A stretch of DNA of 47,428 nucleotides from Candidatus Heimdallarchaeota archaeon. Lineage in GTDB: Archaea > Asgardarchaeota > Heimdallarchaeia > Heimdallarchaeales > Heimdallarchaeaceae. A program made the position numbers and the translations under genes. The DNA is taken from the NCBI GenBank assembly GCA_021399395.1, contig JAAFKJ010000005.1, positions 1 through 47,428 on the forward strand, given 5' to 3'. A model generated the notes under the pieces. That model did not search any database. It had not been told where the DNA came from and worked only from the letters and a program-made list of their open reading frames with translations. Below, in pieces: positions 1 to 47,428 of the stretch. Positions within the stretch are counted from its first letter, which is position 1. Every line of letters starts with the position of its first letter.

Positions 1-1133
1 TAGCTCGGAACATGAGGTATTTTGTCTGAATGTTTTTCATACATTTCATGTACAACTACTACATAACTTGCAGATTCATTAGTAAAACGCTTACCTGCTT
101 TGTTAACCATAATTCCTCCGGGATAACCTCGTTCTCCAACATGGAAGAAAGGTGGTTCTTCATGTGGAGCAGAAGAGGGTCCCCACCAAGCATCATCCAT
201 AAGATCAACAGCAGCACCATGTTTCATTCCTGATAAAATCGCATCTCCAGTATTTCCAAAATGTGCTGATGTCCATTCAGTTGTTATAGGCTTTGGATGA
301 TATTTTTCTCTCATTTCCAAGTTATGTGGAAAGCCTCCAGCAGCAAATATTACACCTTTTTCAGCTTTTATTCTTATTTCAGAATCTTCTTTCCTAGCAA
401 CTACACCAACTACTTTGTCTTTTTCCAATATTAAATCTTCAAAGGGAGTGTTAAGCCAAAGAGGAATGTTAGCATCCTGCATAGATTTTCTCAACCTACC
501 AATTAATGCATTTCCCAAAGTAAGGTGTCTATATCGAATCAATAAACCAAAGATAGCTCGCATTCCAGCTTTAAGAGCAGTCCATTTTCCAGCCCAAGTT
601 GACATTATCATTCCTAAATCATGATACTCTGAGATAGAGAAACTAATTCCAAGAGGAACATCATATGGTAAAGCATTTATATCTTTCAAATCCTTCTTCA
701 GTCTTCTACCATTGAATGGTTTACCTTCTAGAGCTCGACCTCTAGCACTTCCACCAGGTCTTTCTGGATGATAATCTGAGTAGTTTGGAACATAAAGAAA
801 CTTAACCTTAGAATTTTCTCTCAGCCAGTCAATCATTTTGGGTGCATTAGCTAAATAAGCTTCTTTGAATTCTGAAGGAACACGATCTCCAACAGTATTA
901 TCCATGTAAGTTCTAGCTTTTTCAATTGAATCATCAACACCATTCTTCTCTAGAAGGTAGTTATTAGGTATCCAAACACCTCCCCCAGAGAGAGCAGTAG
1001 AACCGCCATAGTATTGTGTCTTTTCTATGAGAATGACATCTAAGCCAGCTTTCTTTGCTACAAGAGCTGCAGTCATTCCCCCTCCTCCCGATCCCACTAT
1101 TAATACATCTGTTGTATTATCCCATTTAGTCAT
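1..1133 (-). CDS. kstD: FAD-dependent dehydrogenase, 3-ketosteroid-delta1-dehydrogenase (KstD)-like; 3' end runs off the window
   Basis: Absent from the ORF track. Manual translation from ATG 1133 gives MTKWDNTTDVLIVGSGGGGMTAALVAKKAGLDVILIEKTQYYGGSTALSGGGVWIPNN, i.e. Rossmann GxGxxG plus the GGSTALSGGGVWIP motif typical of KstD/FAD_binding_2. Confidence 0.8.
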   Translation of the reverse strand, partial: MTKWDNTTDVLIVGSGGGGMTAALVAKKAGLDVILIEKTQYYGGSTALSGGGVWIPNNYLLEKNGVDDSIEKARTYMDNTVGDRVPSEFKEAYLANAPKMIDWLRENSKVKFLYVPNYSDYHPERPGGSARGRALEGKPFNGRRLKKDLKDINALPYDVPLGISFSISEYHDLGMIMSTWAGKWTALKAGMRAIFGLLIRYRHLTLGNALIGRLRKSMQDANIPLWLNTPFEDLILEKDKVVGVVARKEDSEIRIKAEKGVIFAAGGFPHNLEMREKYHPKPITTEWTSAHFGNTGDAILSGMKHGAAVDLMDDAWWGPSSAPHEEPPFFHVGERGYPGGIMVNKAGKRFTNESASYVVVVHEMYEKHSDKIPHVPS

Positions 1134-1479
1134 AAGGAACTGTATTGTGTTAGCCTTATAAGCATTTACGGAAATTCTATAAGTGTCTATAATTGTAGAA
1201 ACAAACAAGTTGATGTGAGATATATGTGTACAATTTTCTCTGTTTCTAAGGGAAGCCAAGTGTTTTTTGGAAATAATGAAGATAATAGATTTGGTGGGGT
1301 CTAGATACACATTCAAGGACAATTCAATTGAAGAGAGATTTAGTTTTGAAAAAATACAAGTTCAAATAATAGAGAATCTTTTTAATTGATTTTTTCTTAT
1401 TGTTTCCTACAAAAATTAATTAATAAGTCTAAGAAAAGGAAACTCTGAGAGCAACTCAGAATTGTCATTGGTTTTAAAA

Positions 1480-2289
1480 ATGAGCAAGAGTAAGCGTTAT
1501 GAAATTTCAAAATATCCTGAAAGCAGGAAATTGGTTATTGATTTGGTGGAACAGGGATCAAAAAAACATCATGTAAAAGCAATGATCACGCTTGATGTTT
1601 CAGAACCCAGAAAAATTTTCCGAAACTACAAAGAAAAAACTGGAAATAGCTTGTCTTTTACAGGATGGATTATTACCTGTGTTGGTAAAGCAGTAAGTAA
1701 ACATAAGGAACTGAATGCGTATAAGAAGAGAAATAAGATTTATACTTTCGATGATTTTGATGTTGGCATTGTTATTGAAAGAGAATTAGGTGGGAAACGA
1801 GTGCCCACCAAATACATAATAAGGCGAGCTAATGAAAAAAGTTTCAAAGAGATCCATGAAGAAATTCGAAGTGTTCAAACAAAAAAGTCAGATGGTCCAA
1901 TTCTTGGTTCAAAGAAAGATAAAACTACTAGAACCCTAAGTTTCTTCGCTTCTTTGCCAAGATTCGTAAGAAAAATAATCTGGTGGTATGTAAATAATCA
2001 CCCGCCATTAAGAAAGAAATTCCTAGGAACAGCAACCATAACATCAATAGGAATGTTTGCCAAAATCGGAGGTTGGGGAATAGTGATCTCTTCTGAGACT
2101 CTACATGTTTTGATTGGTGGAATTTCAAAAAGACCTGTAGTTATTGATGATAAGGTAGAAGTCAGAGAATGCGTAGATCTAACTTTAATGGTTGACCATG
2201 TAGTCGTAGACGGCGCTCCATTTACAAGGTTTATACAAAGCTTAACTGAATTAATTGAAGAAGGATATGGATTGGAGGAGTTTAAATAA
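1480..2289 (+). CDS. 2-oxoacid dehydrogenase E2-type acyltransferase, catalytic domain only
   Basis: DHVVVDG catalytic motif and GTATITSIG motif; no lipoyl domain. ATG 1480 preferred over TTG 1462. Confidence 0.85.
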   Translation: MSKSKRYEISKYPESRKLVIDLVEQGSKKHHVKAMITLDVSEPRKIFRNYKEKTGNSLSFTGWIITCVGKAVSKHKELNAYKKRNKIYTFDDFDVGIVIERELGGKRVPTKYIIRRANEKSFKEIHEEIRSVQTKKSDGPILGSKKDKTTRTLSFFASLPRFVRKIIWWYVNNHPPLRKKFLGTATITSIGMFAKIGGWGIVISSETLHVLIGGISKRPVVIDDKVEVRECVDLTLMVDHVVVDGAPFTRFIQSLTELIEEGYGLEEFK

Positions 2290-2340
2290 CTCCTCTATAC
2301 AAAACCAATTTATCCAACTATTTTTTTCTTATTCTAATAT

Positions 2341-2370
2341 TTTCATTTTATTGCAAAGGCACCTTCCTTC
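2341..2370 (+). repeat. imperfect direct repeat, copy 1
   Basis: TTTCATTTTATTGCAAAGGCACCTTCCTTC matches 2827-2856 at 25/30 positions. Confidence 0.55.
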
Positions 2371-2425
2371 CGAGAAAGATTTATGAGAACGACTTAAATG
2401 TATGATAAGGTATTAGTGCAAATAG

Positions 2426-2782
2426 ATGAATTCTGATCAATATGAATATAATAATCCTCATTTTTTTACACAAAAAATAAAATCCGAACTTGGAAGAATG
2501 GGAGTAAAAATTGGTAATATACAATATGATGATAGTGCTTTTGGATGCTGGACACTTGAATATGAAATTGATAGTTCAGAATATCGATTTCTATGGGATA
2601 ATAGAGAAAGTTGGTTGATTCTTGAAAGATTAATGAAAAGGGGAAATCAAGAGGTATTGGAAGAAATTGATATGCATAGATATAATCAGGAAGCTAGAAC
2701 AGAAAAACAAGAGCGTGAACTGGAAGAATCTATAATCAATGATATGCTATTATCGATAAGCAAATTGAAACCAACATCATAA
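2426..2782 (+). CDS. hypothetical protein
   Basis: 118 aa ORF with normal composition; no family recognised. Confidence 0.7.
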   Translation: MNSDQYEYNNPHFFTQKIKSELGRMGVKIGNIQYDDSAFGCWTLEYEIDSSEYRFLWDNRESWLILERLMKRGNQEVLEEIDMHRYNQEARTEKQERELEESIINDMLLSISKLKPTS

Positions 2783-2826
2783 TACATACTACTAGAATAA
2801 TTGAAAAAAAAATTTGAATATTAACT

Positions 2827-2856
2827 TTTCATTTTACTGCAAAGCCATCTACTTTC
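2827..2856 (+). repeat. imperfect direct repeat, copy 2
   Basis: TTTCATTTTACTGCAAAGCCATCTACTTTC; with copy 1 it brackets the 2426-2782 gene. Confidence 0.55.
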
Positions 2857-2936
2857 AAGACCTCGATTTTCGATACAATATGACTAGAAAAACCACAGTT
2901 GTTGAAAAAAGAAAAAATGATATTGAAGTTGAAAAT

Positions 2937-4103
2937 TCATCCAACAATCATATCAACATCATTAAAATCTGCTACTAAACCGATTATTAGAATTGCAAAA
3001 CTAATAGTATATATGCCCAACCTCACAAAAAAAGCGATACCATCTGATACAATTAGTAAAAGAAGAGATAATATTGCTGAAATAAATATTAAACTCAATA
3101 TATTCTGTTTAAGAGCAGGATCCCGTGAATTGTACCAAGACATGAAACCTTTTATCATGAACCACATCAAATTGAAGTATGACTCACCTAACATACAAGA
3201 TGACCCAAATGCTGATGCGAGTGCTGCCTCATCTGATATTAAACCTAAACAATCATATATCAAGATTGTGAAAAGCCTTGTTAACACAAGTGTTGAAACA
3301 TATGCACTCAGGGTCTGGAAAGCTGGATGCCACATTGTAACTCCTGCAGCAGCTTCACCAATACCTATTGCCACACCAAGAAACATACATTGTATAATAT
3401 ACCACATAGCTTCTGCTCCACTTAGTTTTCCTGCCCAATATTGGTCTGTAAGTATTGGAACCATAATATCAGGAGTTGGCTCAACCCAGTAACAATACCC
3501 CATAGTTCCACCATCGCCAGGGTCGAGTCCAATTGGACCAATACCTTTACCATCAATAAGAAGTGGGGTTAGTTCGTCTTTGTTTGATATAATCGACTCC
3601 AATCTATTCAGAAGACTATCTCCTACGTCAACTGTTTGAGAACAAACCATTGAAGCAATTAAAGCTCCCAGCACAGCATCTACAATACCATTAAAAGTGA
3701 ATACTTCTGAAGTCGTTAAAGCGGTTTTTTCTATTAAGTTACTTGAATGACAAGATAACATAATGTCCGAATTTAAGGTTTTAAGGATATTCCTACTGAA
3801 ATCATTCCAAGAAATTTGTTCTCCTTCGAAGGTAACACCATTTTCGTTTCCATGTCCAACCCAGATAACGGGGGCTATAATTCTATTAATATAAATAGAG
3901 TATTCCAAAGTATCATAATCGACCACTATTACATTATCAATGTTGTTTCTCAGTGTTTGAATACTAAGATTTGTAGCATCATCATCACTTAGTTTTACGG
4001 CTAATACACTGTTTACTGGTGTAGAAAGTGCCATAACAAGTGACATAGAGATAATAATCAATGTAAATGCAATAGCATTCATTTTCATTTTATTTTGTTT
4101 CAT
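2937..4103 (-). CDS. secreted protein with putative caspase-like (His-Cys) N-terminal domain and hydrophobic multi-helix C-terminus
   Basis: Signal peptide; WVGHG...MLSCHSS; Gly/Pro linker; several hydrophobic helices. N-domain aligns with 5533-7056. Confidence 0.75.
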   Translation of the reverse strand: MKQNKMKMNAIAFTLIIISMSLVMALSTPVNSVLAVKLSDDDATNLSIQTLRNNIDNVIVVDYDTLEYSIYINRIIAPVIWVGHGNENGVTFEGEQISWNDFSRNILKTLNSDIMLSCHSSNLIEKTALTTSEVFTFNGIVDAVLGALIASMVCSQTVDVGDSLLNRLESIISNKDELTPLLIDGKGIGPIGLDPGDGGTMGYCYWVEPTPDIMVPILTDQYWAGKLSGAEAMWYIIQCMFLGVAIGIGEAAAGVTMWHPAFQTLSAYVSTLVLTRLFTILIYDCLGLISDEAALASAFGSSCMLGESYFNLMWFMIKGFMSWYNSRDPALKQNILSLIFISAILSLLLLIVSDGIAFFVRLGIYTISFAILIIGLVADFNDVDMIVG

Positions 4104-5049
4104 AAATTTCCTTCCTACTAAATATGGGTAGTGACTTAATAAATCAACTAATAGATTCGATAAGGTGCAATAATAATCCCATATCTAATTAAATGGTACT
4201 ATACCAATATTATTTTTTAAAGGTATCGTGACGATTAATGACAGATATTTATCAAGGGTTCAAGTAGTACAAACTATTGCAAATCAATGCAAACCCCTCT
4301 TCTTTCCAGTAAGGTCGAGTATCTAATAAAGTGATCTTTTAAGAAGATACCCGTTTTATGTTGCTCCTATTTACTCTAAGACTCTCTGTAAAGCATTTAG
4401 AGGATTCAGATGAATGAGACAAATTTTTTGGCAAAGTGGATCTATCATGGAGAAATAAAAAATCTAATCTAATCAATTTTTGTTGCACCAAAATGTAATA
4501 TGGGTTATACGTAGGTTTTACTAACCAAGCTAAAAGGTCTTTGTGTAAAAATAAGGCACAAATTACAAAATAAAGAGAGAGTAAGATGTTAGGTCTTTTA
4601 ACTGCTCCCCAGCAATTATACTTTATATTGATTATAATTTTCTTACATACTTATCTTATATTCTGTATTTCGGTATTCAAGAATCAATAGTAATACACTC
4701 TTTAGTAACAATATCAGCTTGAAAATACCGATTGTTCGGCATGTATTCGGAATATTCGGTACTGAGTTCCTTATATTTTAATACAATTTAAATCAGAAGC
4801 TATACACTCACTTAACAATTAAGTATTTAGTTCAAGATGCATTGAATTAGCAGAAGTACTAATTCCTTTCTATTTCGTTATACCTGAATTATAGCTGATT
4901 ATAGCCATGACAGGGATTTCAGATAATTTCTGGGAGAGAATATCATTTTGATTATTGTATAGACTCACATTTTTACTAAATTACAATGATTCTTGTCAGA
5001 AGTAAATGACAGTAATTTATAATTTATTTAGAAAAAAAAAGAAAAAGAG

Positions 5050-5532
5050 TTAATAAGAAATGAAATTCATGAGTAACCAACCTTGCTCAGTATAGCTTCC
5101 CCAATAGATTCTAAATTTAATCGTATTAATTGGAGTAGGATGAGTAATCTGTTTTTCAAGATATGTTCCTATAGTATAGCTGTAAGAGGGAGTTGTTTCA
5201 CCATTTATATAAATATACAAAAATCTAGCATAAATATCATTTACTTGCTGAATCTCAAATTTTATTGTGTCTTCGTCTGGATTCCCACTCAATGTATATG
5301 TCAAATCTGAATTATATGATTTTGGGAAATAATCGTTTGTAAATTTGTGTGCGTCTTTAAAACTACCTTTTAAATCTCCATGAAGTATTGTCGCAGTAGA
5401 ATACCAACTAACATATGATTTGCTCATAATCTTCTTTGTCCAGGCAAAATCATAGTATACTGTTTGACCAGGAACTAACCAGTAGTCATAATTGAATTGA
5501 TCATATCTGTCTTGGTTTTTAGTAGATTCGTG
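5050..5532 (-). pseudogene. in-frame C-terminal continuation of the 5533-7056 ORF beyond a single TGA (contains the 5050-5427 ORF)
   Basis: Reading through TGA 5533-5535 gives ...YFRVD*HESTKNQDRYDQFNYDYWLVPGQTVYYDFAWTKKIMSKSYV..., open to the stop at 5050. Confidence 0.7.
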
Positions 5533-7056
5533 TCAGTCTACTCGAAAATAGGATAACGGCACTTGGTTACCTCCTAAATTGGAGAAATGATAGTATATGT
5601 GAATGTTACCTCCCCACCATCCACCTTCAACATTATCAATAATCATTTCGATATATGTATTAGTATATGCGTGAGTATCTATATATGGTAAAAGAGTTGT
5701 ATCAATATCATCCAAAGTTGCATCAGCTAAATCATACCATAGATAAAATCTATCGTCAAGATCATCAGGAAAGGTTAATGCATTATAGTTACTTAGAACA
5801 GAATCAAGCTTACTACATACTACATCAAGTTTAGAATCTATGTTGTTATAGTTATTTATGATTGCATCTTCAAGATCTTCAAGTTTTTCATATAAACTAT
5901 CCCCCGTAGGAGTAAAATAATATATAGTCACTTCGTTATAAGTTTCTATATCTAAATCTTGAGCAACACCATCAGATAGTGGTACATAATTGAAATCCCA
6001 ATCTTTGTTACTAAAAGAATACACTGTAACCAGTATTGATGTCATACTATTAACAAAACTAATAGATTCTAAGATATCTGCTACAATTGTTGAACCTAAT
6101 GCATCGTTTGCTAGAGTTACGATATCTGGTAATAAATCTGCTACTAAATCTGTTACTGCACCCTCTAATCCTTCTGTTTTAAATTCTTGAGAGTCGACTT
6201 CAGCAAAAATCTCTTGTACCCATGTTTCCCACTCTTCCATTGTTAAGAGATAACCAAAGAAACCTGGATACATGGTACTTACAAACATATTGAAGATAGC
6301 CCTAAATGCAGCTTGTGTTAGAGCTGCTCCTGAACAACTGTAAGCTATAATAGATGCAAGTGCTCTTGTTCCATCTTTCAACAACCTTATAGTTGGGAGT
6401 AATGCACCATATTGGACACTTGTTTCACTTTTGAGACAATTAAAAGAAAGGGACTCTAATGGTGTGATCAGTCTATCTAGAAGATTGTATTTGTTTTTGT
6501 TAGTATATGTGATTGCCTCTTCAAAAATTACTTTCGACATCCTACTATTGTCCTCCTTAATATCTTCTTGGAGTGCTAGCAAGAAGCTTATGTATGCACA
6601 CATATAATCAACTTCTCCATCTAATGAAAACAGATCGTAATCTAAGAATTTGTTGATGTTTGAAGAATAGCATGAAAGCAGATATTGATGCTTTGCTTCA
6701 TTTCGCTTCAATAGGTAGCTTAGACTATCCCATGAATATGTTTTTTGATTTAACATAAGTCCTTCTTCACTTCCATGAAAAACGTAGATTTGATATTTTG
6801 AATCAGTTGCGGTAGATTTTCTATTTAAGATTTCTAGACTTTTGCATTGATAAGTTAGTGAAGCTTTATCTAAGAGTTCTTTCAGTTCTCTCACCAGCTT
6901 TTCAGTTGTTGAACTAGATTTGTCAAAGAAAATATCGACCTGTAATTCATACATGTCTTGGTTTTCTTGTTCTCTTTCTGAATAAGCTGTCACCATAACT
7001 GTTGATGGTACCATCAAGACAATTATAATTATACTACATATTTTTTGATATTTCAT
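5533..7056 (-). CDS. secreted protein with putative caspase-like (His-Cys) N-terminal domain; probably the N-terminal part of a 668-codon gene
   Basis: Signal peptide; YVFHG...LLSCYSS; GAGGT SD upstream; paralog of 2937-4103 in the N-domain. Confidence 0.75.
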   Translation of the reverse strand: MKYQKICSIIIIVLMVPSTVMVTAYSEREQENQDMYELQVDIFFDKSSSTTEKLVRELKELLDKASLTYQCKSLEILNRKSTATDSKYQIYVFHGSEEGLMLNQKTYSWDSLSYLLKRNEAKHQYLLSCYSSNINKFLDYDLFSLDGEVDYMCAYISFLLALQEDIKEDNSRMSKVIFEEAITYTNKNKYNLLDRLITPLESLSFNCLKSETSVQYGALLPTIRLLKDGTRALASIIAYSCSGAALTQAAFRAIFNMFVSTMYPGFFGYLLTMEEWETWVQEIFAEVDSQEFKTEGLEGAVTDLVADLLPDIVTLANDALGSTIVADILESISFVNSMTSILVTVYSFSNKDWDFNYVPLSDGVAQDLDIETYNEVTIYYFTPTGDSLYEKLEDLEDAIINNYNNIDSKLDVVCSKLDSVLSNYNALTFPDDLDDRFYLWYDLADATLDDIDTTLLPYIDTHAYTNTYIEMIIDNVEGGWWGGNIHIYYHFSNLGGNQVPLSYFRVD

Positions 7057-7242
7057 TTTAGTTAATACCTCATTAATGATACGTCAACTTGTCTTAAGCT
7101 CTCTCTCTAAATATATCGTTTATCTGATGACGCAAATAGTACTTACTTTAATAGCTAAATAAGGGTTGCTGAAATAAGAATAGTAGTATGATTAAAGATT
7201 GGACAAGATTTATATTTCTGCAAAACAGATTAGCATTTAATA

Positions 7243-8907
7243 TTGAAAAGGAACATGCAGATGGTTGAACTCACCAAGACTGACAAACTGAAACAGCTTG
7301 TATTTTTTAAAAGCAAACTCTATAACATAGCTTTTCTCTGTTCAAACGTTCTTGTTTTTTCTCTTACCATCGTACTTACTCAGATAGAAATTTTACGGGC
7401 AAAAACGAGTTCTATCTTATTGGATGTTACACAAGTTGCATCAAATTCAAGCACTTTTATTATTCAAACAATGGAATGGCCAGGTATAACTGAAAAGTTT
7501 CCAGTAACATTGTTTTGGGGTGTGTCTACAATCATTTTTCTCCTCAATATGGTGTTCTGTAGATTCTTTCCCAGAAAAGCAGGTCTAACATCCATCTATC
7601 TGGCGGTGAGAACCGTTATTCATCTGTTATTTAGAGGGACGGCAGTAAAATCAGGTTCAATCAGTTTGTGGAGTGCTCTCTCTACCATTGAAGCTCCATA
7701 TTCTATTGAAATTGTCTTTTCTAGAACCTATCTGTCATTACTATTAATAGTTGTGACCCTCCTGCTGGTTCAGGGGGTGTTCTTTCTAGTTGTTCCTGCA
7801 AAAGCATTTAGAAAGAATGAGACGAGTTTCTTTCTCTTTACCAAGGATTTTACCAATCTATTTAAGTTCCATCTAATCATGATGCCTCTTACTCTGTTTA
7901 TAACAGGTGATGGAACTTCGGTCATTAGTTCCTATTTGTTTGCAATAGATGAAAAAGCTGAGATTCAACTCGTTCTAACTGCCTCTTATGTGTTTTCTGT
8001 AGCTGCCATTATTATACTGCTTTTTATATTCTTCAATATCATAAAGGAACCCTTTACATTTCCTGAACAAGAGGAAATCAAAACACCAAAGAAGCGTGTT
8101 CTCTTGTTGCTCCTTATTGGAGGGATGGGAATAATACTCTGGGGGGTTTACTTCTTCTACGGTTCTCTGTTTTTTTTAGGAGGGATGGTTAGTTGGGAAA
8201 TACTACGTACACTCTTGCAAGTTGAGATTGAACCTTTTGCAGTAGCTTTTGTTCTAATTGCTGTATTTTACTATGTTAGAAAAAGGAAGAGAAAAAGAGC
8301 CCAGCAACTCAGTTCTTATGAGAGAGAAGAGTTAAGTTCTACAAAGGAAGAATTTATTCACAAACCCTCGGTACAAATCGTCACGTCGATTCTCCTAATA
8401 TTGTCTCTTTGCACCTCCTGTTTTGTTCTGCCATTGTATGTTGATCTAAGTGATTACTACTCCTTCGATTCCAAGATAGGGTTGGATATGGACATAAAGA
8501 GAGCATGTACGATTACTGAGGCACAATTCTTAGCAAACGGAACGTTCGAGTTTATGGTTTCGATAGACATTAATTTTACCCATGTCCCCCAAGACACCCA
8601 AGGATCATTTATTGTCATTAGGGAGTTGGTGGTTGATACGGATAACGACTCCTTCTATGATTCCTATTATTATCTTTACAACCTTTCAATAAGCAACGCT
8701 TCAGACACACTCACAACAAACATTGGTAGTCATCAGAATGGTTCTTCCCTTATTATTGTAGGGTACGGATTTGTTGCAGTAAGGGGGAGCGTCAATCAGA
8801 CGTTTACTGTAGGCGAGTGCCTTACGTTTGTTTTCGCACACCAAATCACTGAAGAATATTTCTCAGTAGTATTTGAACCTTGTACTACTATTATAGAATC
8901 AAGTTAG
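7243..8907 (+). CDS. multi-pass membrane protein with C-terminal extracellular beta-rich domain
   Basis: Roughly 9-10 hydrophobic segments; start may be ATG 7255 or 7261. Confidence 0.75.
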   Translation: MKRNMQMVELTKTDKLKQLVFFKSKLYNIAFLCSNVLVFSLTIVLTQIEILRAKTSSILLDVTQVASNSSTFIIQTMEWPGITEKFPVTLFWGVSTIIFLLNMVFCRFFPRKAGLTSIYLAVRTVIHLLFRGTAVKSGSISLWSALSTIEAPYSIEIVFSRTYLSLLLIVVTLLLVQGVFFLVVPAKAFRKNETSFFLFTKDFTNLFKFHLIMMPLTLFITGDGTSVISSYLFAIDEKAEIQLVLTASYVFSVAAIIILLFIFFNIIKEPFTFPEQEEIKTPKKRVLLLLLIGGMGIILWGVYFFYGSLFFLGGMVSWEILRTLLQVEIEPFAVAFVLIAVFYYVRKRKRKRAQQLSSYEREELSSTKEEFIHKPSVQIVTSILLILSLCTSCFVLPLYVDLSDYYSFDSKIGLDMDIKRACTITEAQFLANGTFEFMVSIDINFTHVPQDTQGSFIVIRELVVDTDNDSFYDSYYYLYNLSISNASDTLTTNIGSHQNGSSLIIVGYGFVAVRGSVNQTFTVGECLTFVFAHQITEEYFSVVFEPCTTIIESS

Positions 8908-8992
8908 AATTCAAATTATTTCGATAAATTTTCAGAGAATTGAAAATTAAACGAATATGTTTAAACTTCTTATGACGATAATGAGGAGCATT

Positions 8993-9091
8993 GAATCTAT
9001 TACATATTTGCACAATTTTTTCTGGTCTAAAGGTTCTCTCAGTTTCGATGTAAACGACACCTACTTCTAAACCTCCAAGACTTTTAGGCAT
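8993..9091 (-). pseudogene. radA: degenerate RadA/Rad51 fragment
   Basis: MPKSLGGLEVGVVYIETERTFRPEKIVQIC resembles the RadA segment LPxxxGGLxGxVVYIDTExTFRPERIxQIA; no Walker A in the flanking sequence. Confidence 0.7.
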
Positions 9092-9330
9092 AGCACTCAT
9101 GAACATCTGAATAAAGAAAAATTGACATTGAAAGAACAATTCTAAGGTGTGGAAACCTTTTCTTTGTAATAGATGGTATTCTAAAATTTTCAAAAACCTA
9201 TAGAGTTTAGCATTCTACTCGTTTTTACTTAATTTCTTTAGAGCATCTCTTATTAAATCTTGGGGGGAATCAAGATCTAGAGACAATAGAGTCCTGGAAT
9301 GTAGGCAGTATATATCTAAGTAATATCAAA

Positions 9331-9474
9331 ACTGATGAAATTCCTAGACCAAAAATAAAAGAAAACAATGTCTTAGCATTATTGAAATGGTTAGAAGTAG
9401 AAGACACTGAAGAATTGGCAGAACTTCTTGAAAGAGCGTATAATGAAAGAGCTGATTTAAAGCTTCGTTATTAG
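9331..9474 (+). pseudogene. possible antitoxin (VapB-like) ORF with no clear start codon
   Basis: Frame open from 9211 ends ...LLKWLEVEDTEELAELLERAYNERADLKLRY*, with TAG directly abutting the PIN gene; no early ATG/GTG/TTG. Confidence 0.4.
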
Positions 9475-9873
9475 GTGTGTTATTTGCTTCTAGATTCAGA
9501 TTTTCTAATAATGGTTTTAAGAAAAGATCCAAAAGCATTAAGCAAATTAGAAGAGATAAGGGATAAATCAAAAGGCATAGCAATATCATATGTCAATCTC
9601 TGGGAATTATATAAGGGGGCTTATAAGTCATCCAGACCTGAAGAAGAAATAAAAAAGATTAGTATCTTAGTTTCATTTTTCACTTTATTAGAATTTACGA
9701 AAAAGGTAGATCAAGAATTTGGAAAACTTCTAAATCAACTTAACAATGATGGGAAACCTATAGGAGTTTTGGACACTTTAATTGCTAGTATTGCACTCAA
9801 TTACAATAAAACTGTAGTTACGAAGAATGTTAAACATTTTGAAAGAACAGGAGTAAAAATTGAATCTTGGTAA
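9475..9873 (+). CDS. vapC: PIN-domain VapC family ribonuclease toxin
   Basis: LLDSDFLI...WELYKG...DTLIASIAL...VTKNVKHF PIN motifs; start may be TTG 9484. Confidence 0.9.
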   Translation: MCYLLLDSDFLIMVLRKDPKALSKLEEIRDKSKGIAISYVNLWELYKGAYKSSRPEEEIKKISILVSFFTLLEFTKKVDQEFGKLLNQLNNDGKPIGVLDTLIASIALNYNKTVVTKNVKHFERTGVKIESW

Positions 9874-10129
9874 GCGTTTTTAATAGAAAGGACATCTAAT
9901 ATATTGAACTTATTAGAAGGATGTTAAACACATGTAAAACGTCTGTAAAACAATACTAGCTGTTCTGACGTTCATACAAGAAGATACCTTATTAGAAGAA
10001 AGGAGTATTTTTGAATAAGAGCCCTGTAAACAGACGGGAACACAAGAATTACTTTTATTTTTTTTTCACTATAAAAAATCAGTATTAGTGTTTATATAAT
10101 AAAATGTCACTTAATATGTGTTAAACTAG

Positions 10130-11347
10130 GTGATAAACTTGGATGAACAAAAGAAAACTGACCAAAAAACAAGTTCAAAGAGCAAAAGTACAACTAAAAC
10201 TTCTGCAACCAAAAAAACTACTTCACCAAAAACAAAAGAAGAAAAAACCGTTCTACGTCCTCCTGTAGAACAGTTGTATGGTGATGAATTAGTATTTTTA
10301 GAGTCAATAGATAAATTCGCAAAACCAAAAAATTGGTACATTTCCCCTCATTTGCTAAGAATTTTCATCTTAGGAAGTTCTTCTAAAGACAAATTAAGTA
10401 AGAAGATCGAGACAAAGTTCTATGGTAATCCAACTTTGGTAGAAAGGGCAATTGTCACTTTAGCCAGTGATAGAGGACTTTTACTTATTGGTGAGCCGGG
10501 AACTGGAAAATCTTGGTTAGCTGAATTATTAGCTGCTGGCATTAGTAAGAGGTCCACTTTAGTTGTTCAAGGGACAGCTGCTACCACAGAAGATCAGATC
10601 AAATATTCTTGGAATATAGCTGCTGTTATTGCAAAAGGTCAATCAACCGATACAATGATTCCCTCACCAATTATGACTGCTATGGAGAATGGGCTCATTG
10701 GACGATTTGAGGAATTAACTAGATGTACTTCAGATGTTCAAGATTCCTTAATTTCTATTCTCTCAGAGAAATACATCGCAATCCCTGAGTTATCAGATGA
10801 GAATGTTATCTATGCTCAGGAAGGGTTCAACGTAATAGCCACTGCGAACAGTAGAGATAAAGGAGTTAACGAGTTATCTTCTGCTCTGAAACGAAGATTC
10901 AATTTCGTTACTATACCTATTGTTACTGATCAAAAAACCGAGAAGGAGATAATAGAATTCAGAATTCAAGATCTGATGGAAAGAAAGGGTTTAGCTAAGA
11001 AGATACCAGCTTCACTTCTAGAAATCTTGCTTGAGACTTTCAAAGAGTTAAGAGATGTCAGTCTTTCATCTAGAAGCGAATCCGATAGATTAGAATCCTC
11101 TTTATCAACAGCTGAACAAATCAGCATTTTAGAAGATGCTTTATTGCAAAATACTTTCTTCAAAGATGTTGGACCAGAAAAAGCTCTAGCTCAATCCTTA
11201 ATCGGAGGGTTAACAAGAAGATTGCCTGAAGATCTAACTGTAATGAACAAATTCTGGCATGCAGTTATCGAAAAGAATAAAGCTAAATCTGAACAATGGA
11301 AGAAGTATTATTCCGAAGGTCAAAAAACTATGAAATCATTCCATTAA
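10130..11347 (+). CDS. MoxR-family AAA+ ATPase (YehL-like)
   Basis: Walker A GEPGTGKS, RFEELTR, ATANSRDKGVNELSSALKRRFNF. Confidence 0.9.
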   Translation: MINLDEQKKTDQKTSSKSKSTTKTSATKKTTSPKTKEEKTVLRPPVEQLYGDELVFLESIDKFAKPKNWYISPHLLRIFILGSSSKDKLSKKIETKFYGNPTLVERAIVTLASDRGLLLIGEPGTGKSWLAELLAAGISKRSTLVVQGTAATTEDQIKYSWNIAAVIAKGQSTDTMIPSPIMTAMENGLIGRFEELTRCTSDVQDSLISILSEKYIAIPELSDENVIYAQEGFNVIATANSRDKGVNELSSALKRRFNFVTIPIVTDQKTEKEIIEFRIQDLMERKGLAKKIPASLLEILLETFKELRDVSLSSRSESDRLESSLSTAEQISILEDALLQNTFFKDVGPEKALAQSLIGGLTRRLPEDLTVMNKFWHAVIEKNKAKSEQWKKYYSEGQKTMKSFH

Positions 11348-11361
11348 AGAAGGATGAACAA

Positions 11362-14316
11362 ATGGTTGCTGAAACAGTTCTAGAAACTAAATTTGAAGAT
11401 ACATTAAGAAGTAGTACATTATTGGATATTCTCAATGATATTATAAAAGAAGAAGGAAAGAACTATCAAAAATTACTTTCAATAACAACAAAGGATATTG
11501 ATGTTCTTCAAAAACAAAAACTAGAAATCATCCCGGTATCTCATCATTCATTAGCTTCAGCAATTCAGACGAGAATGAGGCTAGCAGAGAAAAAACCAAA
11601 AATTATCTTTCTTGAAGCTTCGGAAGATTTTCAAAAGCTTCTACCTGATCTAAAACACTGTACACTTCCTGTTGCATTTCAAGGGTTTGTTAGAAAATCA
11701 AATACAATTAAACCTGACAGACTACCCATTGCTTGTTATGCAGTAAATACGGAAGCGTCTGCTGAATATCAAGCAATCAAATATGCCAGCGAGAATGCAA
11801 ATACAGAAGTTGTTTTTGTTGATGCTTCTTGTGAACAAAGAATCCTCTGGCAGCTAAAATTCAAAGACACAAAAGTAGAAGAAACGCAAGAAGCTGAACT
11901 AGGGTTAAGCAGTGAAAATCAAATTCATCTTAACACGGCCGATTTATTACCCTCAAGAGAAGAATTTGTTGATCTATTAATTTCTAAAGCAGGTGTTTCA
12001 CACTTCTCTGAATGGTGGCTGGACATCGTAGAAAACACATTATTAGACACATCTTATGAGAATTTTCGTCAAATAATGACACTCATTGGTAGTGTCTTTA
12101 GAAGATTAGGATCGGAAGATAATGTAGAAAGTATAACTAAACATAGAGATAGTTTCATGTGGAACAAAATAAAAGATGTACTATCTCGTAAGAAGGTTCA
12201 ACCAGATGATTGTATCTTTATCTGTGGTGCTTCCCATGCCATAAAGATGGTAGAAGAGTGGGGGATGAATGGTAAGACTAGTAAAAATAAAGTGGTCGAC
12301 ACATCGAATTGGAAATACGGATTAGTTCAATCAGATTTCCTTTCAGTTGATGCACAGTTTGGTCAACTACCAGGAGTAACAGGGGAAATCGATGCAAGAT
12401 GGAATGCAATTAAATCTAAAATGTACTTAGTTAAACCGCAGGATCCTTCAAAATTGTTGGAAAAATATAGTATTAGTCAACACGATCAATTAGTACGTTG
12501 GGCTATTGATGTTGTTAAGAGAGCAAGAAAAGAAGGATATCTAACTAGTCCTGCCGATAGTATAGAAATTGTTAGAACTACATATCGATTCAAAGAATTG
12601 CGGAATAGACCTTATATTTCGAAACTTGATTTTATTGAAGCAGCTACTACGTGTATAGAAAAAGACGACCCCTATTTACCCAAAATTGAAGACTTGATTG
12701 GAAAAATTTTATTCATCAACAAAATGGGAAAGGTAGGTTACCATGCTTTACCGCCATTAGCACAAGATGTAATGGATCGATTAGCTTTTCTCAAGGTTCC
12801 ACAAAAATATACGAGAATAAAGCGTATATTATATGATTTAAGGAAGGAACCTCAATACCAACCTATCTCTGAATTGTTATGGTTATTGAAGTTCTTAGAA
12901 GTAAATGTAACCCCCATTGTAGGTCAGAAGAAACTTGGGATTCAAGATAATCAAGAATCTTGGGATCTATATTTGTTCAAACAACAAAATCCCCTTATTC
13001 GACTAGCTTATGAAGGAATTAGTGTTGAAGAAGTTTTTAGAAACAGAGTAGTAAAAACAATCACTAAGAAAAGCAAACCTGTGGAAATCCTCAAATCTAT
13101 TCATACAATACTGACATATCTTGATAATAATGATTTATCTCTAAATTATTTGAATAAAATGTTATTAGATAGCACATTTGATTTACGCTTTGAAAATCCA
13201 ATGGAGCTTTACAATCTTACAATCGAGATATTAAATTTCTATAGAACACAAAAAACAGGTGTTCCACAGTGGTTCAACAATTATATATTAACCGCGTATA
13301 GAGCTTACTGTCAAGAACTTGCATCAGCTGCAGATGATAGTACTATATCAACCGAAAGCATTGCAACGATTTTCAATTTCATTTTCAAAGTTGAATCTAT
13401 TGCTCTAGCACAAGGTGCCTCTAGAAATGAACTAGAATTGGCTTTCATTCTTATCAACAGATTAAAGTTGCCTTTAGGTAAGAAAGCAGTAGTTTTAGCA
13501 GCTGAATCTCTACTCAATCACGAAAAAGAGAAGGAGTTAAAAATGATGGTTGCTAAAACTTTCTGGAATCCATTAACCATACAAACACTCTCTGACTTAT
13601 TAGCAGGAGTAGTATATGCAACCAATTTCGCACCTAATGCAGTAAACATAATAATTGAACTCCTTGATCAGTGTTTTAGAAAACTTGATAATAATTTATT
13701 ATTCCAGTGGTTACCTCTACTTATCGATAATTTTTCAGAGCTGAATAGAGAATATATCAAGCAAATCGAAGTGGTAGTCAAACGTTACTATAAAGGTTCT
13801 ACTACGGAAATCGAGAAAATGGATCTTTGGTATGATGAAGACTACTATGATTCAGTTGCAGGAAAGACAAAAGCAGCTAAAGCACAACAAGCTGCTATTT
13901 CCAAACCTGTAACAAGTATAGAACCAACTACAGAACTTGGATCCTTTTTACAAGAGAATCCTTCCACAGTTAGTCAACTAGCCATTCTTGCGGGTATACA
14001 ACAGGGATGGGATACAATCGTGGAACAAGAATTAGAGATCGAAGATGTAGAACAACCAAAGATAGAAATCCAAGAAGTGAATTATCTAGGAAAATTGATC
14101 AACCAATATTCTGAAAGTGTTAATGCTATTAAGAACCTGCAAAATGTGGATTTAGAATTTGTGGGATCTGAAATCACAAAACAAACTGATGTTAGAAAAA
14201 CTGATGTTAGAAAAACTGAAGTTAAGAAAGAGGATGAAGGAGGAGTTTCTGCTATATTAAATGAGTATGATGATACTCTCAAAGAAATTAAGAAATTAGG
14301 AGAAGAAATAGAATGA
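11362..14316 (+). CDS. DUF5682/YehM-like protein
   Basis: PVSHHS, IFLE, SAEYQA, ICGASHA motifs; follows the YehL-like AAA. ATG 11362 avoids overlap with the upstream gene. Confidence 0.8.
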   Translation: MVAETVLETKFEDTLRSSTLLDILNDIIKEEGKNYQKLLSITTKDIDVLQKQKLEIIPVSHHSLASAIQTRMRLAEKKPKIIFLEASEDFQKLLPDLKHCTLPVAFQGFVRKSNTIKPDRLPIACYAVNTEASAEYQAIKYASENANTEVVFVDASCEQRILWQLKFKDTKVEETQEAELGLSSENQIHLNTADLLPSREEFVDLLISKAGVSHFSEWWLDIVENTLLDTSYENFRQIMTLIGSVFRRLGSEDNVESITKHRDSFMWNKIKDVLSRKKVQPDDCIFICGASHAIKMVEEWGMNGKTSKNKVVDTSNWKYGLVQSDFLSVDAQFGQLPGVTGEIDARWNAIKSKMYLVKPQDPSKLLEKYSISQHDQLVRWAIDVVKRARKEGYLTSPADSIEIVRTTYRFKELRNRPYISKLDFIEAATTCIEKDDPYLPKIEDLIGKILFINKMGKVGYHALPPLAQDVMDRLAFLKVPQKYTRIKRILYDLRKEPQYQPISELLWLLKFLEVNVTPIVGQKKLGIQDNQESWDLYLFKQQNPLIRLAYEGISVEEVFRNRVVKTITKKSKPVEILKSIHTILTYLDNNDLSLNYLNKMLLDSTFDLRFENPMELYNLTIEILNFYRTQKTGVPQWFNNYILTAYRAYCQELASAADDSTISTESIATIFNFIFKVESIALAQGASRNELELAFILINRLKLPLGKKAVVLAAESLLNHEKEKELKMMVAKTFWNPLTIQTLSDLLAGVVYATNFAPNAVNIIIELLDQCFRKLDNNLLFQWLPLLIDNFSELNREYIKQIEVVVKRYYKGSTTEIEKMDLWYDEDYYDSVAGKTKAAKAQQAAISKPVTSIEPTTELGSFLQENPSTVSQLAILAGIQQGWDTIVEQELEIEDVEQPKIEIQEVNYLGKLINQYSESVNAIKNLQNVDLEFVGSEITKQTDVRKTDVRKTEVKKEDEGGVSAILNEYDDTLKEIKKLGEEIE
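14182..14226 (+). repeat. 15-bp coding tandem repeat (TDVRK, about 3 copies)
   Basis: AAACTGATGTTAGAA twice plus a degenerate third copy. Confidence 0.75.
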
Positions 14317-16106
14317 TACATATAAAAGAATCAGAAAGCATAGGAATTTTAACTCAACCATCATCAAGAAAAAGTGGTGTAAAAAAGGTACCATTCGTAG
14401 AGTTTCATGATAATAAAATTCAAGGAGTGGTTTCAAGTGGAAGTAGTTTAGAGAGAGTATACGTATGTGTACTTGATTTCAACAAGAACACTTTTACTTG
14501 TCACACTAATAACAACAGACCTTGTGGCGGATTACGAGGGTCTATGTGCAGTCACCTATCGAGTTTAATGTCAAATGCTGGTAATGTTGAATCAATAAGG
14601 AATCTTGGCTTACTTAATAATACATACAACCTTCGCCAAGATGGATCAGCTAGATATTCCGAAGTTTTCACACGATTTCAAGAGAGACTGAGGTTTTTAG
14701 AGCTAGATGAAACACAACAAGAGAGTATTCCAGAAACAAGATGGTTTCACTCTAAATCAGGACAAATGAAAAGTGAATCTGTTGTTAATTTATATGATTT
14801 AACTGATAATCTGGATAAAACTACTAAATTAACACAGGAATTATCTTATCTTTTCTATAATGGTTTTAGCAAGTTAATTCAAAAAGAAAAAGAAAAATTA
14901 AGTCAGTTAGCTGATGGATTCAAAAATAGTCCTTTAAGAGAAATCGTGCCTCAAGGTCTCGAAAAACTGCAAAAAAATGATTTTAACAAAGACAATTTTA
15001 CAGCTTTGGTTTTAGCAATTACGTCAGTATATGGTGCTGTCCATGATGCTCTATATGACCAAGCAAAAGAAGTGGTGGGAGAGAAAACAATTTTCCACAC
15101 TCCTGAAGATTCTGTTTCGTTTGATGAATACGATGTGGAGACAAGAACTTTACTTGATAACATTCAGAACTGGTTGATTGACTTGGCTATAAGAGGTTTC
15201 TCAGATCTAAACAAAGAATCAATAATCTCCTTTGAAACTGTTTTACAAACTATTGAAGATAATGTTGAACTAAAGAGGCTAGGTGTAATTTTAAGAGGGT
15301 TAACAAATGAAATCCTTCTTGTTCTTTCTGACACTAAAAATGAGGAGCATGCAATCCAATTAAGATGGATGGATTTATGGTGCAAAGCATATCTTCTCAC
15401 TATAAAGAAACAAGCACCAGCTAAAGGAACAAAAGTCACAGGTAAATTGAAGTTAGTAGGTTTACAGACACATGTTCATACAAATTTCTTAACTGTAGTT
15501 TTTAACGGAATTTTGGAAGTAAACAAAGAGAACATATACGTAGAGATTGAAAAATCCAAATTTATTATAGATCTCATTCCAATAGAGGAATTTTGGCATC
15601 AGATCAAAACAGAGAATGCTGTTTTATTTGATGGATTACTCACTTCTAAAATAATTTCAGTTAAAAATGGAAATCTTTTCCAAAATGGAAATCTGATCTC
15701 AGAAGATTTTAAGGCTACAGCAAAAACATTTGTACTTTCAGAAGAGGTTGAGAAAATTGTTGGAAAATCATTGTCTATCTCTAAAGCACAGTCTATAGAT
15801 CGACATCCAATTCACTTCAAAGTACCATTTGTGATAGATGAGAAGGAAATCAAGGGAAATGAGGTCAAAGTAGGAGAAAAAGTTATCCCAATACGCTATG
15901 ATCATCAACCTGTAAAACGAAAGTCAGCGTTAAATAAATCTTTGATTGAACTCCGATTTGACAATGGTTGGTATTTCAAACCATTAACTTCTATGGGAGG
16001 AACTAATCAGTTTCTTGGACAATTAACAGTGAAACCCACAACTACAGCATCTATTTATGCCCTATTAAAAGAAAGAAGTAGCAAAATATTGAGAGATAAA
16101 AAATGA
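14313..16106 (+). CDS. SWIM-like zinc finger protein of the AAA/VWA cluster
   Basis: GVVSSGS..RVYV..FTCHTNNNRPCGGLRGSMCSHL; ATGA overlaps with both neighbours. Confidence 0.75.
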   Translation: MIHIKESESIGILTQPSSRKSGVKKVPFVEFHDNKIQGVVSSGSSLERVYVCVLDFNKNTFTCHTNNNRPCGGLRGSMCSHLSSLMSNAGNVESIRNLGLLNNTYNLRQDGSARYSEVFTRFQERLRFLELDETQQESIPETRWFHSKSGQMKSESVVNLYDLTDNLDKTTKLTQELSYLFYNGFSKLIQKEKEKLSQLADGFKNSPLREIVPQGLEKLQKNDFNKDNFTALVLAITSVYGAVHDALYDQAKEVVGEKTIFHTPEDSVSFDEYDVETRTLLDNIQNWLIDLAIRGFSDLNKESIISFETVLQTIEDNVELKRLGVILRGLTNEILLVLSDTKNEEHAIQLRWMDLWCKAYLLTIKKQAPAKGTKVTGKLKLVGLQTHVHTNFLTVVFNGILEVNKENIYVEIEKSKFIIDLIPIEEFWHQIKTENAVLFDGLLTSKIISVKNGNLFQNGNLISEDFKATAKTFVLSEEVEKIVGKSLSISKAQSIDRHPIHFKVPFVIDEKEIKGNEVKVGEKVIPIRYDHQPVKRKSALNKSLIELRFDNGWYFKPLTSMGGTNQFLGQLTVKPTTTASIYALLKERSSKILRDKK

Positions 16107-17557
16107 AAATTACAAACATAAATCCTAATGTTAAAGCTTTAACGCATTGGCATACCTTTCTTGGTTCACTAGGTTCTGATTCTCCCCTGAAAAAGCAAAT
16201 ATCAGACCTATCTAAGGAAAATAGCTTACCAGAAGATTTTATGAACCCACAAAAAAGCATGAGCGATCTAGAAAAACAAATGAAACAACAATTGAAAGAA
16301 GAAGACAAAGAAGACAAAGAAGGTAAGAAGCAAAAGCAAAAACAAAAACAGAAGCTGAAAAAAGGTAAGGAAGAGGTGATTTCACCAATCAAAGAAATGT
16401 TAATGAAATCAAAAACCATAATGGAGCTTTTTGCGCCTAGTCAACAAAAAAATATTAAAGCTAAAGACATGCACGAATGGAAAACTACAACGAAGAAATG
16501 GGAAGAAATGATTCGCAAAGATGCTGACAAAGCTGATATGGAAGCCGGTATGGAAGCTGGAATGGAAGCTGGAATGGAGGTTCCAGGGGGAGGTGACGGT
16601 GGTAGTGGAGAAGCTGGTGGAGTGACTGGTGGACATGGTATAGGTGCAGGTTTTACGATAAATAAGGATGATATTGAAGATGTTTTCTACCTTCTAGAAG
16701 CTAAGATGGTTAAGAAAATGAGTGTAATGGAACTTCTCAAAGATGAAGAATTGCATAAAACAATTGACCCTTCTATACACCTAGTAGAAGAGCTTCTCTA
16801 TCACAAACATTCACTAAGCGGGGTTTCTTTAATCCATGCAAAAGCTCTCATAAAAAAATATGTGGATAAAGTTGCAGAAGTGTTAAAACAGAAAGTCGAA
16901 AAAGCTATTCGCAAAATTCCTAATCCTGATATTGTACCTAAAAAAGTTTTCAGAAATCTCAATCTTAAGAGAACTATTTGGAAAAACCTACCAAACTGGG
17001 ATGACGAAGAGAAGCGATTGTTCGTTGACAAACTAATATATTACAGAGCAGGAAAGAAAACTATTCCAACCAAAATCATCATAGTCGTAGATCAAAGTGG
17101 TTCAATGGTTGATGCCATGGTTCAAACAGTGATTTTAGCTTCCATTTTCTCTGGTTTACCAAACACCGATATCGAACTATTTGCTTTTGATACTAGAGTT
17201 GTTAATCTTACCAAATACGTTAAGGATCCTCTTGAAGCTCTTATGCAAACCAGATTAGGTGGTGGTACACATATCAACGTTGCCCTTCTTGAAGCAAGAA
17301 AAGGTATCACTGACCCCAAAAACACTGCTTTAGTTTTAATAACCGATTATTATGAAGGCGGAAGTGAAGAAACTATGTTTAACACAATAATGTCTATGAA
17401 AGATGATGGGGTGAAAATCATTTCTTTAGCAAGTATGAATAAAAGAGGTTATGTTTCCGTTAACACTCGATTTGTTAGTAGACTAAAAAAACATGAAATT
17501 GAGACTGTACAAGGAAACTTTGATCAATTAATTGACAAACTTAAGAAATTCCTCTAA
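16103..17557 (+). CDS. VWA domain protein (CoxE/YehP-like)
   Basis: MIDAS motif DQSGSM, GGGT, LITDYYEG. Confidence 0.9.
   Translation: MKITNINPNVKALTHWHTFLGSLGSDSPLKKQISDLSKENSLPEDFMNPQKSMSDLEKQMKQQLKEEDKEDKEGKKQKQKQKQKLKKGKEEVISPIKEMLMKSKTIMELFAPSQQKNIKAKDMHEWKTTTKKWEEMIRKDADKADMEAGMEAGMEAGMEVPGGGDGGSGEAGGVTGGHGIGAGFTINKDDIEDVFYLLEAKMVKKMSVMELLKDEELHKTIDPSIHLVEELLYHKHSLSGVSLIHAKALIKKYVDKVAEVLKQKVEKAIRKIPNPDIVPKKVFRNLNLKRTIWKNLPNWDDEEKRLFVDKLIYYRAGKKTIPTKIIIVVDQSGSMVDAMVQTVILASIFSGLPNTDIELFAFDTRVVNLTKYVKDPLEALMQTRLGGGTHINVALLEARKGITDPKNTALVLITDYYEGGSEETMFNTIMSMKDDGVKIISLASMNKRGYVSVNTRFVSRLKKHEIETVQGNFDQLIDKLKKFL
16532..16579 (+). repeat. 12-bp coding tandem repeat (AGME, 4 copies)
   Basis: ADMEAGMEAGMEAGME followed by a Gly-rich linker. 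Confidence 0.7.
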
Positions 17558-17656
17558 TAGTCAGCAAATCAAACCTTTGACGTCAACATTCCTTCCGCGA
17601 ATCAAGTAATTGAAACAGACTATGCAGGTATTAGGTCAGGGCACAATTACCTAAAT

Positions 17657-19003
17657 TTAGTCGCTTGCATGTATAGCAGGTTGATTCCTCTTTTTATTAT
17701 CGTAGAAGCTTGCGGATTTGGATTTGTATTTGGATTTAGACTTGGATTTGGAATAGTTTTTCTTAGATTGGTTTGGTCTAGATTGGTTTGGTCTAGATTG
17801 GTTTGGTCTAGATTGGTTTGGTCTAGATTGGTTTGGCTTGGATTTACTATTATTATTAGATTTATCGCTTAAATAAAGCCTCTCTATTGGTCTCTTTGTC
17901 AAATCTTCTATTTTGCGAAGCATGGCCATTTGATCATCAACAGCAAAGGAGATAGCCTTTCCTTCATTTTCCATCCTGGAAGTTCTTCCTATCCTATGAA
18001 CATATATTTCTGGTCCTTCTCTTGGCAAATCGAAGTTGAAAATGTGAGTTACATGGGGGATATCTAGTCCTCTTGCTGCAACATTTGTGGCAATCAAACA
18101 GTCAATTTTCTTTTGTCTAAAGTTTCTCAAAACAAGTTCTCTTTGTTTTTGAGTTTTATTTCCACTCAATGTACTGAATCTTAGATAAAGATTTTTTTCT
18201 TGTGATAACTGCTTTCTAAGTTTGTCTCCCCATCTCCTTGTATTAACAAATATAATTGAGGATTTAGGTTTTTCTTCTTTAAGTATGGAAACAAATGTAG
18301 AATATTTGTGCTTGCTACTATTGACTCGATAATAATACTGTTTACAATTCGCTACTGTAAGATCATCTTTGCTCACATTTATCTCAACTAATTTTTCACC
18401 TTTGCTAAACTGTTGAGCTACCTTAGTAATCTGTTTAAGCATTGTTGCTGAGAAGAGTAATAAGCGGGGAGAAACATTTTCCATTGCTTCAAAGAGAATG
18501 AACTTTATATCTGGAAGAAAGCCCATATCAAGCATTCTATCAGCTTCATCTAGAACAACAAATTTTACATTATCAAAGGAAATAATTCTTCTTCTGTAAA
18601 GATCCATAAGCCTTCCTGGAGTAGCTATAACTATTTGTGCTCCAGATTTAATCTCTCGTCTTTGATTTTCGAGAGAGACTCCTCCATAAACCTCTACAGC
18701 TTTCAATCGTCTATACTTTGTTAACTTAGCAATAACACTATACACTTGTTTACACAGTTCTCTAGTAGGAACTAATATGACTGCTTGAACTGACTTGTGT
18801 TTGGGATTAATCTGATTAGCCATCGGAATAGCGAAAGCCAATGTTTTTCCTGTTCCAGTCTTAGCTTGAGCTAAAACATGAGTTCTTTGCCCATTAAGGA
18901 GTTTAGGGATAGCACTGCTCTGAATTTCAGTTGGAGTATGAATCCCCATTTCGTCTAATGCACGTTTTATCTGAGTGTTTAAATTATAATCTTGAAATTT
19001 CAT
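17657..19003 (-). CDS. DEAD-box RNA helicase with basic low-complexity tail
   Basis: AKTGTGKT, PTRELC, LDEAD, SAT, HRIGRTSR. ATG 19003 matches the paralog N-terminus (GTG 19012 is the alternative). Confidence 0.95.
   Translation of the reverse strand: MKFQDYNLNTQIKRALDEMGIHTPTEIQSSAIPKLLNGQRTHVLAQAKTGTGKTLAFAIPMANQINPKHKSVQAVILVPTRELCKQVYSVIAKLTKYRRLKAVEVYGGVSLENQRREIKSGAQIVIATPGRLMDLYRRRIISFDNVKFVVLDEADRMLDMGFLPDIKFILFEAMENVSPRLLLFSATMLKQITKVAQQFSKGEKLVEINVSKDDLTVANCKQYYYRVNSSKHKYSTFVSILKEEKPKSSIIFVNTRRWGDKLRKQLSQEKNLYLRFSTLSGNKTQKQRELVLRNFRQKKIDCLIATNVAARGLDIPHVTHIFNFDLPREGPEIYVHRIGRTSRMENEGKAISFAVDDQMAMLRKIEDLTKRPIERLYLSDKSNNNSKSKPNQSRPNQSRPNQSRPNQSRPNQSKKNYSKSKSKSKYKSKSASFYDNKKRNQPAIHASD
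17764..17836 (-). repeat. 15-bp coding tandem repeat (SRPNQ, about 5 copies)
   Basis: TAGATTGGTTTGGTC repeated 4 times plus a partial fifth. Confidence 0.9.
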
Positions 19004-19115
19004 TGATACCACTTTTTATAGTCTAACCTAAAATCAAGTATCAATTCTCGAGGATACGATTTTAAGTAATTATTTGGACGTTGAAAAAAACTTAAACAAA
19101 ATAATCACTTATTTC

Positions 19116-19160
19116 TAATCTTCCTCAACTACAAGCATTCTTATTAACTGCGCTTTAAAA
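19116..19160 (-). promoter_or_regulatory. TATA box plus conserved 15-nt leader motif of DEAD-box gene 1
   Basis: Minus strand TTTTAAA-N23-AGTTGAGGAAGATTA; same motif and spacing at 37897-37941. Confidence 0.75.
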
Positions 19161-19251
19161 GACTTCGATTGAACAGATTTTAAGTTGTTTCTTTAGAATC
19201 AATTATCAAAAAAGAAAAAAAAGAAAAAAATGAAGAAATTCAGCTGTCTAA

Positions 19252-20568
19252 CTAATTTTTCTTTCGTCTTCCAATAAATGAAACAGATGCAACAGATATT
19301 GACATAAGTAACAGTAATGTGACAATTTGCTTTGAAAATTCAGGTACTACTATTGGTTCTCCAAGTGGATAAAGATCTACTGATCCAGCGGTTCCGTCAA
19401 TGATATAGTCGCCGCCTGACCAATCGTTCCACCAATTTCCTTCACTAGTGCTTATATCCCACCAGATGTTATTTGTTCCTGAATCTCTTGCTTGTGAATG
19501 TCCTATACGATTGTCTATGAAATGATTATGGTGTATAGTATTGTTATATGATCCTTCAGATATATCAACTGCAAAGCTTGGATGGTCTTGGATGACATTA
19601 TAAGTGATGTTACAATTGCTTGTAGTTACAAAAGATAAACCATATGTCTCACTTACACCAAAGGTGTTATTTGATATCAAAAGATTATCACACATAGTGG
19701 CGCTAAGACTGCCTTTATCCGTCAGTTCAACCGTATTGTTAAATATAGTTCCGTTAGTAATATAGCTCAAATATAATCCTGCTCGTTCTAGATATTCATA
19801 TTGACTATAATCTATTCTAATGTTTCTAACTATATTATATTCTATTGTTATTCTGTCTGAATATTCAACCGTTATTCCTCCACCAGCAACTACTGTCAAG
19901 CCTTCAAAATCAATATAATTCGTTGAAATAATACTGTCAGAACAATTTTCAAGAAATATTGCAAAGTATTTATCTACTTCTCCAGCTTTAATTGAAACGT
20001 CAATCGGTTCGGTTACTTTCTTAGTGGGCGGATTATCTTCGTATAATGCGTTATTTTCTACGGTTGCATATGGACAGTCTACTACATAAATCCCAGTTAT
20101 GCCGATATAGTTACAAGTGTTGTCTTCTATTATTACGCCTTCAGCTTTTTCTGCGTATATCATTCTCTCGTAAGACATGACTCTGTTGTTTATTATCTTA
20201 GCAGTATTTGGAGTAACATTGCTGACATAAATCCCGTGAAGACCTCTTACCAACTTGACTGCAGAGACATCATTATTCCTGATTTCAAAATGCACTGTTG
20301 TTCCGGTTATATTTATCCCAGATTCATCAACAGTTAGTGCTTCAATGTCGAATCCCTCAATAATATAAGGGTGGGTTTCATTTCCGTAACCTGGATAAAT
20401 TGAAAAATCAGAATCATCATCAATAACAATAATTGGATCTGCATTAATTGTAGGCTGGGGTGTTATAATTGTTGCTGAAACTGTATTGGTAGTCATTTTA
20501 CCGTAAGTTGTTAGAAATAGAATTAGGAAAGAAATTATGGATATTTTTATTATTTTACTTTTTTTCAT
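19252..20568 (-). CDS. secreted parallel beta-helix (NosD/CASH) protein with PEF-CTERM-like anchor
   Basis: Signal peptide, GxGxxxxPYII N-cap, IxxN repeats, GNWWNDW..D.YPL C-cap, VPEF-TM-RRKK tail. Confidence 0.85.
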   Translation of the reverse strand: MKKSKIIKISIISFLILFLTTYGKMTTNTVSATIITPQPTINADPIIVIDDDSDFSIYPGYGNETHPYIIEGFDIEALTVDESGINITGTTVHFEIRNNDVSAVKLVRGLHGIYVSNVTPNTAKIINNRVMSYERMIYAEKAEGVIIEDNTCNYIGITGIYVVDCPYATVENNALYEDNPPTKKVTEPIDVSIKAGEVDKYFAIFLENCSDSIISTNYIDFEGLTVVAGGGITVEYSDRITIEYNIVRNIRIDYSQYEYLERAGLYLSYITNGTIFNNTVELTDKGSLSATMCDNLLISNNTFGVSETYGLSFVTTSNCNITYNVIQDHPSFAVDISEGSYNNTIHHNHFIDNRIGHSQARDSGTNNIWWDISTSEGNWWNDWSGGDYIIDGTAGSVDLYPLGEPIVVPEFSKQIVTLLLLMSISVASVSFIGRRKKN

Positions 20569-20675
20569 TTACTCACCAAATCTTGTAATGTTTTTGGCAC
20601 ATAGTAAGTAATGAAATTGGCACATATAAAGATTATGCCAAAAAAAGCAAATCAAAAGGGAAGCAATAATTCAAA

Positions 20676-21119
20676 TCACAATGATTCTTCAGTAACAGTT
20701 TCTGAAGTAACCTTTTCAGCTATTTCGAGTTTTTTGCTTGATTCTGTAATCAAAACTGCTTTTGGAAGTTCGGATAATCCTATTTCTTGTAAGATTTTGT
20801 TGTGTGTTTTCTTTTCTAGGAAAAATTTTCTCAATTGAAACCAAGAAGTTTTTATCAATAACGGAACCTCTTCAAACTCCAAAATGCATGAATGATCTGT
20901 TGTTTCATCGTTTGGTTCCACTTTCTTACTCAGACTAGTTTTCAGAATCATCCCACACTTAAAACAAAATCTCCAGCGCGCAGGATGAACGAATAACTCG
21001 TTGTTTGTTTTAACATATGCTACAATTCCTTTATCAAATGGAATAGTCCACAATGATTGAGCATATCTCTGAGCCATAGCTCGAATTTCCGACTTTTCAG
21101 ATGAAAGTATATCTGGCAT
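20676..21119 (-). CDS. unrecognised CxxC-HxC protein family, paralog 1
   Basis: MPDI...ARWRFCFKCG...HSC...TSWFQLRKFFL; aligns with five other ORFs in the window. Confidence 0.85.
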   Translation of the reverse strand: MPDILSSEKSEIRAMAQRYAQSLWTIPFDKGIVAYVKTNNELFVHPARWRFCFKCGMILKTSLSKKVEPNDETTDHSCILEFEEVPLLIKTSWFQLRKFFLEKKTHNKILQEIGLSELPKAVLITESSKKLEIAEKVTSETVTEESL

Positions 21120-21312
21120 CAGAATCATCCTGCTTGAATAAGGTACATAAAAAGATGATTCATATAAATCTATTCGTTTCAGAAGAATGCAGTTTCCGAT
21201 TACTATCAGCTTTCTTGTATTTTATACAAAAGAATGCAGCAGAAGGGATGTTCCTTCGCTCTAGATAACAAGGCCAAATTCTATAGGTAAAATTGATATA
21301 GAAAAAGAATCT

Positions 21313-22809
21313 ATGATGAAAGGCAAGAACATGACCAGTGAAGAACAAGACGGTTCTAGAATGATTGATGAACCAGAACAAAGAGTTTCCTCTCGACAGC
21401 GTATCTATTTAGGGTTGACCAAAACTGGCGCTGATATGTTCAGTGTTTTCTATATTGGAGCTTTGTTTGGTTTTTATGTTGATGTTCTTCACATGAATCC
21501 CAGTAGTTACGGTATAGTTATGATTGTTTTTGCTATATGGAACGCTATCAATGACCCTATATTCGGTTACATGTCAGATAAGAAGAAACTAGATAAGAAA
21601 GGGAAAGGGAAGAGGTCCTATTTCATTAGAATGTCTACTCCAATCTTCTTCATTGGTTATGTAATGTTATGGCTAGCTTTTCCTTCTTGGTCACAAACTT
21701 GGCTTTTCGTGTTCTTGCTAATATCTCTATTCATTTTTGATACCGGGTTAACAATAGCAGGACTGAACCTTAGTGCCCTGCAGATAGATCAAACCACAAA
21801 CACTAACGAGCGAACTCGTATAATTCTTATAGCAATGTTAATCAGTTTCGTACCACTAGGAATTGCCTCATTTGCACCAAGTTTGGTGCTTACTTCACCT
21901 GTACTAAGTAGCTGGCACATGTCTTTGATTTTTATAGCTGCAGGTGTAGTTGCAGTTATTTTTATGGCATGGGGAGCTTGGAAACTAAAAGAACATTCTC
22001 TTGAAGAAGAAGGTATTGAACCCTTACCCATATTCAAAGCTATTAAAGAAACCTTCAAATCAAAATCATTCATTTTCTTTGTTATTTTCTCTTTTATGAT
22101 GAATGCAGTTAACCTTAATTTAATTGCAGTCATGCCTCTTTATTACAAATATGTATTTGGACTAGATTCAATGCAAATATTCATCGTAATGGCGGTAACA
22201 GGTGTCCTGTACATCCCATTATTATTTGCTTATGAGAAACTTCAGAAAAGATTTGGGTTAAGAAATACTTTCTTCATAGCACTCATCTTGATGGTTGTGG
22301 GATACTTGGGGTTGTATTTTGTCAACTCCATAGTATTACTGATCATCTCTTATGGACTATGTTTATGGATGTCGTCTCTATGGTGGTTGCTAGTCAATCC
22401 AATGGTTGGTGACATTGCAGATGAAGATGAACTTAGAACAAAAAGACGAAGAGAAGGGATGTTTTTTGGGACTAATGCACTAGTAACGAAACCAGCATCA
22501 TCACTAATAATATTCATTTTCACAGCAATGATTGGATTCTATGGATATGGTAATTTACTAATTAGCAAATTCAATTTCACTGAAATTTCTGGACTTTCCA
22601 GATTAATATCCCGTTTTGGTACTGAATCTAGTGTAACATTTGGGTTCCGCCTTGGAGTTGGCATCCTTCCTTTGATATTTATTGTTATGGCATTCATAGC
22701 CCTATATTTCTATCCTTTACATGGTAAAAAACTAGCCAAAGTCAAATCAGATTTAGAAGCTTATCACAAGAAAATAGGAGTATTAGATAAAATCCGTTTG
22801 GAAAAATAA
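21313..22809 (+). CDS. MFS transporter, glycoside-pentoside-hexuronide (MelB-like) family
   Basis: WNAINDPIFGYMSD and DIADEDELRTKRRREGMFFG motifs; about 12 TMs. Confidence 0.9.
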   Translation: MMKGKNMTSEEQDGSRMIDEPEQRVSSRQRIYLGLTKTGADMFSVFYIGALFGFYVDVLHMNPSSYGIVMIVFAIWNAINDPIFGYMSDKKKLDKKGKGKRSYFIRMSTPIFFIGYVMLWLAFPSWSQTWLFVFLLISLFIFDTGLTIAGLNLSALQIDQTTNTNERTRIILIAMLISFVPLGIASFAPSLVLTSPVLSSWHMSLIFIAAGVVAVIFMAWGAWKLKEHSLEEEGIEPLPIFKAIKETFKSKSFIFFVIFSFMMNAVNLNLIAVMPLYYKYVFGLDSMQIFIVMAVTGVLYIPLLFAYEKLQKRFGLRNTFFIALILMVVGYLGLYFVNSIVLLIISYGLCLWMSSLWWLLVNPMVGDIADEDELRTKRRREGMFFGTNALVTKPASSLIIFIFTAMIGFYGYGNLLISKFNFTEISGLSRLISRFGTESSVTFGFRLGVGILPLIFIVMAFIALYFYPLHGKKLAKVKSDLEAYHKKIGVLDKIRLEK

Positions 22810-22817
22810 GAAGAAAA

Positions 22818-22840
22818 GAGTAAAACATCATGCTTTACTC
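22818..22840 (+). terminator. hairpin downstream of the MFS gene
   Basis: GAGTAAA-N9-TTTACTC. Confidence 0.4.
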
Positions 22841-23049
22841 ATATCTAGTGTTATAAATTCAAATTGATTATCAATAGAATGAAAGATTGGAGGTATTGGA
22901 AAATCATAGATTTAATTTATTTTAATATATCCGAATCTTTTCATTCATCGAATTTTTGATTTTCAAGCTAAAAGGGTTCTAAGAGTTAAAATTATCAACT
23001 AAGAACTTGAAGATAAGAAGAAAAAAAGAAAAAGAAAAGAAATTATGCA

Positions 23050-24087
23050 TTACTTCTTGAATTTACGGGTTACAAGAGTGATAGCTAGCACGGATACAGC
23101 ACTTATGGTTACGATTTCTACAACACCAAAGCCAGTTTCATCAATTACAGGATCTTCAAGAGTACCAATAGAAGGATCGTAGGTCACTTCATCATTGAAA
23201 TGCTCAAAGCTCAAGTAAGTTTGAACTGTTCCATCGCCTAAGGAAGATACTGAACAATTAACCTGTTTATATTCATAAGAGTTGTTGATTAAATATTGGG
23301 CTTGATTTGCATAAGCAAAGAATCCTTTGTATTGTTCATCACCAATTGAGAACTCTTCCTTTACACCGTCTCCATGATTGAGTACGTTGTATTCATAACC
23401 AGTTGTGTTTTCTTCTGTGTTTACAAGATTACCGTTAGTATCGTTAAGTTGGTAACTATGTGTTGTATTCATTGGTATGATATCAAATCTCATTGCAAGG
23501 TTTGTGTCTTCTCTTTGCCATGGCCAGTTGTTCATGATGACATCAAACTTCATCTCTTGACCACCTTTTAATTCATAACCATCAATATCTTGGTCTGCGA
23601 GGTACAGATGAACTACAATTGTTATATCGAAATCACCATAATTTGGCGCATTGATTGTTTCTGATGTATAATTGAAATGAACAGCTACTAAGTCATCAGT
23701 TCCTGGGTCATATTCAACATCAAAACCACTAAAAATAAATCTTACACTTGATAATGGGAGTGTATTTGAGAATACTGGACCAGGAGGAGCTTCATCTTTC
23801 CACAAACCTGTTTCATTGAACTGGAATACACCATCTTCATTATAGTCTAGATATTCAGTTAATGAATGGAACATAATTGCATATTCAAAACCTGCGTCAG
23901 TCATGAATTGGAATTTAGGAACTTGTCCTCCAGCTTTAGCTATAAAGTGCATATCATAATATGAAAATGTCACTTGACTACTATTTTCTTCCCATAGGAA
24001 ATCTTGATCATCAGCACTTACCTGAGTTGCAACAAGCAATGCCAGAAAGGCCAATCCGATTGTTATTTTGAGTAACTTGTTTTTCAT
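23050..24087 (-). CDS. secreted acidic protein with C-terminal membrane anchor
   Basis: Signal peptide from MKNKLLK; YDPSIG motif before a TM+basic tail. Confidence 0.8.
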   Translation of the reverse strand: MKNKLLKITIGLAFLALLVATQVSADDQDFLWEENSSQVTFSYYDMHFIAKAGGQVPKFQFMTDAGFEYAIMFHSLTEYLDYNEDGVFQFNETGLWKDEAPPGPVFSNTLPLSSVRFIFSGFDVEYDPGTDDLVAVHFNYTSETINAPNYGDFDITIVVHLYLADQDIDGYELKGGQEMKFDVIMNNWPWQREDTNLAMRFDIIPMNTTHSYQLNDTNGNLVNTEENTTGYEYNVLNHGDGVKEEFSIGDEQYKGFFAYANQAQYLINNSYEYKQVNCSVSSLGDGTVQTYLSFEHFNDEVTYDPSIGTLEDPVIDETGFGVVEIVTISAVSVLAITLVTRKFKK

Positions 24088-24188
24088 TTTGCTCAACCTA
24101 TCTTGTTCGCTCCTTTTTGAATAGGTTCTCATTTATACAAGTAAAGTGAACAACTTTAGAGAAGTAAAGTTGATGTTTTTCTCAATTA

Positions 24189-24974
24189 TCAAATGTTTGA
24201 AAATCTCTTGTCTATAGCGTCTACAACTTCATATGGTCGAGTAAGTATTGGAACATGTCCTGCTCCTTCAACTACCTTTAGTGTAGCATTAGGAATAGCC
24301 TTAGCCAGATAAGTACAATGCTTTATTGCTTCTTCAGAATCTTTATCTCCATAAACAATAAGAGTTGGAATCTCAATATCTTGAACAGGTACGTTAGTAT
24401 CGCCTTCAGATCCTAATTCAACACAACGAACTGCAACTTCAGGTTTAGGTTTCATACAGATGCGAACTCCCCAACGTTTAAAGTGTTCAGAGTCCGGTTC
24501 TGGAAAGACACTATTGATGAATTCTTGCATTGCTAACAAGTGATTTGATTTGATTAAATTGATAAATTGTTTTTGTCCTTCATTAAGAGGCACTGCACTT
24601 GAATTAGAGGTATCTACGATTACTAAGCCTTTGAAACGTTCAGGATGCTGCAAGACAGCTAGAATAGCTATTGTTCCTCCAAAAGACTCTCCTCCTAGAA
24701 TACATTGCTCTACGCCTAATTTATCCATCACACTAATCAAATCATCAACATAAGCTTGTTTAGTGATAGTTTCTGGAAGAGCAACACTTTCTCCTGAACC
24801 ACGATGATCGTACCCTACACACCTCATCTTTGTACTTAATAGTTCGAAAACATTCATCCAGACATGCCAATCAGCTACAAAGCCACTGATTCCTAAGAAA
24901 GTATCTTCGCCTGAGCCAAAAGAAACAGTGTTCATCTTAATTCCATTTATATCATAAAACAGTTTTAACACCAA
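24189..24974 (-). CDS. alpha/beta hydrolase
   Basis: YDHRGSGES, nucleophile elbow GESFGG, GDKD, GAGH. Confidence 0.9.
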   Translation of the reverse strand: MVLKLFYDINGIKMNTVSFGSGEDTFLGISGFVADWHVWMNVFELLSTKMRCVGYDHRGSGESVALPETITKQAYVDDLISVMDKLGVEQCILGGESFGGTIAILAVLQHPERFKGLVIVDTSNSSAVPLNEGQKQFINLIKSNHLLAMQEFINSVFPEPDSEHFKRWGVRICMKPKPEVAVRCVELGSEGDTNVPVQDIEIPTLIVYGDKDSEEAIKHCTYLAKAIPNATLKVVEGAGHVPILTRPYEVVDAIDKRFSNI

Positions 24975-25048
24975 ATAATAAATCGAGAAATCGAATTTTA
25001 AGTTTTTTCCAGATATGTGGCCATATTCGATGAGAAAAATATAAGAGA

Positions 25049-25759
25049 ATGGAGTTCAATTTAGATTTAATGAAGAAAATAGGTATTATAGGTGGTTTAA
25101 GTGCTGAATCTTCTGTTGAATATTATAAAATCTTGATTAAAGAGTATAATAGAAGAGTTGGTGGAGCAGCTTCCCCCTTGCTGATTATTGATAGTTTAAA
25201 CTTAGGAGAAGTAGTAGAGTTAATGAAAAAGGATAATTGGGATGAAGTTTTCAGAATCATCCATCAATCAGCAACAAATTTGGAAAAGGCTGGAGCTGAA
25301 GTTATAATTATCGCAACTAACACCATACACAAAGTTTTCGATAGAGTTGAAAGTGAAATCACGACACCAATGATTAGCATATTAGATGTAACTGCTGAAG
25401 CAGCAAAATCTCTAAATCTTAAAAAAGTAGGATTGTTGGGGACAATATTTACAATGCAATCAGATTTTTATCACAAAGCTTTTCAGAAGCATAATATAGA
25501 GATTATTGTTCCCAATCCAGAAGATCAAGAATTTGTGAATAAGGTGATCTTCGATGAACTTACTTATCACATTTTAACTCCTGAGTCTAAAGCTGGATAT
25601 ATAGAAATTATCTGGAGGTTAAGAGATGAGGGAGCAGAAGGAGTTATTCTAGGATGTACAGAGATACCTTTGTTAATTCAACAGGATGATTGTCCTATAC
25701 CTGTATTTGATACAACAACTTTGCATGCTTTAGCGGCACTTGAATATGCTTTAAAATAG
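25049..25759 (+). CDS. aspartate/glutamate racemase family protein (YgeA-like Thr/Cys type)
   Basis: KKIGIIGG, ATNTIH, LGCTEIP; start may be 25070. Confidence 0.9.
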   Translation: MEFNLDLMKKIGIIGGLSAESSVEYYKILIKEYNRRVGGAASPLLIIDSLNLGEVVELMKKDNWDEVFRIIHQSATNLEKAGAEVIIIATNTIHKVFDRVESEITTPMISILDVTAEAAKSLNLKKVGLLGTIFTMQSDFYHKAFQKHNIEIIVPNPEDQEFVNKVIFDELTYHILTPESKAGYIEIIWRLRDEGAEGVILGCTEIPLLIQQDDCPIPVFDTTTLHALAALEYALK

Positions 25760-25798
25760 CAGAATTCCACTATTAGATAATTATTCTTGAATCTCAAT

Positions 25799-27724
25799 CT
25801 ACGCAAAAGTTTCCTCCAGAGTCTTAGAAATTTTCATCCTTTCTTGAGGGGATAGTGCTTGATTTGATTGAAATTTTCTATAGTATTGACTCCATCTCTG
25901 TGTTAATGAACTAATTTCATTTTCCAAGAAATAGAGCTTCTGAATGGCATTATAAGAACGACCAATGAACACATAGATTAGTAGCACATCTTCTTGAAAG
26001 CTTATTGCAACAGTATAATGTTGAAATTTCATTCTTATAATTGGGGTATCATGGAACCCTTCATTACACATACACTCATGGATAATGTTCTGAATACCTT
26101 GAAGTAAGTCATTATTCAAGGGTTTTCCGCTAAATCTTTCAGAGAAGAGAATAGTACCTACTTTGTTCATAATCATAAAGAAATGTGGTTGTTCTTTCTC
26201 ATCTTGAATGTCCTCATATAAGGCATTATTACGTATCATTTTTTCTAGGAGATCTTCGATGTGTGTGAACTCAAATCGTTCTTCTAGACTTGGAATGTAG
26301 GTTGACATCTCTTGCCATCTACTGAGCTGATCTAATAGGATATCATATTCACCAGAAATCACTTTGGCAAGGTTAGTAATCCCTTTATCTTCTGCAATCT
26401 TCTGAGCTTTCCTTAACAATAATTGTCCATTTTCCATATTGAAATCGATTAATTCTAATTTTGACTGAAGAAGAAGAGATTGTGCAAGTAAGATATGGGA
26501 TTTATCGTGTTCTGCCATTTGTCTTAAAGTATTCACTCTGTGCTTAAGTTTATCATAACTCTGCAAATCACCAAATTCAGTAACTTTCTTGAGATATAAA
26601 TCACACAAATGAAAGACAATCCAACAATTTAAATCTAGATAAGCAATTGGATCATCAGCAAATTCTTCTAGAAGCGATATAGCCTCATTGATATCAGGTT
26701 CTATATTTTTAGATTTGAGATAGATGGCTTTAGTTAGATGAAGAATCTTTTTGACAATATGCTGACCAGTAGATAAATACAATTCTTCAATTTGTTTGAT
26801 GTTATCTAAGACTTCTCTGTTATTACCGAGTTCTACTAGAACAGAACTTATTCGTGAGAGACTTACAGGATAATGATATGTTTTTACTATCTCAGATTCT
26901 TTCAGAAGTATTGAAGCTTTCTGATAGAATGCCAAAGCTTTGTTCAAATCGCTCTTGAACCATTGTATAGTACCCAAATTTAATAACAAACAAGCCTCAT
27001 AATAAGGACTCATTTCCTCTGGTGAACACATATCTAGCCCCTTTAAGATATGTTCTTTTGAAAGACTCAATTCTCCTTGCTGTAGGTATATTACAGCTAT
27101 TTGATTGTGAAGCATTGCTTCACCATAATGATAATGGATATCTTGACACAGCTCTAAAGCTATTTTTGCATAGTGTAAAGCTTCAGTAAGATTTCCAGAC
27201 CATAAATGTCGTGATCCGAGAGAGATATAGGAATCAATTTTCAGTCTATCTATTCCTAGTCTTTCTGCAATAGCTAAACCCTTTTCAATATCTGAAAGTG
27301 GTGTGTAATAACGTTGTCCCTGCAAAAGAGATAAAACAGCTTTTCGCTTTAAGTAATCATCTGAATCCTTGTTCTCAAATGATTCTAGAACAGATCGAAC
27401 TAATTGAGACTTTTCTTTAATTAACTCAAATTCTCCTGCAATGAAATAAGCTCTAGGCAGAAGATTTAAAGAATCAAATATCAACACCTTGTTTTCTATT
27501 TCTTTACTTTCGAAGTATGCTTCCTCTGCAAATTGTATACCTTTAGAATATGGAAAGATGATTAGATAGATGCTAGCTTTGAAGATTTTACACTGTATCT
27601 TCTCTTCGATAGTAATTTTCTCATGATCATAAATAGCATCAATCATGTCTAAGGCAGGATTATACTTACCTCTGACTATAAGCTGGTCAATTTCACTTAA
27701 TTTAGTGGCAATGGTCTTCCTCAT
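25799..27724 (-). CDS. TPR-repeat protein with C-terminal longin-like domain
   Basis: TPR helices; EYDILLDQLSRW..P.LEER.E.THIEDL shared with its neighbour; beta-hairpin FFMIMNKVGTILFSE. Confidence 0.75.
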   Translation of the reverse strand: MRKTIATKLSEIDQLIVRGKYNPALDMIDAIYDHEKITIEEKIQCKIFKASIYLIIFPYSKGIQFAEEAYFESKEIENKVLIFDSLNLLPRAYFIAGEFELIKEKSQLVRSVLESFENKDSDDYLKRKAVLSLLQGQRYYTPLSDIEKGLAIAERLGIDRLKIDSYISLGSRHLWSGNLTEALHYAKIALELCQDIHYHYGEAMLHNQIAVIYLQQGELSLSKEHILKGLDMCSPEEMSPYYEACLLLNLGTIQWFKSDLNKALAFYQKASILLKESEIVKTYHYPVSLSRISSVLVELGNNREVLDNIKQIEELYLSTGQHIVKKILHLTKAIYLKSKNIEPDINEAISLLEEFADDPIAYLDLNCWIVFHLCDLYLKKVTEFGDLQSYDKLKHRVNTLRQMAEHDKSHILLAQSLLLQSKLELIDFNMENGQLLLRKAQKIAEDKGITNLAKVISGEYDILLDQLSRWQEMSTYIPSLEERFEFTHIEDLLEKMIRNNALYEDIQDEKEQPHFFMIMNKVGTILFSERFSGKPLNNDLLQGIQNIIHECMCNEGFHDTPIIRMKFQHYTVAISFQEDVLLIYVFIGRSYNAIQKLYFLENEISSLTQRWSQYYRKFQSNQALSPQERMKISKTLEETFA

Positions 27725-27850
27725 CTTATATTAACTACCGGTATTTGTGAATTATATAATGTGTCAGTTTTTAAATTTTTCATGTTATTTTGAATACTAA
27801 ACACCCCAAAAATCATAACTATTCATATTCTTCTGTTTAAAAACTCAGAA

Positions 27851-29989
27851 TCATAGAAATACTTCTTCCACCAAAGAGCTTAATTTTGCTCGTGAATCAA
27901 AGTCGATCGTTTTATCTATTAACCACGTTTGTTTGAGCCTACTTAAACTAGAAGATTCACTGAAAAGCTGGAAAAATCTATGCAATTTACTAATTGGAAC
28001 ATAAGAATTTCCCATAAAAATGTAGCAGAATAGCAAATCCTGCTCCTTACTCAATAGACATGAATACTGTTTACAGCGGAATCTCAAAGGTTTTTGAATG
28101 GTTTTTAGTTCAGTCTTTAATCTCTTTATTTTAGACAGGATTTCTGCAATCATTTCACTTTCAAATGCGGAAGAAGGAAATGCTTCAGAAAAAATAATAG
28201 AACCTTCTTCAGTCATAATAATGAAATATTGTGGTGATTCATCTTCAGGAGTTACTGCACCGTAAACAACCCATTTTCTCATCATTCTATTAACTAAATC
28301 TTCAATATGTGTTAACTCCAATCTCTCATCTAATGTAGGTAAATATGATGAAAATTCTTCCCATTTATCTAATTGATGAAGAAGTAAATCATATTCGTTG
28401 GACAGAAGAATTTCTAAACGAGTAATACCTTTTTCTCTTGCTAAATCTTGTGATTGCTCCAACAGACTAATTGCTTCTTCAACTTTTAAATCCAGCAGAA
28501 GGATTTTTGATTGTAAAAAGTAAAGCTCAATTAGTAATAGGTTAGATTGGGCTAATGTTGCTTTAAGAGTAAGTTCTTTGATATAATTTTGAAGAGTTTG
28601 AATTATAGATGCATCCTCAGAAGATTTTATTTCTTCCAATAGAATATCACACAAATGCAAATAAGATCTATCTGCAGTCTTGTGATAAGGTGATTCTGTT
28701 GAGATCAAATCAATCAACATTTTCTTTGCTTCGAACCTATTTTCAGCATCATTCCTTGATTTTAGATAGAGAGCTTTCGAAAAGGAGTATAGGTTATTTA
28801 CCAATTCCTCATCTGTTTCCTCTTTGATTTTTTTCAGTTTTTTCAAATAGTCTACTGCGTTCTTTTCTAAACCTAGATGAAGGTTTATTTCAAAAATATG
28901 AAAATAATTATTTGCTACTATTGTATATCCACCGAATTTTTCTCTTATCTCCAATCCTTTGTGATAATATTCCAATGCTAGAGAATATTCATTCTTCTGG
29001 GAGTAAATATCAGCAATTACTCCATAAGCCATAGCAAGAGAGTATGGATCCATCTGATTTCCGCATTTCTCAAGTATCCCGAGCATCTGTTCTAGAGCTA
29101 AATTAGCATCTCCTTTCTTCAGATTTATATGAACTGTAATTAGCATTCTAGTAGAAGATGTACGCGTATCAGTAAAATCAGGATGTTGTTCTAACTCTGA
29201 ACATTTTGTATCATATATCAAAGCATTACTTAGATCATCAGCATATGCATAATGTAAAGCAATAGCAAAGTAGGCATGCCAGATAATATTAATTATACCC
29301 AGTTTTTCAGCATGCTCGAGATATTTGAAGGAGTAATCAATCGCTTCTTTGCAATTCCCCATGTCTGCATAGATTGATGCAATTGTTACAAAAGAGACTG
29401 TTATTCCATAGTAATCTTTATTTTCTTCACAAATTTTCAGGTATTCATTAGCTAATTCAAGGGCAATTTTATTTTCCCATCTATAGAGATACGACCAAGT
29501 AATGAGAATAAGTAATTCTGAATAAAAGACATGATCCCCATATTTCTTAAAAATACAAGATAACTCAACCAGATTAATATTATTAAGAGGAAAATCGAAA
29601 AATATTTGACTTTCGGTAAAGAATTGAACTCCTACAAAAAGGAGTAATGGTATTCTTTGTTGAATAATGGAAGATAAGCTTTCTATTGAATCATTGAAAG
29701 AATCAAAAGTTACTTTCTGTTGAGTGAAATAGGTTAAATTATTCGAAATTTCTTTGATTTCTGGATGTTTATGTGTTATTCTTTCATAGATATTCTTTAT
29801 TTGATTAGTATAATCTGCTCGGATAGGATAGTTTCTCAATCGCCTTTGGATTATAAACTGTAAAGTAATTATTTCCAATTCATCGAAAATAGTCTTATCG
29901 GGTACTCTTTGTAGTTCTTCTAATAGATCTAGGGATTCTAAGAATTCACCCCTTAAAATCAATTCTTTAGCTCTATCAAAGAACATCAC
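27851..29989 (-). CDS. TPR-repeat protein with C-terminal longin-like domain
   Basis: TPRs (ALEYYHKGLEI); EYDLLLHQLDKW..PTLDERLELTHIEDL; YFIIMTEEGSIIFSE. Confidence 0.75.
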   Translation of the reverse strand: MMFFDRAKELILRGEFLESLDLLEELQRVPDKTIFDELEIITLQFIIQRRLRNYPIRADYTNQIKNIYERITHKHPEIKEISNNLTYFTQQKVTFDSFNDSIESLSSIIQQRIPLLLFVGVQFFTESQIFFDFPLNNINLVELSCIFKKYGDHVFYSELLILITWSYLYRWENKIALELANEYLKICEENKDYYGITVSFVTIASIYADMGNCKEAIDYSFKYLEHAEKLGIINIIWHAYFAIALHYAYADDLSNALIYDTKCSELEQHPDFTDTRTSSTRMLITVHINLKKGDANLALEQMLGILEKCGNQMDPYSLAMAYGVIADIYSQKNEYSLALEYYHKGLEIREKFGGYTIVANNYFHIFEINLHLGLEKNAVDYLKKLKKIKEETDEELVNNLYSFSKALYLKSRNDAENRFEAKKMLIDLISTESPYHKTADRSYLHLCDILLEEIKSSEDASIIQTLQNYIKELTLKATLAQSNLLLIELYFLQSKILLLDLKVEEAISLLEQSQDLAREKGITRLEILLSNEYDLLLHQLDKWEEFSSYLPTLDERLELTHIEDLVNRMMRKWVVYGAVTPEDESPQYFIIMTEEGSIIFSEAFPSSAFESEMIAEILSKIKRLKTELKTIQKPLRFRCKQYSCLLSKEQDLLFCYIFMGNSYVPISKLHRFFQLFSESSSLSRLKQTWLIDKTIDFDSRAKLSSLVEEVFL

Positions 29990-30088
29990 AACACTAGACT
30001 CCTATAACTTCACTTAATCTAGTATTTTTATGATTAAAACCTTTCTGAAAAATATAAAGAAGAAAAATGAGAGAGAATAGTAGTGATA

Positions 30089-31105
30089 TTATTCTCTTCT
30101 CTTTCTAAAAATAGAAACAATGGGCATAGATAATAATATGATTAAGACATATGGAAAACTCGCTTGATTTGTATCAGCTGGTATAGATTCATATATGTCA
30201 ACAGGGCTTGTAAGTGGGTACATATCACAACAATCTATAGAACCTTCAATTGAGTAGTTACCGGTTCCCAAGTAATCACTCCAAAAGTTTCCTTGAGCTA
30301 ACACTGCATTGAACCAAAAATTGCCATTGCCTGTACTTGCATCTCTTCCTTGTGAGACACCTGCACCCTCAAAGTTATCTACGAAATTATTATGATATAC
30401 GAAATTATTGGTGCTGTCTTGTATAAACTCTAAACCATACTCACCGTTTAACTCGAAATGGTTCATATAAATAACACTGTCTGATGTAGAAGAGGCTGCT
30501 ATTCCTTTGTAACCATTTTCTCTAAATATGTTCTTAGTGATATTAAGATTAGATGAAGCATAGATCGCTAAACCTGATTGTGGATTATTTCGAATAGTAT
30601 TATTAGTGACAAGTAAATCAGAGCAGTTCTCTATAGTAAAACCTACTGCATAAACTGTATTTTCTATTATGTTACCAGAGATTATTAAACCACTTGATTC
30701 CTTCACACCTATCCCATCATGTTTATTTGCATAACAATAGTTATCCATTATTTGACCTGTACCAGGTGTAACATCTTCTACAAGAATACCGTAAAAAGAA
30801 CTAGTTATTTCACATCCTTGAATTATGAAATGTTTCGTAGTGTTCATAACATAGATTCCTTCATTGTTTATATCTGATGAAGCTATGTCGTAGTTTTCTA
30901 TACGATAAGGATCTTCAGCTGTTCCAGAACCAGGAAATCCAAGGGTGATAAAATCATTATCTGAAAAAACCTCTATAGAATCACTAGTTACAAGAGCAGA
31001 TGTATTTATGTTTGTATTTAGGTTGTTAGTGGAATATAGTAGAAAAACTAAACTGATGACAATCACTGAATACAAATTTAGCATTCGTCTCTTCATTCTA
31101 TTCAC
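30089..31105 (-). CDS. secreted parallel beta-helix (NosD/CASH) protein with C-terminal anchor
   Basis: FPGSGTAEDPYRIE, IxxN repeats, GNFWSDY..D.YPL, TM+basic tail. Confidence 0.85.
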   Translation of the reverse strand: MNRMKRRMLNLYSVIVISLVFLLYSTNNLNTNINTSALVTSDSIEVFSDNDFITLGFPGSGTAEDPYRIENYDIASSDINNEGIYVMNTTKHFIIQGCEITSSFYGILVEDVTPGTGQIMDNYCYANKHDGIGVKESSGLIISGNIIENTVYAVGFTIENCSDLLVTNNTIRNNPQSGLAIYASSNLNITKNIFRENGYKGIAASSTSDSVIYMNHFELNGEYGLEFIQDSTNNFVYHNNFVDNFEGAGVSQGRDASTGNGNFWFNAVLAQGNFWSDYLGTGNYSIEGSIDCCDMYPLTSPVDIYESIPADTNQASFPYVLIILLSMPIVSIFRKRRE

Positions 31106-31384
31106 CTAAACTCTAAAATCCTCTGCTTGAAAGATACCCAAAGGATAAATTCCTTCTGTTGGAAGATTAGGAACTTTATCAATAATCTTCTTAATAGAAT
31201 CTATATCTTTGGCATCCCATTGACAAAGGATTTTCTTTATATGTCCATTTTCATTTAATATTGCCCAACTCTTTACCCAATAAGCATCAGCATTGCAATG
31301 AGCTTTAACAGCTTGTCCTATTGGAGTCGCTGCCTCTACTGGTGCTGGTTCGGGAAAAGGATGGATTGCTAGATATTTAGTCAT
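31106..31384 (-). CDS. DUF4242 (SCO4226-like) small protein
   Basis: MTKYLAIH...WVKSW...KILCQWDA pattern; GAGGT SD before ATG 31384. Confidence 0.7.
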   Translation of the reverse strand: MTKYLAIHPFPEPAPVEAATPIGQAVKAHCNADAYWVKSWAILNENGHIKKILCQWDAKDIDSIKKIIDKVPNLPTEGIYPLGIFQAEDFRV

Positions 31385-31427
31385 TATTTTTACCTCGATA
31401 GTCATGCATCAAAATCCAACACACATA

Positions 31428-31471
31428 TGTGTCCTATTTTGACACACCTATATGCATCTAAACAAGTCACA
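31428..31471. promoter_or_regulatory. two TGT-N13-ACA palindromes (31428-31446 exact; 31453-31471 TGC variant)
   Basis: Second site abuts the minus-strand TATA (TTTTATA 31472-31478). Confidence 0.6.
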
Positions 31472-31523
31472 TATAAAAACATTTGTACAAAAAGGAGAAA
31501 TAAGAGAGTAAAAAAGGAAAAAA

Positions 31524-31934
31524 CTATGCTTCTTCTTTTTCAACCACGTGTTCAAGACGTTTAGAATCTGCGTTTACCATAGTAGGCTTAACAATCGGTG
31601 AAGGAAGCGGAAGATCAGCTAAACCAAGATCCTGCATTAGTTGTATATATCGCTCAGTCAAAAAGAATTGTTTTAATTTATACCAAGAGGTTTGGACAAG
31701 TATTGGAAAGTCTTTGAATTCCAATGCACATTCATGCTTATTCATAGATTCTTTTTTGTTAATTTCCCCACACTTAAAACAGTATTTCCATCTTGCGGGA
31801 TGAATATAGAGTTCATCACTACCGGTCATATATGCCCTCAAGCCATCTGTAAAAGAAGTCTTCCATAGATTCTGAGCAAAATTAGCTGCAATTGCACGTA
31901 TTTTGGATTTTTCAGAATCTAATATGTCTGGCAA
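31524..31934 (-). CDS. unrecognised CxxC-HxC protein family, paralog 2
   Basis: (TTG)PDILDSEK...ARWKYCFKCG...HEC...TSWYKLKQFFL; start moved from 32078 by alignment and promoter position. Confidence 0.85.
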   Translation of the reverse strand: MPDILDSEKSKIRAIAANFAQNLWKTSFTDGLRAYMTGSDELYIHPARWKYCFKCGEINKKESMNKHECALEFKDFPILVQTSWYKLKQFFLTERYIQLMQDLGLADLPLPSPIVKPTMVNADSKRLEHVVEKEEA

Positions 31935-31950
31935 GAGAATCACTTTCTTA

Positions 31951-31971
31951 TGTGTACTAGTTTCCGACACA
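31951..31971. promoter_or_regulatory. TGT-N13-ACA palindrome abutting the TATA of paralog 2
   Basis: TGTGTACTAGTTTCCGACACA followed by TATAAAA. Confidence 0.7.
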
Positions 31972-32105
31972 TATAAAAATATTATGGAATTATAAGAAAA
32001 TATTATTTTTAGACCCGACACAAATTGATTTTTTTGCTCATAAAATAAACTATAAAAGGATTTCATCTCATCGTTCATTACTTATAGGGAAATCTCTACA
32101 TGTAA

Positions 32106-32525
32106 ATGAACAAAAAAGACATGGTGATGAAGATGACTGCAAAAACTATGGAGTTAGAATTTGACCAAGAGGAAATCAGCAAAGCTGAAGAAGATTACAA
32201 GAAACTTCAGTTAGATCCCGCTCAGCAGGAAATGGTCGACTCCATAACAAGAATCACAAATGACTTGGTTTCATTGCCTGAAACAGCTGTTAAGAGCTTT
32301 ACATGGAAAGTAATGAATAATTGGCAAAAAATGCGAAGAATTACGATAGCTGAGTTAGAAAACCGTCCCCAAAGAGATAGAATAGATGCAGCTAAAGAGA
32401 TTATCAAACAAGCAAAGAAAGTCTATATAGAACTTCTTTCAGAAGCTACTCCTGAGCAAAGAGAGATGCTAGAGAAGAAATTTGATGGCATTTTAAAACA
32501 GAATTCGGATCTTCTGAAAAATTAG
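32106..32525 (+). CDS. hypothetical alpha-helical protein
   Basis: 139 aa charged helical ORF, divergent from paralog 2. Confidence 0.75.
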   Translation: MNKKDMVMKMTAKTMELEFDQEEISKAEEDYKKLQLDPAQQEMVDSITRITNDLVSLPETAVKSFTWKVMNNWQKMRRITIAELENRPQRDRIDAAKEIIKQAKKVYIELLSEATPEQREMLEKKFDGILKQNSDLLKN

Positions 32526-32591
32526 AATTTCATAAATGTTTCTCAAAAAGATTAATATCTACCTTTTGAATTTATCAGCTAGGTTATTCAG

Positions 32592-34052
32592 ATGGTTAAT
32601 TCAGAGGAGATAATTCAGTGGATAGATTTTAACCAAAAGTGGTTTATAGAGATTGCAGACAAAATCTGGGAATTTGCTGAAATTCGTTTTGAAGAAGTAA
32701 AATCTGCTAAATTACAGATATCAGTTCTAGAAGAGGAAGGGTTTGAAATTTCTAAGGGATTAGCAGATATGCCTACAGCTTTTATTGGAGCATATGGTGA
32801 AGAAGGACCAATTGTGGCAATTCTAGGAGAGTATGATGCTTTATCAGGGCTAAGTCAAAAAGCTGGAAAGTTAGAAAAAGAGTCTATTGAAAAAGATGGT
32901 CATGGTCATGGTTGTGGCCATAATCTTCTTGGAGTAGGTAGTCTGGCAGCAGCTATAGCAGTGAAGCGTTACCTCGAAGCTAATAAGGTCCCGGGAATTG
33001 TTCGTTATTATGGTTGTCCTGGAGAAGAAGGAGGATCTGGCAAAACCTACATGGTTAGAGAAGGGTTGTTTGAGGATGTACATATTGCTTTGTGTTGGCA
33101 TCCATTCAGTACAAATTTCTTATTCAATATTTCGAGTTTAGCAAATATTCAAGCTTATTTCCGTTTTACAGGTAGAAGTGCTCATGCAGCAGGGGCACCC
33201 CATCAAGGTAGATCAGCTTTAGATGCAGTAGAATTAATGAATGTAGGAACAAATTATCTCCGAGAACACATTATTACACAAGCAAGATTACATTATGCAG
33301 TCACCAATACGGGTGGAAATGCACCAAATGTAGTTCAAGCTAATGCAGAAGTTCTTTATTTGATTAGAGCACCCGAAATGCCTCAAGCTCAGGAAATTTA
33401 TGAAAGAGTAATTAAAATTGCTAAAGGAGCTGCTCTAATGACCGAGACTGAAGTAGAAGTTGTTTTTGACAAGGCATCTTCCAATCTAATTCCCAATAAT
33501 GTCATAGGTAATGTGCTATATGAAAGACTTCAGGAAGTAGGTGTACCAGAGTATACTGAAAAAGAATTGGAATGGGGAAGAAAGCTTCAAGAAACATTTG
33601 GAGAGGGAGAACCAGAAGAAGTAACTAATTTTAAAAATTTCGAAAAAGAATTAGGAACAGACATAATTGACAAGATGAGAAAATGTGTCATGTTTGATAC
33701 AATTTTCCCCAACACACTCCCTGAATTTACTCTACCAGGGTCTACAGATGTTGGTGATGTGAGTTGGGTAGTACCTACATCTCAGATTGGAACAGCGAGT
33801 ATGGTAATAGGTACACCGGGTCATTCTTGGCAAGAAGTAACTCAAAGTGCAATGAGTATAGGTCACAAAGGAATGATACTAGCAGCTAAAGTATTAGCTC
33901 TTGTAGCTCTAGATTTTATAGAAAAACCTGAACTTATATTTGAAGCTAAAGAAGAACTGGAGAAAAGATTAGGTTCCAAAGAGTATGAATCGCCTATTGC
34001 TCCTGAAATAAAACCCAATGTTCCTGAATGGGTTTTTGATTCTATGGATTAG
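32592..34052 (+). CDS. abgB: M20 amidohydrolase, p-aminobenzoyl-glutamate hydrolase subunit B-like
   Basis: LGEYDAL, GHGCGHNLLG, CPGEEGG, WHP, GSTDVGDVSW. Confidence 0.88.
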   Translation: MVNSEEIIQWIDFNQKWFIEIADKIWEFAEIRFEEVKSAKLQISVLEEEGFEISKGLADMPTAFIGAYGEEGPIVAILGEYDALSGLSQKAGKLEKESIEKDGHGHGCGHNLLGVGSLAAAIAVKRYLEANKVPGIVRYYGCPGEEGGSGKTYMVREGLFEDVHIALCWHPFSTNFLFNISSLANIQAYFRFTGRSAHAAGAPHQGRSALDAVELMNVGTNYLREHIITQARLHYAVTNTGGNAPNVVQANAEVLYLIRAPEMPQAQEIYERVIKIAKGAALMTETEVEVVFDKASSNLIPNNVIGNVLYERLQEVGVPEYTEKELEWGRKLQETFGEGEPEEVTNFKNFEKELGTDIIDKMRKCVMFDTIFPNTLPEFTLPGSTDVGDVSWVVPTSQIGTASMVIGTPGHSWQEVTQSAMSIGHKGMILAAKVLALVALDFIEKPELIFEAKEELEKRLGSKEYESPIAPEIKPNVPEWVFDSMD

Positions 34053-34117
34053 AGTTAGGAGTTTTTGTAATTTACTAACACTAATAATAGAAAGATTGGT
34101 AATGTAACAAGATAGAT

Positions 34118-34306
34118 ATGAATTCTAAGGAACTGAAAACATGTTGTGGTGGAGAACTTCCTGCTAAGAAAGTTTCAACAGTCTATAAAAACAAAAAATT
34201 ATATTTCTGTGATACACCTTGTCTAGATCTTTTCAATAAAGATCCTGAAAGATTCCTCGGTTCTACTCATTTCAGATTGAATTTTGAACAGCTGGAAGAC
34301 GCTTGA
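34118..34306 (+). CDS. YHS/TRASH domain small protein
   Basis: TCCGG...YKNKKLYFCDTPCLDLFNKDPERF. Confidence 0.8.
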   Translation: MNSKELKTCCGGELPAKKVSTVYKNKKLYFCDTPCLDLFNKDPERFLGSTHFRLNFEQLEDA

Positions 34307-34358
34307 AGACAGTTGAATCTTAATAAAGTTTATGTAGAAGATACCTACAGAGACTTCT

Positions 34359-35216
34359 ATGGGTAATTTTAACTCAGATTTATTCTTTGGGATACTGATT
34401 GGTTTAATTGCTTATATCTTGCTATATATTGGGAAGGGCATACAGAAATATGCAATTACTGGTCTGCAAACTGATAAAACTCTCAAAAGTAAACATTCTG
34501 GAGTTTGGATTATTGGAACAGTTCTAACTGTTTCGTTTATGGGATTGCAGTGGGTTGCATTAGCTGTTTTTCATGCTAATGTTAATATTATTGCGCCATT
34601 TGAAGGAGTGGGTCTAATAAGTCTATTAATTTTCTCATTCTTTGTTCTAAAAGAGAAATTGAATAAGTGGGAGTTGGGAGGAACACTTCTGATAATCACA
34701 GGCACTATAGTGATAACAGTGTTCTATGGAGAAGCAACAGAATTACTCTACTCAGATTTTAATTTGGTTTTCCTTCTAATTATTTTAGGTGCCTTTATTG
34801 TTCCTATTGGAATCCTATCTTATTTTGCTTTTCGTAAACCCTCTAAATTAAAGGGAATTCTTCTAGGTTTATCAGCTGGATCATTTATGGCATTTCAAAC
34901 AATTTCAAAAAGAATCACAGATATTCCTGAGCTTGCTCTGGTTTTTACTTTTGTGACTTTTGCGTTAGCAGCTCTAACATTAGGATACACACAGTTTGCG
35001 TTTACTATGGCAAAAGTTAACATAGTAGTTCTTAGTTTTGCTTCAGTTAGTATAATTTTAACATCAGTTCTAGGTTATTTTGCAATTAATGAAAGTATCT
35101 TACCTGCTCAAATTGGCGGAATAGGGTGTATTATAGCAGGCATTATTCTTATGAACATATTTCAAAAAGATGAAGAATTGATGGAAGAAGAAAAAGAAGG
35201 TCAAAATACTTCATAA
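34359..35216 (+). CDS. DMT/EamA-like membrane transporter
   Basis: About 9 TMs; FFVLKEKL and FAINESI repeat-half motifs. Confidence 0.75.
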   Translation: MGNFNSDLFFGILIGLIAYILLYIGKGIQKYAITGLQTDKTLKSKHSGVWIIGTVLTVSFMGLQWVALAVFHANVNIIAPFEGVGLISLLIFSFFVLKEKLNKWELGGTLLIITGTIVITVFYGEATELLYSDFNLVFLLIILGAFIVPIGILSYFAFRKPSKLKGILLGLSAGSFMAFQTISKRITDIPELALVFTFVTFALAALTLGYTQFAFTMAKVNIVVLSFASVSIILTSVLGYFAINESILPAQIGGIGCIIAGIILMNIFQKDEELMEEEKEGQNTS

Positions 35217-36487
35217 TCTATTGCAGAATGAGCTAATTGTGTTATTCCTCTTAGCACTGAATGGTAGGCTACAATAATAGCGAAACAGAATAGAAATACT
35301 ACTGACCAAACACAAATTGTAATGATACGTCGTATTTTCTCCTTCTTAGTTATTTCTCCACCATAGAGTTTTGAGAGCTGATACAGGATTCCATTTAGAG
35401 AGATTAACTCCAGGAAGACTGCATTAATATAAAATGCGCCTTTAACTGTTGATTTCCCATATTGCCAAACAATCTTTCCTTCTCTGTTTACTTCTAAAAC
35501 AACACCCGCATAATCTCCAGAAATAAGGATGTTACCATTATCCAACATATCAGATTCATAGGGGATTAAAACATTCTTCCTATATTGCCAGAGAATCTCC
35601 TTTGATGTTTTATTAATCTCAATTATTCTGTTATTGAAACAATCAGTTATTAGAAGTCTATCTTCAGATAATTCATCAGCATCTCGAGGCCATCGAAGCC
35701 CTTCATCATACTGCCAAACTATCTGTTTTGTTGTCCTATTAATTTCAACTATTCGATCACCCAGAGAATCAGCGATGATAATATTTCCATTGCTTAGATA
35801 ATCAGGATTATGTTGTTTGCTTACCATAGACGCATTTCGAAAATCACCATACCACCAGACAATGTTATCAGGATTATTTTCTGGACCCAAAATCTCTGCA
35901 GTATAATTCACTTCTACAACTAAATCAAAATTCCTTAAAGAAATCAAACAAGCATCCCATGTACTGTATTGTCTGAAATCAACATCATTTACATGTGTAA
36001 AGTCATATACTGTCGGATTATTATAATAATGATCGGCACCCCAGTCTGGATTTACCTCTGTCCAGTTGATCTTTTTAGGTTCCCAGCTCCAAATTATGTT
36101 TGTATTTGGGTAGTCTATTTCTATAACCCTATCATAGTTAGTATCTGCAACAAGCAAGTGTCCAGAAGGTATCTCTTCTACTTCATGTGGTGTCCCTAGC
36201 CCTATTACCTCCCAGACTACGTTCCCCTCTTGATTCACCTCTATAATACGATGTTTCTTATTATTTGGATCAAGCTCCTCTTGTTCAGTATACCTACCAA
36301 TATGTGCAAGCATTTGTGCAAATGAAGTTGTACAAATTAAGGTGTTACCATTGGCTTTCCTATCTACATCGTGGGGAGCTTCAATTAATCTAGCTCTAGA
36401 ATAGGTTAGAAAAAAGGTTAAGTTAGTGATGATCATTAGAAGAAGTAGTGAACCAAGAATCTTCAATCTGTGTTTATACTTAATCAT
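35201..36487 (-). CDS. membrane-anchored beta-propeller, arylsulfotransferase (ASST)-like
   Basis: Repeated IIEV...G.IVW blades, DFTHVNDVD, QHNPD; terminal TMs. Confidence 0.75.
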   Translation of the reverse strand: MIKYKHRLKILGSLLLLMIITNLTFFLTYSRARLIEAPHDVDRKANGNTLICTTSFAQMLAHIGRYTEQEELDPNNKKHRIIEVNQEGNVVWEVIGLGTPHEVEEIPSGHLLVADTNYDRVIEIDYPNTNIIWSWEPKKINWTEVNPDWGADHYYNNPTVYDFTHVNDVDFRQYSTWDACLISLRNFDLVVEVNYTAEILGPENNPDNIVWWYGDFRNASMVSKQHNPDYLSNGNIIIADSLGDRIVEINRTTKQIVWQYDEGLRWPRDADELSEDRLLITDCFNNRIIEINKTSKEILWQYRKNVLIPYESDMLDNGNILISGDYAGVVLEVNREGKIVWQYGKSTVKGAFYINAVFLELISLNGILYQLSKLYGGEITKKEKIRRIITICVWSVVFLFCFAIIVAYHSVLRGITQLAHSAIDYEVF

Positions 36488-36527
36488 AAATCAGACCAAA
36501 AGAAGATTAGATGAGTTCTTTTAAAAT

Positions 36528-37796
36528 TTATCCATAAATTGATGTATCTGCAATTGTTTCAGGATAATCCTCATCGTCTACTTCTTCTTTTCTCTTCTTT
36601 ATTTCCTTTGCAGCTGGTTGTTTTCTATACCTTTGCTTATCGTTTTCTCTTTCTTCCCTAGTAAGATAGAATCTACGAATATCTTTCTTCATGAACATTT
36701 CAATACGTCTTATCATGTTCATTTCTTCATGATCAACAAGCGATATGGCCATTCCAGTTCTCTCCATCCTCGAAGTTCTACCAATTCTATGAACATAATT
36801 CTCGGGATTACCCACTGGCAAATCATAATTGAAGATATGTGAAACATGAGGAATATCTAAACCTCTAGCAGCGACGTCGGTCGCAATTAAACAGGTTATT
36901 TTCCTTTTCCTAAAATCACTCATTGCAATCTCTCGTTGTCTTTGAGACATGTCTCCCTGTAAAAGTCCAACTTTGAGATCTACTCTTTTATCTTTAACCA
37001 TTCTTTTATTCAGGTTGTCTCCCCATCGTTTAGTATTTACAAAAACAATACAAGACTTAGGTTTCTCTCGCTGAAGCAGTCTAATAAATGAGTTATACTT
37101 CTGCTTAGTGTCACTAACTTCATAGTAATATTGTTTACATGAAGAGACAGTTATATCATCACGGCTGACATCAATCTCAACTATATTCTCGTCCAGACTA
37201 TAATCCATCATGATGTTCTTTACTTCTGGCAACATTGTAGCAGAAAAAAGAAGCAGTCTAGGATAAACGTTTTTCATTGCACCAAACAGTATAAAGTCTA
37301 CATCAGGAAGGAATCCCATATCGAGCATTCTATCTGCTTCATCCAGAACTGCAAATTTAACATCTCTGAAGGTTATTGCATTACGATTGAATAAGTCAAT
37401 CAATCTCCCAGGTGTAGCCACAACTATCTGTGCACCGTCTTTAATTTTTTCAATCTGTCTGTTTATAGAAACACCTCCATAAACTTCAACAGCTTTTAAT
37501 CCCACATTTCTACCAAGTTTGGAAATAACATGATATACTTGTTTGCATAATTCTCTAGTAGGTACTAGTATAAGAGCTTGTACTTTTCTTAAGGAAGGAT
37601 CGAGAAATTCTACAATAGGAATTGAGAACGCTAATGTTTTCCCAGTTCCAGTTTTAGCTTGTGCCAAAATATGTGTATTTTCGCCCTTCAAAATTTCTGG
37701 TATTGCTTTTTCTTGAATATCTGTTGGGGTATGTATCCCCATTTCATCCAAAGATTTCTTAATTCCATCTCGGATGTTGTAATCGTTAAATTTCAT
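36528..37796 (-). CDS. DEAD-box RNA helicase with acidic tail
   Basis: AKTGTGKT, PTRELC, LDEAD, SAT, HRIGRTSR; close paralog of 17657-19003. Confidence 0.95.
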   Translation of the reverse strand: MKFNDYNIRDGIKKSLDEMGIHTPTDIQEKAIPEILKGENTHILAQAKTGTGKTLAFSIPIVEFLDPSLRKVQALILVPTRELCKQVYHVISKLGRNVGLKAVEVYGGVSINRQIEKIKDGAQIVVATPGRLIDLFNRNAITFRDVKFAVLDEADRMLDMGFLPDVDFILFGAMKNVYPRLLLFSATMLPEVKNIMMDYSLDENIVEIDVSRDDITVSSCKQYYYEVSDTKQKYNSFIRLLQREKPKSCIVFVNTKRWGDNLNKRMVKDKRVDLKVGLLQGDMSQRQREIAMSDFRKRKITCLIATDVAARGLDIPHVSHIFNYDLPVGNPENYVHRIGRTSRMERTGMAISLVDHEEMNMIRRIEMFMKKDIRRFYLTREERENDKQRYRKQPAAKEIKKRKEEVDDEDYPETIADTSIYG

Positions 37797-37896
37797 ACGT
37801 ATCAGTTGCTTTTTTGTAATAGCTAAGTTGTATTGAGCAGTTGCTAATTCTTAACTTGCCTTAAATTGTTGAACAAAATTGCGTTTTTCTTGTGTT

Positions 37897-37941
37897 TAAT
37901 CTTCCTCAACTTTGAGCTAATTTCTCTGTATTGTTTTAAAA
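37897..37941 (-). promoter_or_regulatory. TATA box plus conserved 15-nt leader motif of DEAD-box gene 2
   Basis: Minus strand TTTTAAA-N23-AGTTGAGGAAGATTA. Confidence 0.75.
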
Positions 37942-37976
37942 TGCTTTGTTTTTGCGACTTGATAAGATTTTCAGGT

Positions 37977-38345
37977 TTAGGTATCATTACAATGGTCTAT
38001 ACGCATGTTATCCTTATGATTCACACCTAGTTCTTCAAGAACTTGGATATAACCAGATTCTAAGAAGAAGTCTTTAAGTTTGAACCACGATGTTGAAACT
38101 AAAACTTGAACATTATGAGAAACTAATGTGGGACAGATATGATTTGGTTTATTGAATTCTTCTGGTAATCCTATTCTTCCACATATCAAACAATATTTCC
38201 ATCTTGCAGATCTCTTGTACAAGCTGTTAAAAGTGAAATGATATAATTGAGACCCGTTTTTGAAACTCAATTTTGAAAGAACACCACTAAAACACTTAGC
38301 TAATATCTTTATGTCGTTTTTTTCCTTATAGGATATATCTGGCAT
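37977..38345 (-). CDS. unrecognised CxxC-HxC protein family, paralog 3
   Basis: MPDI...ARWKYCLICG...HIC...TSWFKLKDFFL. Confidence 0.85.
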   Translation of the reverse strand: MPDISYKEKNDIKILAKCFSGVLSKLSFKNGSQLYHFTFNSLYKRSARWKYCLICGRIGLPEEFNKPNHICPTLVSHNVQVLVSTSWFKLKDFFLESGYIQVLEELGVNHKDNMRIDHCNDT

Positions 38346-38371
38346 TCTGGAAGACTCTCAGTTCCACACTA

Positions 38372-38390
38372 TGTACCTAAAAACAACACA
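38372..38390. promoter_or_regulatory. TGT-N13-ACA palindrome next to the TATA of paralog 3
   Basis: TGTACCTAAAAACAACACA then ATATAAA at 38393-38399. Confidence 0.6.
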
Positions 38391-38444
38391 AGATATAAAT
38401 GTTATGTGTGAAATTATCACTATATAAAAAAAAGAAATACTAAG

Positions 38445-38915
38445 TTAAGCTGTGCTATCTTGCTTAACTCCTTCAGATAAGCGCTCTGCTTTACTTTTAA
38501 CAGGAATTTTCTCAACAATAGGCTGTTGATAAGGAATATCCTTTACGCCTGCTTTTTCAAGAGCTTTGGCATACTTTTCTGTCATAAAAAATGCTTTCAA
38601 TTTATACCAGGAAGTAGTAATAAGTACTGGAAAGTGATTAACACCCATTGTGCATTTGTGAACTCTATCATGAGCTTTCTTTCTGTTAGAAGTACCCATT
38701 TTCTTTAATTCATGTTCATCCAACATATCTTCAGTGGATTCAATTTCGCCACATTTCAAACAGTACTTCCATCTTGCTGATCGGATATACAATGATTCAT
38801 ATGTATCAGAATAAATAAGCAATCCCTCGTTAAATGGAGAAACTATAAGTTTCATGGCGTATTTTTTTGCAAGGGAACGAATGAATTGTTGTTCTGCATT
38901 TGATATTTTTGGCAT
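38445..38915 (-). CDS. unrecognised CxxC-HxC protein family, paralog 4
   Basis: MPKI...ARWKYCLKCG...HKC...TSWYKLKAFFM; GGTGA SD before ATG 38915. Confidence 0.85.
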   Translation of the reverse strand: MPKISNAEQQFIRSLAKKYAMKLIVSPFNEGLLIYSDTYESLYIRSARWKYCLKCGEIESTEDMLDEHELKKMGTSNRKKAHDRVHKCTMGVNHFPVLITTSWYKLKAFFMTEKYAKALEKAGVKDIPYQQPIVEKIPVKSKAERLSEGVKQDSTA

Positions 38916-38987
38916 AAGTTTCACCAGTTATGTGTATATGAAGCATAACATATTAAATATATTTGCTTTTGTATTTAACAAAATAAA

Positions 38988-39135
38988 GTCACAGTGAAAT
39001 CATGGGTACATATTGATTCTGTAAAACTTATATTGGCACAATTGCAGTGTGTGTAGGAAGGTCATATATCTAGATGGAGAAGAGATTTACAAAGCAGGTA
39101 AATGGTTGATACCTAGAATAAAAGAAAAAACTTGA
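38988..39135 (+). pseudogene. possible frameshifted remnant of an M29 aminopeptidase C-terminus
   Basis: VTVKSWVHIDSVK then, after a frame change, IYLDGEEIYKAGKWLI; resembles the HxD...IxxDGxxIxxxGxxxI ending of M29 peptidases. Confidence 0.3.
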
Positions 39136-39160
39136 TTCGAAGAGTATTTACTCTTTTTTC

Positions 39161-39199
39161 AAAAAAAAAAAAAAAAGATGAAAGGACTAAGTCTCATCG
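39161..39199 (-). terminator. hairpin plus long oligo-T terminator after the 47 aa membrane micro-protein
   Basis: Minus strand GATGAGAC-TTA-GTC-CTT-TCATC followed by a run of about 16 T. Confidence 0.65.
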
Positions 39200-39206
39200 T
39201 CATTTT

Positions 39207-39350
39207 TTAATTAGATAACATCGAAAGAGAAAGAACCCCTGCAATAATTATGACAGACAGAGATACTATGTAAACTACTAATCTCCAAGTAATTGAAAGG
39301 GTTTTTTCAATTCTAAAACGTCTAATAAATTTTCTTTCATTTCCAATCAT
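39207..39350 (-). CDS. 47 aa single-TM micro-protein (below ORF-track cutoff)
   Basis: MIGNERKFIRRFRIEKTLSITWRLVVYIVSLSVIIIAGVLSLSMLSN; GAGGTG SD; terminator downstream. Confidence 0.75.
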   Translation of the reverse strand: MIGNERKFIRRFRIEKTLSITWRLVVYIVSLSVIIIAGVLSLSMLSN

Positions 39351-39404
39351 ATTTTACACCTCATTTCGAAAAATGTTTAAGTCTCATTTAAGATCAATCA
39401 GGAG

Positions 39405-39565
39405 TATCATCGTGGAGAAGAGGAAAGGATCAGGAAACAGTTAGCGACACACAAGCTCTGGGTTGGTTAGAGTTTGTTGTTTCCTGATCCTCAGCAGATG
39501 GTGAGCTCTGCAGGTTTGTCTGTTCAGCAAGATACAAACAGCGTGAGTTCTTGGATGTGATGATA
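39405..39565 (+). ncRNA. candidate ~160 nt structured RNA
   Basis: Closing stem TATCATC/GATGATA; perfect 14-bp stem 39426-39439/39478-39491 with an inner stem; two further hairpins; mismatches are G-U on the + strand. Confidence 0.55.
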
Positions 39566-39614
39566 ATCGTAAAATAATAAATGAGAGGAAAAGTGAGGAT
39601 TCACTTCTCGTCAC

Positions 39615-39761
39615 TTATATAACTATTCTACTGAATGCAGGAGCTAAACCAACTACGATACCGACTGCGAACAATGGTAATGCATATCTTAACGTTCTCC
39701 AAAGATAGATGATTGGTCGAGACACTTGGATCTTAGATAGGAATTTTGGCAGACTTAACAC
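39615..39761 (-). CDS. 48 aa hydrophobic micro-protein (below cutoff)
   Basis: (GTG)LSLPKFLSKIQVSRPIIYLWRTLRYALPLFAVGIVVGLAPAFSRIVI; GGAGGTG SD; hairpin downstream. Confidence 0.7.
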   Translation of the reverse strand: MLSLPKFLSKIQVSRPIIYLWRTLRYALPLFAVGIVVGLAPAFSRIVI

Positions 39762-39809
39762 ACTTTACACCTCCGTTTCATTTTTAGTAAGGGGGATTGA
39801 AGACCCAGC

Positions 39810-39959
39810 TTATCCTGCGAGAGGAATTCGCTGAGTTAGCAATCTTTCAGAGCGTGCTTTTGCTCTAAGGGTGCGTCGAGCTCTTTTTAACTCGCTTAAC
39901 TCCTTTTGGAGGTCCCTGATCTCTTGGTCCAGTAATCTGGAAAGTTCATGTTCGTTCAT
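39810..39959 (-). CDS. 49 aa coiled-coil/basic micro-protein, copy A
   Basis: MNEHELSRLLDQEIRDLQKELSELKRARRTLRAKARSERLLTQRIPLAG; GGTGA SD; paralog at 41013-41159. Confidence 0.85.
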   Translation of the reverse strand: MNEHELSRLLDQEIRDLQKELSELKRARRTLRAKARSERLLTQRIPLAG

Positions 39960-39985
39960 TTTTTTCACCGTTTGAGTTTTTCTTA

Positions 39986-40055
39986 TGTCTGAACAAATCC
40001 GACATCCTATATAAAGGCATTTTTAGAAGTCAGAATTGTCGGTTTTACTCCGACA
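39986..40055. promoter_or_regulatory. two TGTC-N11-GACA palindromes (39986-40004, 40037-40055) flanking the TATA of micro-operon A
   Basis: ATGTCTGAACAAATCCGACAT and TTGTCGGTTTTACTCCGACAT; TATATAAA at about 40008-40016. Confidence 0.75.
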
Positions 40056-40139
40056 TGTAAAAAGTGTGAAAAATGAGTGAAACACACGCGTTAGTGCAAA
40101 ATATTGCACATACGAGAAGAATTATAATGAGTAAAAGAA

Positions 40140-40156
40140 TAGGCAAGTTTTGCCTA
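40140..40156. promoter_or_regulatory. GGCAA-N3-TTGCC palindrome
   Basis: TAGGCAAGTTTTGCCTA. Confidence 0.65.
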
Positions 40157-40240
40157 AGATGTCGGATTGTAACTACAATCTTGATCCAAAAATCATTTAA
40201 AAAATGGGAAGTTTCATGAAAAAATAGGGAGAAAAAGAGA

Positions 40241-40669
40241 TTATTTTTCTGTTACCAAAGCATCGGTTACTTGTATTTCTTTAACTGAGGTAGGTACTTC
40301 TTCAGTTGTTTCACTAGGCACAGTAACAATCTCGCGTATGTCTGAGTCTACACCAATAGCTTCTAGTGCTTTTGCATACCGTTGTGTCAAAAAGAAGTCT
40401 TCTAATTCCTTCCAGCTTGTTGTTACTAATACTTGAAAGCTTTTGAAATCAAGAGCACAAGAATGGTTTTCCTTCTTTAATTTTGTTGCAGCGTCTATTT
40501 CGCCACATTTTAAACATAGCCGAATTCGAGAGGATCCGTCATATAATTCATTAATAGTATTTTGATAAAGTGATAAACCTGAATCAAACGGAGCATTGCG
40601 TAAATCAAGTGCAAAATGCTTCGCTCTGTAGCGTATCCTTTGTTTTTTAGCGGCGGTCATGTCTGTCAT
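40241..40669 (-). CDS. unrecognised CxxC-HxC protein family, paralog 5
   Basis: MTDM...SRIRLCLKCG...HSC...TSWKELEDFFL. Confidence 0.85.
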   Translation of the reverse strand: MTDMTAAKKQRIRYRAKHFALDLRNAPFDSGLSLYQNTINELYDGSSRIRLCLKCGEIDAATKLKKENHSCALDFKSFQVLVTTSWKELEDFFLTQRYAKALEAIGVDSDIREIVTVPSETTEEVPTSVKEIQVTDALVTEK

Positions 40670-40680
40670 ATAACATCTCT

Positions 40681-40703
40681 CATGTAGTATCTAATCATAC
40701 ATG
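40681..40703. promoter_or_regulatory. TGT-N13-ACA palindrome abutting the TATA of paralog 5
   Basis: CATGTA-N11-TACATG then TTTAAAA. Confidence 0.75.
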
Positions 40704-40723
40704 TTTAAAAGTGTTCGGCAATT

Positions 40724-40736
40724 GGCAAAAATTGCC
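40724..40736. promoter_or_regulatory. GGCAA-N3-TTGCC palindrome
   Basis: GGCAAAAATTGCC, 13 nt upstream of the paralog 5 TATA. Confidence 0.65.
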
Positions 40737-40818
40737 TTTGTCGTTAAATCAAAGTTTTCTAAGACTAGGAGAATAATAAATTACCAATATTCTGGTAAAA
40801 AAAAGAAAAATCAAATTT

Positions 40819-40971
40819 CTAAAGAAAGAAACTTGATAAAGCAGTTAAGGCAATCAACCCTAACACCATTAACAAACTAAAAAGAAATGCATATCCCATA
40901 ACAATCAACGCTTTCTCTTTCATATTTTCGATTTTCATTTGTCTTCTTACATTTACTACTTTGTTTGCCAT
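40819..40971 (-). CDS. 50 aa single-TM micro-protein (below cutoff)
   Basis: MANKVVNVRRQMKIENMKEKALIVMGYAFLFSLLMVLGLIALTALSSFFL; GGAGGTG SD; T-rich tract after the stop. Confidence 0.75.
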   Translation of the reverse strand: MANKVVNVRRQMKIENMKEKALIVMGYAFLFSLLMVLGLIALTALSSFFL

Positions 40972-41012
40972 ATTAGACACCTCCACGTGTATGACGTTTT
41001 ACTAGAACCAGG

Positions 41013-41159
41013 TTATCCCTGGGAGGGGATTTGCCCGATTGAGTACCTAGAAAGAGCTTTTGCTCTTCCGGTGCGACGAGCTCTTTTGAGCTGATTCAAC
41101 TCCTTTTGGAGTGCTTTTATTTTCTTGTTCAACAGGTTATTTAATTCGTGTTCATTCAA
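41013..41159 (-). CDS. 48 aa coiled-coil/basic micro-protein, copy B
   Basis: (TTG)NEHELNNLLNKKIKALQKELNQLKRARRTGRAKALSRYSIGQIPSQG; AGGTGA SD; overlaps the upstream stop. Confidence 0.85.
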   Translation of the reverse strand: MNEHELNNLLNKKIKALQKELNQLKRARRTGRAKALSRYSIGQIPSQG

Positions 41160-41355
41160 TTCTATCACCTTTGTTTTTGCAATACTTTCTTAAGTCAAGT
41201 TTCGAAAACCTGATAGTGGTATCCATGCGATAATCGTAATGTGGTCGATCATTTCGTCCAGGATACTTAGATGCTAGAGTTTTTGTGAGCCGATTGAGAT
41301 CTTCATAAAGCCTCTTTAGCTCGCGGTCCAACAGTTTTTGTATTTCCATCGTCAT
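41152..41355 (-). CDS. 67 aa small protein with N-terminal coiled coil similar to micro-proteins A/B
   Basis: EIQKLLDRELKRLYEDLNRL versus ELSRLLDQEIRDLQKELSEL; AGGTGG SD. Confidence 0.7.
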   Translation of the reverse strand: MTMEIQKLLDRELKRLYEDLNRLTKTLASKYPGRNDRPHYDYRMDTTIRFSKLDLRKYCKNKGDRIE

Positions 41356-41381
41356 TTTTTACCACCTTGGTTTTCTTGTCG

Positions 41382-41451
41382 TATGTCATATGTTTGATGA
41401 CATATATAAAACCCTTTGTTTTTGCGCATATGTCCTCTATATGACGACATA
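41382..41451. promoter_or_regulatory. two TGTC-N11-GACA palindromes (41384-41402, 41431-41449) at the micro-operon B promoter
   Basis: TATGTCAT-N7-ATGACATA and ATATGTC-N11-GACATAT, each followed by a TATAAA-like tract. Confidence 0.8.
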
Positions 41452-41544
41452 TAAAAAAAGAAGAAAATTGACGGCAAAAAAGGTTTTAGAGGGATATAAA
41501 CCCATTTGTATAAGGTTTGTAATAGAAAATTACTTAAAGATAGA

Positions 41545-41557
41545 GGCAATTATTGCC
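41545..41557. promoter_or_regulatory. GGCAA-N3-TTGCC palindrome
   Basis: GGCAATTATTGCC between divergent promoters. Confidence 0.65.
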
Positions 41558-41630
41558 CACATATGTCATCAAATACATGCAAATATAAACCTTTAGGCAA
41601 CAGATGTCTGAAAGCATAGATATAAATATA

Positions 41631-41649
41631 TGTAATCAAATAGATTACA
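41631..41649. promoter_or_regulatory. TGT-N13-ACA palindrome just downstream of the TATA of paralog 6
   Basis: TATAAATA then TGTAATC-AAATA-GATTACA. Confidence 0.75.
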
Positions 41650-41672
41650 CAAGAAAAAAAGGAGTGTATAAT

Positions 41673-42119
41673 ATGCCTGATGTAAAAGATGCAGAAAAAA
41701 CACAAATCAAGTATATAGCTAAAAGATATGTTCAAGATTTAGCTAACGCTCCAATGAGTGAGGGACTTACTATCTATAGTAAAACAATAGATAAAATTTT
41801 TCTACGATCTGCAAGATGGAAAATATGTCTTCAATGTGGAATCATCAATAAAAGAGAAATTCTCAGTGAGAGTAATCATAGTTGTTCATCCACGTTAGGT
41901 AATTTACCTGTGATTATTCAGACAAGTTGGGTAAAATTGAAAGAGTTTTTCCTTACTGATGAATATATCAAATTACTTGATTCAGCTGGAATAGAGCCCA
42001 TTTCTGTCCGACCTACTCCCGTCATTACCACTGTTGAGGAATCAGCAGAAGTTCCCGCTGCAGTTCCAGAAAAAGCTTCTGTAAAAGCTGGTCGAGAAGG
42101 TTCTGATTCAGAGAGTTAG
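41673..42119 (+). CDS. unrecognised CxxC-HxC protein family, paralog 6
   Basis: MPDV...ARWKICLQCG...HSC...TSWVKLKEFFL; AGGAGTG SD before ATG 41673. Confidence 0.85.
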   Translation: MPDVKDAEKTQIKYIAKRYVQDLANAPMSEGLTIYSKTIDKIFLRSARWKICLQCGIINKREILSESNHSCSSTLGNLPVIIQTSWVKLKEFFLTDEYIKLLDSAGIEPISVRPTPVITTVEESAEVPAAVPEKASVKAGREGSDSES

Positions 42120-42172
42120 GACGCACATATTTTTTAGCTAAATTTATTAAATACCTTTGAATCTACTAAAAC

Positions 42173-43141
42173 ATGGCAGTTTTAAATAAGAAGAAAGTAT
42201 TCACGATAATCTTGAGTCTAATTTTCTGCTATTCTTTGATTATGACGGAGAATGTTGCATTTGCAGAAATTGAACAAACATCGAACCTCAGGTTTTCCAT
42301 GACAGAGTCTTTCCCCATATTCATTAATTCTAATGATGATTTTGTCGTCCTAGGTTTTTCAGGAAATGGATCTTCTTCAAACCCATACACTATCGAAAAC
42401 TTACGAGTCGTTTCAACAGGTGAATTAGATTCAGCTATTGTAGTGGGTGGTACAGATGTTCATTTTGTTATTCAAAATTGTGAAATAGTATCCAAACATA
42501 TCGGGATCTACATTCAAGATACAGTAGCTGTTGGAACTGCAAAGATAGTTAACAACACAATAACATGTAGTACCACCAATGGGGGAGGAATTGGAGTAGG
42601 TGCTGATCAAGTATTGATTGAAAATAACACCATCTCAGGATTTATGCAAGGGATTCATGTAAACTTAGCTGATGACACTACTATCAAAGGTAATAACATA
42701 TTGCTAAGTTATTATCAAGGGATCAATATACGTTATTCCAGTTTCAACACCATAACTGACAATGACATTCGCAACAGTAATCAACACGGACTAGCCATTG
42801 TTGGAGACACAAGTTCGTATAACTTGATTTACAATAACATCTTTGTTAATAATTCCAATAAACCAACTTATGAAATCGATGGTGGCGTCGTTACTGGAGA
42901 CACAGGCAGTCAAGGATATGATGGAGGAAGCAACAACCAATGGTATGAAACTTTACATCAACAAGGCAATTCATGGGATGATTATAATGGAGAAGGAAAC
43001 TATGATATAGATGGTTCTGCAGAATCTTTTGATCAATATCCACAGAAATACACTACTAACACAGATGAAAGTAATTTATTGTTTTTTGCAAGCATTCTAG
43101 CTATTGTTGGTTTAACAGCGCTGTTTATCAAAAGAAAATAG
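42173..43141 (+). CDS. secreted parallel beta-helix (NosD/CASH) protein with C-terminal anchor
   Basis: FSGNGSSSNPYTIE, IxxN repeats, GNSWDDY..DQYP, TM+basic tail. Confidence 0.85.
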   Translation: MAVLNKKKVFTIILSLIFCYSLIMTENVAFAEIEQTSNLRFSMTESFPIFINSNDDFVVLGFSGNGSSSNPYTIENLRVVSTGELDSAIVVGGTDVHFVIQNCEIVSKHIGIYIQDTVAVGTAKIVNNTITCSTTNGGGIGVGADQVLIENNTISGFMQGIHVNLADDTTIKGNNILLSYYQGINIRYSSFNTITDNDIRNSNQHGLAIVGDTSSYNLIYNNIFVNNSNKPTYEIDGGVVTGDTGSQGYDGGSNNQWYETLHQQGNSWDDYNGEGNYDIDGSAESFDQYPQKYTTNTDESNLLFFASILAIVGLTALFIKRK

Positions 43142-43148
43142 CCTTATC

Positions 43149-43171
43149 GAGGAAAAATTCCTCTTCTTTTT
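43149..43171 (+). terminator. hairpin plus T tract
   Basis: GAGGAA-AAA-TTCCTC-TTCTTTTT. Confidence 0.55.
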
Positions 43172-43214
43172 CAAATCCACTTCTCATAGTCACAAGTATT
43201 GTGTTCTTGATGGT

Positions 43215-43457
43215 CTAAAGTTCTAATTTTCTACCCAATTCTTCATCCGATGGCTCAATTAAGATAGAACCATCTGAGAATACAATTGTTGGAACTCGCC
43301 ATTTTCCACCGTTTAATTCTGCTGCTCTCTTCTTTGCTTCTTCATCGGAGTCTATATCTATCCATTTGCAAGGAATTTTGTTTTCTTTTAATAGTTTCTT
43401 TGACCTTACACAATCTCCACACCACTCTGTACCATAAATTACTTCAATCTCTATCAT
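43215..43457 (-). CDS. glutaredoxin-like protein (NrdH/mycoredoxin-like)
   Basis: YGTEWCGDC, VPTI, DGS..IEP; ATG 43457 preferred. Confidence 0.9.
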   Translation of the reverse strand: MIEIEVIYGTEWCGDCVRSKKLLKENKIPCKWIDIDSDEEAKKRAAELNGGKWRVPTIVFSDGSILIEPSDEELGRKLEL

Positions 43458-43590
43458 TATTTCTTTAAATATAGCTTCTAAATTTAAAGATATTGTACTG
43501 TAAAATGGATTCTTGCACAAGTAATTACTTTTTTATATATCTCCTATCACGCTTTTTTAGCATTTAAAATATATTTGGAGAGGTTCTTCA

Positions 43591-45225
43591 GTGTCTGAAA
43601 ATATAATAAAAGCCTTAGAATTAGAAGAAATCCCCTTTGAGGAAATTCGCTCAATTCAAGGAGAAATAATAATAACTGATTCCTATCCTAGTTATCTTGT
43701 TGATGAATCTAAAATTAGTGGTGGAAAAGCTGAATGGTTGTTCTTCCCAAACACAGAACAAGAGATATCCACCATAATTAAGAAAATGAGAGAAGAAAAG
43801 CAAAAGATCACTATTTCTGCAGCTCGAACCGGAATTGTAGGAAGCGCTGTTCCATTTGGAGGAGCCGTCATAGCTTTGGAGAAAATGGATAAGATAATTG
43901 GTATTGGTTTAGATGAAGATGAAAAGAGATGGTTTGTACGTGTCCAACCTGCAATCTCTTTGAACGAGATAAATGATTTTGTAAAGACTAAGAAATTCAT
44001 TGTAAGTCAAAGCATTCCAAAAGAGGAAAATTATGTTCAACAATTCTGCGAGGATTGTGCATATCATTATCCTGTTGATCCAACTGAGATGACAGCATCG
44101 ATTGGAGGAACAATCGGTGCTAATGCTTCAGGAGCGCGCACGTTCAAATATGGGGCAACTAGAGATTGGATAAAACGATTAAGAGTCATTCTTGCAACAG
44201 GAGAAGTACTGGAAATCCCACGTGGAAAGTATAAGGCTAAGGATGGCAGGTTCATAATTCAATCTGGAGGTAAAGATCACATCATTGAAATTCCTAACTA
44301 TGAAATGCCCATAGCTAAAAATGCTGCAGGTTTATTTGCTGAACCAGACATGGATCTCATTGATCTCTTTATAGGTTCTGAAGGAATTTTCGGTGTTATT
44401 ACTGAAGCTGACATCTGGATAAAAGAATATAATCCACACATGTCCAATGTAGCATTTTTTGTTAACGAAAAGGATGCAATTAACTTCGTCAAAAAAATTC
44501 GTTCAAGTGAAAAACTTAAACCTGATTTCATTGAGTATTTTGATAATAATGCATTAACACTGTTAAGAAACAAACAAAAGGAAGATCCAAAATTTGTTAA
44601 TATGCCACCTATTAGAGAGGATATTAAAACTGCTATTTCTTTCGATGTATTCTATTCTGAAGAGTATTTAGTAGACTATTTCACAGAAATAGAACAAATA
44701 TTAAAGGAGAGTAACTCTTCTCTTGAAGACACATGGAGCGCTTATGAGGAAAGAGAAATTGATCGTTTTAAGCATTTCAGACATGCTGTTCCAGAGATTG
44801 TAAATAATATAATTGCTGATAGGAAGAAGCAATATCCGTCTATACACAAACTAGGTACTGATATGTCAGTTGAAGATCAACATTTAGCTGATATGATGGA
44901 ATTTTACCATGCTACGTTAACAGAAGCAGGTTTAGAATATGTGGTATGGGGGCATATAGGAGACAATCACGTTCATGTCAACATACTCCCAAGAGACATG
45001 AATGATTTAGAATTAGGTAAGCAGCTTTACAAGAAATTTGCCAAGAAAGCTGTTGAATTTGGTGGTTCTGTTTCAGCTGAGCATGGTATTGGTAAAATTA
45101 AACACGAATACCTCGAAATCATGTATGGTGTTGAAGGAGTAAATCAAATGCGGGCAGTTAAAAATAGTTTAGACCCAGACAATGTTTTCAATGCAGGAAA
45201 TATATTTGTGGAGGAGAAATCATAA
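43591..45225 (+). CDS. FAD-linked oxidoreductase, GlcD/D-lactate dehydrogenase (LctD)-like
   Basis: PVDPT..ASIGG..NASG, GSEGIFGVIT, GHIGDNHVHVN, SAEHGIG. Confidence 0.88.
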   Translation: MSENIIKALELEEIPFEEIRSIQGEIIITDSYPSYLVDESKISGGKAEWLFFPNTEQEISTIIKKMREEKQKITISAARTGIVGSAVPFGGAVIALEKMDKIIGIGLDEDEKRWFVRVQPAISLNEINDFVKTKKFIVSQSIPKEENYVQQFCEDCAYHYPVDPTEMTASIGGTIGANASGARTFKYGATRDWIKRLRVILATGEVLEIPRGKYKAKDGRFIIQSGGKDHIIEIPNYEMPIAKNAAGLFAEPDMDLIDLFIGSEGIFGVITEADIWIKEYNPHMSNVAFFVNEKDAINFVKKIRSSEKLKPDFIEYFDNNALTLLRNKQKEDPKFVNMPPIREDIKTAISFDVFYSEEYLVDYFTEIEQILKESNSSLEDTWSAYEEREIDRFKHFRHAVPEIVNNIIADRKKQYPSIHKLGTDMSVEDQHLADMMEFYHATLTEAGLEYVVWGHIGDNHVHVNILPRDMNDLELGKQLYKKFAKKAVEFGGSVSAEHGIGKIKHEYLEIMYGVEGVNQMRAVKNSLDPDNVFNAGNIFVEEKS

Positions 45226-46028
45226 TGAAAATAGTCGTATTAGCCAAACAAGTTCCTGAGGCAGATAAAGTCGCCGTGGATCCAGAAACTGGAACTTTAA
45301 TTCGTGAAGGAGTAACTTCTATACTCAACCCTTACTGCGAATATGCTTTAGACCAAGCAGCTAAACTAAAAGTAGATTATCCTGAACTGGAAATTGAGGT
45401 TATTGCCATCAGTATGGGGCCACCTCAAGCTAAAATGGCATTACTAAGATGTTTAGAGTTAGGTGCTGATAAAGGATACCTACTTTCCGATCGCAAGTTT
45501 GCTGGTTCTGATGTGTGGGCGACTTCCACAGCAATAAAGGAAGGAGTAGCAAACCTCGTACCCGAATTTGATTTGATTTTGGCAGGAAAACAAGCTATAG
45601 ATGGTGATACTGCTCAAGTTCCTGCTGAGATTGCAGAACAACTTGGTGTTCCTCAGATAACTTATGGCGTGGATGTCAAAATCAATAACAAACGTGTTGA
45701 AGTGAAAAGAGAGGTTGAAACCGGTTACCAAATACTTTCTGCAAGAATGCCAGCATTAGTTACTATGAGTAAAGGAAACAATATTCGAAGAATTCCCTCC
45801 ATGAGAGCTGTTTTAGATGCTAGGAAGAAACCTTTAGAAGTTTTTAGTGCTGATGACTTGAATATTGATGAAGAAAAGATTGGTTTGAGTGCATCACCTA
45901 CCCAAGTTGATAAAATATTTGCTCCTCCTTCAAAGACCGGGGGAGAAATAGTTGATGGCAGTGATCCTAAGGTAGCTGCGAGGAAACTGTTCGAATATCT
46001 TAAGGTGAACGGTTTTTTGAGGATGTGA
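45225..46028 (+). CDS. etfB: electron transfer flavoprotein beta subunit
   Basis: KQVPE, SMGPPQA, GKQAIDGDTAQV. Confidence 0.95.
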   Translation: MKIVVLAKQVPEADKVAVDPETGTLIREGVTSILNPYCEYALDQAAKLKVDYPELEIEVIAISMGPPQAKMALLRCLELGADKGYLLSDRKFAGSDVWATSTAIKEGVANLVPEFDLILAGKQAIDGDTAQVPAEIAEQLGVPQITYGVDVKINNKRVEVKREVETGYQILSARMPALVTMSKGNNIRRIPSMRAVLDARKKPLEVFSADDLNIDEEKIGLSASPTQVDKIFAPPSKTGGEIVDGSDPKVAARKLFEYLKVNGFLRM

Positions 46029-46032
46029 TTAT

Positions 46033-47244
46033 ATGCTAGAAGTAGATTTAGATTTATGTATTGGATGTAAAATCTGTGAAAGAGTCTGCCCATTCGGAAC
46101 TATTGTAGTTGTTCCCGAAACAAAGAAAGCTAAAGTGCTAGATGGTTGTACTCTATGTGGCACTTGTGTAAATGCGTGTCCTGAAAATGCTTTGAGTATT
46201 GAAAGAAAAGCTATTTCTGAAGAGGAAATAGCACAATTCAAGAACGTATTCATCTGGGGAGAATGGGAACGAAAAGGAGGAGAGATTAAAATCAAGAATG
46301 TTGTTCTCGAACTTCTAGGGAAAGGTAAGGATGTTGCAAATAAATTAGGAGAGTCTTTAGCAGTTATACTACCAGGAAAAGATGTCAAGCACCTCATACC
46401 AGAATTATTTCATCACGGCGCAGATACAGTTTACCTCTGCGAACACGAATTATTAGACCACTACTCTACTGACGGGTTTACCAATGTTATCGCAAGCATA
46501 ATCTCAACTGAAAAGCCTTCTGTAGTTCTTTATGGTGCCACACCAAATGGCAGAGATCTTGCTCCTCGAATTGCAGGTCGTTTAGCTTTAGGACTTACAG
46601 CTGATTGTACAGGCTTAGACATTAATAGTTCAAGACAATTAGTTCAGACTCGTCCAGCTTTTGGAGGTAATATTATGGCATCCATACTTTCACCATATAC
46701 AAGACCTCAAATGTCTACTGTACGTCCAGGTGTTTTTCCAAAACCTAAACCAGATACAAGCAAAACTGGAAAAACCCAAGAGGTTGAAGTTAACCTCAAG
46801 CCAATCAGTATTAGAACCAAAATTATTGAGGAGATTCCATCTGAAGATGAAGGAATAAATATCGAAGAAGCTAATATATTAGTCTCTGCTGGAAGAGGAA
46901 TTGGCAGCAAAGAAAATCTTGAAATGATACAAGAAATGGCAAAAGTAATTAACGGAACTGTTTCAGGATCAAGAGCTTTGGTTGATTTAGGATGGATTCC
47001 TCACCCCCAACAGGTAGGCCAATCTGGTAAAACTGTTGCTCCCACATTGTATTTTGCTCTCGGTATTTCAGGAGCCATTCAGCATCTTGTTGGTATGACA
47101 TCTTCAGATGCCGTGGTAGCGATTAACAAAGACCCTAATGCAACAATTTTCGATGTTGCTGATTTTGGGATTGTTGGAGATATAATGGAAATTATTCCCG
47201 AATTCATTCGAATTGTGAAAGAAGAGAAGGAAAAGGTCCTTTAA
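46033..47244 (+). CDS. etfA: electron transfer flavoprotein alpha subunit with N-terminal 2x[4Fe-4S] ferredoxin
   Basis: CxxCxxCxxxCP twice; GLTADCT, RPAFGG, QVGQSGK, GISGAIQH. Confidence 0.95.
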   Translation: MLEVDLDLCIGCKICERVCPFGTIVVVPETKKAKVLDGCTLCGTCVNACPENALSIERKAISEEEIAQFKNVFIWGEWERKGGEIKIKNVVLELLGKGKDVANKLGESLAVILPGKDVKHLIPELFHHGADTVYLCEHELLDHYSTDGFTNVIASIISTEKPSVVLYGATPNGRDLAPRIAGRLALGLTADCTGLDINSSRQLVQTRPAFGGNIMASILSPYTRPQMSTVRPGVFPKPKPDTSKTGKTQEVEVNLKPISIRTKIIEEIPSEDEGINIEEANILVSAGRGIGSKENLEMIQEMAKVINGTVSGSRALVDLGWIPHPQQVGQSGKTVAPTLYFALGISGAIQHLVGMTSSDAVVAINKDPNATIFDVADFGIVGDIMEIIPEFIRIVKEEKEKVL

Positions 47245-47428
47245 TTATGAAGAAAATTTGTCATGTAGTCATATTAAACTTACGAAAAATCAGCTTAAAA
47301 CATAACTGAAAGTAAGATATTACGGGAGCTTTTATAGGAAAAACGGCTCAAAGTAATAGGACTAGGGTTTACCGCTTAAGCAGCCTATGAGACCACCTCC
47401 CACTGGGGACTGTAGTCACGTTGCTTGA

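Follow-up and report, generated by a model that had tools for sequence, protein, structure and literature searches.

The locus raises the question of what a spaced palindrome, TGT-N13-ACA, does beside the TATA boxes of a series of small genes, among them a family of CCHC zinc proteins. The window, that is, the whole 47,428-nucleotide stretch of Candidatus Heimdallarchaeota archaeon DNA analysed here (GenBank assembly GCA_021399395.1, contig JAAFKJ010000005.1), was compared with the 2.82 Mb genome and with related genomes. Our answer is that the element is probably a conserved, TATA-positioned operator of a small Heimdallarchaeaceae regulon of about a dozen small genes, and that a repressor excluding RNA polymerase most likely binds there.

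All the TGT-N13-ACA sites of the original prediction were recovered (31428, 31951/31953, 38372, 39986, 40037, 40683, 41384, 41431 and 41631), together with both variants, a TGC form at 31453-31471 and an N14 form at 38931-38950. In gene orientation, a TATA-like box precedes the element by 0-5 nt and the start codon follows 11-75 nt later, the exceptions being 40037, upstream of the TATA box, and 31453 and 41431, which represent tandem extra promoters. TATA assignment is supported by the 2.5-2.7-fold enrichment of TTTATA/TTTAAA hexamers at -70 to -25 of 1238 genes; both the gene models and the TATA rule are crude regular expressions. The putative operators and their genes are as follows.

30089-31405, minus strand: DUF4242/NosD target unit (Pfam)
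30089-31105, minus strand: NosD/beta-helix surface protein of this unit (Pfam PF13229, PF05048)
31106-31405, minus strand: SCO4226-like/DUF4242 gene (Pfam PF14026, E 5.7e-6, below its cut-off)
31428-31446, minus strand: operator D2 (TGTGTC-N7-GACACA), just after the TATA-like CATATAGG (31447-31454); the DUF4242 gene starts 23 nt on
31453-31471, minus strand: operator variant D1 (one arm GCA, not ACA), adjoining TATA TTTTTATA (31472-31479); gives the DUF4242/NosD unit a further, upstream promoter in tandem
31524-31934, minus strand: CCHC paralog P1; its TTG start, giving M-P-D-I-L, was chosen by family alignment
31951-31971, minus strand: operator of P1, two overlapping registers, adjoining TATA (31972-31979)
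37977-38345, minus strand: CCHC paralog P2
38372-38390, minus strand: operator of P2, 1-2 nt past TATA (38392-38400)
38445-38915, minus strand: CCHC paralog P3
38931-38950, minus strand: operator of P3, N14 variant, adjoining an A/T-rich TATA region (38951-38962)
39207-39959, minus strand: micro-operon M1, three ORFs, proteins kept in relatives
39207-39350 and 39615-39761, minus strand: two ~47-aa single-pass membrane proteins of M1
39810-39959, minus strand: 49-aa coiled-coil/basic protein of M1
39986-40004, minus strand: operator O1 of M1, 3 nt past TATA (40008-40015), kept in relatives
40037-40055, no strand assigned: operator O2 of M1 (TGTCGG-N7-CCGACA), upstream of TATA, 51 bp from O1 centre to centre
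40241-40669, minus strand: CCHC paralog P4
40683-40701, minus strand: operator of P4, 2 nt past TATA CTTTTAAA (40704-40711)
40819-41355, minus strand: micro-operon M2, encoding a 67-aa protein, a 51-aa protein paralogous to the coiled-coil protein of M1 and a 50-55-aa membrane protein
41384-41402, minus strand: operator of M2, adjoining TATA (41403-41410)
41431-41449, minus strand: second M2 operator beside a separate TATA (41450-41459), 47 bp farther upstream than the first one; tandem M2 promoter
41631-41649, plus strand: operator of P5, adjoining TATA (41619-41630)
41673-42119, plus strand: CCHC paralog P5
42173-43141, plus strand: second NosD/beta-helix surface protein, 53 nt after P5 (joint unit 41673-43141)

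An upstream second site is also present at the M1 promoter of relative L003, the operators of P3 orthologues are likewise N12-N14 spaced, and the arms of the P4 operator are near-identical to those at paralog P7 (contig C42). At CCHC paralog P6 (20676-21116), no TGT-N13-ACA site was found; six of the seven CCHC paralogs of this genome have an operator.

The window contains 24 TGT-N13-ACA matches, compared to 13.6 +/- 3.5 in 100 shuffles, none of which reached that number (maximum 21), and 10 of the 24 fall inside 31428-41649. Genome-wide, TGTC-N11-GACA occurs 18 times and ATGT-N13-ACAT 71 times, each with four copies in this region. Out of 913 TGT-N13-ACA matches in the genome, 37 abut a TATA box, and eight of these fall within the 10.3-kb region, which makes up 0.37% of the genome, a ~60-fold concentration, while the control spacings N9-N12 and N14-N17 give 0-2 TATA-abutting sites there. 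Seven of the genome's 11 perfect TATA-abutting ATGT-N13-ACAT copies map to regulon promoters, four in the region and the others on contigs C131, C42 and C150. Nor is the element common to promoters at large: just 17 of 7930 TATA-like 8-mers carry it 0-5 nt downstream, and the genomic N13 intergenic density is 0.264/kb, compared to 0.27-0.34/kb for N9-N17.

The same picture emerged from related clusters in 17 genomes of the genus, 216 kb in total. In these relatives, TGT ranks first among all 64 trinucleotide palindromes, and 61 TATA-abutting sites have the N13 spacing, against 1-9 at the other spacings from N8 to N18, except N11, which reaches 20 through overlapping registers. A site precedes 25 of the 46 full-length CCHC genes (25/38 counting those with their own promoter); eight of the 46 ride in an operon behind DUF4242 without an operator of their own, and 13 show no site under the strict rule, some of these having degenerate versions. 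Among other genes with their own upstream gap, a site was found ahead of only 6 of 138, five of which head a DUF4242 operon. The motif is therefore kept upstream of orthologues and rare at unrelated promoters, the two points on which the original prediction had chosen to be judged, and its description of a position-fixed, dyad-symmetric and conserved element shared by CCHC paralogs, both micro-operons and the DUF4242/NosD unit holds.

The element spans 19-21 bases, and 63 unique sites define a consensus, tATGTa-N11-tACATa, with A at -1 in 53 and T at +20 in 47 of them. Inner positions covary across the dyad: positions 4/16 are complementary in 29 of 63 sites against 17.5 expected, and positions 6/14 in 32 of 63 against 15.9, although the site counts and the covariation p-values overstate independence because orthologous promoters share descent. 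In addition, operator variants track the CCHC protein clades (P4/P7, TGTA[TG]G..[AC]TACA; P1, TGT[GA]TC..CTAGTACA; P3, N14).

The original prediction had overlooked that a genus-wide system marks MarR-like, TrmB-like, ferritin and thioredoxin promoters on other contigs. Specifically, TGTG-N11-CACA, which has the core, spacing and position of the window sites, occurs in the genus at the promoters of ferritin, thioredoxin and two winged-helix genes, and the TGTG-type site (consensus tgTGTGya-N7-trCACAca) also at that of a disulfide-oxidoreductase-like gene. In 25 genus genomes the strict pattern TGTGYR-N7-YRCACA has 113 occurrences (reversed control, 13), and in 16 other genomes of the order it has 10 (control, 13). 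Ferritin promoters carry a TGTG-type site at 20 of 20 genus loci and at 0 of 9 outside. A gene for a 92-aa MarR-like protein (here contig C150:6614-6892) lies directly upstream of nop5 in 24/24 genus orthologues, all with 1-3 TGTG-N11-CACA sites within 130 nt, around or abutting the TATA box; none of six out-of-genus homologues has one. A TrmB-like gene (contig C193:910-1350), divergent from thioredoxin and encoding a Cys-rich N-terminus, shows TGTG-type sites at 20 of 21 loci, just past the TATA of the gene and, where divergent, of thioredoxin; no orthologue outside the genus was found at E 1e-10.

Within the window, D2 belongs to the TGTG type. Sites of the cluster depart from the TGTG class in having A instead of G at -1 and A/C at position 4, and their median score on the TGTG profile is -5.9, compared to +10.1 for TGTG-type sites and -12.8 for background. 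We consider it likely that a TGT-N13-ACA system extends over the whole genus and has two branches, the CCHC/micro-operon/DUF4242 regulon and the TGTG type. The gene set of ferritin, thioredoxin, disulfide-oxidoreductase-like protein and regulators suggests redox or metal stress as its signal.

All together, enrichment, conservation in the genus and shared TGTG-type promoters support the idea of a regulon. We propose that a dimeric, sequence-specific protein would occupy the dyad-symmetric operator, which lies between TATA box and expected start site; TBP/TFB could still sit on the TATA box, RNA polymerase would be kept out, and the genes would stay repressed until the factor leaves. The regulon, apparently confined to one genus of Heimdallarchaeaceae, would comprise the paralogous CCHC zinc proteins, both micro-operons with their ~50-aa products, and the unit headed by DUF4242 that also encodes a surface beta-helix protein. 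The single dimeric co-regulator that the original prediction envisaged is not established: site sub-classes differ in their inner bases and, given this heterogeneity and the low TGTG-profile scores, one protein may not bind all sites.

As to the binder, we tentatively place the winged-helix regulators encoded elsewhere and some other protein side by side, slightly ahead of the CCHC paralogs. The MarR-like and/or the Cys-rich TrmB-like protein, one or both autoregulated via TGTG-N11-CACA, might also repress the window cluster. The 92-aa protein is a predicted winged helix (pLDDT 87) whose best Foldseek matches are the MarR-family members MepR, MftR, MexR and ZitR (E 4e-4 to 4e-3, probability 1.0), and a profile search of the PDB returned SarA and AdcR (E 3e-4 to 1e-3). 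The TrmB-like protein scores 36.5 bits against Pfam TrmB (cut-off 25.6). The genus-specific sites at ferritin and at the regulators' own promoters, the links of core, spacing, placement and D2 between cluster and TGTG class, and the finding of no known DNA-binding domain in the window ORFs are consistent with this proposal. However, the cluster sites score negatively on the TGTG profile, the clade-specific variants, each dyad-symmetric in its own way, point to a larger number of specificities than two proteins would supply, and the 92-aa protein falls under Pfam thresholds. Since both regulator genes have the same site type, at most one need be the binder.

It is slightly less likely that the CCHC paralogs are a new zinc-dependent DNA-binding family, each repressing its own promoter and the neighbouring micro-operons through its own palindrome variant. 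Most paralogs with their own promoter do have a site, no other regulator gene was found within the cluster, the ~110-aa folded core has a slightly basic median pI of 8.8, and the family is as genus-restricted as the motif (24/24 genus genomes, 0/16 others; 23 clusters among 1.84 billion representatives). Dyad covariation fits too, as does the tendency of non-CCHC sites to be more similar to the nearest CCHC promoter site than to the locus's other CCHC sites (6.4 versus 4.2 of 13 inner positions, from 8 and 12 comparisons only). Nevertheless, the autoregulatory role suggested in the original prediction gained no support from any test: the proteins gave no Pfam match and no match to known DNA-binder folds (Foldseek best E 2.5; VIA best Z 5.2), and the residues that never vary among them are chiefly Cys/His, Trp and hydrophobic ones. 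Clade-specific promoters are also predicted by plain vertical inheritance, and the paralogs riding behind DUF4242 lack an own operator. Because the core also stands, equally spaced and placed, at promoters remote from every CCHC gene (ferritin, thioredoxin, winged-helix regulators), this proposal needs a globally acting paralog or a coincidence of two families.

A special core promoter, in which the basal machinery, or else an alternative TFB, recognises a TATA-proximal TGT and an ACA(T) initiator with no operator involved, is improbable. Spacing to the TATA box is fixed, and the distal ACAT lies 19-24 nt past it, about where the usual archaeal distance would put the start site. On the other hand, the offset varies by 0-5 nt, inner positions covary as a palindrome, most promoters lack the motif, and copies occur upstream of TATA boxes or as head-to-tail tandems (40037, MarR-like promoters, ferritin). 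The upstream copies, such as 40037 and the N12 sites at MarR-like genes, speak for a protein site rather than a TATA-plus-initiator composite. More improbable still is passive inheritance of promoter modules copied with duplicated genes and devoid of present function, since, although P4 and P7 have nearly the whole site in common and contig C131 carries a duplicate of the M1 promoter, unrelated genes (micro-operons, DUF4242, secreted protein, ferritin, thioredoxin, two regulators) share the element, and TGT/ACA, flanking A/T and N13 are kept while spacers diverge between genomes that share only 35-60% protein identity.

Among known systems, Brz of Halobacterium salinarum is a small zinc-finger protein regulating bop, and the effect reported for it is a requirement for high mRNA levels of its target, not repression (PMC2253796). 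The CCHC proteins are larger and have two long N-terminal helices. MarR-family proteins are dimers on ~16-20 bp palindromes and commonly repress their own genes; the 92-aa candidate has the same winged-helix fold as MepR, MexR, MftR and ZitR/AdcR in its predicted model, but lacks the N- and C-terminal dimerisation helices of classical members. SurR is a thiol-based redox regulator of archaea, and the TrmB-type winged helix, the Cys-rich N-terminus and the gene content of the C193 protein's site type would fit redox sensing of that kind; to our knowledge, its recognition motif is unlike those of TrmB/TrmBL1 and SurR. Similar in arrangement is Pyrococcus LrpA, whose binding site adjoins the downstream edge of the TATA box and which prevents RNA polymerase from being recruited; a metal-dependent repressor is mentioned alongside it (PMC2995911). 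By analogy, the site described here, on the gene side of the TATA box and overlapping the expected start, would exclude RNA polymerase while TBP/TFB stay, and its regulator genes would be autoregulated as in LrpA-type systems. The metal-dependent repressor is presumably Archaeoglobus MDR1. The present system differs in its motif, TGT-N13-ACA. In conclusion, an operator between TATA box and start site is an ordinary mechanism, whereas the motif, the regulon and the candidate regulators are new.

All sites of the spaced palindrome TGT-N13-ACA that the original prediction had placed between 31428 and 41649 were confirmed at their positions, as were the TGC variant (31453) and the N14 form (38931-38950). 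The window is a whole contig (C148; 47,428 bp) of a genome of 2.82 Mb (201 contigs, 34% G+C, completeness 81.8%); one of its proteins has as its nearest named relative, at 86% identity, a protein that NCBI labels "Candidatus Heimdallarchaeaceae archaeon". The bare motif occurs 24 times in the window, whereas 100 dinucleotide-shuffled versions gave 13.6 ± 3.5, with a highest count of 21. Of the 24 matches, 10 lie in the region 31428-41649. The stricter forms are far more concentrated here than the bare motif: the region holds 4 of the 18 genomic copies of TGTC-N11-GACA and 4 of the 71 copies of ATGT-N13-ACAT.

The signal becomes sharper when the position relative to the TATA box is considered. 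Specifically, 8 of the 37 TGT-N13-ACA copies that abut a TATA-like hexamer genome-wide fall in this 10.3-kb region, which represents 0.37% of the genome (0.14 expected; Poisson estimate of the order of 1e-12), and the spacings N9-N12 and N14-N17 give 0-2 TATA-abutting sites in the same region. Perfect TATA-abutting copies of ATGT-N13-ACAT number 11 in the genome, with 4 in the region; the others include those at P7 (the seventh CCHC zinc-protein paralog, encoded on contig C42), at a second copy of the M1 promoter (C131) and at a small regulator gene (C150). Intergenic DNA as a whole shows no excess of N13 (0.264/kb) over other spacings (0.27-0.34/kb), as calculated on a crude gene model of 2442 ORFs with 84% coverage. 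The possibility that the motif is equally common at unrelated promoters found no support: as counted with crude gene models and a crude TATA rule, the genome has 7930 TATA-like 8-mers, of which only 17 have the motif 0-5 nt downstream, and 6 of the 138 non-CCHC genes with an upstream gap of their own in the relatives' clusters carry a site, 5 of these 6 being the secreted protein heading the DUF4242 operon. The TGT-N13-ACA element is not a generic promoter feature.

Read toward the downstream gene, the common layout consists of a tttatata-type TATA box, the 19-bp palindrome 0-5 nt further on, usually T(A/G), and then 11-75 nt that run through a purine-rich ribosome-binding stretch to the start codon. 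With this 0-5 nt offset, the palindrome borders the gene-facing side of the TATA box at 11 promoters of this genome and at 61 sites in relatives. The TATA assignment is reasonable, since TTTATA and TTTAAA are the most enriched hexamers (2.5-2.7-fold) 25-70 nt upstream of 1238 genes with free upstream space. Given the usual archaeal distance from TATA box to start site, the palindrome would reach from about -22 to about -4. The sequencing runs listed as containing 37900-42200 are six DNA runs from two studies, with no RNA run among them. Further elements are present at the promoters of the micro-operons M1 (39207..39959) and M2 (40819..41355), both on the minus strand and encoding proteins of about 50 aa, and of the DUF4242 unit (30089..31405, minus strand), which comprises a SCO4226-like/DUF4242 gene and a NosD/beta-helix surface protein:

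40037, second M1 site, 51 bp upstream of the first site and beyond the TATA box
41431, complete tandem TATA-plus-site module at M2
31453, complete tandem TATA-plus-site module at the DUF4242 unit

Among 63 unique sites, TGT is preceded by A in 53 and ACA is followed by T in 47, which extends the element to a 21-bp ATGT-N13-ACAT with an A/T-rich spacer. Complementary pairs are found at positions 4/16 in 29 and at positions 6/14 in 32 of the 63 sites, vs 17.5 and 15.9 expected from column shuffles, with p-values that overstate independence because the sites are related by descent. In addition, independent promoter types retain different symmetric pairs (G:C, C:G or A:T). Such dyad symmetry would suit binding by a dimer.

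Conservation was assessed in CCHC clusters of 17 other genomes of the genus, 216 kb in all; these relatives are not independent samples. In this set, TATA-abutting sites number 61 at N13 vs 1-9 at the other spacings from N8 to N18, apart from N11, where registers of TGTGT overlap and give a count of 20. When all 64 trinucleotide palindromes are compared, TGT comes first, ahead of TTT. The possibility that the motif is missing upstream of orthologs found no support, as 25 of the 46 full-length CCHC genes in relatives have a site (N13 in 20, N14 in 4 and N12 in 1). A further 8 begin within 70 nt of the DUF4242 stop codon and so ride in the DUF4242 operon, and 13 are without a site under the strict rule, several of them showing degenerate versions. 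Many more of the relatives' sites sit before micro-ORFs passed over by the gene caller. Each of the 24 genomes sampled from the genus has the CCHC family, which was found in none of 16 genomes from three other families of the order, and a profile search retrieved only 23 clusters among 1.84 billion representatives. Among the relatives, 9 have a DUF4242-linked CCHC subfamily that is absent from this genome, perhaps as a result of its 82% completeness.

The promoter of P6, another CCHC paralog (20676-21116, minus strand), has a TATA-like box and lacks TGT-N13-ACA; its orthologue in one relative carries a site (TGTAAC..GTACA), and the P6 operator looks to have been lost in this lineage. The micro-proteins are conserved at the protein level, the coiled-coil protein of M1 with 53-86% identity in 12 relatives' loci. 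After the last M1 gene, a run of 16 A at 39160-39180 (poly-T on the gene strand) is likely an archaeal oligo-T terminator. Between the second and third small genes of M1 lies a G+C-rich stretch (39400-39600, minus strand) that includes a long GGAUCAGGAAAC/GUUUCCUGAUCC hairpin and folds at -49.7 kcal/mol (z -5.35, none of 200 shuffles as stable); a similar stretch is found in one relative, and no Rfam family was detected anywhere in the window, this stretch included. A relaxed motif scan also returned three mutually alike promoter-like elements (C164:10114, C164:19739 and C174:413) with the pattern ttttata(a/g)a followed by A(T/C/G)GTATT...CTTACATtta, which may represent either a distinct repeated promoter or the end of a mobile element.

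As to the protein that would bind the element, no known DNA-binding domain was found in any ORF of the window. The CCHC proteins are modelled with confidence (pLDDT above 90 over residues 1-110) as two long helices, a three-stranded zinc knuckle and two short helices. In their Cys/His zinc motif, C52, C55 and G56 are invariant, and H69 and C71 are kept in at least 90% of 22 sequences. They have no Pfam hit, and their best match in a profile search of the PDB is an unrelated ArfGAP (E 0.033). Fold searches gave no usable relative, with Foldseek on the PDB at E above 2, VIA wide at Z of at most 5.2 and the ESM Atlas at a best score of 0.85, below lead level. In the homodimer prediction (two copies of residues 1-112) one control scored as high. 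Operator variants track CCHC protein clades, and non-CCHC sites are somewhat more like the nearest CCHC site, in only 8 vs 12 comparisons, a number too small to tell local from global regulators; both patterns would also be expected from inheritance and local duplication. We also observed that a tight overlapping operon in the window (10130-17557, plus strand), encoding a MoxR-like AAA_5 ATPase, a DUF5682 protein, an unassigned 597-aa protein and one VWA/CoxE-like protein, has a gene set that recurs beside a CCHC cluster in a relative.

A different set of candidates emerged from the C150 site, which lies in the promoter of a 92-aa protein (C150:6614-6892) whose gene immediately precedes nop5 and fibrillarin. 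This protein is modelled as a winged helix (AF2 pLDDT 87), for which the best Foldseek matches are the MarR-family repressors MepR/MexR/ZitR (probability 1.0, TM 0.6-0.7) and the profile matches are SarA/AdcR. The protein itself has no Pfam family at E 0.01 (best HTH_12 at E 0.013, MarR below threshold), and the Pfam MarR family matches 11 of 18 aligned members (best E 1e-6). Its model consists of three helices, a wing and a single C-terminal helix; in classical MarR proteins, N- and C-terminal helices form the dimer interface. All 24 orthologues in the genus are 76-100% identical, keep the nop5 synteny and have 1-3 sites of a sister motif, TGTG-N11-CACA, in the 130 nt upstream; a typical arrangement is an N12 copy ahead of the TATA box, one copy directly after it and another in tandem. 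None of six homologues from outside the genus (35-41% identical) has TGTG-N11-CACA.

The second candidate of this kind is a 146-aa Cys-rich TrmB-type protein (C193:910-1350; PF01978, 36.5 bits vs a cut-off of 25.6), whose gene is divergent from thioredoxin in this genome and in most relatives. In 20 of 21 genus loci a TGTG-type site lies just after its own TATA box and, in those loci where thioredoxin is divergent, after the thioredoxin TATA box as well. Ferritin promoters carry such a site in 20 of 20 genus loci vs 0 of 9 outside, and a disulfide-oxidoreductase-like gene has one as well. The strict form TGTGYR-N7-YRCACA occurs 113 times in 25 genus genomes vs 13 for the reversed control, and 10 times in 16 genomes outside the genus, vs 13 for the control. 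In this genome, all six strict sites are at promoters:

C167:1727-1745
C193:828-916
C132:32129-32149
C82:2103-2121
C150:6934-6952

These promoters belong to ferritin, thioredoxin and the divergent TrmB-like gene, the disulfide-oxidoreductase-like gene, a secreted/membrane gene pair and the MarR-like gene before nop5, and together look like a genus-specific redox/iron regulon. The TGTG class (tgTGTGya-N7-trCACAca) and the cluster class (tATGTa-N11-tACATa, the class of the CCHC cluster in the window) share core, spacing and position and differ at -1 and position 4. On the TGTG profile, the median score of cluster sites (-5.9) lies between those of background (-12.8) and of TGTG sites (+10.1). 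The DUF4242-unit operator at 31428..31446 is of the TGTG type.

The window also contains a TGTG-N11-CACA site at 4542-4560 (TGTGTAAAAATAAGGCACA). It has no clear TATA box and lies about 27 nt ahead of a possible small hydrophobic ORF, within a long spacer poor in ORFs (4104-5049). The glutaredoxin promoter (43458-43590) has no site. Paralogs of the 92-aa protein (45-55% identical) encoded near CCHC clusters in three relatives were considered as a link and rejected, as their promoters lack the motif and they precede flavodoxin-like genes:

L077 (G004:C103), adjoining flavodoxin-like genes
L078 (G006:C47), adjoining flavodoxin-like genes
L079 (G021:C29), adjoining flavodoxin-like genes

A DEAD-box helicase is encoded nearby in two of these loci, and the three paralogs probably belong to another small regulon. 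A NikR-type metal regulator, suggested by the "nickel-responsive" name of DUF4242, was set aside because none of the results favoured it.

By weighing these candidates, we regard the winged-helix regulators as a possible but tentative choice, a factor of some other kind as equally tentative, and the CCHC paralogs as only slightly less likely. The estimate is split in this way because a suitable fold and sites at their own promoters speak for the winged-helix candidates, yet these sites are of the sister class. The reading in which CCHC proteins act alone is weakened by the winged-helix, ferritin and thioredoxin branch. A more novel reading, which we consider rather unlikely, involves both levels. 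The CCHC proteins would represent a new DNA-binding fold that depends on zinc and is restricted to a single Heimdallarchaeal lineage. They would have diversified into local switches, each recognizing its particular variant of ATGT-N13-ACAT both in its own promoter and in those of adjacent micro-protein operons, with a genus-wide redox/metal regulator acting above them through TGTG-N11-CACA.

To our knowledge, almost nothing is known of gene-specific regulation in Asgard archaea, since most of them cannot be grown. The elements described here form a compact and unusually clean candidate regulon that is open to in vitro study without culture. It has a defined 21-bp putative operator and about a dozen target promoters in each genome, is footprinted phylogenetically in 25 genomes and comes with three concrete candidate binders (MarR-like, TrmB-like and CCHC). 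A redox or metal stress response is suggested by the presence of the sister motif on ferritin, thioredoxin and the disulfide-oxidoreductase-like gene, and oxygen handling by such organisms is an active question. If the orphan CCHC proteins do bind, they would add a new DNA-binding fold. Our literature search, with subscription journals outside its coverage, found no paper on the TGT-N13-ACA motif.

A close parallel is offered by Pyrococcus LrpA, which represses its own gene from an operator bordering the TATA box downstream, so that TBP/TFB stay and RNA polymerase is kept out (PMC2995911); the putative operator described here borders the TATA box on the same side. The general operator model for archaea is given in a recent review of the Asgard group, which is there regarded as closest to eukaryotes (PMC12993045). 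In addition, Brz of Halobacterium provides a precedent for a small zinc-finger regulator of adjacent genes (PMC2253796), and a Cys/His zinc motif is also found in the CCHC paralogs. The element would be a further example of an archaeal operator bordering the TATA box, and its motif, regulon and candidate regulators appear to be new.

Follow-up and report, generated by a model that had tools for sequence, protein, structure and literature searches.

A stretch of 161 nucleotides on a Candidatus Heimdallarchaeota contig (JAAFKJ010000005.1), at positions 39405-39565 of the 47,428 nucleotides that were analysed (hereafter the window), raises the question of whether the space between two membrane micro-protein genes encodes a structured RNA and, if so, on which strand and to what end. 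The original prediction offered two readings, an antitoxin-like small RNA (sRNA) on the plus strand, opposite the micro-protein genes, or a structured 5' leader of the 47-amino-acid (aa) peptide encoded on the minus strand. The setting that it described was borne out, in that the stretch lies between two minus-strand hydrophobic micro-ORFs (39207-39350, 47 aa, and 39615-39761, 48 aa) and has a GC content of 0.41, compared with about 0.30-0.35 in its surroundings. The stems that had been picked out by eye are likewise present: a 14-bp stem, AGGATCAGGAAACA (39426-39439) with TGTTTCCTGATCCT (39478-39491), pairs at 14 of 14 positions (inverted repeat I12) and encloses a 9-bp stem, ACAAGCTCT/AGAGTTTGT, with one G-T; the hairpin GCAGA-TGGTGAGC-TCTGC lies at 39494-39511; the GTTTGT/ACAAAC stem can be formed; and both arms of the proposed closing stem, TATCATC (39405-39411) and GATGATA (39559-39565), are in place. 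RNAfold gave the 161 nt an energy of -55.7 kcal/mol on the plus strand (z -3.17) and -47.6 kcal/mol on the minus strand (z -5.30), and on neither strand did any of 200 shuffles do as well.

We compared this segment with the classes of element that could account for such a fold. An Rfam scan of the whole window (release 15, gathering thresholds) returned no matches, and a permissive search of 39100-40100 (E up to 10) returned seven sub-threshold matches, all noise; only one of them fell within the element, mir-30, which scored 18.4 bits where the threshold is 50.2 bits. A search across the window for tRNA and tmRNA found none. The original prediction had conceded that the stretch might prove to be a multi-copy MITE, a possibility that is refuted because the stretch is single-copy in its own genome (2.8 Mb, 81.8% complete), where it matches only itself and the next best match is 32 nt long with an E-value of 0.155; a multi-copy repeat is rejected for the relatives as well, which carry one or two copies each, with 21 of 22 copies preceding one gene family and one an orphan. 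A protein-coding element was rejected because indels among the closest copies (type A, below) are not multiples of three and the overlapping ORFs (57, 35 and 28 aa) are not kept in other copies. Three further candidates were dismissed by eye. A box C/D sRNA has its box C (RUGAUGA) close to the 5' end, its box D (CUGA) close to the 3' end, a k-turn formed by the two, and guide regions; here the box C-like GUGAUGA (39556-39562, plus strand) sits on the 3' side, all pairs of its stem are Watson-Crick, and the other types do not have it. The loops of the long hairpin are not the 3-nt bulges 4 bp apart of a bulge-helix-bulge intron, and the CRISPR-repeat-like GUUUC...GAAAC has no array-like copies in the genome.

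The element is instead a previously undescribed structured RNA family, restricted to one genus and more than a chance resemblance. When the region was searched by BLAST against 60 relatives, three genomes of the same genus yielded homologues over the full length and others yielded partial ones. With up to two mismatches allowed, the best-conserved 21-mer was present 16 times, in 12 of the genus's 25 genomes, in a search that covered 83 genomes of the class; outside the genus it gave only two matches, each with two mismatches and neither with the rest of the element, and a reversed control pattern gave none. A spaced pattern and a covariance model added type D (genome G007) and type E (G023 and G008), and inspection upstream of all genes of the associated family yielded three further type-E copies (G005, G012 and G018). 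In total, we found 22 copies in 18 of the 25 genomes of this one Candidatus Heimdallarchaeota genus, which fall into five sequence types (A, five copies; B, seven; C, four; D, one; E, five) and have a conserved, strongly folded segment of about 125-190 bases; the folded leader measures about 165-235 nt. The element was not found in six other genomes of the family by model search, nor in 58 other genomes of the class by pattern search. A pattern scan of metagenomes returned 58 stretches, five of them with the second conserved block, and four of those five duplicate known copies. We set aside as chance two pattern matches in genus g14 (two mismatches each) and one in genome G073, which have no remainder of the element, and as unrelated sequence three weak model matches (G004:C85, G002:C92 and G018:C10), where the downstream micro-protein gene is absent.

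Read in the sense of the 47-aa gene, that is, on the minus strand of the window (hereafter the gene sense), the copies share one order of parts: a conserved motif, the hairpins Pb, Pc and P1, a linker, a Shine-Dalgarno (SD) sequence and the ATG (Table 1). The long hairpin P1 corresponds to the 14-bp stem of the original prediction together with the 9-bp stem that it encloses. Its basal helix, P1a (GGAUCAGG/CCUGAUCC), is kept in all types and is nearly invariant, and its second helix is AAACA/UGUUU in type A, GAGC/GCUC plus AAGAUGAA/UUCAUCUU in type B, GACCAGACU/AGUUUGGUC in type C, CGGUUAAG/CUUAACCG in type D and yet another variant in type E; the apical region holds UGCU in types A to D. Such wholesale replacement of helices between types is hard to explain other than by selection on RNA pairing. 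The motif reads AUCRCGCUGAUUGUUUCUUGCUGAAAC in types B and C and AYCRCGCUGAUUGUUUCUUGCUGAAAC in its family form, and CCUCU-like tracts resembling the linker of the window's copy also occur in types B and E. One part of the predicted structure did not generalise: the 7-bp closing stem can form in three of the five type-A copies and in none of the other types, and its arms probably lie outside the conserved RNA.

Table 1. Parts of the locus, listed in gene sense from the end of the preceding gene to the predicted end of the transcript.
Feature	Position	Strand	Remark
Terminator-like hairpin GAGAAGUGA-AUCC-UCACUUUUC with T-rich tail	39588-39609	-	immediately follows the stop codon of the 48-aa gene upstream
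TATA-like box TTTATTATTTTA	39570-39581	-	read from sequence
Most conserved sequence of the family, CUCACGCUGUUUGUAUCUUGCUGAA	39523-39547	-	invariant alignment columns
Hairpin Pb (UGUUUGU-A-UC UUGCU GA-ACAGACA), conserved loop UUGCU	39517-39540	-	predicted in types A, B and C
Hairpin Pc (GCAGA GCUCACCA UCUGC)	39494-39511	-	position kept; sequence and register vary
Long hairpin P1	39426-39491	-	inverted repeat I12
Pyrimidine-rich linker UUCCUCUUCUCCAC, 3' of P1	39412-39425	-	read from sequence
One arm of the outer closing stem (partner 39559-39565)	39405-39411		partner arm precedes the inferred transcription start
Shine-Dalgarno GAGGUG	39357-39362	-	6 nt before the ATG (39348-39350)
47-aa micro-protein gene, MIGNERKFIRRFRIEKTLSITWRLVVYIVSLSVIIIAGVLSLSMLSN	39207-39350	-	basic N-terminal third, one hydrophobic helix
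Run of 16 T (gene sense)	39161-39176	-	31 nt past the stop codon

Covariation among homologues, by which the original prediction had proposed that its fold be judged, supports the structure. In an alignment of 19 copies of types A to D (18 distinct rows) that was fitted to the model, 81.3% of cells are standard pairs compared with 73.8% in shuffles, a level that none of 500 shuffles reached, and partners slid out of register pair in 36-54% of cells; because the copies are closely related and were aligned to fit the structure under test, these figures overstate the independence of the pairs. The covariation score was 0.249 against 0.144 (0 of 500), and 14 of the 35 pairs changed on both sides. 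Support is uneven along the element: P1a pairs in 96.5% of cells in the gene sense and Pb (helix 1) in 82.7%, helices 4 and 5 of P1 have 9 of their 12 pairs altered on both sides, and Pc is the weakest helix in the family alignment, with 56.1% of cells paired in the gene sense and 65.3% in the plus sense. Collectively, these data indicate that selection acts on P1 at the level of RNA. The fold as a whole is a row of hairpins in which invariant unpaired letters are set among co-varying helices.

We next considered the gene with which the element travels. Of its 22 copies, 20 directly precede a gene for a protein of 46-51 aa and share its orientation, with about 35-100 nt between the end of P1 and the SD; in one further genome (G013) an insertion has shifted the gene about 290-360 nt further from the element, and one element (L045) is an orphan whose gene is gone. 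In another genome (G021) the micro-protein gene has lost its start. The micro-proteins associated with all five types align as one family with a basic N-terminus and a single hydrophobic helix, for which searches of Pfam, NCBIfam, PADLOC and Atlas gave no match, the Atlas neighbours scoring at most 0.81 and being unnamed. Searched with a profile of this family, the 25 genomes of the genus yield 26 genes, spread over 19 of them, and 22 further genomes from the order yield none. The element lies upstream in the same orientation in 21 of these 26 genes (counting G013), and the remaining five lack it: two of type C (in G019 and G013), one of type E (in G002) and two that belong to a more remote paralog and include the window's gene at 40822-40971.

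The neighbour on the opposite side varies with type. In types A and B it is the gene for a 48-aa membrane micro-protein, preceded by one for a 52-aa coiled-coil protein; in type C, three copies have a gene for 112-138 aa and the fourth (L029) has none close by; and in type E it is a gene for 85 aa. Moreover, another contig of the window's genome (C131) carries a paralogous 48-aa cassette with the same terminator-like hairpin and neither the element nor the 47-aa gene. Because the other-side neighbour varies and this cassette occurs without the element, the element belongs with the 47-aa gene. The locus is syntenic across genomes beside a gene for a DEAD-box helicase, close relatives of which (69-90% identity) are found in 12 loci, eleven from Candidatus Heimdallarchaeota archaeon and one from an uncultured archaeon; the thirteenth match is bacterial and shares 36% identity.

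The arrangement of signals around the element would fit a single minus-strand transcript. The hairpin that follows the 48-aa gene, which is kept in relatives with changed stem letters, is predicted to mark the end of the preceding transcription unit. Archaeal promoters follow a spacing rule of 26-27 nt, and from the TATA-like box we infer a transcription start near 39550, about 8 nt ahead of the conserved 5' motif. Oligo-T acts as a terminator in archaea, and the run of 16 T beyond the micro-protein gene is likely the terminator of a transcript comprising leader and micro-protein. The SD itself is part of a repeat family (D5), an identical SD-start block found ahead of three micro-ORFs in the window.

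Several observations bear on the strand, and we conclude that the element is probably transcribed in the gene sense. A search of public sequencing runs turned up no RNA run with the locus, and the observations are drawn from folding, pairing and sequence signals. Among ten representatives, the core fold had the more negative z-score in the gene sense in eight and was tied in two, with means of about -3.5 and -2.2 for the gene and plus senses; the corresponding values were -5.14 and -3.45 for the window's core, -3.59 and -0.90 for L046 and -1.91 and +0.19 for L141. The consensus fold of type C had an SCI of 0.70 in the gene sense and 0.46 in the plus sense, and when a separate model was used for each sense, paired cells, P1a pairing and covariation score came to 81.3%, 96.5% and 0.249 in the gene sense and to 77.1%, 86.8% and 0.198 in the plus sense. 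Types C, D and E maintain P1a through G-U pairs, which on the plus strand would become A-C mismatches (for example in L046, L141, L187 and L183); we counted 15 G-U cells against one A-C and judge five of these cells to be register artefacts in type A. Types D and E also contain, inside P1, runs of A6-A8 in the gene sense that are terminator-like T6-T8 runs on the plus strand, at which an archaeal polymerase is expected to stop. Finally, type C has a T7A box 33 nt before the conserved GCUG, and the element-less alleles L130 and L131 have the same box 33 nt before the ATG, as if the leader had been inserted between the start site of the promoter and the start codon.

Other observations run against the gene sense. 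The original prediction had noted that mismatches in the fold are G-U on the plus strand and A-C on the minus strand; this holds for the apical helix of the window's copy and in four of the five type-A copies, but across the family the pattern is reversed or mixed. P1 alone is 5-8 kcal/mol more stable on the plus strand in L033, L036, L039 and L045, whereas in L040 it is 1.2 kcal/mol better in the gene sense, and for the pairs common to both consensus folds the G-U counts are balanced (2 to 2, 6 to 5 and 1 to 1) and so leave the strand undecided. Runs of T7-T8 stand just after the conserved motif on the plus strand in two of the four type-C copies and in L039 and L031, as a plus-strand terminator would, and the loops, as read from the sequences, are purine-rich on that strand. 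In addition, types B and D have a conserved inverted repeat between the TATA-like box and the motif (GATCAACC-N8-GGTTGATC and TTACCAA-N15-TTGGTAA) that would be cut by the inferred start, so the assignment of start site or promoter may be wrong there.

These data favour the second reading of the original prediction: with linkage to the micro-protein gene in 21 of 22 copies and better folding and pairing in the gene sense, we consider it somewhat better than an even chance that the element is a structured cis-regulatory 5' leader of the mRNA for the 46-51-aa membrane micro-protein, encoded on the minus strand and acting in cis. Its first reading, an independent plus-strand sRNA spanning about 39405-39565 or longer, divergent from the 47-aa gene and acting on the micro-protein mRNAs in the manner of a type I antitoxin, is unlikely. 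It would draw on the lower absolute energy of the plus-strand fold in this copy, on the apical helix of type A and on Pc, which pair better in that sense, and on the T7-T8 runs after the motif, but the z-scores of eight of ten representatives favour the other strand, P1a acquires A-C mismatches in types C, D and E, the T6-T8 runs of types D and E fall within the element, and most type-A and type-B copies have no plus-strand T run until well within the next gene. The plus-strand TTTAAG box of the original prediction fared no better: a TTTAAK-like box does lie about 25-30 nt before 39405, or the equivalent position, in some type-A and type-B copies, but L040 and L039, both close relatives, do not have it, and its type-B counterpart falls within the 3' arm of a gene-sense hairpin. 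The core of such an RNA would be antisense to nothing, and when the plus-strand RNA was compared with six neighbouring translation starts, one of the six reached 0.03, which is not significant after six tests and counts against this reading. There is only a small chance that both strands are functional, in a type I toxin-antitoxin-like module with a membrane toxin, an mRNA rendered inert by its long folded 5' UTR and a plus-strand cis-antisense antitoxin. The ORF is suitably small and hydrophobic (47 aa with one hydrophobic stretch, below the limit of about 60 aa), the mixed G-U signals would fit two overlapping functional RNAs, leader-less alleles and one orphan element exist, and the folded leader of about 165-235 nt comes near the 5' UTRs of about 180 nt given for type I toxin mRNAs in the passages drawn on from PMC2887945. 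Yet the micro-protein has no relation to known toxin families in Pfam, NCBIfam, PADLOC or Atlas, the locus is syntenic beside the helicase gene and not scattered, no conserved plus-strand promoter was found, and no pairing that sequesters the SD or locks the 5' end to the 3' end was detected; the 5 of 26 family genes that lack the element entirely are awkward for it if the element must keep a toxin silent.

The placement in a 5' leader and the invariant unpaired letters among co-varying helices would also suit a riboswitch, or a direct sensor of a ligand, an ion or temperature that works in the gene-sense leader without a protein partner. We regard this as improbable, as the element is a row of hairpins and not a pocket organised by a junction, has no terminator or SD-sequestering platform that we could find, and is limited to one genus and one tiny gene family; the known riboswitch classes are generally widespread and associated with genes that transport or metabolise the ligand. 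It is very improbable indeed that the element works only as DNA, with its inverted repeats and motif bound by a transcription regulator such as the neighbouring zinc-ribbon paralogs. Types B and D speak for that reading with a local inverted repeat that falls between their TATA box and start site, and this repeat may well be an operator, albeit one outside the core element; a 66-nt imperfect, bulged hairpin with G-U-type changes and wholesale swaps of helices fits RNA folding and not a dyad site.

If the element is a 5' leader, as we favour, the TATA-like box would drive a minus-strand transcript from near 39550, and the RNA would begin with the conserved motif CUCACGCUG...UUGCUGAA, fold into Pb, Pc and the long P1, continue via the pyrimidine-rich linker to the SD and the ATG at 39350, and end at the T16 run. 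The leader would then affect translation or stability of the micro-protein mRNA in cis. Examination of the leaders for an expression platform of the riboswitch type, either a terminator or an SD-sequestering helix, found neither. None of 19 leaders contains a tract more complementary to its own SD than shuffles are, and the predicted pairing probabilities of the SD range from 0.26 to 0.96 with partners that differ between copies. Comparison of the 5' motif with the SD, the ORF and the 3' region gave one leader in 19 at the 0.05 level or better, with inconsistent positions and no conserved partner. Types B to E have no run of at least five T between P1 and the SD, and the window's leader has a U5 run 6 nt upstream of the SD.

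The distribution of invariant letters offers another route. GCUGA-like words recur three to four times in the element (CGCUGAU, UUGCUGAA, UCUGCUAAGG and the UGCU in the apex of P1), and type D has four copies of GCUCAAAA. Invariant unpaired letters carried on variable helices suggest recognition by a trans-acting factor. The most likely route of action would thus be a leader that serves as a docking platform for such a factor. Recognition would be of the invariant single-stranded letters, namely the YGCUGA repeats and the UGCU found in two loops, and the helices that present them would be free to vary in sequence. As to the nature of the factor, our guess is that a protein is more probable than a small ligand. 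Were the genus-specific C2HC zinc-ribbon paralogs encoded nearby to bind the invariant UGCU/GCUGA letters as their RNA target, the locus would hold a lineage-specific RNA-protein switch, a milder variant of the two-strand module considered above.

How does this element compare with known systems? Ribosomal-protein leaders and riboswitches are conserved structured RNAs that separate a promoter from a start codon and combine co-varying helices with unpaired letters that do not change, and the element resembles them in this layout; it differs in having no Rfam match and no recognisable platform and in occurring in a single genus with a single gene family. SgrS/SgrT, RNAIII/hld and SR1/SR1P are dual-function sRNAs, which double as messages for a small peptide. 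The predicted transcript of about 390 nt, with a folded 5' part, an ORF of 47 codons and an oligo-T end, resembles these in general layout, with the difference that no trans target is known or predicted for the element. Archaea have so far yielded very few structured cis-regulatory RNAs, and for Asgard archaea we found none described in Rfam or, judging by titles, abstracts and some passages, in the literature.

The nearest analogy, drawn on general features, is with bacterial type I toxin mRNAs and their long, folded 5' UTRs. The mRNAs of zorO, tisB, shoB, dinQ and hok likewise place a tiny hydrophobic ORF with a single helix after a folded leader, which here measures about 165-235 nt. According to the same passages of PMC2887945, such mRNAs typically have about 180 nt of 5' UTR, the sRNA may be divergent from or antisense to the UTR, and type I systems had as of 2010 been characterised only in Firmicutes and gamma-Proteobacteria. 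Our element differs in residing in an Asgard archaeon at a syntenic locus, in having some paralogs that are leader-less, in lacking any sequence relation to known toxins and in showing no SD-locking pairing in the leaders examined. Should both strands nevertheless be transcribed, the wobble-pair signals that point to both strands would be explained, and the locus would be the first RNA-controlled membrane-toxin module in Archaea, with a folded 5' UTR that silences the mRNA and a cis-antisense RNA as antitoxin; we think this improbable. Within Archaea, Methanosarcina mazei has small-protein RNAs with cognate antisense RNAs, spRNA23/asRNA93 and spRNA24/asRNA94, that are controlled at the RNA level (bioRxiv 10.1101/2025.10.28.685009). 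These pairs were defined by transcriptomics in a different phylum, they can be likened to the element by description and not by sequence, and the portions of the preprint consulted describe no conserved structured leader motif for them.

Together, the five types, 22 copies and compensatory changes in the helices make this a well-defined RNA family, and its natural leader-less alleles provide built-in controls. Its narrow distribution limits its reach; within that range, the element offers a concrete, testable way into post-transcriptional control, and into what the micro-protein and zinc-ribbon cassettes do, in the lineage closest to eukaryotes.

The micro-protein family is represented a second time in the window, by a gene that has no leader element and is directly preceded by a gene for a 51-aa coiled-coil protein (see table). 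Against Pfam, its product gave only a weak Synaptobrevin match below threshold (E = 0.0093; 16.2 bits against a cut-off of 26.4 bits); SNARE-like proteins have been reported from Heimdallarchaeota.

Features of the window surrounding the micro-protein genes
Feature	Position	Strand	Description
Paralogous protein 1 of 4	37977-38345	-	
Paralogous protein 2 of 4	38445-38924	-	
Coiled-coil protein gene	39810-39968	-	51-52 aa
Inverted repeat I15	39996-40009 and 40155-40168		arms AATCCGACATCCTA / TAAGATGTCGGATT; upstream of the 52-aa coiled-coil gene
Paralogous protein 3 of 4	40241-40669	-	
Second micro-protein family member	40819-40986	-	50 aa from ATG at 40971
Coiled-coil protein gene	41013-41168	-	51-52 aa; paralog of 39810-39968
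Paralogous protein 4 of 4	41604-42119	+	

Each of the two coiled-coil genes, whose products share ..ELSRLLDQEIRDLQKELSELKRARR.. and end in IPLAG and IPSQG, is followed by a membrane micro-protein gene, and relatives of the coiled-coil protein are present in most cassettes of the genus. The window's own genome holds a paralogous cassette on another contig (C131:59-450), in which a 59-aa protein is followed by a 48-aa close relative of the window's 48-aa membrane protein and then by the same terminator-like hairpin as in the window; this cassette contains neither the element nor the 47-aa gene. Also in the neighborhood are four zinc-ribbon paralogs of 122-171 aa, none of which was assigned a Pfam family. 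Three of them have in common the block SLY.RSARWKYCLKCGEI...H.C...VL(V/I)TTSW, while the plus-strand member is tied to the others by the DNA repeat I1 only.

At the place matching I15, the word CCGACATC is found in four of the seven relatives whose aligned sequence reaches the site and GCGACATC in two, with locus L023 differing; the site may be a dyad operator. Another local inverted repeat follows the TATA-like box and precedes the conserved 5' motif in element types B (GATCAACC-N8-GGTTGATC) and D (TTACCAA-N15-TTGGTAA), for example at L035 and L141; types A and C lack it. The L031 copy of this repeat has a single compensatory change and a single wobble change. The repeat may act either as a DNA operator or as an additional 5' hairpin in the RNA.

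Several loci depart from the usual arrangement of element and gene. Behind one type-A element, the micro-protein gene has lost its start region (L040, G021:C49), and at L032 (G013:C41) an insertion of ~290-360 nt separates a type-B element from its gene. Elsewhere it is the element that is missing: at L130 (G019:C652) and L131 (G013:C41) it is cleanly absent upstream of a type-C micro-protein, with the Shine-Dalgarno region joined to the TATA-like T7A box, and L186 (G002:C44) is a further natural allele without it, where the deletion also takes most of the upstream 85-aa gene. These three element-less alleles provide useful built-in controls for experiments.
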